From contig NC_047029.1 of the NCBI RefSeq assembly GCF_902652985.1, positions 22,630,001 to 22,694,000 of the forward strand: 64,000 nucleotides of DNA, given 5' to 3'. The position numbers and the translations under genes were made by a program. Source of the stretch: Pecten maximus. Lineage: Eukaryota. Positions 1 through 64,000 of this stretch are shown one piece after another (position 1 is the first letter of the stretch; every line of letters starts with the position of its first letter). The notes under the pieces are model-generated. The model ran no database searches. It was given only the letters and a program-made list of their open reading frames with translations, and was not told the DNA's origin.

Positions 1-482
1 GTAATGGAACACTCCTCTCAGATCTTTGTCTGAGGCTATATCATCTGATGCTCTAATGACTGAGCTATCATGCTACTACCACACCCCTAACAGTCCCTAA
101 TGATATTTTTGATACAAAATCCTTGAAATTCATTAAAATTTATTTTGAAGTGGAATATTGCAATTTCTATTTGTTGACATATTTTTGTGCCTCATAGTCT
201 ATAAATACTGTATGCATAGCTTAGAGAAAAATAAAGATCTACAAAATGCAACATTTTTGCAGCAGTATATCTTTTCAGAAATTTCTACAAAGTGGGTGCA
301 GCTTTTCACAGAAATATATCTTTTTAGGATCATTCTTGTCATTGTAATTTTAGCTGTCACTGACAAACTAATTAACATAAAGAAATTGTAACAGTTTCAT
401 TTGTTATTGACTTGTTATACAATGTTGTCTTTGTACAATGTTGTCTCATGTCAAGTCAAATAATGTGTCAAGGTGTTGTTTT

Positions 483-513
<31 letters not shown>

Positions 514-1269
514 GAGGTTCGTGTATGATAATGTATCACATGTGTAAATTCAGGAACTTTAAAAAAGAATTGTTAATGTTTTAACTGGTTTTTTAAATAG
601 TAGATACTCCTATAGTCATCAGTCACTGGCTTTAGCTGACAAACATGTACATAAACAACAAACATAAACAATAGAAAGTCAACAACAAACAATAAACATT
701 AGACAATGAAAAGACAATGAATAGGCAATGCACATATGAATAGCATAACAATACCATGGTAACTGTTGATATTAATTTCAGTCATCACAAAAAAAAAAAC
801 ACAAACAGCAGAGTATATCTTCCATTGCTAATAATATGAACTGACTCACTGATTTACCAAATTAACAAATGTATTATTCAGTATAATGGGATTAAATTTT
901 TACACAGTTAATCAGGAATGTATGTATGTAAATTTGTTTGCTCCCTTTTTTTTATCAATGTACAGTATATCCCTTATAATAATTGCATTATCTAAAGTTT
1001 GTATTCAGTTGTACAGACAGATTTTTATATCAATTTGTGGTTAAACATGGAGATTTTAGTACAGATTTTCTATGACATTCATTTATTTTGTGTGCCGTAA
1101 GTTTTTGCAGAACCACTCCCCCTGACATACAGGACACGAAGCAGAGTGAATCACCACCGTGTAATTTATGTCTTCGAAATATCGCCAGGGACCAACAGTT
1201 GGAGGCTAGTAAATCAGGCCAATAACACAGAAGTCAGTCAAATAACAAGAACACATGATCTTAACTTAC

Positions 1270-1442
1270 TAGAGTTATACTCATGACAGCAGTATATAGT
1301 ACACTTACCAAGTAAGGACAGTCTTACCAAAGTAAGGACAGTTATACTCATGATAGCAGTCTAGTACACTTACCAAAGTAAGGACAGTTATACTCATGAT
1401 AGCAGTCTAGTACACTTACCAAAGTAAGGACAGTTATACTCA
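1270..1442. repeat. About 46-bp tandem repeat, 3-4 copies
   Basis: agttatactcatgatagcagtctagtacacttaccaaagtaaggac. Confidence 0.85.
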
Positions 1443-1539
1443 GCTATTAATATAAGCACTGTTACACATGTAAAAGCAATTTATGATCAGTCATATTTAT
1501 GACAGTAATTGTTTACACTTGCAAAAGTAACTACTCAAA

Positions 1540-3300
1540 CCTACGACAGTAATCAGTTACACCTTCAACAGTAATCTGAGTTGAAAAGTGAGTTACACTT
1601 ACGACAGTAATCAGTTACACCTACGACAGTAATCAGTTACACCTACGACAGTAATCAGTTACACCTACGACAGTAATCAGTTACACCTACGACAGTAATC
1701 AGCTACACTTATGACAGTAATCAGTTACACCTACGACAGTATTCAGTTAACATTACACCTACGACAGTAACCAGTTACACCTACGACAGTAATCAGTTAC
1801 ACCTACGACAGTAATCAGTTACACCTACGACAGTAATCAGTTACATCTACGACAGTAATCAGCTACACTTATGACAGTAATAAGTTAAACCTACGACAGT
1901 ATTCAGTTAACGTTACACCTACGACAGTAACCAGTTACACCTACGACAGTAATCAGTTACACCTATGAGAGTAATCAGTTACACCTACAACAGTAACCAG
2001 TTACACCTACGACAGTAATCAGTTACACCTATGAGAGTAATCAGTTACACTTACGACAGTAATCGGTTACACCTACGACAGTAACCAGTTACACCTACGA
2101 CAGTAATCAGTTACACCTACGACAGTAATCAGTTACACCTTCAACAGTAATCAGTTACACCTACGACAGTAATCAGTTACACCTACGACAGTAATCAGTT
2201 ACACCTACGACAGTAATCAGTTACACTTACGACAGTAATCAGTTACACCTACGACAGTAATCAGTTACACCTACGACAGTAATCAGTTTCACCTACGACA
2301 TTAATCAGTTCCAATTACAACAGTAATTAATTCCACTTACGACAGTAATCAGTTACACTTACGACAGTTATCAGTTACACCTATGACAGTAATCGGTTAC
2401 ACCTACAACAGTAACCAGTTACACCTACAACAGTAATCAGTTACACCTACAACAGTAATCAGTTACACTTACGACAGTAACCAGTTACACCTACGACAGT
2501 AATCAGTTACACTTATGACAGTAACCAGTTATACCTACGACAGTAATCGGTTACACCTACAACAGTAATCAGTTACACCTACGACAGTAATCAGTTACAC
2601 CTACGACAGTAACCAGTTACACCTACTAGTACTACAGTACAGTAATCAGTTACACCTACGACAGTAATCAGTTACACCTACAACAGTAATCAGTTACACC
2701 TACGACAGTAATCAGTTACACTTACGACAGTAATCAGTTACACCTTTGACAGTAACCAGTTACACCTACAACAGTAATCAGTTACACCTACGACAGTAAT
2801 CAGATACACCTACGACAGTTATCAGTTACACCTACGACAGTAACCAGTTACACCTACGACAGTAATCAGTTACACCTACGACAGTAATCATTTACACCTA
2901 CGACAGTAATCAGTTACACCTACGTTAGTAATCAGTTACACTTACGACAGTAATCAGTTACACCTACGACAGTAACCAGTTACACCTACGACAGTAATCA
3001 GTTACACCTATGACAGCAATCAGTTACACCTACGACAGTAACCAGTTACACTTATGACAGTAATCGGTTACACCTACGACAGTAATCAGTTACACCTATG
3101 ACAGTAATCAGTTACACCTACGACAGTAACCAGTTACACCTATGACAATAATCAGTTACACTTACGGCAGTAATCAGTTACACCTACTACAGTAATCAGT
3201 TACACTAGTGCTTACGACAGTAACCAGTTACACATATGGCAGTAATCAGTTACACCTACGACAGTAATCAGTTACACCTACTACAGTAATCAGTTACACT
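1540..3300. repeat. 22-bp minisatellite, about 80 copies
   Basis: Unit agttacacctacgacagtaatc. Confidence 0.97.
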
Positions 3301-5153
3301 TATATATAGACAGTAATCGGTGATGACTGTATAATCAGTTCCATCTTACACAGTAATTAAATACAATAAAGTATGATAGTTACCTCAACCTTTGATTATA
3401 TGTTTTATACACTTCCAGGTATTTTTCTATGCTATCCCTATATTCACAATATTGATTTCCAGTGTCCAGCTTAGCTTGACCACAAGATTTATTTGGGAAA
3501 CCCTGTTTCAAAGATAGCGCTGATTATATATCATGTGACCGTTTTGAAAACAAGGCAGTCATTTTGTAAACAGGAAAACCTTATGTATGGGGAAACACAG
3601 TATGTATATATGTACACCAGTTTTTCGACATCAGATTTAGTTATAACTCTTGCATGAATGGGTCCTATTTGCTGTGCATGGTGCAATTCCCTAGCGAAAT
3701 CCTAGGGATTTCTTTTGCTCATTTGGCCATCTTTTCTTTTATAACTTGTTGTAACCCTTTTAAACAGCATGCAGCTGATTAATTTTGGAACACATTTAAA
3801 AAATGTTTACAGGTGTGTGCACTTATCATATATGGCGAAAAACATTTACACACCCAGACCTTTGATAAACAGCAAGAGATTTCCCTTCTATAATTATTAA
3901 TTCACATTTTCGTGCACACATTTCAGTAAAATCAAATTGTCATTGTTCATTATAAGGTCATACACTTGATAGATATATGGAACAATAAAAAAAGTACAAA
4001 AAAAAAGTTTTATTGTGATGTCACTTAAGTTATGACAAGAATCAGTTACTATATATAGTAAGCTTCAAAAATAACAAAGTCATGATCACAACCAACGAAA
4101 TTTTTGCAACAACAAAACTTTTAACTGATTCATGCTCCCGCAGTATTTACACTTACAACAGTTACAAATTCAATTACTTTCAAATGCTAATAACTTATTT
4201 ATCATGGCCCAAGGGGGCTTACACATAAACTTGGACTTAAAGTCGGTGGTGAGTTTATTGCAGGACAATTAAATAACATGAGTTAGCATTTTAATCAACT
4301 GCAATAAACGTCGACATAGATGGGCTTATTACCAGGCATGGACTGTTTGTAACATAAATATTCCTTGATTTTATCATTTTGTCTCCCGGGAATAACAACT
4401 TTGTTAAGCAACTTTAATACAATTTTGAGAGGAAAATATTATTTGTTAAATTTTACTACATTATTTTTGGATTTGTTTGATTTTATCTCTACCTCAATAA
4501 TATTTGTTAAGTTTTAATTATGCGTATAGGTCGTGTTGACCTTAATACAACTATTTATTATTGGCATGTGCGTCAAAATTTATCAGAAAGTTTACACAAC
4601 ACTGTTTGTGTGAAGTTGGGGAATGTCTGATAACACTGGAGAGATATCTGGTCACTCCCTCGGTCAGCTGGGCCCTATATATACCTATACAGGATCAGTC
4701 TGTATTGTCCAGTCCGTTTACACCCTAATCAGGTATTGGTCAATGCTGGACTTATCTAGCCATTGGCTTTACCTCATTACAGCCAGGTCAGACCACCACC
4801 GCACCAGTCCGCCACGGAAATATAAGGCCAATTTCAATATTGACTTGGGTTACTTTGTTGTCTCTGGGTGTTTCAGCTAACAATATGAAAACTTTAATTC
4901 TGTAGAATTTAACCTTCCCTTGTGGGTAAGCTCTTCTTTAGATAATACAAAGTCATATATCCTACAAATAGGTGATTAGGAACTGTTAATTCAATCGTAT
5001 CCTGTATAATTCTACTTTACTATCATAATTCCAGTCAAATTCTTGGAGTTAAAAAATTAGAAAATTTACAGATTAGTTATAAATATAAATCATTTCGGTT
5101 AACATGCATTGGGAATCGGTTTGGAAATTCAATTGATCTATCACCATAATTTC

Positions 5154-5236
5154 CAACTTCGTTAGCCAAAGGTGTTCAATACAATACTCTAAGGAGAGTA
5201 TCGTATTTAACACCGCACCCTTAGCTAGCGAAGTTG
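5154..5236. mobile_element. 83-bp hairpin mini-MITE, 9-bp TSD, termini related to the 34856 element
   Basis: caacttcgttagc...gctagcgaagttg; TSD cataatttc at 5145-5153 and 5237-5245. Confidence 0.8.
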
Positions 5237-6385
5237 CATAATTTCTAACGCCACTAATGATTATTTACTGAAATGTGGAACAGAAAAATATTTAGTAGAG
5301 CAGTTTTATGATGATCAAATGTATTGAATATCTTATATTTCAAGCTAAATTCAGAAATACAGTTTTAAAGCATTTTATGGTAAAATGGAATTCATAATTT
5401 TTTTTCTCTTTTAATCACCGTTCACGACTGCTGTAATATGCCCAATCAAAATTGATCACAGAATTCTACCACGTTCGCTATGCAATGCCAGTTTTGATTG
5501 GTTTAAAACTGTATTATTTGCCAGTAATCCACTCTCGTGTCAATAATACATGCTCGTGAGTCACGGCTGTTACAATCTTTCCCCTCCAAAATTGTGCATT
5601 TGTAAACAAACATGACGTTGCCAAAACGTTTAAACGTCGGAGACGGTGTATTTTACAACGGAGAAATTTGCCAGATTGTTAATTTCGATCAACCCAGAGC
5701 AGACTTCGCTTAACAATATGTTGTAAGGTCAATTTCCACAGGCAACCTTTGGAGAGTATTTCTACATGTATTGCTGGCCGACATCCCCGAAAGTTCTCGT
5801 AACGTTACCGTCAACTGGCTTGGGATTGACGTCAGCTTTTGAATATACATTAGCATGCACGCCTTATCATTTCTTGTGAATTGTAACAGCCATATGCATG
5901 TAGCGACACATTTCCTCGGGGTTTCTTTGCCGTTTTTCTATTAGGAAGAGATAGATCTCAGAACTAAACAGTACATGGTAGAATAGAAATAATCAACTTT
6001 GACTAGTAAGTGTATTGTTGCAGGATAAACAACTTGGACTCGGATATTTTGCAATTTTTATTAATAACTCAGGCCTACGGCCCTCGTTATTAATCTAATT
6101 GCAAAATATCCTCGTTCTTGTAGTAGATCCTGCAACAATACACAAATCATCATTAATTATTTCTTAAATAAACCATGATCACTGTCATTATCTGAGGTAA
6201 AATGTTATTGATTAATTAGTTATTTTAGTTATTGATAAAATTAATTGATCAGAAAAAACAATGGAATCCAGTGAATTTAATAATAATGATCACCTTGCAT
6301 CCTTGAAGTTAATTTTGTTTTTGTCAAGATCAAGTTTAAGGGTCATCTTAATTTACTAGTCTGATTTAATACATTTAACTATAAC

Positions 6386-6496
6386 CACAGGGGCTTGATA
6401 TGTTCCTATGACCCATGGATTATTTATAATAATAAGAGATATATGGTTGGACCCTGGGTTAATTTTTCATTCTGGGTCATCTGTCAAGCCCCTGTG
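6386..6496. mobile_element. Small MITE-like element
   Basis: TIR cacaggggcttga / tcaagcccctgtg; degenerate 8-bp flanks actataac and agtatacc. Confidence 0.6.
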
Positions 6497-6924
6497 AGTA
6501 TACCAGTATTATGATATAAACCAATATTATTGCATGAGCATGTCATTTTTCCATAAAAGTACATGTACCACATGATATATATTTACATATATTTATATAC
6601 ATGTACATGTATATATAAAACAATAATAAGAACAAAACAAGAGTACCACAAAATGGAACACTATACATTTGTCCATTGCCAAGTACACAATCTTTTCATC
6701 AAATTGCAAAAAAATGGAAATGTAATATTATAAATAAGAACTGTCAAATCAAATTGCTGATAAAGAAAACACAATAAGATGTCATGACAAGATATCCCTG
6801 AGAATGTATATGCTCACTATAGTATGATTTGTGTTTGTTCAAACTTTTTCTATCTTTTCTGCTGAATTATCTGTCTTGTCAGCATGTATAAGCAAAATAT
6901 GACAGCGCATTTTTGATGTATACT

Positions 6925-8028
6925 TACACTGACCATACCGGATGTATGTCTACACTGACCATACCTGATGTATGTCTACACTGACCATACTTGATGTATG
7001 TCTACACTGACCATACTTGACATAAGTCTACACTGACCATACTTGATGTATGTCTATACTGACCATACTTGGTGTATGTCTATACTGACCATACTTGATG
7101 TATGTCTATACTGACCATACTTGACATATGTCTACACTGACCATACTTGATGTATGTCTAAACTGACCATACTTGATATATGTCTACACTGACCATACTT
7201 GATGTATGTCTATACTGACCATACTTGATGTATGTCTACACTGACCATACTTGATATATGTCTACACTGACCATACTTGATGTATGTCTACACTGACCAT
7301 ACCTGATGTATGTCTAAACTGACCATACTTGATGTATGTCTAAACTGACCATACTTGATGTATGTCTAAACTGACCATACTTGATGTATGTCTAAACTGA
7401 CCATACTTGATGTATGTCTACACTGACCATACCTGGTGTATGTCTAAACTGACCATACTTGATGTATGTCTAAACTAACCATACTTGATGTATGTCTACA
7501 CTGACCATACCTGATGTATGTCTAAACTGACCATACTTGATGTATGTCTACACTGACCATACTTGGTGTATGTCTATACTGACCATACTTGATGTATGTC
7601 TATACTGACCATTATTGATGTATGTCTACACTGACCATACTTGGTGTATGTCTATACTGACCATACTTGATGTATGTCTACACTGATCACCATACTTGGT
7701 GTATGTCTACACTGACCATACCTGATATAGCTGTGTACATGTAGATATCATACATGTACATGTCTACACTGACCATACTTGATGTATGTCAGTTTGTCTA
7801 CACTGACCATACTTGGTGTATGTCTATACTGACCATACTTGGTGTATGTCTACACATGTACACCATACCTGATATAGCTGTGTACATGTAGATATCATAC
7901 ATGTATGTCTACACTGACCATACCTGATATAGCTGTGTACATGTAGATATCATACATGTACATGTCTACACTGACCATACCTGATATAGCTCTGTACATG
8001 TAGATATCATACATGTCTACACTGACCA
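6925..8028. repeat. 26-bp minisatellite
   Basis: Unit tacactgaccatacttgatgtatgtc; longer composite units after about 7720. Confidence 0.95.
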
Positions 8029-11000
8029 AACAAAGTTACACATAGACAGACATTCATTGCTTTCACTGGAGCATGAACTATGAAAATAAATTCCTATGTT
8101 TGTAAATGTGGATGTCTATTTTCTATAGCTAAGGCATACAGCCGCATAGTTGAGGAACAATTTCAATTAATGGATCAGATAGTTATCAATGGAGATACTA
8201 AAGGCATGTTGTTAAAAAGTATGTATTGTTATAACAGGAATTCTATTGTATAGACAGTGTTAGTAAATGCACAGAAGAAAAAATGTGCTTCAGGACAAGA
8301 TCTCCCTGTAGGGTTTTCAATGACATGATCCTTCGGAGAATGTTTTTGACTCGATCATAAGACTGCACTCTTATGTTTGTAAGGTTATTTCTATTTGACA
8401 TGACCCTTTAGACTTGTGATTTGACTTCTGATAATGCTATCTTTAAGAATTAACCAAGATAACACTGTTCCAAAATAACTATTCACTTTAGGTGTACTAA
8501 AAGTTGAGTATTTTTTATCATAAAAAGTAAAAGTGAAAGACACATCCGCAGTAAACAGGAAGTTTTACCAATTTAATAATCATGGAACAAATCTCCAATA
8601 TATACTACTTTCCAGTTATATTACAATGTGAAAACCTATATATCTTATATTATTCAGTAGCATGCCTAAAACTAGCTATCTATATACCAGTAGGGTAGGG
8701 GTGTGTGGGAGTGAGGGGTGGGGGGGTAAACTTTTTGATACCATTAAAGAAATATAATGGTCATGGGTGCTCTAAATTTCCACAAGAAAAACATGAGTTC
8801 TGGACTCAAATATCCAAGTCCCAAAAATCATTATTTATTTACAACCGTGGTGATTCATTTCCATTTGTCAATGAACAATTAAAACTTGGACAATAGTCAG
8901 CCACTCAAGGCATTGATTCAGAATGTAGATATTTTCTTATGTATGTACATCCAACACCTACTTAATACTGATAAAACTGCTACACATGGATTTACTTCAG
9001 TAAAATTACAATCAAATCCACTCAACCAAAAAAGTGTGGAAATTTTTCTGGCAATGAATACCTAATTTGATATATGGTATGTTACAATTCTACTATAAAG
9101 AAACCTTATACATAAGTTTCTGTATGATAGGTCAGCCTTTTTCCTATGAGGGTCATTTCTGAGAGGTGGCAGTCCTCCAAAGTGCTGACACTTGATACTG
9201 TGAACATCATCTACTAAATCATTATGTCCTATACAATGAGATATGTTTGATACCTGATACATGTCAGTCAATAAGACTACACTAGTTAAAACAATACCTT
9301 TGATTCTGTGATCCTAAACTTGATTAATTAACAAACTTGGAAGCATATTCCTATATATCCCCATAATATGTGTATATGGTCAGTCAGCCCTAAGATTTAA
9401 CTAGCCTACATTATATGCCTCTAATATTGATGGCTTCCGTAATAAAATCCTAACAACTTCCCAGTTTCATGTTATGCATATATACACTTTTCAAATTTCC
9501 AAAACTAAATTGCTGAGAACATCAAGTTTAAATCCACTGAGGTTGTTTAAAAAGTGTTGTATTCACTGATCCAAAACACATACCCCTACTGAACCACTGT
9601 ATGAGGGGAAAGCTCACAATGGTTGTGTAAATATTCCATGAATGTTCACACTTAATCACTCAATATCACTATTGCATGTACAGTTCCACTTGAAGTATTA
9701 TCATTCTATTGAGTGGAAGAGTATACATGCAATGATTATATTGTGATAAAAAGGTGTGCATTTCAAAAGCTAAGTACACCTGAAAAGTTTTATAAAATTA
9801 TAGCCACTTATGATTATCTCCCCTTACGCAATTAATATGTGATAACCAGGTCTGACTGACTGACAAAAGTAATGCATACATGTATACATACATACACTTA
9901 TACTTTTATAGTCATAAGCAGGGCATAGCACAAAACTATGATACATGTATTGTATAGAGATGTAGTATACAAAAAACACTTACAGGATATAAGTATTTAC
10001 ACATCTATCGTTTGATGCTGTGCATTGAAAGCTATCTAGTGTGTACATGTGTTGATCCTGAATTAATATGTTACATTACACACAACTAAATGTTATCAAA
10101 CATGTTCTCATTCATTTCTTACCAATTGTTAATAAACCCATGCCCTGGTCATGATCATAAGCCTATTACAGTTCAGCAAAGATGCAAACAAATCAGATCA
10201 CTACTATCATTTCATGCAATAATATAAGTTCACTCCCAAGTATTTTTTGTACGATTTTTTCATAAGAATCTCAGCAACATTTCCAAAATTTTGATGAGTC
10301 CTAATGCTAAGAAATACACTGGGGATCGACTCAAATTTGAGGAATAAGTACCACAGTAAAATTATGACTCAAATATCTGAGTCTCAAAAATTACTGACTT
10401 CCTACTTCGATGAAAGCCCTGATCTACCATACACATTTATACACCCCTTGAGGTATAAGTGCATATTTCCATTTCTGTTTATGATCCATCAATTTATCAA
10501 TCATTGATTTCTTTTGAAATTGTGTATAAACAATTTTGAATTTGACGGTGATTCCAAACACTATAAATACTACATTAGGATGCTAGGAGTATATTTATCC
10601 ACACAAACACAGAACTTTTAGACACTGTTGCTGGTAAATTCTGTGATATAGGATTATCTGATATACTCATACAGAAAAAAAACTGTTTAATATGGCCTAA
10701 AATTTAGAATAAGTACTTCAAATAACAGATTTATATATGTACACCATGTATTCAGTATGCATATCCTGGACACAGTCATACTTGAAAAAAAAGATAATGG
10801 CCTATAGCATTTTATTTTTAGAATATGTACTTTAAATTCAAATACCAGAGGTAAACAGTATGCATATCGATAAAATAAATTTATATTCTTTCATCCAAAA
10901 TTTACTCTTATATTGTCCCAAATGGCCGCTCATCTGTCATTATATTAGAAGTCTTCCTATTTTTCCGCTACTGTATATACATGTACTACAGTACAGAGAA

Positions 11001-11627
11001 TGCCTCAAATGATTTACTCTATGGCTGTCAATGTATGGCTACTACACTGTAATAAATACATGTATAGGGAAATTCATAATATAGAAAATATAGTATAAAG
11101 TTCATAGTGTCTATTAGATAAAGAACTAGGTTTATAGTATCCTATCTCAAGGAAGAGTAAATAAACTTGTTTTTATTTTAGGGTGCTCTTCTATTTGAAC
11201 ATTGACCTTGGCATTGCCAACATGATGATATCTAATCAATAGATTGTTTATATTAGTGTTTCTTTTTTAAGAGATAGTCAGATAGATGGGTTATAATGTC
11301 AGTTTTCCATGTTTTTCTCCCGGGCACTGACATGTGTATCTCAATATCTTTATTTAATCTGTTATCATTGAAAAGAACTGAATACATTGTACAACTCTAA
11401 TTAATGTAGTAAAACAGGACATGCAAAATGAAGGACACATTTCAATGACAAGTTATATTGGTGGATCTGGGGAAGAGGATGTTGGAGGGGAGGAGGGGGG
11501 CAGGGGTCTATAGGGGTTCATAACATTAAGCGAAGGTTTGATTTTCAGCACATCAAAGTTGAACACTCAACCCTACTTGACAGCCTGGACCCACCTCTGC
11601 AACACATTGTACAAGATCTATGCTCAC

Positions 11628-11761
11628 CTGCCAATTTCTCCCTGGACGTCATACTTGTCTGCGAGGGCACCACTTACGATGGAGGTGTTAGGCTGGTATT
11701 TACAATCTTTTTGGAATCCGTCTACACTATTGTGATAATGGACACTGTGTAGTCCATTCAT
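11628..11761 (-). CDS. First coding exon of a DAPK/DRAK-family (STK17-like) Ser/Thr kinase; rest of gene probably outside the window to the left
   Basis: Minus-strand ATG at 11761 reads MNGLHSVHYHNSVDGFQKDCKYQPNTSIVSGALADKYDVQGEIG-AG|gtgagc. Y-x-V-x-x-E-I-G-R is the start of kinase subdomain I. A phase-2 intron just before the second Gly of the G-loop is typical of STK17A/DAPK1. No second exon recognised in 1-11627. Confidence 0.6.
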
Positions 11762-12189
11762 TCTGATGCTATAATTCCAATGTCTTCATCCGAAACTACA
11801 CACAATATACTAATCTATCGCAGTTGTCAACATCATAACAGTATTCATCATTTTCACAAACAGGTCGTTGTCACAATTGTTCATGGATTCTTTGAATTCC
11901 AAAGAATATTGTCGCAATGACTTGGAATTCCTGAAAGTGTTCAACCTAAATACACGTTTTGCCCCAGTTGTTAAGGTCACCTTGTTCGAACATAGCCACT
12001 TCGATGGCTTCCTGTTTCAGGTTGTAATCATGTCCAGCTCCTGAGTGTCTAGACCGTGCGATCGGAAAGTGCACTTACTTTTCCTTTGACGTATGTTACA
12101 CACACTGTGTATTCCAGGGTGACTGTCGTTCAAAAGCGGAAATGGGCACACTTCCACAAAGGTCGTCTCATAACGAGACTCTACAAAAT

Positions 12190-12500
12190 AACGTACAAAA
12201 CGGACACGGTTGTGAATAAAATATCCGGAATTTACTTCCTATAAATACGTTTTTGTCATTACATTATTTTTACTGGAGAGACTTAAGAAATATATTTGCG
12301 TGTACATGTTATCATAAGTGTTATAAAACTTTCTCACTACACAATAACGATATTAAACTAATCGTAAAGTTTAATAATGTCTTTCTTTTTCTTCCTCACC
12401 GGTCGGTTGACATTTTATAATCGCCCTGATCTACATGTGCACTTTGGCCAGTATGTTTACATTTTGACCTGCGGTGTGCCTCAGGCTGAGGACTTGAGTG
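12190..12500. promoter_or_regulatory. Probable bidirectional promoter (kinase / COASY) and COASY non-coding first exon
   Basis: Lies between two divergent genes. ETS-like sites CCGGAA and ACTTCC at about 12225-12240, CpG-enriched. Candidate donor GTG|gtaggt at 12501. Confidence 0.45.
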
Positions 12501-13147
12501 GTAGGTCTAATGGTTTAAGTCGATAATACATATATGTAAAGTCTGTGTTAGCATCTTATAAAGTCATAAAATAATCATATGCAAGACATAAGAAAAGAAT
12601 ATGTACATCGATTTGGAACAGAGTGATGACATGCCATATCTGTAGTTTGTACAGGCCTAATAATGTATTGTAGAAATCTAGTTATTACACGCAAGCAGTT
12701 CGACTATATTTTTCGTATAAACACCAATTTCTCATTAATTTTATTAGTTTTCTTTTGCTTTGTCGATGACATTGGGTGTTTGGTTAAGCCCTGACAAACT
12801 GTCATGCTTCTCATTGCTATTCACTGATGAGGGTAATACATTTATTAGAAATAAGGGAATATTTATCAGTAATAAATAATATTTTTTCCTAATGTACAAA
12901 AATATTTCCTGGTGACATAGCTAAAACAGTTTGTAAAAAACCTCCATAAATTTGCATCTAACAGAGACAAATGACACAGGAAATATTTATGTTGAATTTA
13001 TATAAAAAAAACATGAGGGACATTTTTATTTGAAGATAAAATCCAGATGATTTTCTTTAAATATAAAAATTATATATAATCTAACCCACAATTGGATGCC
13101 ACTCTATGCAAAGGGGCTAAGAGAAGCATGACCTGAATAAGTATGAA

Positions 13148-13276
13148 TGTAACAGGAGAGGAGAAAATGTAGCGGCCAGACCCGGATTCGAACCCGGGAC
13201 CTCCGAACACTAGCCGGATGCTCTACCAGTTGAGCTACCTGGTCACCGATGATCGACCCAGTCCAGTCCCGCTACA
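13148..13276 (-). mobile_element. Solo LTR of a second tRNA-LTR TRIM family, containing a near-intact tRNA-Thr(AGT)-like cloverleaf
   Basis: TG...CA ends; 4-bp TSD TGAA (13144-13147 and 13277-13280); minus strand GACCAGGTAGCTCAACTGGTAGAGCATCCGGCTAGTGTTCGGAGGTCCCGGGTTCGAATCCGGGTCTGGCC followed by TTTT. Confidence 0.85.
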
Positions 13277-13769
13277 TGAACGCATAAATTAATGTCACTC
13301 AATAACGATATTTCATGCTAACAATGTCTTCAGTTATACCAAAAATATATTTCACAAATGGGGCTTATATTTTGATATGTACTTTTCAAGAGTGCGCAGC
13401 AAGTTCCACAAATGAAATACATTTGTATATTTTGTATTACTGAAGATACTGTTAGATATTCTGGTTATTACATTTTTATAGCAAAATATGCGGGTCAGCT
13501 TTTAATTTTCCCCATTGTCATTTGTAAGGAGTGTTTTGATTGTTAAAAGTGATATTTTAAACTAGTGAAAAATATCATAAAATATCACTTTTATAGAATG
13601 AATAATTTTTGATATTTCACTGGTAAATATGTAATAAAACCTTGTCCCTGTAAGTATGATGTACATCTTTAGTATATAGGCCTTCTTATGTATAAATTGT
13701 GATAATCATAATTTAGTGTAATTGTGTTTTGTTTTATGAGAGCCTGATGTTACTCTGTCCTCACTATAA

Positions 13770-14088
13770 TAGTGAACACTATGTTTAGTACGGACCTCCA
13801 TATTTACTTATTATAATCCAATGTTATGTTTTGTTTTAGGCGAGCCAGCTGTGACCCTGTCCCCGAAGTGTACAACATGTTTAGTACGGACCTCTGTATT
13901 TACCAATTATAATCAAGTGTTTCGTTTCAGGAAAGCCAGATGACATCCCTAGCCTGTCCCTAACTATGATAGAGTACAGTATATTTAGTACGGACCTCCA
14001 TATTTACTAATTATAATCCAGTGTTGTGTTTTATTTCAGGCGAGCCAGCTGTGACCCTGTCCCCGAAGTGTACAACATGTTTAGTACA
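13770..14088 (+). repeat. Tandem duplications of the COASY acceptor and start-codon region
   Basis: ttttag|gcgagccagctgtgaccctgtccccgaagtgtacaacatgtttagtac at 13840 is identical to the exon start at 14040; degenerate copies lie around it. Confidence 0.85.
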
Positions 14089-14731
14089 GGCCTTCTGATA
14101 TTGACTCGCCCCCTCCCTGTACTGAGGGACAGCATCTCACCTCTGTTGACTGATGTGGCAAAGATTGTCAGCAACACTCTCTACGTTCATATACAGCCCA
14201 ACACACCTCGCGACAATAAGGTGTTTGCAGTTTCACAAACTCCGTATACCCACGAACTTAGGACATTGATCACTCAGTTGTATACCTCTAGTGCTTCTGT
14301 CTGCAATCATCTGGATGTCAACATCTTGTTAGGTCATATTTCCAACAAGAGTTATTTCCCTTGGGATGTCAGTTATAGGATAAAACCTGGCTGTGATGTT
14401 ATCCTGTTTGATGATGACTACTGGCTTAATGGCAAAGAGGACACAGCCAGGACCAGTTTACTGGACCACATTTCCAAAAAATTCCAGCCTGATTGTCACC
14501 GAATGCCTTCTATCGATGTAGTCAATATATGTGAAAGAAAAAGTGAAGAATTATCGTCCCAAACAAATGGTCAGAGTGAGACGTCGTCCCTTATTTCCAG
14601 TTTTGCTAACACAGTTCTGGGTGGTACATTTGATCACATACACGCTGGTCACAAGATCCTACTTGGTGAGGGATGTTTGCTTGCAGACAAACAGTTAACT
14701 GTTGGGGTCACCAATGGAGATATGAATAACA
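14077..14731 (+). CDS. COASY: COASY coding exon 1 (exon starts at 14040)
   Basis: Acceptor tttcag|14040; ATG at 14077; GGTFDHIHAGH; donor A|gtaagt. Confidence 0.92.
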
Positions 14732-17700
14732 GTAAGTCAATGTTATTAAAATTGTATGGTTCACAATTGATAGGAAGATCTTCAGTCTGTGTCAGAGTCT
14801 CCTTTGTGTGGTGAGCGTGAATAACCATTGGTAACATCATGGTTAAGTTAGAAATCAAAACACACTGTTTCTAATTTAAAAACGATAAAGCATGAACTAC
14901 AAATACATTTTGTTGCTTTATAGAAAAGATGTACCGGTATCCTGATTCTGAAGTTGATATTGAAGTTTGAAATGCTATGTACTTAAAAAATATTTTTTTT
15001 ACTGAGGAATAATCAAAGACTTTTTGTCTCACTATCAAACCACCACTAATCCGGTTGTCCTACTAACAATCACCACTAATCCTGTTGTCCTACTAAACAC
15101 TGACAACCATCAATAATCCTGTTGTCCCACTAAACACTAACAACCACCACTAATCCTGTTGTCCCACTAAACACTGATAACCATCAATAATCCTGTTGTC
15201 CCACTAAACACTAACAACCACTAATCCTGTTGTCCCAGTAAACACTGATAACCATCAATAATCCTGTTGTCCCACTAAACACTAACAACCACTAATTCAG
15301 TTCACAGTCACTACTAATCTTGTTTTCCCACTACATACTAGGATTGACATCAGATGAATCTATTAATATGCTATTTTTTAATTCCAGAAAAGACTCTGTC
15401 GGAGCTGATTCAGCCAGTGCAGTCAAGACTGGAGTCTGTTAAATCTTTTATACAGAATGTTCGCCCAAACATCAGTTCAAATGTGGTTCCTATCTACGAC
15501 GCGTTTGGTCCGACAATCACAAACAATGATCTACAGTGTATCATCCTCAGTCAGGAAACCAGGAAAGGGGGACAGATGGTCAATGATGAACGTCAAAAAA
15601 AGGTAAGGAGGACAAATGGTCAATGATGAACGCCAAAAAAGGGTAAGAAAGGGGGACAGATGGTCAATGATGAATGAATGCCAAAAAAAAGGTAAGAAAT
15701 GGGGACAAATGGTCAATGATGAACGCCAAAAAAAGGTAAGAAAGGGGGACAGATGGTCAATGATGAACGCCAAAAAAAGGTAAGAAATGGGGGCAAATGG
15801 TCAATGATGAACGCCAAAAAAAGGTAAGAAAGGGGGACAGATGGTCAATGATGAATGAATGCCAAAAAAAAGGTAAAAAATGGGGACAAATGGTCAATGA
15901 AGAACGCCAAAAAAAGGTAAAAAATGGGGACAAATGGTCAATGATGAACGCCAAAAAAAGGTAATAAAGGGGGACAGATGGTCAATGATGAACGCCAAAA
16001 AAAGGTAAGAAAGGGGGACAGATGGTCAATGATGAATGAATGCCAAAAAAAAGGTAAAAAATGGGGACAAATGGTCAATGATGAACGCCAAAAAAAGGTA
16101 AAAAATGGGGACAAATGGTCAATGATGAACGCCAAAAAAAGGTAAGAAAGGGGGACAGATGGTCAATGATGAACGCCAAAAAAAGGTAAGAAATGGGGAC
16201 AAATGGTCAATGATGAACGCCAAAAAAGGTAATAAAGGGGGACAGATGGTCAATGATGAACGCCAAAAAAAGGTAATAAAGGAGGACAGATGGTCAATGA
16301 TGAACGCCAAAAAAGGTAATAAAGGGGGACAGATGGTCAATGATGAATGCCAAAAAAAGGTAAGGAGAACAAATGGTCAATGATGAACGCCAAAAAAAGT
16401 TAATAAAGGGGGACAGATGGTCAATTATGAATGCCAAAAAAAGGTAAGAAATGGGGACAGATGGTCAATGATGAATGCCAAAAAAAGGTAATAAAGGGGG
16501 ACAGATGGTCAATGATGAATGAATGCCAAAAAAAGGTAATAAAGGGGGACAGATGGTCAATGATGAACGCCAAAAAAAGGTAATAAAGGGGGACAGATGG
16601 TCAATGATGAATGCCAAAAAAAGGTAATAAAGGGGGACAGATAGTCAACGATGAACGCCAAAAAATTAAGAAGGGGGGGATAGATGGTCAATGATGAACG
16701 CCAAAAAGTTAAGAAGGGGGGATAGATGGTCAATGATGAACGCCAAAAAAGATTCGAAGGGGGGACAGATGGTCAATGATGGCCATTAAAGTTAGAAAGG
16801 GAGGAGGGGGCAGATATTAACAATTAACAATTAATGCTGAAACAAGGTTTTTGAGTAATCTCAATTACAGTTCAAATTATCATACTGTGTCACTTTCAAA
16901 GTTGTCTTTATGCATTTGTCACGAGCTAAGAGCAAGTTGAGGCGTTGTACTCAAGTAAGATGTCTGATATCCTTCATAGCTCTAATTGTATACAATTTTG
17001 AATGCTGTACATTGATGTTTAATGAATCATTTAACTTCAAACATCACAGTAATCATATTGTAGAAAATATTGACAAAAATATTAGACAATTGATTATATA
17101 TCAACATTTTCATTGGTAGGGTTTTCCACTCATGGAAGAATTTGTCATAGAGCTTGTGGAAGATCAACATCATAGTGAATATGAAGAAAACAAAATCAGC
17201 TCGTCATCTTTCCGCAAACGATTGCTGGGGACTGTAATAAACACTCCACAGGTAGGTCATATTGGAGAAGGTATGTTACACTAGCACTGGAATCTACACC
17301 TTTAATCTTTTATACAGTTGTGACTTAGGTATATATACCCCCATTAAGGTGGTCACACACACTTCAACCAAAATTTTGATATCATTTAATTTTCTTTAGA
17401 TTTTGTCAACTTAAATAAGTGTATACTCACCACTCACTAGCGATTTTGTTTTAAGTTTTGACCACCAATTATGGAGATATTGTTTCTCAAATCAACACTC
17501 CTTGGCATAAAAAAAAAAATCTTCAAAATGATAAGTTATATATTGAAAAAAATTTCCTCTGAATCAAAATATGTTTTATATATCACTATACTTTTCTTTT
17601 AAATGAGAGGTTGGGACTTATTTTAGTTCATATAGCTCTTTTCTCCAAAGTAAAGATGTTATTTATCTCCCACCGATTGGTCTCTGTGTCCATCCGTTTG

Positions 17701-20700
17701 TCTATCTATCTGATTAGGGTAGCATTTTAGTTGGTTAGAACAGTGGTCAAGCAGACTGAAGTTCCTAAATAACTGTTAATTTCTAACTTTTTGATAATTA
17801 AAATTTTTATTATTTTTTGATCAACTTTCTTGAAAATAATTCTGATGAAGTTTCGTTAGTGTGCACAGTAACTTAAATAGCTATAGGGGTATTGTACATA
17901 TCTATGGTATTTAAGGTAGCATTGCTTTGAGGTGAGGGTCACCTTTATGAATAGAAACTAAATTTTACAGAAAAGAGATTTCAATTTTGATGTGAGGTAT
18001 AGTATTTTGAGGGAGAACCTTGTCATCAAGTAGGAGGTGTGGTGTAGTTTGAGTGAGAGCCTTGTTAAGTAGGAGGTGTGGTGTTGTTTGAGCGAGACCT
18101 TTGTTAAGTAGGAGGTGTGGTGTTGTTTGAGCGAGACCTTTGTTAAGTAGGAGTTGTGGTGTTGTTTGAGCGAGACCCTTGTTAAGTAGGAGTTGTGGTG
18201 TTGTTTGAGCGAGACCCTTGTTAAGTAGGAGGTGTGGTGTTGTTTGAGCGAGACCCTTGTTAAGTAGGAGTTGTGGTGTTGTTTGAGCGAGACCCTTGTT
18301 AAGTAGGAGTTGTGGTGTTGTTTGAGCGAGACCCTTGTTAAGTAGGAGTTGTGGTGTTGTTTGAGCGAGACCCTTGTTAAGTAGGAGGTGTGGTATTGTT
18401 TGAGCGAGACCCTTGTCAAGTAGCAGGTTTGGGGTGGTAAACCTTGCTCAGTTTGGTATTTGTAGACCAATGTCTGACTGTCTTTGATTACAGTGTAACT
18501 CACTGGTACTGTATTATATTTGTAGAAGAAAGAAGGATTGATGTCAGTACCCTTTGTAATAGGACTGACTGGAGGTATAGCTAGTGGAAAGTCAGCTGTG
18601 TGTAAACGACTGGAAGGACTGGGAGCTGTCAGTATCGACTGTGATAAACTAGGTAAGTCATCTATTGCTATTACCCTCAGTAAAATTTAAATTATTCTCT
18701 CATTGATTTCCATCCTCAATGCTGCAGGGGTTCACTTTTGCTCTCAGCACCTCTGTAAAATGTTGAGGCAAAATCAAAAGTTTGAATACCGCCATCACAC
18801 AGATAAATAAACAGACTAGCTTGATCCATTAATGTACATAGAGAGGTGTACTTTTTATGTACAGTACCGGTATATATATATAAATATCACTGTATCAAAG
18901 GTGTACAGGGCATGATAATTAATGTGTATTACATCATTAATACTAATATTCCATAAAAAAATTTGATGTTTATCCAGGCCACCAGGTGTACAAAAATGGC
19001 CTACCGTGTTACGACAGACTGGTCGAGGAGTTTGGGTCATCCATAGTTGGTGAGGACAAGGAAATCAATCGGCCAGCACTGGGTCGTATTGTATTTAGTG
19101 ACCCAGTAAGTATTGGAAGTTTGAAATTACCAAAATCATTATGTAACTTTCCATCAAAATTTGTCACTAAGGAACTGTTTTTAAGAATTCAATAAGTACA
19201 CAGTTTTATGTACTGGTACTAAATGTTGTTATTTGCGTGGGGGTTAAATTTCTTGTGAAGGTTCCACGAAATTTAGTATCAATCTGATTAGACCTGACAT
19301 CACAAATGTCTGTCTTAAAAGTCATTATGGAATTAATTTCTCTCCTTGTAGGAAAAGCTGAAGATGTTGAATTCAATTGTCTGGCCAGCAATTTCTAAGC
19401 TAGCAGAGGAGAAGATACAGCAATTCAGGCTTGGTATGTCTTAACTAACCTCTCTGTAACAACCACTATCACTATACATAATAACCTCTCTATAACAACC
19501 AGAAATGACCTCTCTATAACAACCACTACCACTATAACAATTATAATGACCTCTCTATAACAACCACTACCACTATAACAATTATAATGACCTTTCTATA
19601 ACAACCACTATCACTATATCAAATTTAGCACTCCTGCCTGACAACCTGGGTTTTCTCTGGTGGCTCCAGTTTTTCCCCACAGTAAAACCCCTCACTTGCT
19701 TCCATCTGGGCAAACAAGAGTGATTATTTGAGTTGTTATAGCTTATTTCGCATTATTGTAAAATAAATTTAGTTAACATTTTACAGGAAAATAAATAGTT
19801 AATTTCAGTGATAAAATGTGGTGCCTTGCAAAATGATGTTTATCGTGTTCAAATAATTTTGGCCATGACTAAATTTGAACATTCTCTGTTTTTGAGTCCA
19901 CTTGGATAAACAATGCTTCAGAAGATTTAGTCCAGATAACATGTAATCAACCCATTCATGTACGAATAAAGTGTTTTGTAAGGAAATGCTGGCAAAAGAT
20001 GGAAGGATGACGGATGCCATTAGGAGATTGTTATAAATGACAATATCATTGACTGTATTGTATCTTTCAGACGGAAGACAAGTGGTGGTTTTAGAAGCTG
20101 CCCTTCTTTTAGATGCTGGCTGGGACAGTCTTGTGCATGAAGTATGGACGTTAATCATTCCAAGGCAGGAGGTAGGTCTGTGTATAGAATGAATGAAACA
20201 ACAGGGTACTGTCACACTACAAGGCTGTCTGTCACAGAAAGGCTCCGACTCTGTGACTTAAAAACCCTGGATCACTTCAAATGAATGTAGCACTAGGCTT
20301 AAAATTTGTTATCACAATTCCTCTGAAAGTATGCTCAAGGGTGGACAAGTTACTCATAGTTCGTAGAAGTGCAACAGCACTCTCGTTTGCTAAGAACAGG
20401 AATTTAAACTTCAGGATCAAAGTTTGTTTGATAAGGTCTTATTTAATACATCTGTATCTTCTTTATGGAAACATTTCATAAGATCAGTATGAAAAAGTAC
20501 TCAAATCAGTGACCCAACTTTTCATTGAACGTGATAGCTCAGTCGTTCAGAACACCTGAAACGTAGCCTCAGGTGAAAATGTTCTCGACACTCACTACCC
20601 ATGGCAGTTTGTGTTTCTCAGAAAGCTGAGAAATGGGCCAATCTGTGCTGTTCAGGTTGTGTTCTTAGGCAAGAACTTTACCCTAATTGCTCATTGGATG

Positions 20701-21206
20701 ACATTTAATGAGCTTCCCATATATTGTTCACTGAGGTAGTCACTAACTACTACAAGGAGGCCCAACCTCAAAATGACCCAGGCTGTTTACGGGGAGATAA
20801 ACCCAGCAAATTAAAAAAACTTTCTATTGATGTAGCTCAAAAGTTTTCTTGGAAATTATTTTTTACATTCCTTCCAGAAAACCATCTAATTGTAATAAAA
20901 CAGCCATTTTAATAACAAAAACAAATGATCCTTCACATGGTGTTTTAGTTGATACATTTGAAGGAACAACATAATAGTTCATTAAACTTTTTCAACTTTC
21001 AGGCAATCAAAAGAATGGTGGAGAGAAACAAGTTTTCAGAAGAAGAGGCTTGTAAGAGATTGGACAGCCAAATGACCAATCAGGAACGAGTTAACAGATC
21101 ACATGTAGTGTTGTGTACCCAATGGGAGTATGAGTACACTCAAAAACAAGTGGAGAAAGCATGGTCACTGCTGAGTGATCGGCGAACAGTTCAAAACAAA
21201 CTTTGA
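14077..21206 (+). CDS. COASY: Bifunctional coenzyme A synthase (PPAT + dephospho-CoA kinase), join(14077..14731,15388..15602,17120..17251,18526..18652,18978..19105,19352..19433,20071..20171,21003..21206), about 547 aa
   Basis: N-terminus MFSTGLLILT; PPAT motif VLGGTFDHIHAGHKILL (HxGH); PIYDAFGPT; KISSSSFR; DPCK Walker A GLTGGIASGKS; IDCDKLGH; EAALLLDAGW. All introns are GT-AG and phases are consistent. Confidence 0.95.
15040..15335. repeat. About 32-35-bp minisatellite
   Basis: aatcctgttgtcccactaaacactRaYaacca. Confidence 0.9.
15388..15602 (+). CDS. COASY: COASY coding exon 2
   Basis: ttccag|KTLSELIQP...GGQMVNDERQKK|gtaagg. Confidence 0.92.
15564..16780 (+). repeat. 44-bp minisatellite made of the COASY exon end plus splice donor, about 27 copies
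   Basis: Unit aaagggggacagatggtcaatgatgaacgccaaaaaaag|gtaag; 181-bp higher-order repeat. Confidence 0.95.
17120..17251 (+). CDS. COASY: COASY coding exon 3
   Basis: GFPLMEEFVIELVEDQHHSEYEENKISSSSFRKRLLGTVINTPQ|gtaggt. Confidence 0.92.
18020..18425. repeat. 39-bp minisatellite, about 10 copies
   Basis: gttaagtaggagKtgtggtgttgtttgagcgagaccctt. Confidence 0.95.
18526..18652 (+). CDS. COASY: COASY coding exon 4 (DPCK P-loop)
   Basis: PFVIGLTGGIASGKSAVCKRLEGLGAVSIDCDKL|gtaagt. Confidence 0.93.
18978..19105 (+). CDS. COASY: COASY coding exon 5
   Basis: HQVYKNGLPCYDRLVEEFGSSIVGEDKEINRPALGRIVFSDP|gtaagt. Confidence 0.92.
19352..19433 (+). CDS. COASY: COASY coding exon 6
   Basis: EKLKMLNSIVWPAISKLAEEKIQQFRL|gtatgt. 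Confidence 0.9.
19445..19620. repeat. About 41-bp degenerate tandem repeat
   Basis: acctctctataacaaccactaccactataacaattataatg. Confidence 0.8.
20071..20171 (+). CDS. COASY: COASY coding exon 7
   Basis: GRQVVVLEAALLLDAGWDSLVHEVWTLIIPRQE|gtaggt. Confidence 0.92.
21003..21206 (+). CDS. COASY: COASY last coding exon
   Basis: AIKRMVERNKFSEEEACKRLDSQM...QVEKAW...NKL*. AATAAA signals downstream at about 21391, 21622 and 21664. Confidence 0.92.
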   Translation, partial: AIKRMVERNKFSEEEACKRLDSQMTNQERVNRSHVVLCTQWEYEYTQKQVEKAWSLLSDRRTVQNKL

Positions 21207-21756
21207 CGACAAATACTTCTGAGCAATCAACAGGCTATTAACAACGAACTTTGACTATAAAAACTTCTGAGCAATCAATAAACCGTTCAAAGAAACTTTG
21301 AACTAAAATTAATTTAAACATTCAATGGACTGTTCACATGTTTTTGATTACCGGTACCAAAATCCTCTGAGCGATCTATGTACCATTTAGAATAAAGAAA
21401 CAGGTTTCTAACACATCTGCAGAGGAACTACATGTATATATATATTTCATACTTATTTTCATGCAAATTGAAGACGCAATAGAGAGTTGTCCCCTTACAT
21501 CCTGATTGCTGATATTCGATGTATGCAGATTTATATTTAACTAAAGATCTCATGTTAGATTAAATATATATTTATACAGTTATATCAATCTTGTTTTACC
21601 TGGTATTTTAAAAGAAATTTTAATAAAAAATGATAAGAAATATGTTTATTTAGTAATATATACAATAAATACAATGAAATTGGCCAAGACTTGCATAGCT
21701 ACACTCCTGTTCCCTCATTAGTCAATAATCCATGGTTACTTGTACCATTCAGGGTA

Positions 21757-21975
21757 GGGGGCCGCGGTGGCAGAGTGGTTAAGGTGTCCCGACACTTTAA
21801 CACTAGCCCTCCACCTCTGGGTTGCGAGTTCGAAACCTACGTTGGGCAGTTGCGAGGTACTGACCGTAGGCCGGTGGTTTTTCTCCGGGTACTCCGGCTT
21901 TCCTCCACCTCCAAAACCTGGCACGTCCTTAAATGACCCTGGCTGTTAATAGGACGTTAAACAAAAACAAACCAA
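21757..21975 (+). mobile_element. tRNA-derived SINE with V-domain-like core
   Basis: A box TGGCAGAGTGG, B box GAGTTCGAAAC, core GGTTTTTCTCCGGGTACTCCGGCTTTCCTCC, (AAAC)n-type tail. 12-bp TSD with one mismatch: accattcagggt (21744) and accattcggggt (21976). Confidence 0.85.
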
Positions 21976-23550
21976 ACCATTCGGGGTTAAAAGGGGTCCA
22001 GTGTAAATTTAACTGATGACAATCAAAATCTAATTGGTGTACAACTTAGTTATAATACTACAGTGTGAATATTAACTAAATCTGTTAACTTCCTATTTCA
22101 AGTGATCTGGTGGGACCTTTGACCTTCTTACCTTGCCATTCATGATAAGTGTGTGCCTTTTACACTAGAACTGTCATCAGGATGGCTGAGTAATACCCCC
22201 ACTCCTTAATCCACCCCAATTCACACTCCACCCAAACACTTGTTGATTAAGGTCAGAACTGTCACGGGATGGCCGACTATGCTCCACAATCCAACTATAT
22301 ACACACTGGGCCAAAAACACTAGTTAATTAAGGCTAGAAATGTCATCAGAATGGCTGACACAAATTAAAACAAAACATTTGCAAAGATGTAGGAAGTACA
22401 ATATTTCCTGTGGTCAGATGGGCTGATTCCTGTACACCCGCCTTTGAAGCACTATAAAATAAGACAAATACAGGTGAACTTGATCCATAGTGTCAGTCAC
22501 TGAACTACTGTAATACAGTACATGATTGACATTTGACTTTTGGTCACATAACACCCCAAATTTTGTTGCTGTGTACCTTTCATCAATGGTTACAATACCT
22601 GCCATTTCCAAGATAATTAGACATTTCAGTACTGTAATGTATCCGTAATCTTTTACCTTAATCTTATGATTTCAGAAGTTTCTCAAAGTGTAGCTTACAC
22701 CAATACCTACAGTAGTTACCTCCTAAGGTATCATATTATGCAATATACCTACCGTTTCTGATCTAATCGGCCATTTCAGAAGTGTGATGCAGCTGTGAAC
22801 TTTGACCTGATGACCTGGGAGGTTCGTTTCCTGTACCTTGCGTAAATGCCTATATTTCTTAAATGCATGAGGATGTTTCACTTAGTGGCATCTAGGGCCA
22901 GAATTGTGCCTTCAGACATACGGACACATGCATGCAGACTTGTGGGGTGCAATCTTTCGTTTGTCAATTTGTGGGGTACACCTCGTAAGTTGATTCACAT
23001 TTCATAATCTGTTTCTATGTCCATTCATTCCGTCGCTAAAAAAGCACATGCGCAGTGAGATTTAATACTGAGTTATGGGAAACAAAGGAAATTACTTATA
23101 TAGATATATTGATGCAATGAATCGGTTAATGCACCTCACAACTACCAATTCTGGTAACCCTTCCACCCAACATTGTTGCAGGAGGTATCATAATAGGAAG
23201 ATGTCAGTAAATAGGAGAAAGTTTAGAGTGGAAGAACAACAGGTCCATAAACACAATTAGCTTTTTAAAAGTAGGTCAAAGGTCACAGTCAAGGTTAGCA
23301 GACCCACAAATGTAATTCCCATGGAAAGGTCTTGTCACAAGGAACACACTTGTCGAATACCTAAGCTGTATCCTAAATGGTATTGACACAACAGTTTTAT
23401 AAAACCTTAACCTAGCTGTCGAAGGCGGTGCTGATGCTAATGGCGAGGCAGGGGGTATAGCAATAGCTCTGCTGGAATTCGTCTGGCAACCTAATAAAAT
23501 TTATAGTTTTCTGAAAATTCATTAGGACTCGAATTCTTCAGGCATTTGTA

Positions 23551-23706
23551 TGTAACAGAGCACATGGTTGATTAAATTTAAATCACTGTCTCTGCGAGGG
23601 ATCTAACCCATGACCTCTGGTTTATTAGTCTTATGCTCAACCGGTCAAACTAAAGAGAAGATCTCTCTAGCTTAGCAGTATATTGCAACTACTTTTTACC
23701 ATAACA
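23551..23706 (-). mobile_element. Diverged solo LTR of the 43092 family
   Basis: Colinear similarity to the 159-bp LTR (tgtaacagagc...gacctctgg...ctaaagagaagatctctctag). Confidence 0.8.
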
Positions 23707-23771
23707 TATAGAATGTTATGTCTTGTAGATACCAAGTAGGTTATTTCTACCTTATGACTTCCAAGCATAAA

Positions 23772-25768
23772 ACAGTAACACCAGGTCTTCAGTCAGAATT
23801 ACACATGTGTACAGTAACACCAGATCTTCAGTCAGAATTACACACATGTACAGTAACACCAGATCTTCAGTCAGAATTACACACATGTATACAGTAACAC
23901 CAGATCTTCAGTCAGAATTACACATGTGTACAGTAACACCAGATCTTCAGTCAGAATTACACATGTATACAGTAACACCAGATCTTCAGTCAGAATTACA
24001 CACATGTATACAGTAACACCAGATCTTCAGTCAGAATTACACACATGTGTAGAGTAACACCAGATCTTCAGTCAGAATTACACATGTACAGTAACACCAG
24101 ATCTTCAGTCAGAATTACACACATGTATACAGTAACACCAGATCTTCAGTCAGAATTACACACATGTGTACAGTAACACCAGATCTTCAGTCAGAATTAC
24201 ACATGTATACAGTAACACCAGATCTTCAGTCAGAATTACACATGTACAGTAACACCAGATCTTCAGTCAGAATTACACACATGTACAGTAACACCAGATC
24301 TTCAGTCAGAATTACACACAATATTGTACAGTAACACCAGATCTTCAGTCAGAATTACACACGTGTATACAGTAACACCAGATCTTCGGTCAGAATTACA
24401 CACATGTATACAGTAACAACAGATATTCAGTCAGAATTACACACATGTGAACAGTAACACCAGATCTTCAGTCAGAATTACACACATGTATACAGTAACA
24501 CCAGATCTTCAGTCAGAATTACACATGTACAGTAACACCAGATCTTCAGTCAAAATTACACATGTGTACAGTAACACCAGATCTTCAGTCAGAATTACAC
24601 ACATGTACAGTAACACCAGATCTTCAGTCAGAATTACACACATGTATACAGTAACACCAGATCTGCAGTCAGAATTACACACATGTGTAGAGTAACACCA
24701 GATCTTCAGTCAGAATTACACATGTGTACAGTAACACCAGATCTTCAGTCAGAATTACACATGTGTACAGTAACACCAGATCTTCAGTCAGAATTACACA
24801 CATGTATAGTAACACCAGATCTTCAGTCAGAATTACACATGTGTACAGTAACACCAGATCTTCAGTCAGAATTACACACATGTATAGTAACACCAGATCT
24901 TCAGTCAGAATTACACATGTGTACAGTAACACCAGATCTTCAGTCAGAATAACACATGTGTACAGTAACACCAGATCTTCAGTCAGAATTACACACATGT
25001 ATACAGTAACACCAGATCTTCAGTCAGAATTACACATGTATACAGTAACACCAGATCTTCAGTCAGAATTACACACATGAACAGTAACACCAGATCTTCA
25101 GTCAGAATTACACATGTATACAGTAATACCAGATCTTCAGTCAGAATTACACACATGTACAGTAACACCAGATCTTCAGTCAGAATTACACACGTGTATA
25201 CAGTAACACCAGATCTTCAGTCAGAATTACACACATGTATACAGTAACACCAGATCTTCAGTCAGAATTACACACGTGTATACAGTAACACCAGATCTTC
25301 AGTCAGAATAACATACGTGTATACAGTAATACCAGATCTTCAGTCAGAATTACACACATGTATACAGTAACACCAGATCTTCAGTCAGAATTACACACAT
25401 GTGTACAGTAACACCAGATCTTCAGTCAGAATTACACACATGTGTAGAGTAACACCAGATCTTCAGTCAGAATTACACATGTATACAGTAACACCAGATC
25501 TTCAGTCAGAATTACACACGTGTACAGTAACACCAGATCTTCAGTCAGAATTACACACGTGTATACAGTAACACCACATCTTCAGTCAGAATTACACATG
25601 TACAGTAACACCAGATCTTCAGTCAGAATTACACACATGTACAGTAACACCAGATCTTCAGTCAGAATAACACACGTGTATACAGTAACACCAGATCTTC
25701 AGTCAGAATTACACATGTATACAGTAACACCAGATCTTCAGTCAGATTTACACCCATGTACAGTAACA
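23772..25768. repeat. 38-42-bp minisatellite, about 49 copies
   Basis: Constant core cagtaacaccagatcttcagtcagaattacac plus variable (ac/at/gt) dinucleotide linker. Confidence 0.97.
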
Positions 25769-26198
25769 AACAAGACAATTTGTGTCAAATCTTTTTATTA
25801 AGATTATTGCATAGAAGTGTTATACTTGGCTAAATAAAACAACAAAAAGCAGTTGAGACTGTTCTTCATAACTTTAACATAACGGTATAATGCCCACGAT
25901 TCATTAATGACAGGAAACAGTAACAACACTCGACAGAAACAAAGATAAAAGTGACAGCATCAGCGATTACAATTATGCATAAACAAACAAACAAACAATT
26001 GTATTTTCAGTTTCATCAAACGAAAGGAGGTAGGTAAAAATTTTGTTCCTTTTTAAAACTACACGTGTGAAATGAAACTGATATGGCTAATAACCCTTTA
26101 CGTCACAACCTTGGTCACGCTTTCGATATATTTCTATACAAGAGCTTTCCTGTAACATTACATACACATATTCATGTCCTGCCCTAAATGGATCGTAA

Positions 26199-26441
26199 TG
26201 TAACTGTGGTCATTGATATTTCAATGCCTCCATTAGGAATCAAACCACAGACTCCTGGATTTACAGTCCAATGTTCTAACGGGATCAAACCGCGGACCTC
26301 TAGCCGACTTTCTAACCCATGTTCTCCAGGAATCGAGCCTAGAACCTTGGGTTCTTTAATCCAACAATCTACCTATTGCTATAAACAGATGATCTCACTA
26401 TCCAAGTTGTTAGGATCAGCTCGTAGTTAGCCAGGGTGACA
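26199..26441 (-). mobile_element. Old tRNA-LTR remnant with triplicated B-box segment, in the probable UBE3D 3'UTR
   Basis: tgtaac...ccagggtgaca ends; three segments resembling ggRatcRaacc...gacctct. Confidence 0.5.
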
Positions 26442-27664
26442 CAATGTCCACAGAATACCTTAATTAATTATTATCAAATTAATTTCTAACAAGTTAAATT
26501 ATAATAAAATATATATAGATTTGAGAGCCTCAGAGTATTAAAATTCTTAACAGTTTGCAAATACATACATTTACTATCATCCCACAGTACTTTTTCAAGC
26601 AACTGACAAATCGAATAAACTTCAAATTTTGTTACCAGGTTAATACCATAAGCTGATCCAACTGTAAAAGAGTTATCCCCCCTTATTTTCTGACAACTGG
26701 AGTTATTCCCTTTATTATATCTCTTGAATCATCATCAAGTAATTTCAATCTTACAGATATTATCCTGAAAAAAATTAACTTTGAAAATAATTTATTACAT
26801 TTTGATTTGGTGGTTGTTGAATAATTGTTTAACATTTCAATTCCAAACCGTATAATACGTAAATTGTCATAAACTCACCGAACAACTCTTATCTTAACAT
26901 ATTTCAACCCTAATTGATAGAATCATACCTCTCACAGGAGAGGGAAAATGCAAAACCAGACTTGGACTCGAACCCAGGTCCTCTGAATTGTATAATTTTT
27001 CCAGCTGGGGGAATAAAATATTGGTAATATAAAAAAAATATGGAAGCTCTGATTTATCATTTTGTCATTATGTTGAAAATAAGAAACACACTCAAATTAT
27101 TATTAGAGTACAAAAATGTGTACTAACAGTACATATTAATAGAATATGCAATATACAATTAATAAAACAAACAGGTAATTTAGTGAATGACGGTTACATG
27201 TTCTTTATAAAAACTAGAGTCCATATCAGCAGAAAAAACATAGTGATGCATAAGAGGTAAAAAATCATATTTCTTAGGCCTAACTTGGTAGATATGATAA
27301 TAAGAACAACTATCATTAAAAATTATTTGACACAACTTATCAATCTGAGTTTTTTAAACTCAATATAAAATTATTAAATTATGGTTTTTGATTTTTTTTC
27401 CAACCATCACTGTAATGGTGAGGAAATTTGGACAAAAAAATGATTTTTTTGTAATGTCATAATACATTTTACCATGGAATTACACAGTAAAAAAGGCAGT
27501 GCAAAACAATAATGTGCTGATATACATTGTGTGATTGGTTTGCAGAGTAACTCATTGTTTTTCAATCACCATTGGAGTTCATTCTCCTTGTCATTAGCCG
27601 TGCTATTTACAGAGTTATCTCCCTTTATCAACAACAGGGTTATTCCCCTTGGTCACCAACAGCT

Positions 27665-27700
27665 TTACCCTCCTTTGTCTGCATACCTCAAGAAACCAAC
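27665..27700 (-). CDS. UBE3D: UBE3D last coding exon
   Basis: tttcag|VGFLRYADKGG*. The 3'UTR may run to a minus-strand AATAAA near 25795. Confidence 0.82.
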   Translation of the reverse strand, partial: VGFLRYADKGG

Positions 27701-30700
27701 CTGAAAAATAAACAAGGGAATTCTCAAGATTGTTAACAGATGGACCTTGGACATACGGCAATATGAATAGCCTACCATCACTAGATGGTGGGCTAAAAAT
27801 GTAGATCAATTGGTGAAAATTTTGCATTAAAACAAGGGGTTATGAATTCCTATTATTCATTGCATTCTGTGAACTTCAATGTGAGTTCTCACATAAATTC
27901 TCCCATACAACTAGGCCAATTTGAATTTTTGAAGAAAGAGTAATCTACTCACAGGTAACTGAATACCTATCAGGACAACTATTGGGTGTGAAAATAGAGG
28001 GCGCTACTTACAAAGAACTTGTTGAGGAACCTCTGTGATCGAGGTACACATTTTGAACTTTGAACCAGTAATGACACTAGCTGGACACACATTGGGTACG
28101 GCAGCTGGATGCTGTGGACAGCTTGGTCAGTTTTCCAGGATGAAAATGTATGGTCAGGGCTTGGTGGGCAACTGTCAAAAACAAAGTTACAAATTTAGGT
28201 ACAAAAATTACTTATCATTGCGACACTAACTAATTTTTTTTTATTGGAGATTATTTACACAGAAGATCTTATTGATATCTGGACTCAGCATATTGAGAGA
28301 TCAGATGCTCTATATGGCAGACATATTTAACCTTGGTAATACTAGCAGAAGCATATTGCTTTGGCTTGAGAGAATGGTCTTTCCAGGCAGGGTTTTGAGT
28401 GTAACTTTGGTAAATACTAGCCGCAATATAAATGGCCAGGCTACAGTGAACTTCTCTTTAGCTTGACTGGATGAGCATATGACCAGTAAGCCAGAAGTCC
28501 CAGTTACGATCCCTACCAGAGGCAGTAAAGTAAATATAATTTATCATGACCTCTGTTACAAATAGGAAACTATACTGAAGGCACCAGATCAAATACACTT
28601 TTACAAGTTGTTCACATAAACAAGAGATCCCAGAGGGATCTTGGCGCCCACCATTGAATGATCTTCATAGGTTCCATGTCAGATTGATCTTTTCTCTACT
28701 TTTCCCTTCATTTTACTAATCTGTGCAAATTGAGACATCCCTCCAGTACTTTTCAAACAAGGGAATCCTAGCTATATAAGAAATTTGAGATTTAACGATA
28801 ATGGCTGTTTGTTTGCCAGGTTGTTTTCAGGACAGACTGGTCCAAAAATGCAATACAAGGGACCAAGGGGAACCTCCATATGAAATTTGAGAAAGATCCC
28901 TTCAGTACTTTCTCAGAAATAGCGATAACAAACTTCAATCGTCAAAATCCAAGATGGCTGCCTGTCGGCCATGTTATTTTCCGATTGGTCTCAAAATGCA
29001 ATATGCATAACTAGGCACCAAGGGAAACTTACATATGAAATTCGAGAAAGATCCCCTAAATACTTTCTCAGAAATAGTGATAACAAACTTCAATTGTCAA
29101 AATCCAAGATGGCAGCCTGTCGGCCATGTTGTTTTCGGATTGGTCTCAAAACGCAATATGCATAACTAGGCACCATAGTCATATGAAATTTGAGAAAGAT
29201 CCCTTAAATACTTTCTCAGAAATAGTGATAAAAAACTTCAACTGTCAAAATCCAAGATGGCTGCCTGTCGGCCATGTTGTTTTCAGATTGGTCTCAAAAC
29301 GCAATATGCATAACTAGGCACCAAGGGAAACCTACATATGAAATTTCAGAAAGATCCATTCAGTACATTCTCAGAAATAGTGATAACAAACTTCAATTGT
29401 CAAAATCCAAGATGGCTGCCTGTCGGCCATGTTGTTTTCCGATTGGTCTCAAATCGCAATATGCATAACTAGGCACCAAGGGGAACCTACATATGAAATT
29501 TGAGAAAGATCCCTTAAGTACTTTCTCAGAAATAGCGATAACAAACTTCAATTGTCAAAATCCAAGATGGCTGCCTGTCGGCCATGTTGTTTTCGGATTG
29601 GTCTCAAAACGCAATATGCATAACTAGGCACCAAGGGGAACCTTCATATGAAATTTGAGAAAGATCCCTTCAGCACTTTCTCAGAAATAGCGATAACAAA
29701 CTTCAATTGTCAAAATCCAAGATGGCTGCCTGTCGGCCATGTTGTTTTCCGATTGGTCTCAAATTGCAATATGCATAACTAAGCACCAAGGGGAACCTAC
29801 ATATGAAATTTGAGAAAGATCCATTCAGTACTTTGAGAAATAGAGATAACAAACTTCAATTGTCAAAATCCAAGATGGCGGTCTGTCGGCCATATTGTTT
29901 TCCAATTGATCTCAAAATGCAATAAGCATAACTAGGCACCAAGGGGAACCTCCATATGAAATTTGAGAAAGATCCCTTCAGTACTTTCTCAGAAATAGCG
30001 ATAACAAACTTCAATTGTCAAAATCCAAGATGGCTGCCTGTCGGCCATGTTATTTTCCGATTGGTCTCAAAATGCAATATGCATAACTAGGCACCAAGGG
30101 GAACCTTCATATGAAATTTGAGAAAGATCCCTTAAATACTTTCTCAGAAATAGTGATAACAAACTTCAAATGTCAAAATCCAAGATGGCTGCCTGTCGGC
30201 CATGTTGTTTTCAGATTGGTCTCAAAATGCAATATGCATAACTAGGCACCAAGGGAAACCTACATATGAAATTTCAGAAAGATCCATTCAGTACATTCTC
30301 AGAAATAGTGATAACAAACTTCAATTGTCAAAATCCAAGATGGCTGCCTGTCGGCCATGTTGTTTTCCGATTGGTCTCAAATCGCAATATGCATAACTAG
30401 GCACCAAAGGGAACCTACATATGAAATTTGAGAAAGATCCCTTAAGTACTTTCTCAGAAATAGCGATAACAAACTTCAATTGTCAAAATCCAAGATGGCT
30501 GCCTGTCGGCCATGTTGTTTTCGGATTGGTCTCAAAACGCAATATGCATAACTAGGCACCAAGGGGAACCTTCATAAGAAATTTGAGAAAGATCCCTTCA
30601 GCACTTTCTCAGAAATAGCGATAACAAACTTCAATTGTCAAAATCCAAGATGGCTGCCTGTCGGCCATGTTGTTTTGGGATTGGTCTCAAAACGCAATAT

Positions 30701-33700
30701 GCATAACTAGGCACCAAGGGGAACCTTCATATGAAATTTGAGAAAGATCCCTTCAGTACTTTCTCAGAAATAGTGATAACAAACTTCAATTGTCAAAATC
30801 CAAGATGGCTGCCTGTCGGCCATGTTGTTTTCCGATTGGTCTCAAAACTCAATATGCATAACTAGGCACCAAGGGGAACCTTCATATGAAATTTGAGAAA
30901 GATCCCTTCAGTACTTTCTCAGAAATAGTGATAACAAACTTCAATTGTCAAAATCCAAGATGGCTGCCTGTCGGCCATGTTGTTTTCCGATTGGTCTCAA
31001 AACTCAATATGCATAACTAGGCACCAAGGGGAACCTTCATATGAAATTTGAGAAAGATCCCTTCAGTACTTTCTCAGAAATAGCGATAACAAACTTCAAT
31101 TGTCAAAATCCAAGATGGCTGCCTGTCGGCCATGTTGTTTTCCGATTGGTCTCAAAACGCAATATGCATAACTAGGCACCAAGGGGAACCTTCATATGAA
31201 ATTTGGGAAAGATCCCTTCAGTACTTTCTCAGAAATAGCGATAACAAACTTAAATTGTCAAAATCCAAGATGGCTGCCTGTCGGCCATGTTGTTTTCCGA
31301 TTGGTCTCAAAACGCAATATGCATAACTAGGCACCAAGGGGAACCTACATATGAAATTTGAGAAAGATCCCTTCTGTACTTTCTGAGAAATAGCGATAAC
31401 AAGAATTGTTTACGGACGGAGGGACGGACGGACGGAGGGACGGAGGGACGGACGGACGGAGGGACGGACGGACGACGGACCACGGACGCAGGGCGATTTG
31501 AATAGCCCACCATCTGATGATGGTGGGCTAAAAAAATGAATCCACCCTTACCCTCCAATATTGTACCAGGGGTCGTCATTAACGCTTGTCCGATTGTCCG
31601 GTACCAGACGAAATTGATGTCGGACAAGTGAAATCATTAAAGTACTTGTCCGACGGGACAAGTAACAAATCTGTCATTGTGTTTTATTTATGTTATATTC
31701 TGAAGTCAAAACTGATTCAATACTCACTGTAAAATGAGTAAAAACTCCTTTAAATTGTGTTAACCATCGAACGGAAGTGAGTTGATCATGCTTATTAAAG
31801 CTTCATTCGGAACTACATAGAAATGATGGTAGACTTCCGAGGGCTCTCGAAAACATGTAATCGGTATCACTAGTATGTTTGAAACGCATGCGAATGCTGT
31901 ACATGTGAGAGCATTGATACTACGACAGATACCGTCTGCTGGAATCGTAATAAAAATGAATCAGTTTTGATATAATTAAGGAGGCTACAGATCAAGCAGA
32001 CTGCCGTGCCCTAGAAAACGGTGACATGTTTTAATGTTTTCACAGTAGTAAGTTTGTTTATATAGTTTAGTCGAACAGTTCTCCATGAAAGTTAATTATT
32101 TTAGAGTACTTCATTCATCTGCTTTACAGTACCCTACAAGGGTATTGACCTTACCCTCCAATATTGTACCCTACAAGGGTATTGACCTTACCCTCCAATA
32201 TTGCACTCTACAAGGGTATTGACCTTACCCTCCAATATTGTACTCTATAAGGGTATTGACCATACCCTCCAATATGTACCCTACAAGGGTATTGACCTTA
32301 CCCTCCAATATTGTACTCTATAAGGGTATTGACCTTACCCTCCAATATTGTACTCTATAAGGGTATTGACCTTACCCTCCAATATTGCACTCTACAAGGG
32401 TATTGACCTTACCCTCCAATATTGTACTCTATAAGGGTATTGACCTTACCCTCCAATATTGCACTCTACAAGGGTATTTGACCTTACCCTCCAATATTGT
32501 ACTCTATAAGGGTATTGTCCTTACCCTCCAATATTGTACTCTATAAGGGTTTTGACCTTACCCTCCAATATTGTACTCTATAAGGGTATTGACCTTACCC
32601 TCCAATATTGTACCCTATAAGGGTATTGACCTTACCCTCCAATATTGTACTCTATAAGGGTACTGACCTTACCCTCCAATATTGTAATCTATAAGGGTAT
32701 TGACCTTACCCTCCAATATTGTACTCTATAAGGGTATTGACCTTACCCTCTAATATTGTACTCTATAAGGGTATTGACCTTACCCTCCAATATTGCACTC
32801 TATGAGGGTATTGACCTTACCCTCCAATATTGTACTCTATAAGGGTATTGACCTTACCCACTAATATTGTACTCTATAAGGGTATTGACTTTACCCACTA
32901 ATATTGTACTCTATAAGGGTATTGACTTTACCCACTAATATTGTAATCTACAAAGGTTATGACTTTACCCTCAAATATTGTACTATACAAGGGAATTGAC
33001 CTTACCCTCCCGGCTGAATCTGACACTTGTATAACATTTTCAGCACTTTTGTCGGTCGGAGCTGAATACGAGACTCGTCTAATGAACAGCGGTCTATGTA
33101 TACCATCAGACATGGGTCGATTAGCCAAACCTGTAATAAAGAAGTTTTTATTTACGTCAATGACACAATTACCTATATCAATATGTATTCACAGGTGTAA
33201 AATGATCATAATTATTATGAGAAGAATATTGCATCATTTTAACACACTATTAACCTTTGTGAAGCTTTACACGATGCCTCAGAGAACACAGTTTTTCATT
33301 CAGTATTTAGTTTTTCGGTAAGCTCTTCTAATATAAACATACATAGAAAACATTTATAATTTGATGAAATAGAATATCCTTATTAATGCCAGAAATGCAT
33401 TACATACATGTATAGCTATTGAACCTTTGTCAAATTATATCTTTTGTTTGTTTTATAAATGACTGCTCAATGATTAAATATACATTGTACACTATCAGAT
33501 GCATACAAAAACATATTCTCTTTAATCAAATTAGACCCTGGTTTCCTCAGCATTCCTTACCTAATGAAGTTTCTATAGAGGTGTCAAAAAGAAAAATGAT
33601 TAGATTTCAGGAAAAATCTTAGTTAAGAAACTTTCCATATGTTCTGTAATGCTTTCCTCAAGGAAGTTTTAAGTTAAGGTATTTCAATACTCATGAAACT

Positions 33701-36700
33701 GGGACTAGTTACCTTATTTTTGACATTTCAGAAAACTGACTACTACGAAAATGTTTTCAGACCAAAACTGAAAACTGACTGGACATTTACAGAATTTTTT
33801 CAGACCAAAACTGACTGGGCATTTTTACAATTTTTTCAGACCAAAACTGACTGGACATTTTTAGAATTTTTTTTGACTGAAACTGACCAGACATGTTACA
33901 GTGTGTTCTCCCTTGTTCGCCTCAATGACCAGGCGGAAACTTGTGTACAGATGACTCTGCTCTACGATCAAGTTAGCAAAGTAGTCCTCTGTCATCACTT
34001 CAAACCTGTAATAGACAAACACAGACAAAGTTCAGGCGTTCAGTAGTAGTAGAATTACCTATGTTGAACTCTGCACTAAAGTTTCATTAAACTCCTTTCA
34101 CTAGCTCTGTCAAGCTTAAACAGGTAATGGTGATCACTGCTGCTATTTGTCAAAATAGCACTGCAGTATCAAGTGATGGACAGACAGATGTTCTGTCCAA
34201 AAAAATTAGCTCCTAAAGTTAATTCTGTTTAGGAGTTTACAGAATAAACCTTTTGAACTTAAATGTGTTATACTACATTTCATTCACCACATAAATATTA
34301 GATGTTAGTCCAGACTGACGGAAAACCTTGGACGATAGCTAAGGAAATTTGTAAAGCTCACCATCTTGTTAGGGTAAAATGAAATAAGTATCAAATCTGA
34401 CACTACCTCAAACATGTTCACTACGTCTTATATCGTCCAGAAGTTACTGGTAAGTAATAATACATCAATAAGTTACTCAAGCGATATAGATCACATCGCA
34501 ATTCAACAATGGCCAATACACAACAAAAGACAGTAAGAATTGTCTTGTCACAATGTCACTCAGGAAATCACTGCTAAATATCAGAACAAATGATGATAGT
34601 TGTAAGAGTGTTGAGTAACAGAACTATCTGATAATTACCAGGTAATGAGTAAGTGTATGAAATTTCAGTAATTTGGTTCAGCCAGGTCGAAAATCTATTA
34701 ATAGTAACAGTGACCTCATTTTTATCCAATGTAGTTAAAATGGGAACTTGTACAAGAGATGATGTTTGTGAGTTAGTGTATGAAGTTTCAGAACAATTGG
34801 ATCATTAAAGGAGTCAGTAGAGCAAGGACATTGTTTGGCTATGTACATATATACCCATCTTCGCTAGCCAAGGCTTCTGATTACGTTACACTACACGAAC
34901 CCTTGGCGGATATAGGCGTCAGTTCTGGCCCTCTAGCGGAGATTCAAAATTACCACTCTTTACGCATGAAATTTTCGACCAATCAAAACGAGCGTTACCG
35001 ATTTACTTCATCTGTGATGTTAACAAACACACATGGAGGCTTGTGTCATTTCGATGAGATATGTGATCAATGACTTAAATAGATTTATCAAACACTGCGA
35101 ATGTTCCCCTAAAGATTGTATGTCTCTGTATATAGGTAAAATGCCATGACATAGTCGACATTGTAGCTCTGTACTGGGTGCCGCAATTTTGTTTACTGCG
35201 AAACCAAGCCCGAACGTAAAACGCGATTTGATTGGGTGCCCTGGGATTCCAGGGCGCAACGGTTTGAACACAACTATATCCGCCAAGGGTTCGTGTAGTG
35301 TAACGTAATCAGAAGCCTTGGCTAGCGAAGATGATATATACCAGCCTATCCCTATAGCTATATACCATCACCAACTTGTTACGAGGGGATGATTAGACTT
35401 TTGTAGCTTCCCTAACTTTATTGTGGGGAATTAATACATTCAATAGTTTACTGATCGACTGATGTAATCTATACAATTGGATACTTACTTGGGACCTCTG
35501 TCAATAGTTTCTTCCAGTCTGTGAAACAGTACACTGTGTCTGAAAATCTTATATACGGGATATGTCCGACACAGCCCAACCTCTATAACAAAAACAGTTC
35601 AATATAACTGGTACCCCATAAACATAACAAAGAAACACATAGCAAAAAAAAAAGGAAATATCTTACAAAGTCTTGATTAACATAATTTTGACTACCTTAT
35701 GAACAGTTGTCAGGGCTCAAAGTGGCACCTATTTTAGTGGCCATGGCACCTTAAATTCACCATTGGCGACCAGTTATTGACCTATAAGGCACGTGCACCT
35801 GCATGGCCACTAAAAAAACTTGAAAATTTGTGATTTGGTTGATCTTTCAAAGTTTGAAGTCAATGCTAAAATGACATTCTCAATTGAAAAAGTTACGAAG
35901 AGATGTTATACTTAAAAGGTCACCTGGTAAAAATATCCACTTTGAGCTCTGGTTGTTGTTTTTCTGACTTATTTGAAATTAACCAAAGTTTGAACGGCTT
36001 TGAGATGACCAGTCGAACTATTACACTCAGGTTGAGATATATAATTTCCTTCAACTCAACAAAAGCTATGTAAGATTGCAGGGTTTTTGCCAGCTATTTT
36101 GGGAAAGGGTCCCTGAACAAAAATTGGGAAAATATCATCGGCATTTTCCACAAATTGGGAAAATACCATCGGTGTTTCATCAAATTTGGGAATATATTAT
36201 AAAATTGGAAAAATATATGAATTATACAAGCTTAGCTGTTTCTTTTCATAATATTTGTACAAATGAATACAAGTCAACATCTCTTTTCAGGATATTTGTT
36301 TTAATCAATCAGAGAATGTTAAATTTTCTGTCTTTAGTGTTCTTAAACTCATTAACAAGCTTGTCAAGAGTGAAATCAGTCAGGTTGGAGATCGTTTGAA
36401 GCAGCTGCCTGACTTTCAGATCAGGAATTACCAGTATTTCGTTTGAAAAAGCTCGTAACTTTCATTAAATCTTTCGAATCTTTGAGCAAAATCTTCTTTG
36501 CGTAATATTTGGAATTGTGTGACATCGTCCCGAGTCCAGTACTTGATTTGACCTCGGTAAATAGAACGAGTCAATGTACGTAAACGCTTTGCATTAAACT
36601 CCCCTTTAAATGGGCGATTCAAACGCAGATATGATATGACTTCAATAAGACTACCCAAGCGCATGCGCGAATCGCAAAACCAACAACAACATGATGACTC

Positions 36701-39476
36701 ATGGTAACATTTTAACGTTGACAAAATAATGAATGGAAGCTCGTATCAATCCAAATTTTTAGGTTGTCTTATGTTAACAGCGATTGGGAAAATACAGACC
36801 GGAATTAGGAAAATATAGACCGAAATTGGGAAAATATGTGCCAATTTTCAATTGGGAATGGGTCCGTGTACCGGACCCAAAATATGCCTGGCAAAAACCC
36901 TGGATTGTAAACATCTTAATTCCTTTTTACAAATACAAACCTCCATGTCCTGATCCTTCATGGATTTTACCACCCAGCTGGTTACCACAGCGCTGACAGT
37001 GAAGGGCGTCTCCGGTGGTTCGTGTATGACCGGGCTTCAGGTGACGCCCCTGCACCAATAAGTAGGTGTCGCCAACCAGACACTGTTTCTCCTTGGGCAG
37101 TAAGAGTTTGCCTTGATGGGGTGTCACATTATTCTCCTCGCCTTCGTGATTGTGACAGAACCACATGTCGCTGTAGTCAGCCCAGTTCTCTGATGGCAGA
37201 GCCAACACTCTCATGAAGATACTGTAAACAACACATAAATAGGGATAAATATGTATAGTGTAGCAAATAGATATAATTTTTTTATTAGATGCAATATGTA
37301 AGTTGTATGCCTAACTGAAATCCCCCTAGGGATCGAACCTGGAACCTTTGGCCTACTACTCTTACCGAAAGCTCAACTGATCAAACAAAAGAAAAGTTTT
37401 CTCTTGCCAAGCAGTATATTTCGGCTAGTTTTTACAAGGGTTACATTTAAAAAACAAAATAAGATATGACCACAAGAATGTATTCATTTTCTTCAATTTG
37501 AACATACAGCTAGCTATCTGCCAATTAGTGGTGTAACGATTCACAGATGCATCCATGTATTGGTGCATCGTTGATTTGTATCGTGATACTTGAAAATGTG
37601 TAGTTATCTCCCTTGACCAACGTTACAGTAGCTCACGTTTTGTAGCAAACAACATGGCTGACAAGGCCGTTCTAGTGACTTATAAAGCTGCCTGTTGGAG
37701 TTCTTTCAAATCCAAATTATCTTAATTCAAGAACCCTTTCCGGAAATACCACAAACAAAACATGACTACTGTACGATGGAATACCAGATATCTGATAGTT
37801 CATCAGCTTCTCATATATCGTGATACATATTGTATCGTGACCCATGTATTGCGATATGAATCGTATCGCTACCCACCTTGCGATACACAGCTCTACTGCC
37901 AATTATCTAATTCACCAACTAGCTACTGTAAGGCTGTTCCAATTATAACAAATAATTGATTATCAATTTACAACTAATGTCTCATCTAGAGATGGGAATC
38001 GGATGAGATTTTTGTAATCAAATAAACAGAACAACAGGATGACCTCTTCCGATCAATTATCATTTGTAATCAGATTTTGTTACCTGATGGTAAATTTTGT
38101 GAAAACTGTTAGGTTACACAAAAAAGCTTTATACGATATATAACATGTAAAACAAATGTCTAGGAACGATTCTGGAATACAGGAAAATTTATGATAAGAT
38201 TTCTTTGATTGATTATGACATCTTATATATATATAATTATAATCAATGACTCTAGAATTATTTCTAATTGATAAATTTTCAACAATTATCGAGGATCTGC
38301 CCACCAATAGTCTCATCACTACTAAATTTGGCTTTGACCTGTAACCTTATGACCTTAGAAATGCTGGCATGACAGTGCATCACTAAATTTTACTAGACTG
38401 ACCAGCAGTTACAAGTTTACCGTATAAATAATGACTGACCAGTGGTCTGCAAAAATCTTCTGGCCACACTTTGCACAGTAGCACTTGTCTTGATACAGCT
38501 GGATTTTCTCTACAAAGTCCGACTGTTTTGAGTGATTTGTGTCCATGTGGTACATTTCCTGATTCACCTCACTGTCCACATATATTGTAAACTGAAGTTC
38601 GCCATTTGGGAAGTATTTCAGACCCCTGCATGTCAGGGGAGACAACTTAGCCTCAACAAAGTCACAACACAGCACTTTTCCTTTTTCTCGTATAGTTATC
38701 AAATTCTCCTCCACAATTATCGTCACATTATTCTCAAATTTATTGGTGAGTCTGCAATGAAAATATCAACATCATCAATATAATGGATTTTTTTAAACAA
38801 CAAAAAGGTTTATCAGAAAGTTTGTTCAATGTTCATTACAATAAAACTAGAACTTTTCAAAAAAGAATGTTTCAGAGATTATCAATTTCTAAATGTATAG
38901 TCACATAAATGATAAATAAAAATACAGTAACCGATTACAATAATATCCATGAGTGTTTTGATCCTGATTATAATTATCACATTTAAAACCAGAATGAGGC
39001 AGGTGCATTAATTTAACTCGTCATTTTGATTATTCTAAGCATGTTATTTACTTAGCTGCCACCGTATATATATGAATAGGCCTAGCCTACTCTTAAAATA
39101 AATAAATAAATTTTATAAAGTTGGAAATACTGATAAAATGTAACAACTGTATGAAGTTATAAAATAGTACTTGCGTTCAAAACATATCTCAAGGATCGCT
39201 TTTTAAATCCCATTAACACGGGTTGATCAACATCCCCTGTATTTTCAGCCGGCCTACGGTACACACCCACGATGCGCCCGCCTAACCTTTAGATGGGGTG
39301 TTTCCAATATGTCCTCGTCAATCTGAAACAATTTGCTGTGTGCCTTTCGTGTTCCGTAGTGAAACTTACCTGTCGCTTATTATCGAGGTATTTAACAATG
39401 ACAATGCTCTTTTAAACTCGCAGTAAATAAGTATCTCGCCGCCCTGCTGCCTTGTTAACTCATCGGTCAGCGCCAT
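27665..39476 (-). CDS. UBE3D: E3 ubiquitin-protein ligase E3D-like (HECT_2 family), complement(join(27665..27700,28012..28171,33006..33130,33888..34005,35489..35582,36941..37221,38440..38751,39370..39476)), about 410 aa
   Basis: CYCAKCGQ; signature RVLALPSENWADYSDMWFCH; HCQRCGNQLG; VLKMLY; SSKCVPRSQRFLNKFF-VGFLR C-terminus as in UBE3D. All junctions are GT-AG with consistent phases. Confidence 0.88.
28012..28171 (-). CDS. UBE3D: UBE3D exon 7
   Basis: CPPSPDHTFSSWKTDQAVHSIQLPYPMCVQLVSLLVQSSKCVPRSQRFLNKFF|gtaagt. Confidence 0.88.
28400..28560 (+). mobile_element. Diverged solo LTR of the 43092 family, opposite orientation
   Basis: tgtaactttggtaaatactagccgcaatata...ctctgttaca matches the reverse complement of the LTR. 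Confidence 0.8.
28618..31536. mobile_element. Non-autonomous Helentron-type element (HINE/pearl-like) carrying about 17 copies of a 155-bp satellite
   Basis: aaacaagag start with a short hairpin (gatccc/gggatc); 155-bp tandem array at about 28790-31402; (GGAC/GGAG)n microsatellite at about 31412-31490; terminal palindrome tagcccaccatc-tgat-gatggtgggcta followed by an A run. Confidence 0.8.
31568..32128. mobile_element. Truncated DNA-transposon fragment inserted into the 37-bp minisatellite
   Basis: Starts caggggtcg with cggacaagt subterminal repeats and splits a repeat unit (atattgtac | cctacaagg). Right TIR not recognisable. Confidence 0.5.
32129..33010 (-). repeat. 37-bp minisatellite containing the UBE3D exon-6 splice donor, about 24 copies
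   Basis: Minus-strand unit tagagtacaatattggagg|gtaaggtcaataccctta; real junction GGGAGG|gtaaggtcaa at 33006. Confidence 0.95.
33006..33130 (-). CDS. UBE3D: UBE3D exon 6
   Basis: VWLIDPCLMVYIDRCSLDESRIQLRPTKVLKMLYKCQIQPG|gtaagg. Confidence 0.85.
33888..34005 (-). CDS. UBE3D: UBE3D exon 5
   Basis: FEVMTEDYFANLIVEQSHLYTSFRLVIEANKGEHTVTCL|gtcagt. Confidence 0.85.
34856..35333. mobile_element. MITE with about 58-bp perfect TIRs and 9-bp TSD (Mutator-like)
   Basis: catcttcgctagccaaggcttctgattacgttacactacacgaacccttggcggatatag and its exact reverse complement; TSD atatatacc on both sides. Confidence 0.9.
35489..35582 (-). CDS. UBE3D: UBE3D exon 4
   Basis: VGLCRTYPVYKIFRHSVLFHRLEETIDRGP|gtaagt. 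Confidence 0.8.
35711..35951. mobile_element. MITE, 5-bp TSD
   Basis: cagggctcaaagtgg / ccactttgagctctg; TSD gttgt. Confidence 0.78.
36079..36902. mobile_element. Non-autonomous TIR transposon, 5-bp TSD
   Basis: TIR cagggtttttgccag / ctggcaaaaaccctg; TSD gattg; subterminal attgggaaaata repeats. Confidence 0.85.
36941..37221 (-). CDS. UBE3D: UBE3D exon 3
   Basis: IFMRVLALPSENWADYSDMWFCH...HCQRCGNQLG...|gtttgt. Confidence 0.9.
37297..37445 (-). mobile_element. Diverged solo LTR of the 43092 family
   Basis: ctagggatcgaacctggaacctttgg...cggctagtttttacaagggttaca. Confidence 0.7.
37526..37895. mobile_element. hAT-like MITE, 8-bp TSD
   Basis: TAG...CTA ends; subterminal cgatac/gtatcg repeats; TSD ctgccaat. 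Confidence 0.8.
37987..38309. mobile_element. Degenerate hAT-like MITE, 8-bp TSD
   Basis: tagagatggg...cccaccaata; TSD gtctcatc. Confidence 0.7.
38440..38751 (-). CDS. UBE3D: UBE3D exon 2
   Basis: LTNKFENNVTII...KCYCAKCGQKIFADH|gtcagt; 312 nt, phase 2-2. Confidence 0.85.
39370..39476 (-). CDS. UBE3D: UBE3D exon 1
   Basis: AAAATGGCG start (YY1-like); MALTDELTRQQGGEILIYCEFKRALSLLNTSIISD|gtaagt. Confidence 0.8.
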
Positions 39477-42004
39477 TTTTTCTGGATTTCCCTTTTGCCT
39501 CGTTTTCGAAAAGGGTTATTCCCGTTCTCGTGTGGGATCCCCGGAGTTCCCGCGTGATTGGAAGTAGGTAACTAACTTTCAATTAATTACATTTAGGCGT
39601 TGACAATTTGTTATCTCTACTGCTGGATTCGCCTCTATATCAGTATATCAAAGTGAACTTAGTTAGTCAGAATTATTTAAATGTATAATTTTATGTTGTA
39701 CTAAAAAAGTCAAAATATATGGAGAAGTGTACGTAAGTTGCAAAAAAAAAAATGTGTTATCAATCGGTCATCAATGAGTTTCATGTACACGAGTTTTTTT
39801 TCCAAATATATATAAAACATTCGACACGTCTAAGTTCACTCGTTCTTAAATTGATTGCCAAAGCGATGTTTTTTTTGTGTTTTTTTTTTTTTTTTTCGTT
39901 GTTTTTTTTCTGTTCAAGTAAACTAAATTTCATCAACTTTAATTTTTTCCGCTTGTTAATCTTCTGTCGTTATATGGCAAAAGATCAAAATTATTGTAAT
40001 TATTGTACACCTTTTGTACTTCTTTTTCTCTCTCTCGTATCTTTAGAAATAGATAGACTGATAACGCCAGTCAAACTTGTATACCGAAAACCTACTTGTT
40101 GTCTAAGATTTCAAAACAAATCCCTATGCTAAGTTTAATTACTGAAAAACAAATATGTTGGCCATAAACTGATATTAATAAAACTGATGATAGAAACAAC
40201 TGAGCTGGGTTGATAAATTGGTATTGCTTTGTAAAGATAATTTAAATATTTGTCGGAACTAGACTGACGATCAGATACCCGACTTCGGTATGGATGTAGT
40301 TATACTTGATGACGGGAGTACTGGCCGCGACGATTACATACATCACATGACACTACTTGGCGCCAGTGTATATACATGTATTGTATTTAGAGAACAGAGA
40401 GAAAATACAGAGAAGGTAAAAGTCCACGGAGAAGCACTGCAGCTTAAGAATAAACAGAATCAGCGATGCTTTTTATTGTTTTCCTCACTTCGTTTCGGCC
40501 GGAGTTTCCACAACACAACACTTGGACATTCCCTAGTGTGTATAGCACATTTTGAGGGTTTTGTTTGGAAGGGGGTGGGGGAGGGGAGAGGGGAGGGAGG
40601 GGGGGGGGGGGGGGGGGGGCTACATTAAAAGTCCGTATACATTTGTATGTGAACACTGGGGTGTCATTTTTACCGAATTTTAATCTATCCCAAACCCACC
40701 CCCACCCCCTTTCCGGTGTTCATATACGGAATTTTAATCTAGCCCCCCAAAAATGTCTCAAAATGTGCTATACACACTAGGGGAGGTCAAAATACATGTC
40801 GACTGTAACTAATTCTTAAGTCCCTGCATGTGATGAAATACGGACCTGCATGGTGATTTTTGTTGTTGTTTTCAGACGGGTTTTGGCAAAGACTTCCAAG
40901 GCCTGCATTGCTATATGTATGTCCGTCAAGATATATGACTGAGATATTACATTTAAAAATAGACGAACTGGTTTGTCTGCACAAAGAACAGGTCCCATTA
41001 TTGCAATTCCATACTCTTTATTTGACATAATATACACTAATCGAATGATTGTCCATTTGTCAAATACGTAGTTGTAAAAGCATGGCGCTTTTCACGTTTA
41101 GATATCGCTCTATAGCAAAGACAACATACCCATTTCTCCACTTTCCCTTAATTGTTCCACTTCCCTCGTTTTCTTCTCACATTCGCTTATACAAAATTAA
41201 CCTCTAATAATTCTTTTTTCGGCTCGGCGCGGTATCTTAACAGCTTATCTACTTTAGAAACGGAGAAATATTATAGTTGTAGAGCTTGTTTCTGAACCCG
41301 ATTCATACAGAGAAAATGGTTTACATGTTATGTTCATGTATATATTTATATGAATGAAATAAAGTTTATATCAAGCATAGTATGAAGCGCCATTTTACTG
41401 TCTATCCACTCATTTATATATATTGCTTAGAAACACAAATAACGAAGGAAGACAACTTTACTCATTTATATATACATATATATATATATAACTTTTCTTT
41501 TGTTATCAAAATTCACATTGTTTACATTAAAAAAAAACGATTATCAAAAAAAATTCATGATATAAAAATAATAATGAATAAATAATAAAACGGCGCCCTG
41601 TTATCAAATTTATTAAATAATTTTATAAATTGATATCAAGAATTTGAATTTTTTATACAAAACAATTAAAAAAAGAATTTTTGATATATATATAAAAAAA
41701 AAACAAGTTAATACAGTAAAACGGTAGGGGGCAAACTTAGAAACGCCTTCTCCCAAATATTTCCTATGAATACTCGATCGGTGCTCTAGCTATTTATTTT
41801 AGACAAATAAACATTTGATATGAAAATTACCAAAATCTTATTGTTATTCCTTATGATTTGTTACTTATATAAGTCCAAACTCACATATTTGCGCGAAGTA
41901 TGGTGTTTTCAAGGTCATCATTGCCTATAGATGTACATTGTTTTATTGGTCCCAACAGGATACAAATGTAGCATATGTTTCTTTTATTAGTAACAACCAA
42001 AAAT

Positions 42005-42160
42005 ACTTCCGGTATATGACGTCACGATCGGGATCGCCATATTTAGGATTGGCGAAGTGACTAACTCCGAAAGCGTACCCAAACAGAAGGATTTATCATC
42101 AATACTGGCGTAAGTTATCGAACACGACTGCATTTGGATCCATTTGGTTCTTCTGGTAAG
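42005..42160 (+). promoter_or_regulatory. Probable integrin beta promoter and non-coding first exon
   Basis: ETS site ACTTCCGG (about 42005), perfect CRE TGACGTCA (42017-42024), ATTGG box, CpG-rich. Two candidate donors gtaagt at 42110 and 42156. Confidence 0.5.
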
Positions 42161-43091
42161 TCGAATAGATTTTATCTTGTCTTGATTATATTGGAAATCA
42201 CTCATAAACTCGCAGATGTAACCGACCCTGGGCAATGTTAGATGGCCTACTGCTGAGACTACTGTGAGGCTGTGAAAAAGAGGTCACGTCAAAAATATCC
42301 ACTGTGCATGTACACAAAGAACAAACCAGTCTATGTTTGGTACGTTACTGATATTTAGTATGTGTTAGTCACAATTAATTACCTCTTGGTTAAATACTAG
42401 CCCGAGTAATGTTCTCGGTAAACAGTTTGACGAGTACGGCGACCTAGAGTTATCCCCACCCCGGTCCCAGACCTCACCTCTCCCCATCGGTCACACTCCT
42501 AATGAAACTAGAGATGGTCAGTCAACCCGAATACTTCTACTAGGCCTATGGAGCCGTTATTGCATGCTTGTCCCTTGCATTAAAAAAATGGTGGAGCAAA
42601 GATTCGGGGATTTCCCTATGGAGTAGCGTTTCCTATTACTTCTATTTTTGAAAGTCAGGTCAATAAACTTCTGCAGCATATTTATCTAGGAACACTAACT
42701 GCTAATACTATACATGTACTTTATTCCTCATAATAAAGATATATATTAGCCTTTTTAATTAGCTGTAAATTGATAGATTGTTGCATAGCTGTGGAGAAAT
42801 TGAAAATTTTGCCTACCATGATATTTTTAATGTTTTCAACTTTCATTTTGCATTATATATCATGAATAATAATTTACACAAGGCTGCAATACATAGGTGT
42901 TTTCTAACAAGTAATGCTTGTGGTGTACATAACTTGTTTATTACCAACTTAATCTGATACTCTGATTTTCAACAATGTGTAGACTGTAGAACAGAATGCA
43001 CAAAATTACGTATACGGATTGTATAGACTGATCATGCATGACATGTACTTCCAGTTCTGTGCAAAAATGATGCAAAATATGATATTGATAT

Positions 43092-43515
43092 TGTAACAGA
43101 GCGCATGATAAATTGAATTTAAATCACTGCCTCCGCTAGGGATCGAACCCGGGACCTCTGGCTTACTAGTCTTACGCTCAACCGATCGAGCTAAAGAGAA
43201 GATCTCTCTAGCCGAGCGGTATATTGCGGCTAGTATTTACCAGGGTTACATACTCCCCTTCCAGGAAAGAACTCGTCCTCGAGTTTTCCAGGGGTAACAG
43301 CGATGCTTTTGCAAGCAGCGATGAGTATCATTCCCGAGTCCCTACATGGGCGCCAATGTAACAGAGCGCATGATAAATTGAATTTAAATCACTGCCTCCG
43401 CTAGGGATCGAACCCGGGACCTCTGGCTTACTAGTCTTACGCTCAACCGATCGAGCTAAAGAGAAGATCTCTCTAGCCGAGCGGTATATTGCGGCTAGTA
43501 TTTACCAGGGTTACA
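43092..43515 (-). mobile_element. Complete 424-bp TRIM with tRNA-like LTRs (Helenus-type)
   Basis: Two apparently identical 159-bp LTRs (43092-43250, 43357-43515) with TGTAAC...GTTACA ends; 4-bp TSD ATAT; tRNA-Lys-like PBS TGGCGCCCATGTAGGGAC (43355-43338); PPT GGAAGGGGAG next to the second LTR; A box TAGCTCGATCGG and B box GGTTCGATCCC inside each LTR. Confidence 0.92.
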
Positions 43516-44176
43516 ATATCATTAATAGTTTACCATTATTTTACAAGAAGCTGCATGAAAGGTTGGGGTTGACAATGATTTCTGCAGGATTATCACAATC
43601 ATGAAAATTGTAGAAATATTTCTATAAATAAAAACATGAAATAAAATATGAAAATAACCGTTACATTAAAGCATTCACAAGATCAGCATTGTAGAGCTTT
43701 TGAGACACCGCTAATGGAACAAATCTTGGATGTTGGAGGAAAAGCTCACAGGGGAAAACAATAAAGCAAAATGTGTAATATAATTAGTGGGGAAACCACG
43801 TGCACTAACCCAACTGACATCATCCTTTATCTCCAGTGCATGTCAAACCCATATACTGTATATATGTTCTTGGCCAAGGGGAGCTCCAGAGTGCTCTGAG
43901 GCTCATGCTTGACTGCTCTCATCATCCAAGCAATATATTCAACTGTATGTCAGCACATTAACTATCATGGCTACTGTATATAAGGCTCCACATTATAATG
44001 ATTAAAAAAAACAAGATCCATTCATTCATATGTAATGTGTCAGGAAAAGTCCAAATAAAGAGAAAAAAAAATAGTTCAGACTGAATTTCTTTACCAGAAC
44101 ACCTAAAATATTTATTGTTAAACCACATTTAGCATACTTTTAGTTTATTTAAATGAGCTGTTTCTTTAGATATAGA

Positions 44177-44310
44177 GGCTGAGTGGTGTACCAACACTTT
44201 GTCACTAGCCCTCCACCTCTGGGTTGCGAGTTCAAAACCCATGTGGGGCAGTTGCCTGGTACTAACCATGTAGGTTGTGGTTTTTCTCTGGATACTCCAG
44301 CTTTCCTCTA
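44177..44310 (+). mobile_element. Truncated copy of the same SINE
   Basis: cactagccctccacctctgggttgcgagttc...tttttctctggatactccagctttcctc matches 21757-21975. Confidence 0.75.
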
Positions 44311-47300
44311 TTTGTAGCAGACTTTTAATATAATGTTACTGTTGTAAGGGAGGTAATTCTGCAAGATTAAGGTAATCGGGTCAGTGTATTCTTCATCCTG
44401 ATAATTATAACATTTCACCTGGAAGACTATTAGACTACATGTAGATTAATTTAAGCAGTACAACAACAGATGTGATCTGTGGAAAAAATATATTAAGATT
44501 CTGATAATGTGTGTTGCATAATTTTTTTTGAAAAATTGTTGATATTACAATTTTTCTTGGAAGTCTTTGTAATAGACTGTAGAATATATTTCCTTCAAAA
44601 GAACAAGACTGTTCATTTTACCTGAGCTTTACTATAAAAATCATTATATATATAACTGCTTAAAGATTTCATCATCATGGTAGACAGTGCAGAGAATAGA
44701 GCTTCATAAACAATATTCTCAAAAAAAAAGATGAACAAAATTCATGACAATTTTCATGAACCTCCAATGACCAAATTGAAGGTGAACTAAAAGTGACAAT
44801 ATTCCTTGCTAATTGATCTCCTCTGTATCATTTCAATTTTGATACGTGAATTCCAAAGCAAGTAATAAATATGGAATGTTTCACAAATTTTCGTGATTAT
44901 AAAAAATATTTGTAACTGCCAGATATGTTAATTATGTTATACAAATTTACAACACACCAAAAACTGTGTTCTTGTCTGTATAAACGTTGAACTGTACATG
45001 TGTCGTTCAGTATGATTGGATTATTCGATCAAATACGGACTGTGTTGTCCCATAGACTTTTGTAATCTATTTAATTTGTTCTGGTTTTAATTTGAAAATG
45101 AAGCTTTAATAAAGCTTAAAGTTTCCTTGTCTGTTAGCTGAATTATATGATGAAGATACAGTCTCTATTTGGTTGTTACCATACCAGGAGTACACCTTCT
45201 CATGTACATATAAAGATTGATTAACAACAAATGCTTCCTGAACTAATGGATTCTGAAGTTTTTAGCTCACCTGGCATGGCCCGGCCAGAGGGACGAGGCC
45301 CAGTAGGGGAAACTTAGGGGTAAATCCTTTAAATCCAATCCCTATATACTAGTCCTGAAAGCCTGAATGGATTTTGATGAAATTTTGTTTGGAGCATTAT
45401 TAAGGGCAAATGAGATCTAATGTTGTATAAACTGAGGGTGTGTCTCCCCTGGGGCTGGAGGGGTGGGGTCCAATAGCAGAAATTGAGGAAAATTCTTAAA
45501 TCACTGCTAGTCCTGAATGCTTGAATGGATTTTTATGAAATTTGGTATGGAGCATTATAAATTATTGGACAAAGGAAATGTAATGTATAAAAGGAGGGTG
45601 TGTTGTGTGGCTCCAAAGGGAAAAAGAGATCTAAAATTATATAAACAGAGGGTGTGGCTCCCTTAAGCTGCTAGCTTGGGACCGGGAAATCATTTAAATC
45701 CAACATTTTATGACAGATTGATATCCCAAAGTCCAAAGTAGTGTGAAGGTCAATGAACAGTCAAGCTTATAACTCTATACATATATATCTAACCTTAAAA
45801 TTATTTTCATTATCCATAACCCACTATATATGGTCTAGCTATATAGCTAGCTGAAGTTATTACCTTTGTCACAGGAATATGGTACTGGTATACGGGTGCG
45901 GTGTATATAGTATAGCTATAACAGGTAATTCATACCTGATAATATTATTTTCATATATTGGTATATAACAAAAATCATGGTGAAGTCTATACAAATATAT
46001 GTACCAGGTATATGTAGAATGTGAAATATGACACTGCAGTGATACGGAAATCTAATCCCCGCAAAATTGTCCCTGACTAGCTATATAGGACAATCACAAA
46101 ACTTTACACATGAATAAAAATTCCAGTGACCCCATAACTTGAGTAGAACCTATAGATATTTTATTTCACATCTGTTAATTCTGCCTACGTAAGAATTGGT
46201 TCATTTGAATTTGAAGAATATTGCTTTTCTCCAGGATTTCAATATGTTGTAAACCATGTTTATTTTTGTAGAACCCAAACTTATTTCCATTATACAGTCA
46301 TACAGATGATTGGTCGATGGCCCCTGGGCCTCAATTTTTTCATACGTTACAAAAACATAAATTTAGCCTTCAATACCAGATGATTGTGTTGTCTATTCAG
46401 GGAGGATTTCAGATCCCATAGACTTTTGTCAGTCATCCTATATGTATGTATAGATCTATGTACACTTGAGCTATATATAGATATACATAAATACTGTACA
46501 TGTACACATCATTATACTGTATAAGATATTTTTCAGTCGTATGTATGTACTATCTACACACAGCCTTGTATTAACTGTATTGGTGCCAATTGTGAACGAG
46601 GCATGGAATTGCTAGCCAAGCATGAAACCAAAAAAATATTGATGTAGCTAGTTTCTGTCTGACATTTATTTTGTATACAATGGCTGGCTCTATAGTTAGC
46701 CTGTATATGTATATATATGCTGGCTGTAATTCATTTAATGCCTTATATAAGCTCAGTAACTACTCTACATGGATATTGATCCAACTACTGTGGTATAGGA
46801 GTTGTTGACTAAAAGTTGTAATCCTGTATGCTCCTCCCATATAAGTCAAATAGAATCAACGATTAGTCTATACATTTTTATTTGTCAAACAAATTACAGT
46901 GTGTGTCGCGTACGTCCCATTAATCAGTATCTGTTAACTAATAAGGTAAGGTAAAATGCGGGTCGGGTCCCGATAAATAGATTGCTGCATACCTGCAAAT
47001 TTTAAGTTTTGGAGACTGAATTCCCTACGATGCTCCCCCCACCCCCACCCCCCAATAAAAATAATTAAGGAAAATCTAAGGGGAGAGGGGGTTACTATAT
47101 GGCTATACCAGCAGCAGTTGAAATCACAAAATTTGCATTTACAAGCTAGTAATTCTTCAGTATATATATAGTATAACCAGATTTAAAGTAAGTGGGTTTT
47201 TAGCTGGATACCCACAAATCTAGATGTAATAATGTTAAGTTCATGAAATTGGTCAGCCTCGAAGAAATTTAGATGTTTTTCCTTGGGAATCCTGACCCCA

Positions 47301-47490
47301 TTAATCATGCATATGTTACTATGAAGTACTGTAGCTAGATTGGTGATTGACTGTGTCTAGATAAATCCGGTCATGTAAAATGGCTCCCAATTGGACATAT
47401 GTTGTGTGTGTAATGTCAGCAAATGGATTTATAAATCAATTAACATTGCCTGTTATTATAGCATTTCTCTGCCCTTTACAGATATTCATC

Positions 47491-47584
47491 ATGAAGTTTG
47501 CTGCTGTGGCTTTCCTGGCCACCCTGCCATACATCTTTGCTGTGTCACCAAACCCACAAGTGCCAGCAACTCCAGGGGCCCTGA
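47491..47584 (+). CDS. Integrin beta signal-peptide exon
   Basis: Acceptor tttacag|47482; ATG at 47491; donor A|gtgagt. Confidence 0.82.
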
Positions 47585-50500
47585 GTGAGTATAAACCGTT
47601 ACTGTCACATAACTAAGTATATACCATATAGTGTAACGGAACTACCCTCAACTCCAGGAGCCTTGAGTGAGTATAAACCGTTACTGTTATATAAGTATAT
47701 ATCATAATGTTTGATGCATGAGTAAGTATAGTTTAACTGTTTCACCGGTACCCTACGTATACCCACAAGTATACCTTAAGCTTACTGTCTCCCAGCCAAG
47801 AATTCCCCACAACTCCAGAGACCCTGATGAGTATGTTTAGTGTCACCCTAGCTACCCACAAGTAACAACTACTCCTTGAACCCTGAGTAAGTAAACTGTC
47901 TCCCATCTGAGAAGTCCCCACAAATCCAAATCCCACAGTACCAGTAATATTATATAACCCACAAGTTCCTATAAATACGAGTCCCTGAACAAATATGTTA
48001 TCTATCTACATAAAAAATCTCATGATATTAATTATAAGACTTTCACAATATAAAGTCTTCACATGTACCTGTGTAAAAGAGCTAGTATAGCAGAGGAAAC
48101 TCTAGCTACTAGAACATGTAGTTGATTGTACATTTGATGTGTTTAAATTTTTGCTGTCCTTCAGAGACTTCCTTCCTTATAGGTGAGATCAGCAAAAGCA
48201 ATGACTATTATATGTAATCTTTCAATATATGATTGTATGAATATATAATCAAATTTAGCACATGTGTTATAGGAAGATATTTTTTTTATTGACACTCATT
48301 ATGTTGTATGTGGAACATAAACCCACAATCAACATGCATATGGTACCCCTAATAAATATAACCAAGGGATACGTATAAATATGTCATAAACCCACAATCC
48401 ATATGGTACCCCTAACCAAGGGATACATATATATATAATACATCGGGTATCTATAGCTGTTTTACCCACAGTGCCATGCATGGTGATCACGACCTCTGCA
48501 TAGGTTTTGATGTCGTATAGTATACATACTATGACATGATCATATGAGCCCAGCGACTTCTCTGTATACTGATGACCTGTATATATTTTATAGATATATG
48601 TAAAACTACAGGCCATAATTATCAGCAGTGTTTTTGTTTGGCCTGTTTTACCACCGAATAATGATTGTTTCTCCTAGGCCAAAAATGTTGTATTTTCCCA
48701 AAATTTCAATGAAGTTTCCCAATTATCAAAGTTGAAAAAAATTGTTTTTAAATGATAACATCGCGAGTTCCGAAGCCATAAAGTATTTTCCAAACCTAAC
48801 TAATATGAACGTTATCACTTCAAACATGCAACATCATCCTGTAGACCTAGAGGCGTGCGATCTTTGTTGTTTTAGATCTTGATCATTAAAACGATTTGTA
48901 ATAGATGTCAGTGATTTCAAGTGCTCAAATGATGCAGACATCGTAAAACCGAATACTACACAAATGACAGACTGAAAAAAATCATGAAGGTCTTGTTAGA
49001 ATTAGTGATACATTATTTAGGATACTGATAGTTATTATCCAAATCATATATTGATATACATGTATATAAGTATTCTACTCAAAAATATGTGTACATACAG
49101 CCGCCCTGTGCGGGGCTTGCTACATTATCAACTGTAGACTCATGACTAGGAGGGATTTCTTATACCCTGTCAGAGTGCAGTGCATGCAGGGTATGAATAC
49201 TCATTCTTACCGGGATTTACCACCTGAATATATAGGGAGCTTTCGTCGACTGATTAAGAGGAACTTGTTGATCTTTTCAAAGGATTAAAACAACGAATTC
49301 AGAACTTTACTAGCAACAAGTGATATCTCACCATGCTGGCATAATATATGGGCACATGATGATTTTAAACCACTCATAATGTGTTCTTTTTGTAGCAAGT
49401 GATGTTTAGTTTAATAATGCTGAAAACATGATGAACTATATATTAATAAATTTATTTGACAAAATCAGTGCTGTTTTTTTTGGCAATTTGGTATTTTCCC
49501 AAATTTCTCAAAATGTCGATGAATTTTCCCAACTCAAAAGCCACGTGAGGCTGAAAAATAATGGGAACAAAAACACTGATCAGTTTACAATGTCATGTCC
49601 ATGATCTTTATATAATATATATATATACATGTGCCTAAACTAAACTGAGTGATAATAATTGCCTACTGTAATATTATTATATCTTGTTAAATAACACTAA
49701 CAGATATATGTTACATTTCATATAGATGTAATTGATCAGCATGCACATGTATTTTATACAACATATCTACAATGTATTTACAAATGTAGATATCCATAAT
49801 TGGCTAGAAAAGATGATTTCTTGTGAGACTCGCCAATATGAAATATGCCAATCAAATTTTAGGTTATACAAAGTTTGTATTACAAATATGCTAGTAAAGT
49901 GGTGATGTCACTTCAAATTCAGATTAATTTAATTTTCATTGGAAAAAAAATTGTGTACTGCTATAATTTATATCATGAAATGTTTTTTGTTTATACTCAT
50001 CATCATGATCATGCTTCGTTTTTATGTGGTTGATATTAATAGTTGTTGCTAGGGATATCTATAAATATTTGTTCCACAAAATATCTTAATTACCATCAAA
50101 TATTTGTAACAATTTTCAACATTTTACAACATTCAAATTATGTATCTCTTGGCATTATAGACTGTTGCATACTTATTTCCTGGAGTTATGGTCCTTTGTT
50201 GTGAAAATTCCACCATTAATATAATGACACCTGACTTGGGTTATACTAAATAAATCTAGATGAAAACAGACTACTGATCAGAATTTTGAAGCCTAGCGTT
50301 CTGGGTCAGTATACTAGATTCAGATATACTTATAGCATAAAGCTTACACCTACCTGGGTGTACATGTACATGTTGTGAGAGTGCAGCAGAAGGTAACTGA
50401 TTATACATAGTCTGGTTTAGACAGAAATCACTTACCACACATGGTGTGACATTATTTAACAATTTGTTTTGATGTATACAGACAAAGGCACCCTGACTGT

Positions 50501-53500
50501 AGATAAAGCCAACCCATGTATCGGGGCAGAGACCTGCGGCATGTGTATGGAAAAAGGCAAAGACTGTGCATTCTGTACGGCAACGGTAAGTCATGTGTCA
50601 ATTTCATAATAGATTCTTCATAAATGTGAATAATGAATTGACAATCCCGTAGTACAGAGGAGAAATCAAAGGTTTCCTAACCGGTTAAAGTGCATAGAGG
50701 AGAAATTATAGATATCCTAATTAAGTACACATACTCCAGTGAAGATTGGGTATAGCTACCCAGATTCAGTGTTAAACTGTTATCTAGTAGATATGTTTGT
50801 ATAAAACACTTTCATTGTATTATTATAAATTAGCCCCCTACCGCTGAAACTGGGGGGTGGGGAGCTTTAAGTTTCCTCTATGTCCGTCTTATATGTACGT
50901 AACACTGCAGTTCATCAGCGCTCTAGAAGCTTCATTCCTTGAAGGATTTTGATCGAATTTCACAGAATGATAAAGGACCATACCATCTCGTACAAGTTTC
51001 AGCCTGAGGGTTTTTGGGTTAAGGTTGATGTTATTGCCTACAATCAACTCAGTTCCAGACTCTGACTGACTCCAGTGGTCATCAGGGGAACTGTTTTTTG
51101 GTGGGAACTGGTAGGGGACATGTATTACTTTAGCGATACCCAGTAGATATATAGGCTTGTTTTATTATGTTTTAATATGTTTTTATATAACAGTTTTACT
51201 GTTAGTATACAATATGTTTGTATTTTACAGTTTTATGACAAAGAGAATCTACCTCGCTGTGACCTGAAGTCTAATCACATCAAGAGAAACTGTCAGGGGG
51301 AGGATTTGTACGGTCCAGACAGCGACCTCACACCAATCAGGGTAAACTTTCTCCTACTGATTACTGATTCATGTAAAACAATATACTTGATGTGGCAGAT
51401 TTTAATCAAGGTTGTGGTTATTGAATATAATTACCATCCAGACAATGTTTTACAGTTTGGGATGACCCAAGTGTCTTGGGGATTGCATATAGGTCATTAG
51501 CACTTTTAAAACATTCAAGATGATAATTCACAAAATATTAATTCGATTGTGAATATGTGTATTGATATGTTTATAATTTTGATTTTGGATATCTATAATA
51601 GATTGTGCTGTACATTATATTCGTAAAAATTTCGCCGATTTGTTCCAGGATGATGAGGTAAAAAATGGAGGTGAAAACATCGACATTGAGCCTGCTATCC
51701 AGATCCAACCTCAGGAGTTGACCCTTAAAATTAGACCGAGTAAGTTTTGATAAATGTGCCTGAGAAACAAGATATTACTTTTGTTCGGCCTAAGTTTGAT
51801 AAAATAAACCTGAATTATTGGAGGTTGTACGTAGATAATTTGGTTTGTCTGAAGATTATGAATATTATGAAAATAAATCAATGCATATATTGCAGATTAT
51901 ATAAGAAATGAAAATTACTATAACTAGTTTTTATACAGTATTTGTACATTAACTGCACTTCATGATCGACCTACATTCTGTTACATCCGATTTGTTCGTT
52001 ATTCAGAGATGTTCGTTTTTTAGAAGGTTCGGTTTTCAGAAGTTGCACTGTATACCAAATTACCATTGGTTTTGATATGTCACTAAACTTAAATGAAAAC
52101 AAAAACACATTTTATGTTAAATAAATCTTATGTGAAATAATTAAATAATAAATTCTTAAACTCTGACATAGTCATTAAATAGCCATCAAATGTCAAACAC
52201 AATTCATAATGTAATCATATATCTGGAGATATGGTCAGATATAACTTAGATTAACATATATTGCATCTCTTGGTTTACAGAAAAATTGAAAAATCCTTTC
52301 CCAGCTAAATATTTAAATCACATACTTGAGAAAAAAAATCTTGTGTTGAAATTCTTCTTATTATCACCTGAAAAATAACTAAATATGGTGTTTTTAATCT
52401 ATTATCAATGTGTAATATTTCTGTATTCTCTCCATAAATCATGTTTAAATATCCTGCCTTAAACAATGAATGGTCACAACAATTCTAACGACCTTTGTCT
52501 GTAACATGTTTGAAAGACTGCGCAATTGCCTCACTAGTGGTATCAAACATAATATCCAATGTCTAAATATATTCGTTGTGTACTATATTTTATGTATAAT
52601 TTCCTTGTTCACTTATGAATACTTGTGTTTACAGATGATCCCCAGAAGTTCAAGTTGACGTTCCGCTTGGCTGAGGATTACCCCGTGGACCTGTATTACC
52701 TTATGGACTTGTCACACTCGATGAAGGATGACAAAGAGAGACTTGCCTTACTTGGAACTGAAATCGGTAACTATTACAACAGAAGTCTCCTGGTATTTAT
52801 CATGAGCTGCTGTTTTTGTCACTTGCGTATTTTAAATTCCTGTTTCATGACAGCTACTTAGGAAAAAGTCATAGATTGAATGGAGGTAATGGTAGATTTT
52901 AGAACTTCAGTTCCATTTTTTATTTGCATAAGAAACAAAAGATAATTTATTGCTTGCACAAAACTATAAATTATAGAAGTAACTAGTGAGCACCATGTAT
53001 TACACTACATATGAGATGAAGAGGTCTAATAAATTGTTCATGGATTCTAATTAACTTTTATCTACTGGTACATTGGGTAACTTCTCAAAACAGCAAATTT
53101 AAAGTATATATTGAGTCATAAAATTACCCTGAGAATGAAAATTAAGATTATTTTGATAACAGTGAGATGCAGAAGATAATACCTGTCTGATGGATGTGTG
53201 TTACTCTATGTATATTTATGTCATCATATGACCAATTTATATCTTTTAAATCTGCTTGTTGTATTTTGCAGCAAAGAAGATGAAGGGCATTACTAAGAAC
53301 TTTCAGTTGGGTTTTGGATCGTTTGTGGACAAGGTGGTGATGCCATATGTAAGCACAGCCCCGTCCAAGTAAGTGTTATCACAATGAATCTCCTACTTGC
53401 TCTTGTAGATCATTCCATATTGGTGGTTTGTTTATTTTTATTTTTTTTCTCCAGATGCTCTTGTGTTATAGATTCTTCAGATTTTATTACAGAGATTACT

Positions 53501-56500
53501 ATAGGTAACTTGTTTGTAAGAAAACCAGTTGTATATTAGAAAACAAGAGATGACTTGTCTTTAAAGACCACCCAGGGAAGAATGAACCTGTTAGTAAAGA
53601 CCACTCAAGGTAGATAGTTAACTTGGCTATAAAGACCACTTAAGGCAGAGTTAACCTGTCTATAAAGACCACCCAGGGAAGAATGAACCTGTTAGTAAAG
53701 ACCACTCAAGGCAGAGAGTTATCCTGTCTATATAAACCACTCAAGGTAGATAGTTAACTTGTCTATAAAAACCTCAAGTCAGAGTTAACCTGTCTTTAAA
53801 GACCTCAAGACAGGGAGTTAGCCTGTTTATATAAACCACTTAAGGCAGAGTTAACTTGTCTATAAAGACCATTTAAGGTGGAGTTAACCTGTCGATAAAG
53901 AACTCAAATCAAGGAGTTAACCTTTTTATGTAAACCACTCAAGATAGAGATTTAACCTGTCTACAAAGACCTCTCAAGGCTAAAAGCTAAGCCAACCTAT
54001 CAGTAAAGACCAGCCAGGGCAAAGGCTGTCTATAAAGACCGCTCAAGACAGATCACGAACCTGTCAATGACAGCTAGTTGTTGTTCAGATATTGCTAGAA
54101 TAGCTGTTTTAAAGAGGTTGTCTATTACAAAGGTGTTTATCAGTGATATAACAAATCACAAATATAAAGCACACTTATTTTTTTTTCTTCTCGAGGCAAC
54201 ATTTTTGCTTGATATTAGCCTGAAGATTGTGTATATGATCGATGTATTCCACTAGACACCGCTGTTAACCTGCACTTTTGTCATACATGCATGAACCTAT
54301 CTATGATGATTTAGTATACTCTGCCATACACAAATGTGTCCTCTTGTGATAATTATATTTCATTATCTACATCTAAACTAGTAATTCTATTGTAATTTAG
54401 ATATAATGTTTTGACTGGTAAAATCTGTAAATATTGTTTTCTTTTAGAATCTTTAAATATTTTTTTCTTCATTTGAATTTTGATTAAGATTTTTAAAAAA
54501 ACAACAAATAAGTGTAAATAGATATAAACATGTTAATAACATAGTTCAGCAATTATGTTGTTAAACTGTACTGAGACAGTAAAACCTGTGGATATAATAT
54601 GATACATGTAGTATTGTAGTTATAAACTTCGATGTTAAAATGGTATTTTTGCATTGTGTTCCATTCCTTTTAAGTTTGCATCTTGAGACTTTTCCTATTG
54701 TTAGACTTTACCCTGTCATTGTTGATTTTTGTTTATTTTCAGATTTTGTTTACGCTTTTTTAAGACTATATATTTCACCTGAGAAATCACAAGCACGTTT
54801 TCAGCTCTCAGTGAAAATTACATAAAAATTCATAATTTTAAATCAGTTGTTTTTTCTGGAATTGGATTGTGCTGCTACCTGGCTTTGTTTTCAGAGAGTT
54901 AAGAGTAACCTTGAGTGTAAAACCTGTATCATGATGAAAATAGTTGCACATGTACTGATATTGAAATCAATTTAGACAGCATTACATGTAATTTTCCTTC
55001 ATCATTTCACAGTTCAGTACCACAAATCTGGTTGTTGTAATTTTCCTTCATCATTTCACAGTTCAGTACCACAAATCTGGTTGTTCTTTTAAACATCTTG
55101 TATTTTGGTTATTTGTTTCGCGACAAAACTACATAAGAAAGTTAAGCATTATTTTGAAAAATAAGTGGCAGGATTAATAGGTAATATTATTTTGAAATGA
55201 ACATTTCAATGCAAGTCTCGTCTAACCTATTCCATAGATTTGACAAGAAAACAAAACATTTTGGCTAATATGTTCAGGAATTTAAATAAGAATTTGACAG
55301 TTATGATGAAGCTTTATATATTAGTGAGCAGGTGGAGTGATGGAGACCAAAATTTTCAGTAAAGACACATATGTAACACCAATGCATTGTAGGTTAAAGT
55401 AATCATCAGTTATTTACGTAACTCTGATAGAAAACAAAGCCAAGGACTTTAAAGACTTGAATGATCCTTTGTTTGTGTCTGTCTTGTGCTTTATGCTTGT
55501 TGTGTAATTTTATCATAAAACAGGGAACCTGGTTCGATAAAACGAACGTAAGTGATCATGCTGTTTTGCACTGCTTGCACTTGGGTGCGTAAAGCCTGTG
55601 GCTGTCATATACTCATGTCACACCAACCTCAAAGCACAAATATTTCAGTCTCATCTACACATCAGTTCTAAGGCTATTTCCAGGCTATTTCAGGAATCAG
55701 TCCTATTAAGAAAAATAAACTGCATAATGAAGTAACTAAGAAGACTTTTCAGGGGTTTTTTCTGTCTTTTCTCTTGAAAAAAAAATGTCTTGATTTTCTG
55801 AAGTGTTCCATCTTAATGCCTATATTATATATAGACCTTTTTCTTAAATTAGGTCTAGATGTTTTTCTCTTTTCAAATTTGGATGACAATCTTCTGAAGT
55901 GTTCCATCTTAATGCCTATATTTCTTAAATTAGGTTTAGATGTTTTTCTCTTGATCTAATTTGGATTAAGATGTCTGAATCTTATCAGGTATTAGATCAA
56001 ACTTTGAAATATGTCACCAGGCAAAATATAGTCCGACTTAAATTAGATCAGTTATATTAGTTATCCTGAAACTAGACATTTATATACAAGTATCCTGAAA
56101 CTAGACATTTATATACAAGAAACCCAGATAGAAGCTAAGTTTATACAGTACATGTAACATTTCCGGGGAAAAAATCTTCTTATTATAAGTAAAGAAAAAC
56201 AGTTGAAACTTTTCTTATTACAATATATATATTTTGTATATTAGTAAATTTTAAGGTTTATCAAACAACAGGTTGTTATAAAAAAAAAAATTGATGGCAT
56301 GGTATGTTGTTCTGGCCTTGAAGACATTTAAGTATATTATTTCTGTAATTATCAATGCTGTAGTAAAACTCTCCAAGTTCTCTCATGTGTTCCTTTTATA
56401 ATACGATTGGTTGTTTTTCGGGACAAGAAGTGCCAGCTATATTAAGGTCTAATTTTCTTACAGTTTACATATGTAAATGAGATGTGATATGAAAGAGGTT

Positions 56501-59500
56501 TATTATCATGAAATAGGGCCTACTCAACAGTTATTATTATGAGGGTAATTTAGGGTATTATAATGACTTCAGTAGTACACACATTCTCAGTTGTTCTTTG
56601 ATGTGAGAGTTTGAGAGAAACTATATAAGTTTAGGAATACCATACAATTTTTGGATTCCATACAAGTTTTCGGGTACATCATAAAAGTGTTTGGGGTACC
56701 ATACAAAATTTGGGGTACACCATACAAGTTTTGGGGTACATGTATATCATATGAGTTTTGGGTACCATACAAGTTTGAGATACACAATAAAAAGTTTTTG
56801 GGGGTACCATGCATGTTTGAGATACAACATACATGTTTTGGAGCACATCATACAAATTTTGGGGGTATATTGTACAAGTTTTGGGGTATCACATGGGTTT
56901 TAGAATATACATACTGTATCAGATTTTTAGGAGGTGCTACAATGAGGAATTTGGTATGATTTGACAGCTAAGTTATGCATGGCTATGTATTCTACAGCTT
57001 ATGGCAGTTCCTGTTTACCTCTATGTACTTGTGTATGAATGCCTCATATCAAATCATGTACTGTACTGTTAATTAACGTAAATGTGTTATGTTGGAGTAA
57101 AATATGCACACAGGTTTTGTATAAAATGGTAAAATGTCGTTTTGTTAGTGCTTTATGATAAGTTATAAGGTTCAGGCTGCAGATGCTGGGAACTGGTAGG
57201 GATATGTGTGGTTGAAGTAAATTTGAACCCTGCACCACTGAATGATGTGCACCACTGGCCGAATACTACATACGTGTGATTGGGAGCACTGGTGTAATTT
57301 GTATTAATTTACCCTTCATACTTCACTGTCACAAAAAAACATATAACATGGACTAAGTCTTCCTTGTCCATATATTGTACGCCCATTGTATGTCAATTTG
57401 TAGACAATTATATCAGTTTGTGAAAATGAACTGATGACAATTTCAGCCAATTTTCTCCCTCCTTCTTAACAATGTCTTAATCACAGATCATATAATATAT
57501 TCTATTGTATAATATCACTTCTCATTATAAAGCTAAACAAATATCTATACTCGACATAATGTTATATCAACTTCCTGTTTGCTAAATAATATTACATGTA
57601 AAATTCCTGGTTTGGTAAATAACATTAATATTGTATAAGTGATCTGTTACCTATTATAGTATACATGTTATTAAAAATCTCTTGCTGCAAAATTTTATAT
57701 AAAATATCCTTATTACCTTATTCCAATGGAACCTTGTGTAAAAAGCTATAATGACATGTCACAATCATGTTACATAACAAACAAATCTTTATATATTTCC
57801 TAACCTTATATTAAATTGATATTTAATACTGATGTATCGATCTCTTTAACAGAGTTTTATAAAATATTTTCTTTGATACATATAATGCAACCTGGGGCAA
57901 ATGATTCCAGATAATGTAAAAACAGTTATAAATCTCTGTTATTTAAAGCTGATAAACCCAACTTATTGAGAAACATAAAAATGTTGATTATACTAACTTG
58001 TCTGCTACTATGTACAGAGCATGTAGATTCAGTTTTATCCGTTTTGCCTGATTACATAAAGCAGTGCATTAATTACTGCATGTGAATATGTGCATGGCAG
58101 TAATATTACAGCTCTCTCTTGCTGATTTAGAATAATAGGCTGGTATAGAAAGATAGCTATAGGACATTGCATGAAAAAGTTTTATTTAGATAAACAGCTG
58201 GTTAATAGCATGATGTGTAGTCTTTAATTGGATTAATGAAAATTGGCATTATGATAAGTCTAGGTATATACCATCATGTATATACGTACAATGATGGAAA
58301 TAGTATAGAATAGCTTATGGATAGCTGAACTTTAGCTGTAGGCCAGTTTAGTCCTTCTGCCCCACCCATTATACTTATACTCTATATCTTATCTACATCC
58401 TTCGACATATTCTTATGGTAATATATATCCCCACATTAACGGTCTACGCTCCCTCTAACAGTATCCTCTTTTATTAGTCAGCCTTGTCTTGTAAATCTCT
58501 TGACATGAATACTGTGAATCTGTTGGGTCTCACTTAACTTTGGGAATTTTTAGCAAAAATACTGAAACTCTTGATACAAAAATGTTTGGACTCTTGATCT
58601 TTATCCAAACATTGGGAGTCCTAACTGAAAAAATATCACTGTGGACCTTGCATAAATATTGGGACTATATTTTCACTTTTGAAAATATTGGGACTCTCTT
58701 AATCCTTATAAATATTGGGACTCTCTAAATCTTTATAAATATTGGGACTCTCTTAATCCTAATAAATGTTGGGACTCTCTAAATCCTTATAAATATTGGG
58801 ACTCTCTTTATCCTTATAAATATTGGGACTCTCTTAATCCTTATAAATATTGGGACTCTCTTAATCCTCATAAATATTGGGACTCTCTTAATCCTAATAA
58901 ATGTTGGGACTCTCTAAATCCTTATAAATATTGGGACTCTCTTTATCCTTATAAATATTGGGACTTTCTTAATCCTTATAAATATTGGGACTCTCTTAAT
59001 CCTTATAAATATTGGGACTCTCTTAATCCTGATAAATATTGGTACTCTCTTAATCCTAATAAATGTTGGGACTCTCTAAATCCTTATAAATGTTGGGACT
59101 CTCTTAATCCTAATAAATGTTGGGACTCTCTTAATCCTTATAAATATTGGGACTCTCTAAATCCTTATAAATATTGGGACTCTCTTAATTATTTTAAATA
59201 AGGGACTTGATCCTTGTCCTGTTGATATTTGTCTAAATATTGGGACTCTTGATTCCTGTCTAAATATTGGGACTCTGTTGATTCCTGTCTAAATATTGGG
59301 ACTCTGTTTATCCTTACATACTTACTGAGACTGTTGATCCTCACATAAATATCGAGTCAGTTGATCCTCACATAAATATCGGGACTCTCATGATCCTCTG
59401 TTGAAAACTAGGACTGTAGAATATCTGAGGACGTTAAAAATTGAGCATTTCAACATTTCTCTTATTCTGCATCTTCCGCAAAAATTGAAAATATGGGCTG

Positions 59501-62095
59501 CATAATGTCCTGAATGTATAACTTTTGAATTGCATGCATTTAGTTGGTTTACTATAGATGAAGCATCACAGAGAAAAATTAAGGATAAAAAGATATATAA
59601 ATTGATGAAGAAATAACACCAATTTTGGCATCTGAATGACTAGTGATATTGAACGTGTTGGACTCCATGGTGAGTGGCTCAGTGTACCAAGTGTTGATTT
59701 GTACTGTTGTGTCTGTTTTCAGATTAAGCAGCCCTTGTCCTGGATGTGACCCCCCATATGGCTTCAAGAATCAGCTCAAACTTGATAAAGACACCACCAG
59801 ATTTGCAGTAGGTTTTTCTTACCCAGTAACATACACTTTACTTCTTTTCAAAAAACTATTCCTTTAGTGTTCATGGAGAGATTTTGACCGAAATTGACAT
59901 GCACATTTGTACAATGAAATTAAAAATGGAGTGCAATATATATTAGCCATGAATCTCAGGATAGAGATTTATGACTTAAAAATACATTGTGAATGGTAAT
60001 TTAAGATGAGAGTTTTTCTGTATACTGAGAATTCAGTGTCCCATTGTTAAAGCGAAGAGAGGCATAACATGTTGGAAATACACACCATGTATTTCTAAAG
60101 GTAAAGTTATAACAATGAAGACAAAGGGATGTCAATTTAATTTTAGCAAAATCATCCCTTGATGAACAAGGTTCAGTATTGTTCAATTGAAGGTTAAAGT
60201 TTTGAGTAGAGAAGAATAAATGGGACAAAAATATAAGTTTTCTTCTCTAGGTTTCATAGCAAATATTAATTGATAAAATTCAATGTAAGTGATTGATTGT
60301 CTTATGACAAGTTTTACGGTATTTGGTAAATATCTAGAATCCATAATCATTTCTTGTCTTATTTTCCAAAGGCTTTTAAAAAAAAAAAAAAATAACATTT
60401 GATTTTGCATCCTATTTTACCCCATTCTGTGTGTCCATCAGTCATTCTGTCCATCCGCCACTGTGATAAATATTTTATGTTTTTAAGCAAGATTTTTTTA
60501 GGTCATTTATAGGGGCTGAAATAATTTTGAGAAAATGGGCATTCATGTTGTACCAGAGACCTATATACTAGTATATAGGTCTCTGTGTTGTACCAACAAG
60601 TTTCTAGTTTGGTATCTGGACGAGGACCACAACATATATACAACAAGCCTTGTATCCAGCCTCTGTAACAATTGTAAACTTGGCTATTCCTTCCTGTTTA
60701 CAGACTGAGGTGCGAGCTGCCAAGGTGTCTGGTAACCTGGATGCTCCTGAAGGAGGTTTTGATGCTATTATGCAGAGTCTTGTCTGTGAAGTAAGTAGTG
60801 ATGTAGTCAGAGTGATGTAATGTCGCGAATAGTCGTTGTTTACTTAGTTTATCATGATTATATCATTGGAAAATGTTAAATGACAAATTATGAAAGCGTA
60901 ATTAGTAAGCAATTTTGAACTAACAAAAAACAAACAAAAAACGATTGTTTTTGAAAATAAATTTTCAGTACATTGAATTGATGAACATCTAATGGCCATA
61001 TGTAAGTCTCCTGTAGGTTGAAAACATTTTTACATTAGGAGATTTAAAGGTAGCAATGTCTGGTTTGAAATGTTTATTTTTAAATGGAGGTTGTGACCCC
61101 TATTGGGGCAATGGTGTAGGACCTACAGGTAATAGGAGTCATGGAGGTAAGTCATTATGATCCTATTCCTGAGATACTAGTGACAGATCTGGGTCTTTCT
61201 GGGACAGACAGACGAATGGACGTATATTCATCTGTGGGTGGGGGACGTCCTGTGACAACAGTATTAAAAAGGTTTAAGTTTACTGACATCCATAAGTCAC
61301 AAATAAACTTTGCGGAAAAGTTTTGAAATTCAGTAAAATATCCTTAAAATATTGTTTTTTGTATGTCTTTTCCTGTTAACTTCTTATAGTAATGTTATAT
61401 AGTCTATCAATAGTCAATACAGTTATTGATGAGCTGCAAATCCTCAAAAACAACATTTTTGCAATATTATGTCTTTTTAGAAATTTTGTTAAATTGTAAG
61501 CATACCAGATATTTTAGGAGTATTAAGACTCTGGTCAGAAAAGATTTTGGGCATATTAATGTACTTGTATATGTACTTGTGTTATATATTTAAAATTTTA
61601 TCAAATCCATATTTCTGAATGAGAATTGAAGCCTTTAGATGATTGGGAATGCTGATCAGTTAGTAAGGAGATACACAAGTCTATAGTATATATGCCATTA
61701 TTGAGAATGGATTATAATTGCCTGGCCCCATCAGTAACACAACACTTCTCTGCTTTTACAATATTATGTTACATTACTTAAATACTTTTTGATTTTCATT
61801 TCCCATCAAACCATATACATCTTTTAAATTTTCAAACATTTCATAGATGTATCTACAAAAAAATCTCCAAAATTAATAATTCAATTTAATTTGTTAAGAT
61901 GAAGTTAATATCCATTTGACAATTAAGAATATTCCTAAAGTTAAGAAGGTATGTGTTTCTTTGGCCTGATTTATGAAGCATGAACACATATAATTTATTA
62001 TGATAATTTAGAACGAGATTGGATGGAGAGCAGCCTCACGGCGTATGTTACTATTCTCCACCGACGCAGACTTTCACTATGCAGGAGATGGAAAG
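47491..62095 (+). CDS. Integrin beta subunit (beta1/betaPS-like), 3'-partial, join(47491..47584,50482..50585,51231..51341,51649..51739,52635..52766,53272..53368,59723..59807,60704..60790,62012..62095...)
   Basis: Signal peptide [17 protein letters not shown]; PSI domain Cys pattern; [12 protein letters not shown]; [23 protein letters not shown]; [14 protein letters not shown]; [16 protein letters not shown]; [17 protein letters not shown]; IGWR...[16 protein letters not shown]. Phases are consistent. The gene continues beyond the window. Confidence 0.95.
48626..49578. mobile_element. Non-autonomous TIR transposon, 5-bp TSD
   Basis: TIR cagtgtttttgtt / aacaaaaacactg; TSD atcag; subterminal ttttcccaa repeats. 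Confidence 0.82.
50482..50585 (+). CDS. Integrin beta PSI exon
   Basis: [27 protein letters not shown]|gtaagt. Confidence 0.9.
51231..51341 (+). CDS. Integrin beta exon
   Basis: [37 protein letters not shown]|gtaaac. Confidence 0.9.
51649..51739 (+). CDS. Integrin beta exon
   Basis: [30 protein letters not shown]|gtaagt. Confidence 0.9.
52635..52766 (+). CDS. Integrin beta exon (MIDAS DxSxS)
   Basis: [30 protein letters not shown]|gtaact. Confidence 0.95.
53272..53368 (+). CDS. Integrin beta exon
   Basis: [33 protein letters not shown]|gtaagt. Confidence 0.95.
53550..54065. repeat. Degenerate 30-35-bp minisatellite
   Basis: gagttaacctgtctataaagaccactcaaggca variants. Confidence 0.85.
55524..55547 (+). 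CDS. Candidate 24-nt alternative microexon of integrin beta (inserts EPGSIKRT)
   Basis: aaacag|GGAACCTGGTTCGATAAAACGAAC|gtaagt; phase 2-2, no stop, consensus donor. Confidence 0.5.
56625..56890. repeat. Degenerate 21-24-bp minisatellite
   Basis: catacaagttttggggtacac variants. Confidence 0.75.
58683..59400. repeat. 27-bp minisatellite
   Basis: ataaatattgggactctcttaatcctt. Confidence 0.93.
59723..59807 (+). CDS. Integrin beta exon (specificity-determining loop)
   Basis: [28 protein letters not shown]|gtaggt. Confidence 0.93.
60554..60585. mobile_element. 32-bp perfect palindrome with 8-bp TSD (micro-MITE)
   Basis: cagagacctatatact|agtatataggtctctg flanked by tgttgtac on both sides. Confidence 0.8.
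60704..60790 (+). CDS. Integrin beta exon
   Basis: [29 protein letters not shown]|gtaagt. Confidence 0.95.
62012..62095 (+). CDS. Integrin beta exon
   Basis: [28 protein letters not shown]|gtttgt. Confidence 0.95.
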
Positions 62096-62537
62096 GTTTG
62101 TCTACCTGAAATGCCACAAGGGGGCGCTGACCTCCGTCAACATCTGTGGTGGACTAACATCTCTAACTCCGCAACTCGTCACCAAGTGTACCTCCTGCCA
62201 AATCTGCAAAACATGAGGTGTAATTGATATATTCAATATCACATCATAGGTCGTTGTAAGGGAAGGAATGAAGTAATTATTCTTTCTTATGTAGAGAAAG
62301 AAACATCTTAATTTGATGCAGAAAAAGACACATCTTATTTCAATGTTGAAAAAGAAACATCTTATTTTGATGTAGAAACAGTCTCATGATTGCAGGATTT
62401 GGCAGCTGGTTGGTTTTCTTTTACAATGGAAATTTGCTTTCCAGCTTCAAATCTCTCTCTGAATGAAATATTTTTATATATTGTTTGCTTCTTCATTGAC
62501 ACAAAAAAGGTTGTCCTACATTATCATTGTTGACGAT

Positions 62538-62745
62538 AGACTAATAACTATAGCTGGTCTGATCGACTTAGACTAATAGCTTCGATAGCTGGTCTAATGG
62601 ACTTTGATTAATAGCTTATATATAGTTGGTCTGATCAACTTAGATTAATAGCTTATATATAGTTGGTCTGATCGACTTAGATTAATAGCTTCAATAGATG
62701 GTCCAATGGACTTAGACAAATAGCTTATATATAGCTGGTCTGATC
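62538..62745. repeat. About 35-40-bp degenerate tandem repeat
   Basis: atagctggtctgatcgacttagattaatagctt variants. Confidence 0.8.
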
Positions 62746-63276
62746 TTTTCTTTTTAGAAAGTGTTTAAATGAATTTACAAAATTTGTTTGTGAACTATTC
62801 TCATGTGTTTTATGTGGAAAAACATAAAGGTTGATGATACCTGATCCATGTTAATGTATACTGTAATTACTGATTGGACAACCTATGTTGTGTCTTTCAC
62901 CTAATTGTATCTATCTTCTTAAGTTCACCAGGTTGATCTAAGAATTAATTTTTCGAACCCCAAATTAGAAAAAAAACAAAAACAAAAAAAAACTGAAAAT
63001 ATATTACCATATAATGTCCAAAATTACAAAGTAATAAATTTTGTTTGTAACATTTAAGTATGAAATAGACACACTTTCCAGACCTAATAACCAAAGTTCT
63101 GTTTGTCAGAACCACAATGAAACTGACATGGTCATCTGGATTATTTAACAAAAGTGATACATCAAGGTGAAATTTTTATTTAATCCTCACTTTAAGGCTA
63201 ACCTACCCGGTTATAACATATATTCCTTTGGTAGATTGGTACTATTTGAGCTGATACATTGACCCTGCTCCCTTTA

Positions 63277-63935
63277 GGTCCAGTAGGTAATCCAGTCACC
63301 TTCAGGCCTACTAGATAATCCACTCACCCTTAGACCCACTAGATAATCCAGTCACCTTCAGGCCTACTAGATAATCCAGTCACCTTCAGACTAAGTAGGT
63401 AATCCAATCATCTTCAGATCCAAAATATAATCCAGTCACCTTCAGGTCCAATAGATAATCCAGTCACCTTCAGGTCCAATAGATAATCCAGTCACCTTCA
63501 GGTCCAATAGATAATCCAGTCAACTTCAGGTTCAATAGATAATCCAGTCACCTTCAGGTCCAATAGATAATCCAGTCACCTTCAGGTCCAATTGATAATC
63601 CAGTCATCTTCAGGCCTAGTAGATAATCCAGTCACCTTCAGGTCCAATAGATAATCCAGTCACCTTCAGGTCCAATAGATAATCCATTCAACTTCAGGTT
63701 CAATAGATAATCCAGTCACCTTCAGGTCCAATAGATAATCCAGTCACCTTCAGGTCCAATAGATAATCCAGTCATCTTCAGGCCTAGTAGATAATCCAGT
63801 CACCTTCAGGTCCATTATATAGGTAATCCGGTCACCTTCAGGTCCAATAGATAATCCAGTCACCTTCAGGTCCAATAGATAATCCAGTCATCTTCAGTCA
63901 CCTTCAGGTCCAATAGATAATCCAGTCACCTCCAG
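63277..63935. repeat. 28-bp minisatellite, about 23 copies
   Basis: aggtccaatagataatccagtcaccttc. Confidence 0.95.
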
Positions 63936-64000
63936 ACCAAGTGAATAACAGTTACTTTAAGTTAACCAGACTTTTTTTCAGCCTAATTTTAGCCTAATAC

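What the first reader, a model, noticed from the sequence alone, without database searches (positions are those of the whole stretch)
55524..55547. Candidate 24-nt microexon inserting EPGSIKRT just before the integrin beta specificity-determining loop
Seen: in the 6.3-kb intron between ...STAPSK and LSSPCPGC there is cag|24 nt|gtaagt. It preserves the phase-2 frame, has no stop, and is preceded by a UG/UGC-rich tract. TGCATG elements lie downstream (56976, 58077, 58091, 58168). Established: this loop shapes ligand specificity, it is alternatively spliced in Drosophila betaPS (exons 4A/4B), UGC motifs mark SRRM4/eMIC-regulated microexons, and TGCATG is the RBFOX site. Inference: a tissue-specific switch of ligand binding that also adds a dibasic KR.
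Basis: partly seen in the sequence, partly recalled or inferred. Interest (0 to 1): 0.7.

Follow-up and report, generated by a model that had tools for sequence, protein, structure and literature searches.

The report
Bivalve integrin ligand-loop microexon switch
A 24-base optional exon, spliced in or left out depending on the sample, adds eight amino acids to the ligand-selecting loop of a scallop cell-adhesion receptor (integrin beta); matching inserts occur in mussels, an oyster and an ark clam, so it is likely an old switch that would tune what the receptor binds.

Summary
Real and alternatively spliced. Contigs join the 24-nt exon to both neighbours in 3 of 8 runs laid and skip it in 6 of 8. 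The gene is a scallop integrin beta-PS orthologue. RefSeq models already hold the +8 isoform, and 6-8 aa inserts sit at the same junction in scallops, Mytilus, Magallana and Tegillarca, all in one pteriomorph clade. The insert lies inside the specificity-determining loop (SDL), in a stem that is 16 aa in 300 of 327 proteins, and is predicted to break a short helix. KR is not conserved (KP in other scallops). In mussels, oyster and ark clam, inclusion creates an N-K-S/T glycosylation sequon across the junction; scallops lack it. Insects, Daphnia and clams vary the next exon by mutually exclusive copies, so this looks like an independent route to SDL variants. Tissue, regulator and effect on ligands are untested; upstream UGCs are not distinctive, downstream TGCATG is enriched. 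Ten paper searches found no description; this scan had not noted it elsewhere.

The parts
55524..55547 (+). 24-nt cassette microexon; completes Lys210 and adds EPGSIKRT in the SDL stem of the betaI domain
   Evidence: Joints 53368>55524 and 55547>59723 in X2, X3, X4; RefSeq isoforms X1, X2
55455..55523 (+). 3' splice region of the microexon: 67-nt AG-free zone, pyrimidine tract displaced upstream (-60..-26), TGC at -37 and -30, A-rich pyrimidine-poor last 25 nt
   Evidence: pyrimidine share 0.74 at -60..-26 (highest of 23 acceptors), 0.50 at -25..-4 (joint lowest of 23)
55548..55653 (+). Consensus donor GTAAGT followed by a TGC-rich tract (5 TGC in +7..+106, two YGCY)
   Evidence: 1% of 100-nt windows in the gene reach 5 TGC
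56810..59536 (+). Six TGCATG (RBFOX-type, motif recalled) elements at 56810, 56976, 58077, 58091, 58168, 59531
   Evidence: 6 against a shuffle mean of 1.07, 0 of 300 shuffles reach 6; 2.5% of same-size windows in 103 kb reach 6
53272..53368 (+). Upstream constitutive exon (..[19 protein letters not shown]); first half of the SDL, phase-2 donor
59723..59807 (+). Downstream exon with the SDL disulfide knob ([12 protein letters not shown]..); homologue of the exon that is duplicated as a mutually exclusive pair in insects, Daphnia and venerid clams; single copy here
52635..52766 (+). Exon with the MIDAS motif DLSHS
60704..60790 (+). Constitutive exon ([12 protein letters not shown])
62012..62095 (+). 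First of two mutually exclusive 84-nt exons ([16 protein letters not shown]); its partner lies just beyond the window at G000:C15:22694316-22694399
   Evidence: joint 60790>62012 in X2, X11, X13; partner's start as loose end in X3, X4, X7, X9; RefSeq X1/X4 against X2/X5
47491..64000 (+). 5' part of the integrin beta-PS-like gene (start codon 47491; last coding exon about 16 kb beyond the window)
   Evidence: tblastn of P0001, P0027, P0030 on window plus L001-L004

Best explanation
The 24 nt at 55524-55547 are a cassette microexon of a scallop integrin beta gene, included in some samples and skipped in others, which adds eight residues inside the specificity-determining loop and likely acts as an old, regulated switch that would change what the receptor binds or how tightly. 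Shown: both splice forms; frame; position in the loop; inserts at the same junction in four pteriomorph orders. Predicted: the insert splits a short helix (Pro208-Ser212) that spans the exon junction and lengthens a stem whose length is otherwise fixed, at the rim of the alpha/beta ligand groove. Inferred: the exon is skipped by default because of its poor 3' site and is switched on by proteins that bind the downstream intron, RBFOX the best candidate; it arose once at the base of Pteriomorphia; in mussels, oyster and ark clam it would also add an N-glycan, a feature scallops lost while keeping the peptide.
For: Inclusion joints in 3 of 8 runs (2 of 6 studies), with no skip joint in X3 and X4; skip joint in 6 of 8 runs (5 of 6 studies), two of them in single unbranched contigs of over 3 kb; X2 holds both. 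Plus and minus isoforms in 7 named species of three orders, and a single plus model in Tegillarca. All 7 insert-bearing rows fall in one clade of 14 pteriomorph rows, SH-aLRT 100 in a quick tree. Stem from FVDK to the first SDL cysteine is 16 aa in 300 of 327 proteins fetched; 24 of the 27 exceptions are these inserts. AlphaFold: helix 208-212 in the skip form, no helix and pLDDT under 50 at 202-210 in the inclusion form, rest of the fold alike. SDL swaps change ligand specificity and SDL-bound antibodies block ligands sterically (PMC11463590, PMC3255974; passages). Fly 4A/4B vary the same loop (PMC9218073, passage; Musca isoforms). TGCATG: 10 of the 11 copies in seven introns lie in the two introns that follow the alternative exons.
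Against: No binding, tissue or regulator data. Seven of the 8 runs, and all three with inclusion, are RNA only by the tool's guess, and the joints have a short side of 24 letters (the exon's own length). Contigs drop rare forms, so 'include only' and 'skip only' mean dominant, not exclusive. The insert's sequence and length are poorly kept (EPGSIKPT, SAGTDKPT, TDGSPT, TANDGS), so homology across orders rests on position and clade; I could not see the other species' genomes to confirm that their inserts are separate exons. Within the clade the label is scattered (6 changes; 200 of 500 shuffles as low) because 7 of 14 rows have no insert on record, which may be real loss or thin annotation. Only 7 of 104 alignment rows carry an insert and no alpha subunit was modelled, so low pLDDT is weak evidence. 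The nearest TGCATG is 1263 nt away. Low polymorphism around the exon is not significant at most widths.
Confidence: 0.65

Rival explanations
1. It is a neural microexon of the eMIC (SRRM234) programme; this is compatible with the protein-level reading and differs only in the regulator and tissue.
For: Length 24 nt, frame kept, switch-like use; 67-nt AG-free zone, upstream-shifted pyrimidine tract, weak last 25 nt and two TGC between tract and AG, features named for eMIC targets (10.1101/2021.02.24.432780 and 10.1101/2024.09.17.613571; passages).
Against: TGCs are at -37 and -30, not close to the AG, and 5 of 23 acceptors in the gene have two; the AG-free zone ranks fifth of 23; no CTAAY branch point within 150 nt. 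The SRRM_C family gave no match above cut-off in G000 (inconclusive because of introns). No tissue labels.
Confidence: 0.3
2. The insert changes alpha-subunit pairing, surface delivery or the activation set-point rather than ligand choice.
For: The residues just before the junction (beta3 162-170 equivalents) contact the beta-propeller, and the SDL is credited with roles in pairing and activation (PMC11463590). A fly paper's title gives regulation of activity as the primal function of this loop (seen only in a reference list).
Against: The same passage says the alphaVbeta3 SDL is not involved in dimer formation; the junction (beta3 172|173 equivalent) belongs to the residue group that moves with ligand.
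Confidence: 0.25
3. The exon is a tolerated passenger: a surface-loop insertion with little effect, kept because it is harmless.
For: Sequence and length diverge between orders; no insert on record in 7 of 14 pteriomorph rows; the sequon is missing in scallops.
Against: It is the dominant form in two runs; 7 of 8 residues are the same in three scallop genera; no other lineage among 327 proteins shows a credible length change in this stem; N-K-S/T is kept with an S/T exchange in three orders.
Confidence: 0.12
4. The exon adds a dibasic KR site for proteolytic processing of the beta subunit.
For: K216-R217 is in the sequence and no run shows another letter in the exon.
Against: KP in Mizuhopecten and Argopecten, KP or SP in mussels and Tegillarca, absent in Magallana; IKR is not the R-X-X-R furin consensus (recalled).
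Confidence: 0.03

Closest known systems
Drosophila myospheroid (betaPS) mutually exclusive exons 4A/4B
   Same: Alternative splicing alters the SDL of the beta-PS orthologue. The 29-aa block that differs between Musca isoforms starts at the very junction where the microexon inserts; such pairs also show in Aedes, Anopheles, mayflies and Daphnia.
   Different: There a duplicated 29-aa exon is swapped and length is unchanged; here the SDL exon is single and an unrelated 6-8 aa optional exon is added in front of it.
SDL-exon variant pairs in heteroconch clams (Mercenaria, Ruditapes, Mya RefSeq isoforms)
   Same: Same loop, same exon boundary, in bivalves.
   Different: Exon swap, not insertion. 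Both clam copies share Y-S where both insect copies share Y-G, which favours a separate duplication (inference); the Mya pair differs at only two residues.
eMIC/SRRM3-4-dependent neural microexons
   Same: 3-27 nt class (recalled), frame kept, surface-loop insertion, switch-like use, weak 3' region with long AG-free zone.
   Different: UGCs are far from the AG and not distinctive; neural use and regulator not shown; the richest motif signals are downstream (TGC tract, TGCATG).
Vertebrate integrin beta subunits whose SDL sets ligand specificity (beta1/beta3 swap, beta6/beta8 SDL2)
   Same: Same fold and loop (phmmer E 1e-157 to beta1; Foldseek top hits beta3).
   Different: Vertebrates vary the SDL between paralogous genes; I found no report of a spliced insertion in it.

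Membership tests
Cassette microexon | Very short exon with AG/GT ends, joined to both neighbours in transcripts | tested here: met
   24 nt; both joints in X2, X3, X4
Cassette microexon | Skipped form also exists | tested here: met
   Joint 53368>59723 in 6 of 8 runs
Cassette microexon | Frame kept, no stop | tested here: met
Cassette microexon | Conserved in orthologues | tested here: met
   Protein level only: 8 named species, 4 orders; orthologous introns not seen
eMIC/SRRM234-dependent neural microexon | UGC close to the 3' splice site | tested here: inconclusive
   TGC at -37 and -30; 5 of 23 acceptors have two in -60..-4
eMIC/SRRM234-dependent neural microexon | Long AG exclusion zone and weak 3' region with upstream pyrimidine tract | tested here: met
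   67 nt (fifth of 23); pyrimidines 0.50 near the AG, 0.74 upstream
eMIC/SRRM234-dependent neural microexon | Strong CUAAY branch point | tested here: not met
   Nearest branch-like words are TAAT -19, TGAT -62, CTGAT -100, TAAC -105; the consensus is the fly's
eMIC/SRRM234-dependent neural microexon | Inclusion restricted to neural tissue | not testable with these tools
   Runs are coded and kept as contigs
eMIC/SRRM234-dependent neural microexon | Regulator with eMIC domain in the genome, and dependence on it | tested here: inconclusive
   PF15230 best E 0.70, under cut-off, in an unrelated frame; dependence not testable
RBFOX-enhanced exon | UGCAUG enriched in the downstream intron | tested here: met
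   6 against 1.07; 0 of 300 shuffles; all more than 1.2 kb away
RBFOX-enhanced exon | Motifs conserved in orthologous introns; inclusion falls on knockdown | not testable with these tools
   No other bivalve genome available here
betaPS 4A/4B-type mutually exclusive SDL exons | Two homologous copies of the SDL exon | tested here: not met
   One copy only by blastn, tblastn and motif scan of both flanking introns
betaPS 4A/4B-type mutually exclusive SDL exons | Splicing alters the SDL | tested here: met
Integrin beta subunit (beta-PS/beta1-like) | PSI, hybrid, betaI with DXSXS MIDAS, EGF repeats, tail with NPXY motifs | tested here: met
   DLSHS; Pfam PF00362 and others on P0001; exon map to NPIY/NPTY tail
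Splice-made N-glycosylation site | N-X-S/T formed only on inclusion, in this scallop gene | tested here: not met
   S-K-E at the junction in all three scallops
Splice-made N-glycosylation site | N-X-S/T formed only on inclusion, in mussel, oyster and ark clam orthologues | tested here: met
   NKS in Mytilus and the P0005 cluster, NKT in Tegillarca and Magallana; NKI in skip forms; occupancy not testable; no skip form on record for Tegillarca or P0005

The most novel reading that the evidence does not exclude
Pteriomorph bivalves invented a microexon that switches an N-glycan on and off at the rim of the integrin ligand groove: the last residues of one exon supply Asn-Lys and the microexon supplies Ser/Thr. 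It is a third independent route, beside exon duplications in pancrustaceans and in clams, by which protostomes with few beta genes make several ligand specificities from one gene; scallops kept the peptide switch, lost the glycan, and combine it with a second mutually exclusive pair to make four betaI domains.
Probability: 0.4. Interest if true: 0.72.

Novelty: new variant of a known kind. Interest (0 to 1): 0.52.

Why it matters
How invertebrates with few integrin beta genes tune ligand choice is known mainly from the fly 4A/4B exons. A natural, conserved plus/minus insertion in the same loop gives a clean pair of receptors to test what SDL length, and in mussels and oysters an SDL glycan, does to binding. 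It also shows repeated evolution of splicing at one exon boundary. Bivalve integrin work (haemocyte adhesion and phagocytosis) treats each beta gene as one protein; the oyster family paper's main text has no mention of exons (PMC7390872). The isoforms are already in automatic annotations, so the novelty is in recognising and interpreting them.

Tried and rejected
Sequence pattern as proof: rejected, 69% of shuffled introns give a comparable candidate. My first guess, from memory, that fly 4A/4B is the IGWR..AGDGK exon: wrong, the Musca isoforms differ in the SDL exon (note corrected). KR as a functional site: rejected. An 8-aa difference in Octopus vulgaris (789 against 781): only an N-terminal extension. 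Microexon as a relic of a duplicated SDL exon: no similarity, no second copy. Low polymorphism around the exon: 0 listed substitutions within 150 nt against 2.65 expected, P 0.07; 0.04-0.20 at other widths, tables truncated, upstream intron also poor in variants: not used. SRRM_C search in G000: nothing above cut-off. Search of shorter proteins for further inserts: none among 41. Microexon in the same intron of the tandem paralogue: three weak candidates, no TGCATG, not followed. The careful tree did not finish; the quick tree is cited. Three papers asked for by id were not held. No complex was predicted. The two earlier scan notes returned (archaeal adhesins) do not bear on this.

Full report
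What is in the sequence. The window carries the 5' part of an integrin beta gene on the + strand, start codon at 47491. The exon ending ...STAPS-AA at 53368 and the exon starting A-TTAAGC (LSSPC) at 59723 flank a 6354-nt phase-2 intron. At 55524-55547 lies acag|24 nt|gtaagt; joined in, it reads [22 protein letters not shown] without a stop. As a pattern this is unremarkable: 4 such in-frame candidates exist in the intron and 69% of 200 shuffles give at least one.

Transcripts. Of 24 runs listed I laid 8, from 6 studies, all as assembled contigs. Both inclusion joints appear at the exact coordinates in X3 (depth 13.9, no skip joint), X4 (11.2 and 5.6, no skip joint) and X2 (23.4, beside 54 for the skip joint). 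Only the skip joint appears in X1, X7, X9, X11 and X13. So inclusion is seen in 3 of 8 runs (2 of 6 studies) and skipping in 6 of 8 (5 of 6 studies). Limits: seven runs are RNA by the tool's guess, although GT..AG joints over several introns argue for RNA; contigs drop rare forms; depth is a poor measure of level; tissues are not given. Use of the exon therefore depends on the sample; that it depends on tissue is inferred.

Orthologues. The gene is the beta-PS-like integrin of a pectinid scallop; RefSeq proteins named Pecten maximus match its exons, and isoforms X1/X2 carry EPGSIKRT while X4/X5 lack it. Mizuhopecten and Argopecten have EPGSIKPT (817 against 809 aa), three Mytilus species SAGTDKPT (801 against 793), an unnamed cluster SSGTDSPT (8 of its 9 members; the ninth lacks the region), Magallana gigas TANDGS (806/805 against 800/799) and Tegillarca TDGSPT in its single model. 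No insert is on record in the members listed for Ylistrum, Mytilus californianus, M. coruscus, Ostrea, Saccostrea, Crassostrea virginica, C. angulata or Pinctada, nor in any clam, gastropod, cephalopod, brachiopod or arthropod protein fetched. In a quick tree of 34 proteins all 7 insert-bearing rows lie in one pteriomorph clade of 14 rows (SH-aLRT 100), scattered among rows without a recorded insert (6 changes, 200 of 500 shuffles as low). One origin with losses or missing annotation is the simplest reading, but I could not inspect those genomes. The dibasic KR is peculiar to this species.

Where the insert sits. By alignment to beta1 and the beta3 numbering in PMC11463590 (passages), Cys215 matches beta3 Cys177 and the junction falls between the equivalents of Ala172 and Leu173, inside the SDL (158-190) and five residues before the disulfide knob. 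The distance from FVDK to that cysteine is 16 aa in 300 of 327 proteins fetched (redundant set); 21 have 24 and 3 have 22, all of them these inserts; the other 3 look like faulty models. AlphaFold with a 104-row alignment gives the skip form a helix at 208-212 across the junction (block pLDDT 65 and 81) and the inclusion form no helix and pLDDT 50 and 56, the rest alike. Only 7 rows carry an insert and no alpha subunit was present. The SDL borders the ligand groove, swaps in it change specificity, and antibodies on it block ligands by steric hindrance (PMC11463590, PMC3255974, PMC6889490, PMC9483561; passages). That the insert changes binding is inference from these.

A glycan switch in the relatives. 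Asn two places before the junction occurs in 3 of 136 distinct insert-free stems, all Mytilus or oysters. In every Asn-bearing form with an insert the first added residue is Ser or Thr, giving N-K-S (Mytilus, P0005 cluster) or N-K-T (Tegillarca, Magallana); skip forms read N-K-I. Of 163 distinct SDL strings 7 hold a sequon, 4 of them these. Scallops read S-K-E and have none. This is one evolutionary event seen after the fact, so it is a lead; the S/T exchange with N-K fixed, while the rest of the insert diverges, is what selection on a sequon would leave.

Regulation. Against the other 22 acceptors of the gene, the microexon has the joint lowest pyrimidine share next to the AG (0.50), the highest further up (0.74), a 67-nt AG-free zone (fifth), and TGC at -37 and -30, which 4 other acceptors match in number. 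This fits part of the eMIC code (10.1101/2021.02.24.432780, 10.1101/2024.09.17.613571; passages) but does not single it out, and the regulator's domain was not found above cut-off. The clearer signals are downstream: 5 TGC in the first 100 nt (top 1% of windows) and 6 TGCATG in the intron (shuffle mean 1.07, 0 of 300; antisense 2). Four more follow the second alternative event (P 0.013), and the other five introns tested hold one in all. TGCATG as the RBFOX site, and YGCY and UG-rich words as MBNL and CELF sites, are recalled. I put RBFOX involvement near 0.45 and eMIC near 0.3; they are not exclusive.

Comparison with what is known. A review states that fly betaPS exons 4A and 4B encode 29 residues in a region that sets ligand preference in human integrins (PMC9218073, passage); the primary papers were seen only as titles. 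I did not fetch Drosophila, but Musca myospheroid isoforms differ over 29 columns that start at this same junction and cover the disulfide knob; Aedes, Anopheles, two mayflies and three Daphnia species show the same kind of pair, and so do Mercenaria, Ruditapes and, weakly, Mya. The scallop has one copy of that exon. It works like 4A/4B in target but is not a member of that class. The scallop gene also has a mutually exclusive pair three exons on (62012-62095 and G000:C15:22694316-22694399), both used in the runs; contigs link skipping with either exon, and RefSeq lists all four combinations.

Novelty. The isoforms are in automatic annotations. Ten full-text searches (listings only, except the papers named) gave no paper that describes a bivalve integrin microexon or a spliced insertion in the SDL; the oyster integrin family paper has no 'exon' in its main text (PMC7390872). 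The library lacks most subscription journals, and I saw no supplementary files; exon lists in the supplements of the two microexon preprints were not seen.

Verdict. Observation confirmed; interpretation partly supported. Real alternative exon 0.97; under selection 0.85; changes ligand binding or affinity 0.65. New variant of a known kind, interest 0.52.

Noticed in passing
window 62012-62095 and G000:C15:22694316-22694399: Mutually exclusive 84-nt exon pair (IGWR..AGDGK segment of the betaI domain), both used in RNA runs; isoform pairs at this exon also in Mizuhopecten, Argopecten, Mya, Dreissena, Mercenaria, Ruditapes, Sinanodonta, Patella and Haliotis, not in the Mytilus, oyster or insect members listed. 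Four TGCATG follow the second copy.
   Followed up: partly
G000:C15:22709027-22709045 (L002): The assembly has one base more than the Mizuhopecten reading frame at the start of this exon, so the RefSeq isoforms of this gene stop at 700-708 aa, before the transmembrane segment, although the later exons are intact. Probably an assembly error; not checked in reads.
   Followed up: partly
G000:C15:22724900-22733000 (L004): Tandem, divergent integrin beta paralogue 15 kb downstream, with an altered MIDAS (DPSNT) and the same phase-2 intron in the SDL, but no clear microexon and no TGCATG.
   Followed up: partly
P0223/P0219 (Mercenaria), P0221/P0224 (Ruditapes), P0199/P0200 (Mya): Clam isoforms differ in the SDL exon itself, like fly 4A/4B; probably a separate duplication.
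   Followed up: partly
P0199/P0198, P0101/P0209, P0223/P0217, P0232/P0231, P0091/P0197: Clams and oysters have alternative last exons that change the NPXY-bearing cytoplasmic tail, reminiscent of vertebrate beta1A/beta1D (recalled); only one tail exon was found for the scallop gene.
   Followed up: no
P0015 cluster (unnamed, groups with mussels): A fast-evolving mussel-like paralogue has no insert and lacks the Asn of the sequon.
   Followed up: no
window 14017-21203, + strand: Exons that read like a bifunctional coenzyme A synthase (HIGH-like HAGH motif, then a GGIASGKS P-loop); name recalled, not searched.
   Followed up: no
window 15409-16580, 23712-25830, 28802-31327, 58683-59198: Long tandem repeat arrays with open frames, the last inside the intron downstream of the microexon; a short element at 60551-60586 is shared by many contigs.
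   Followed up: no
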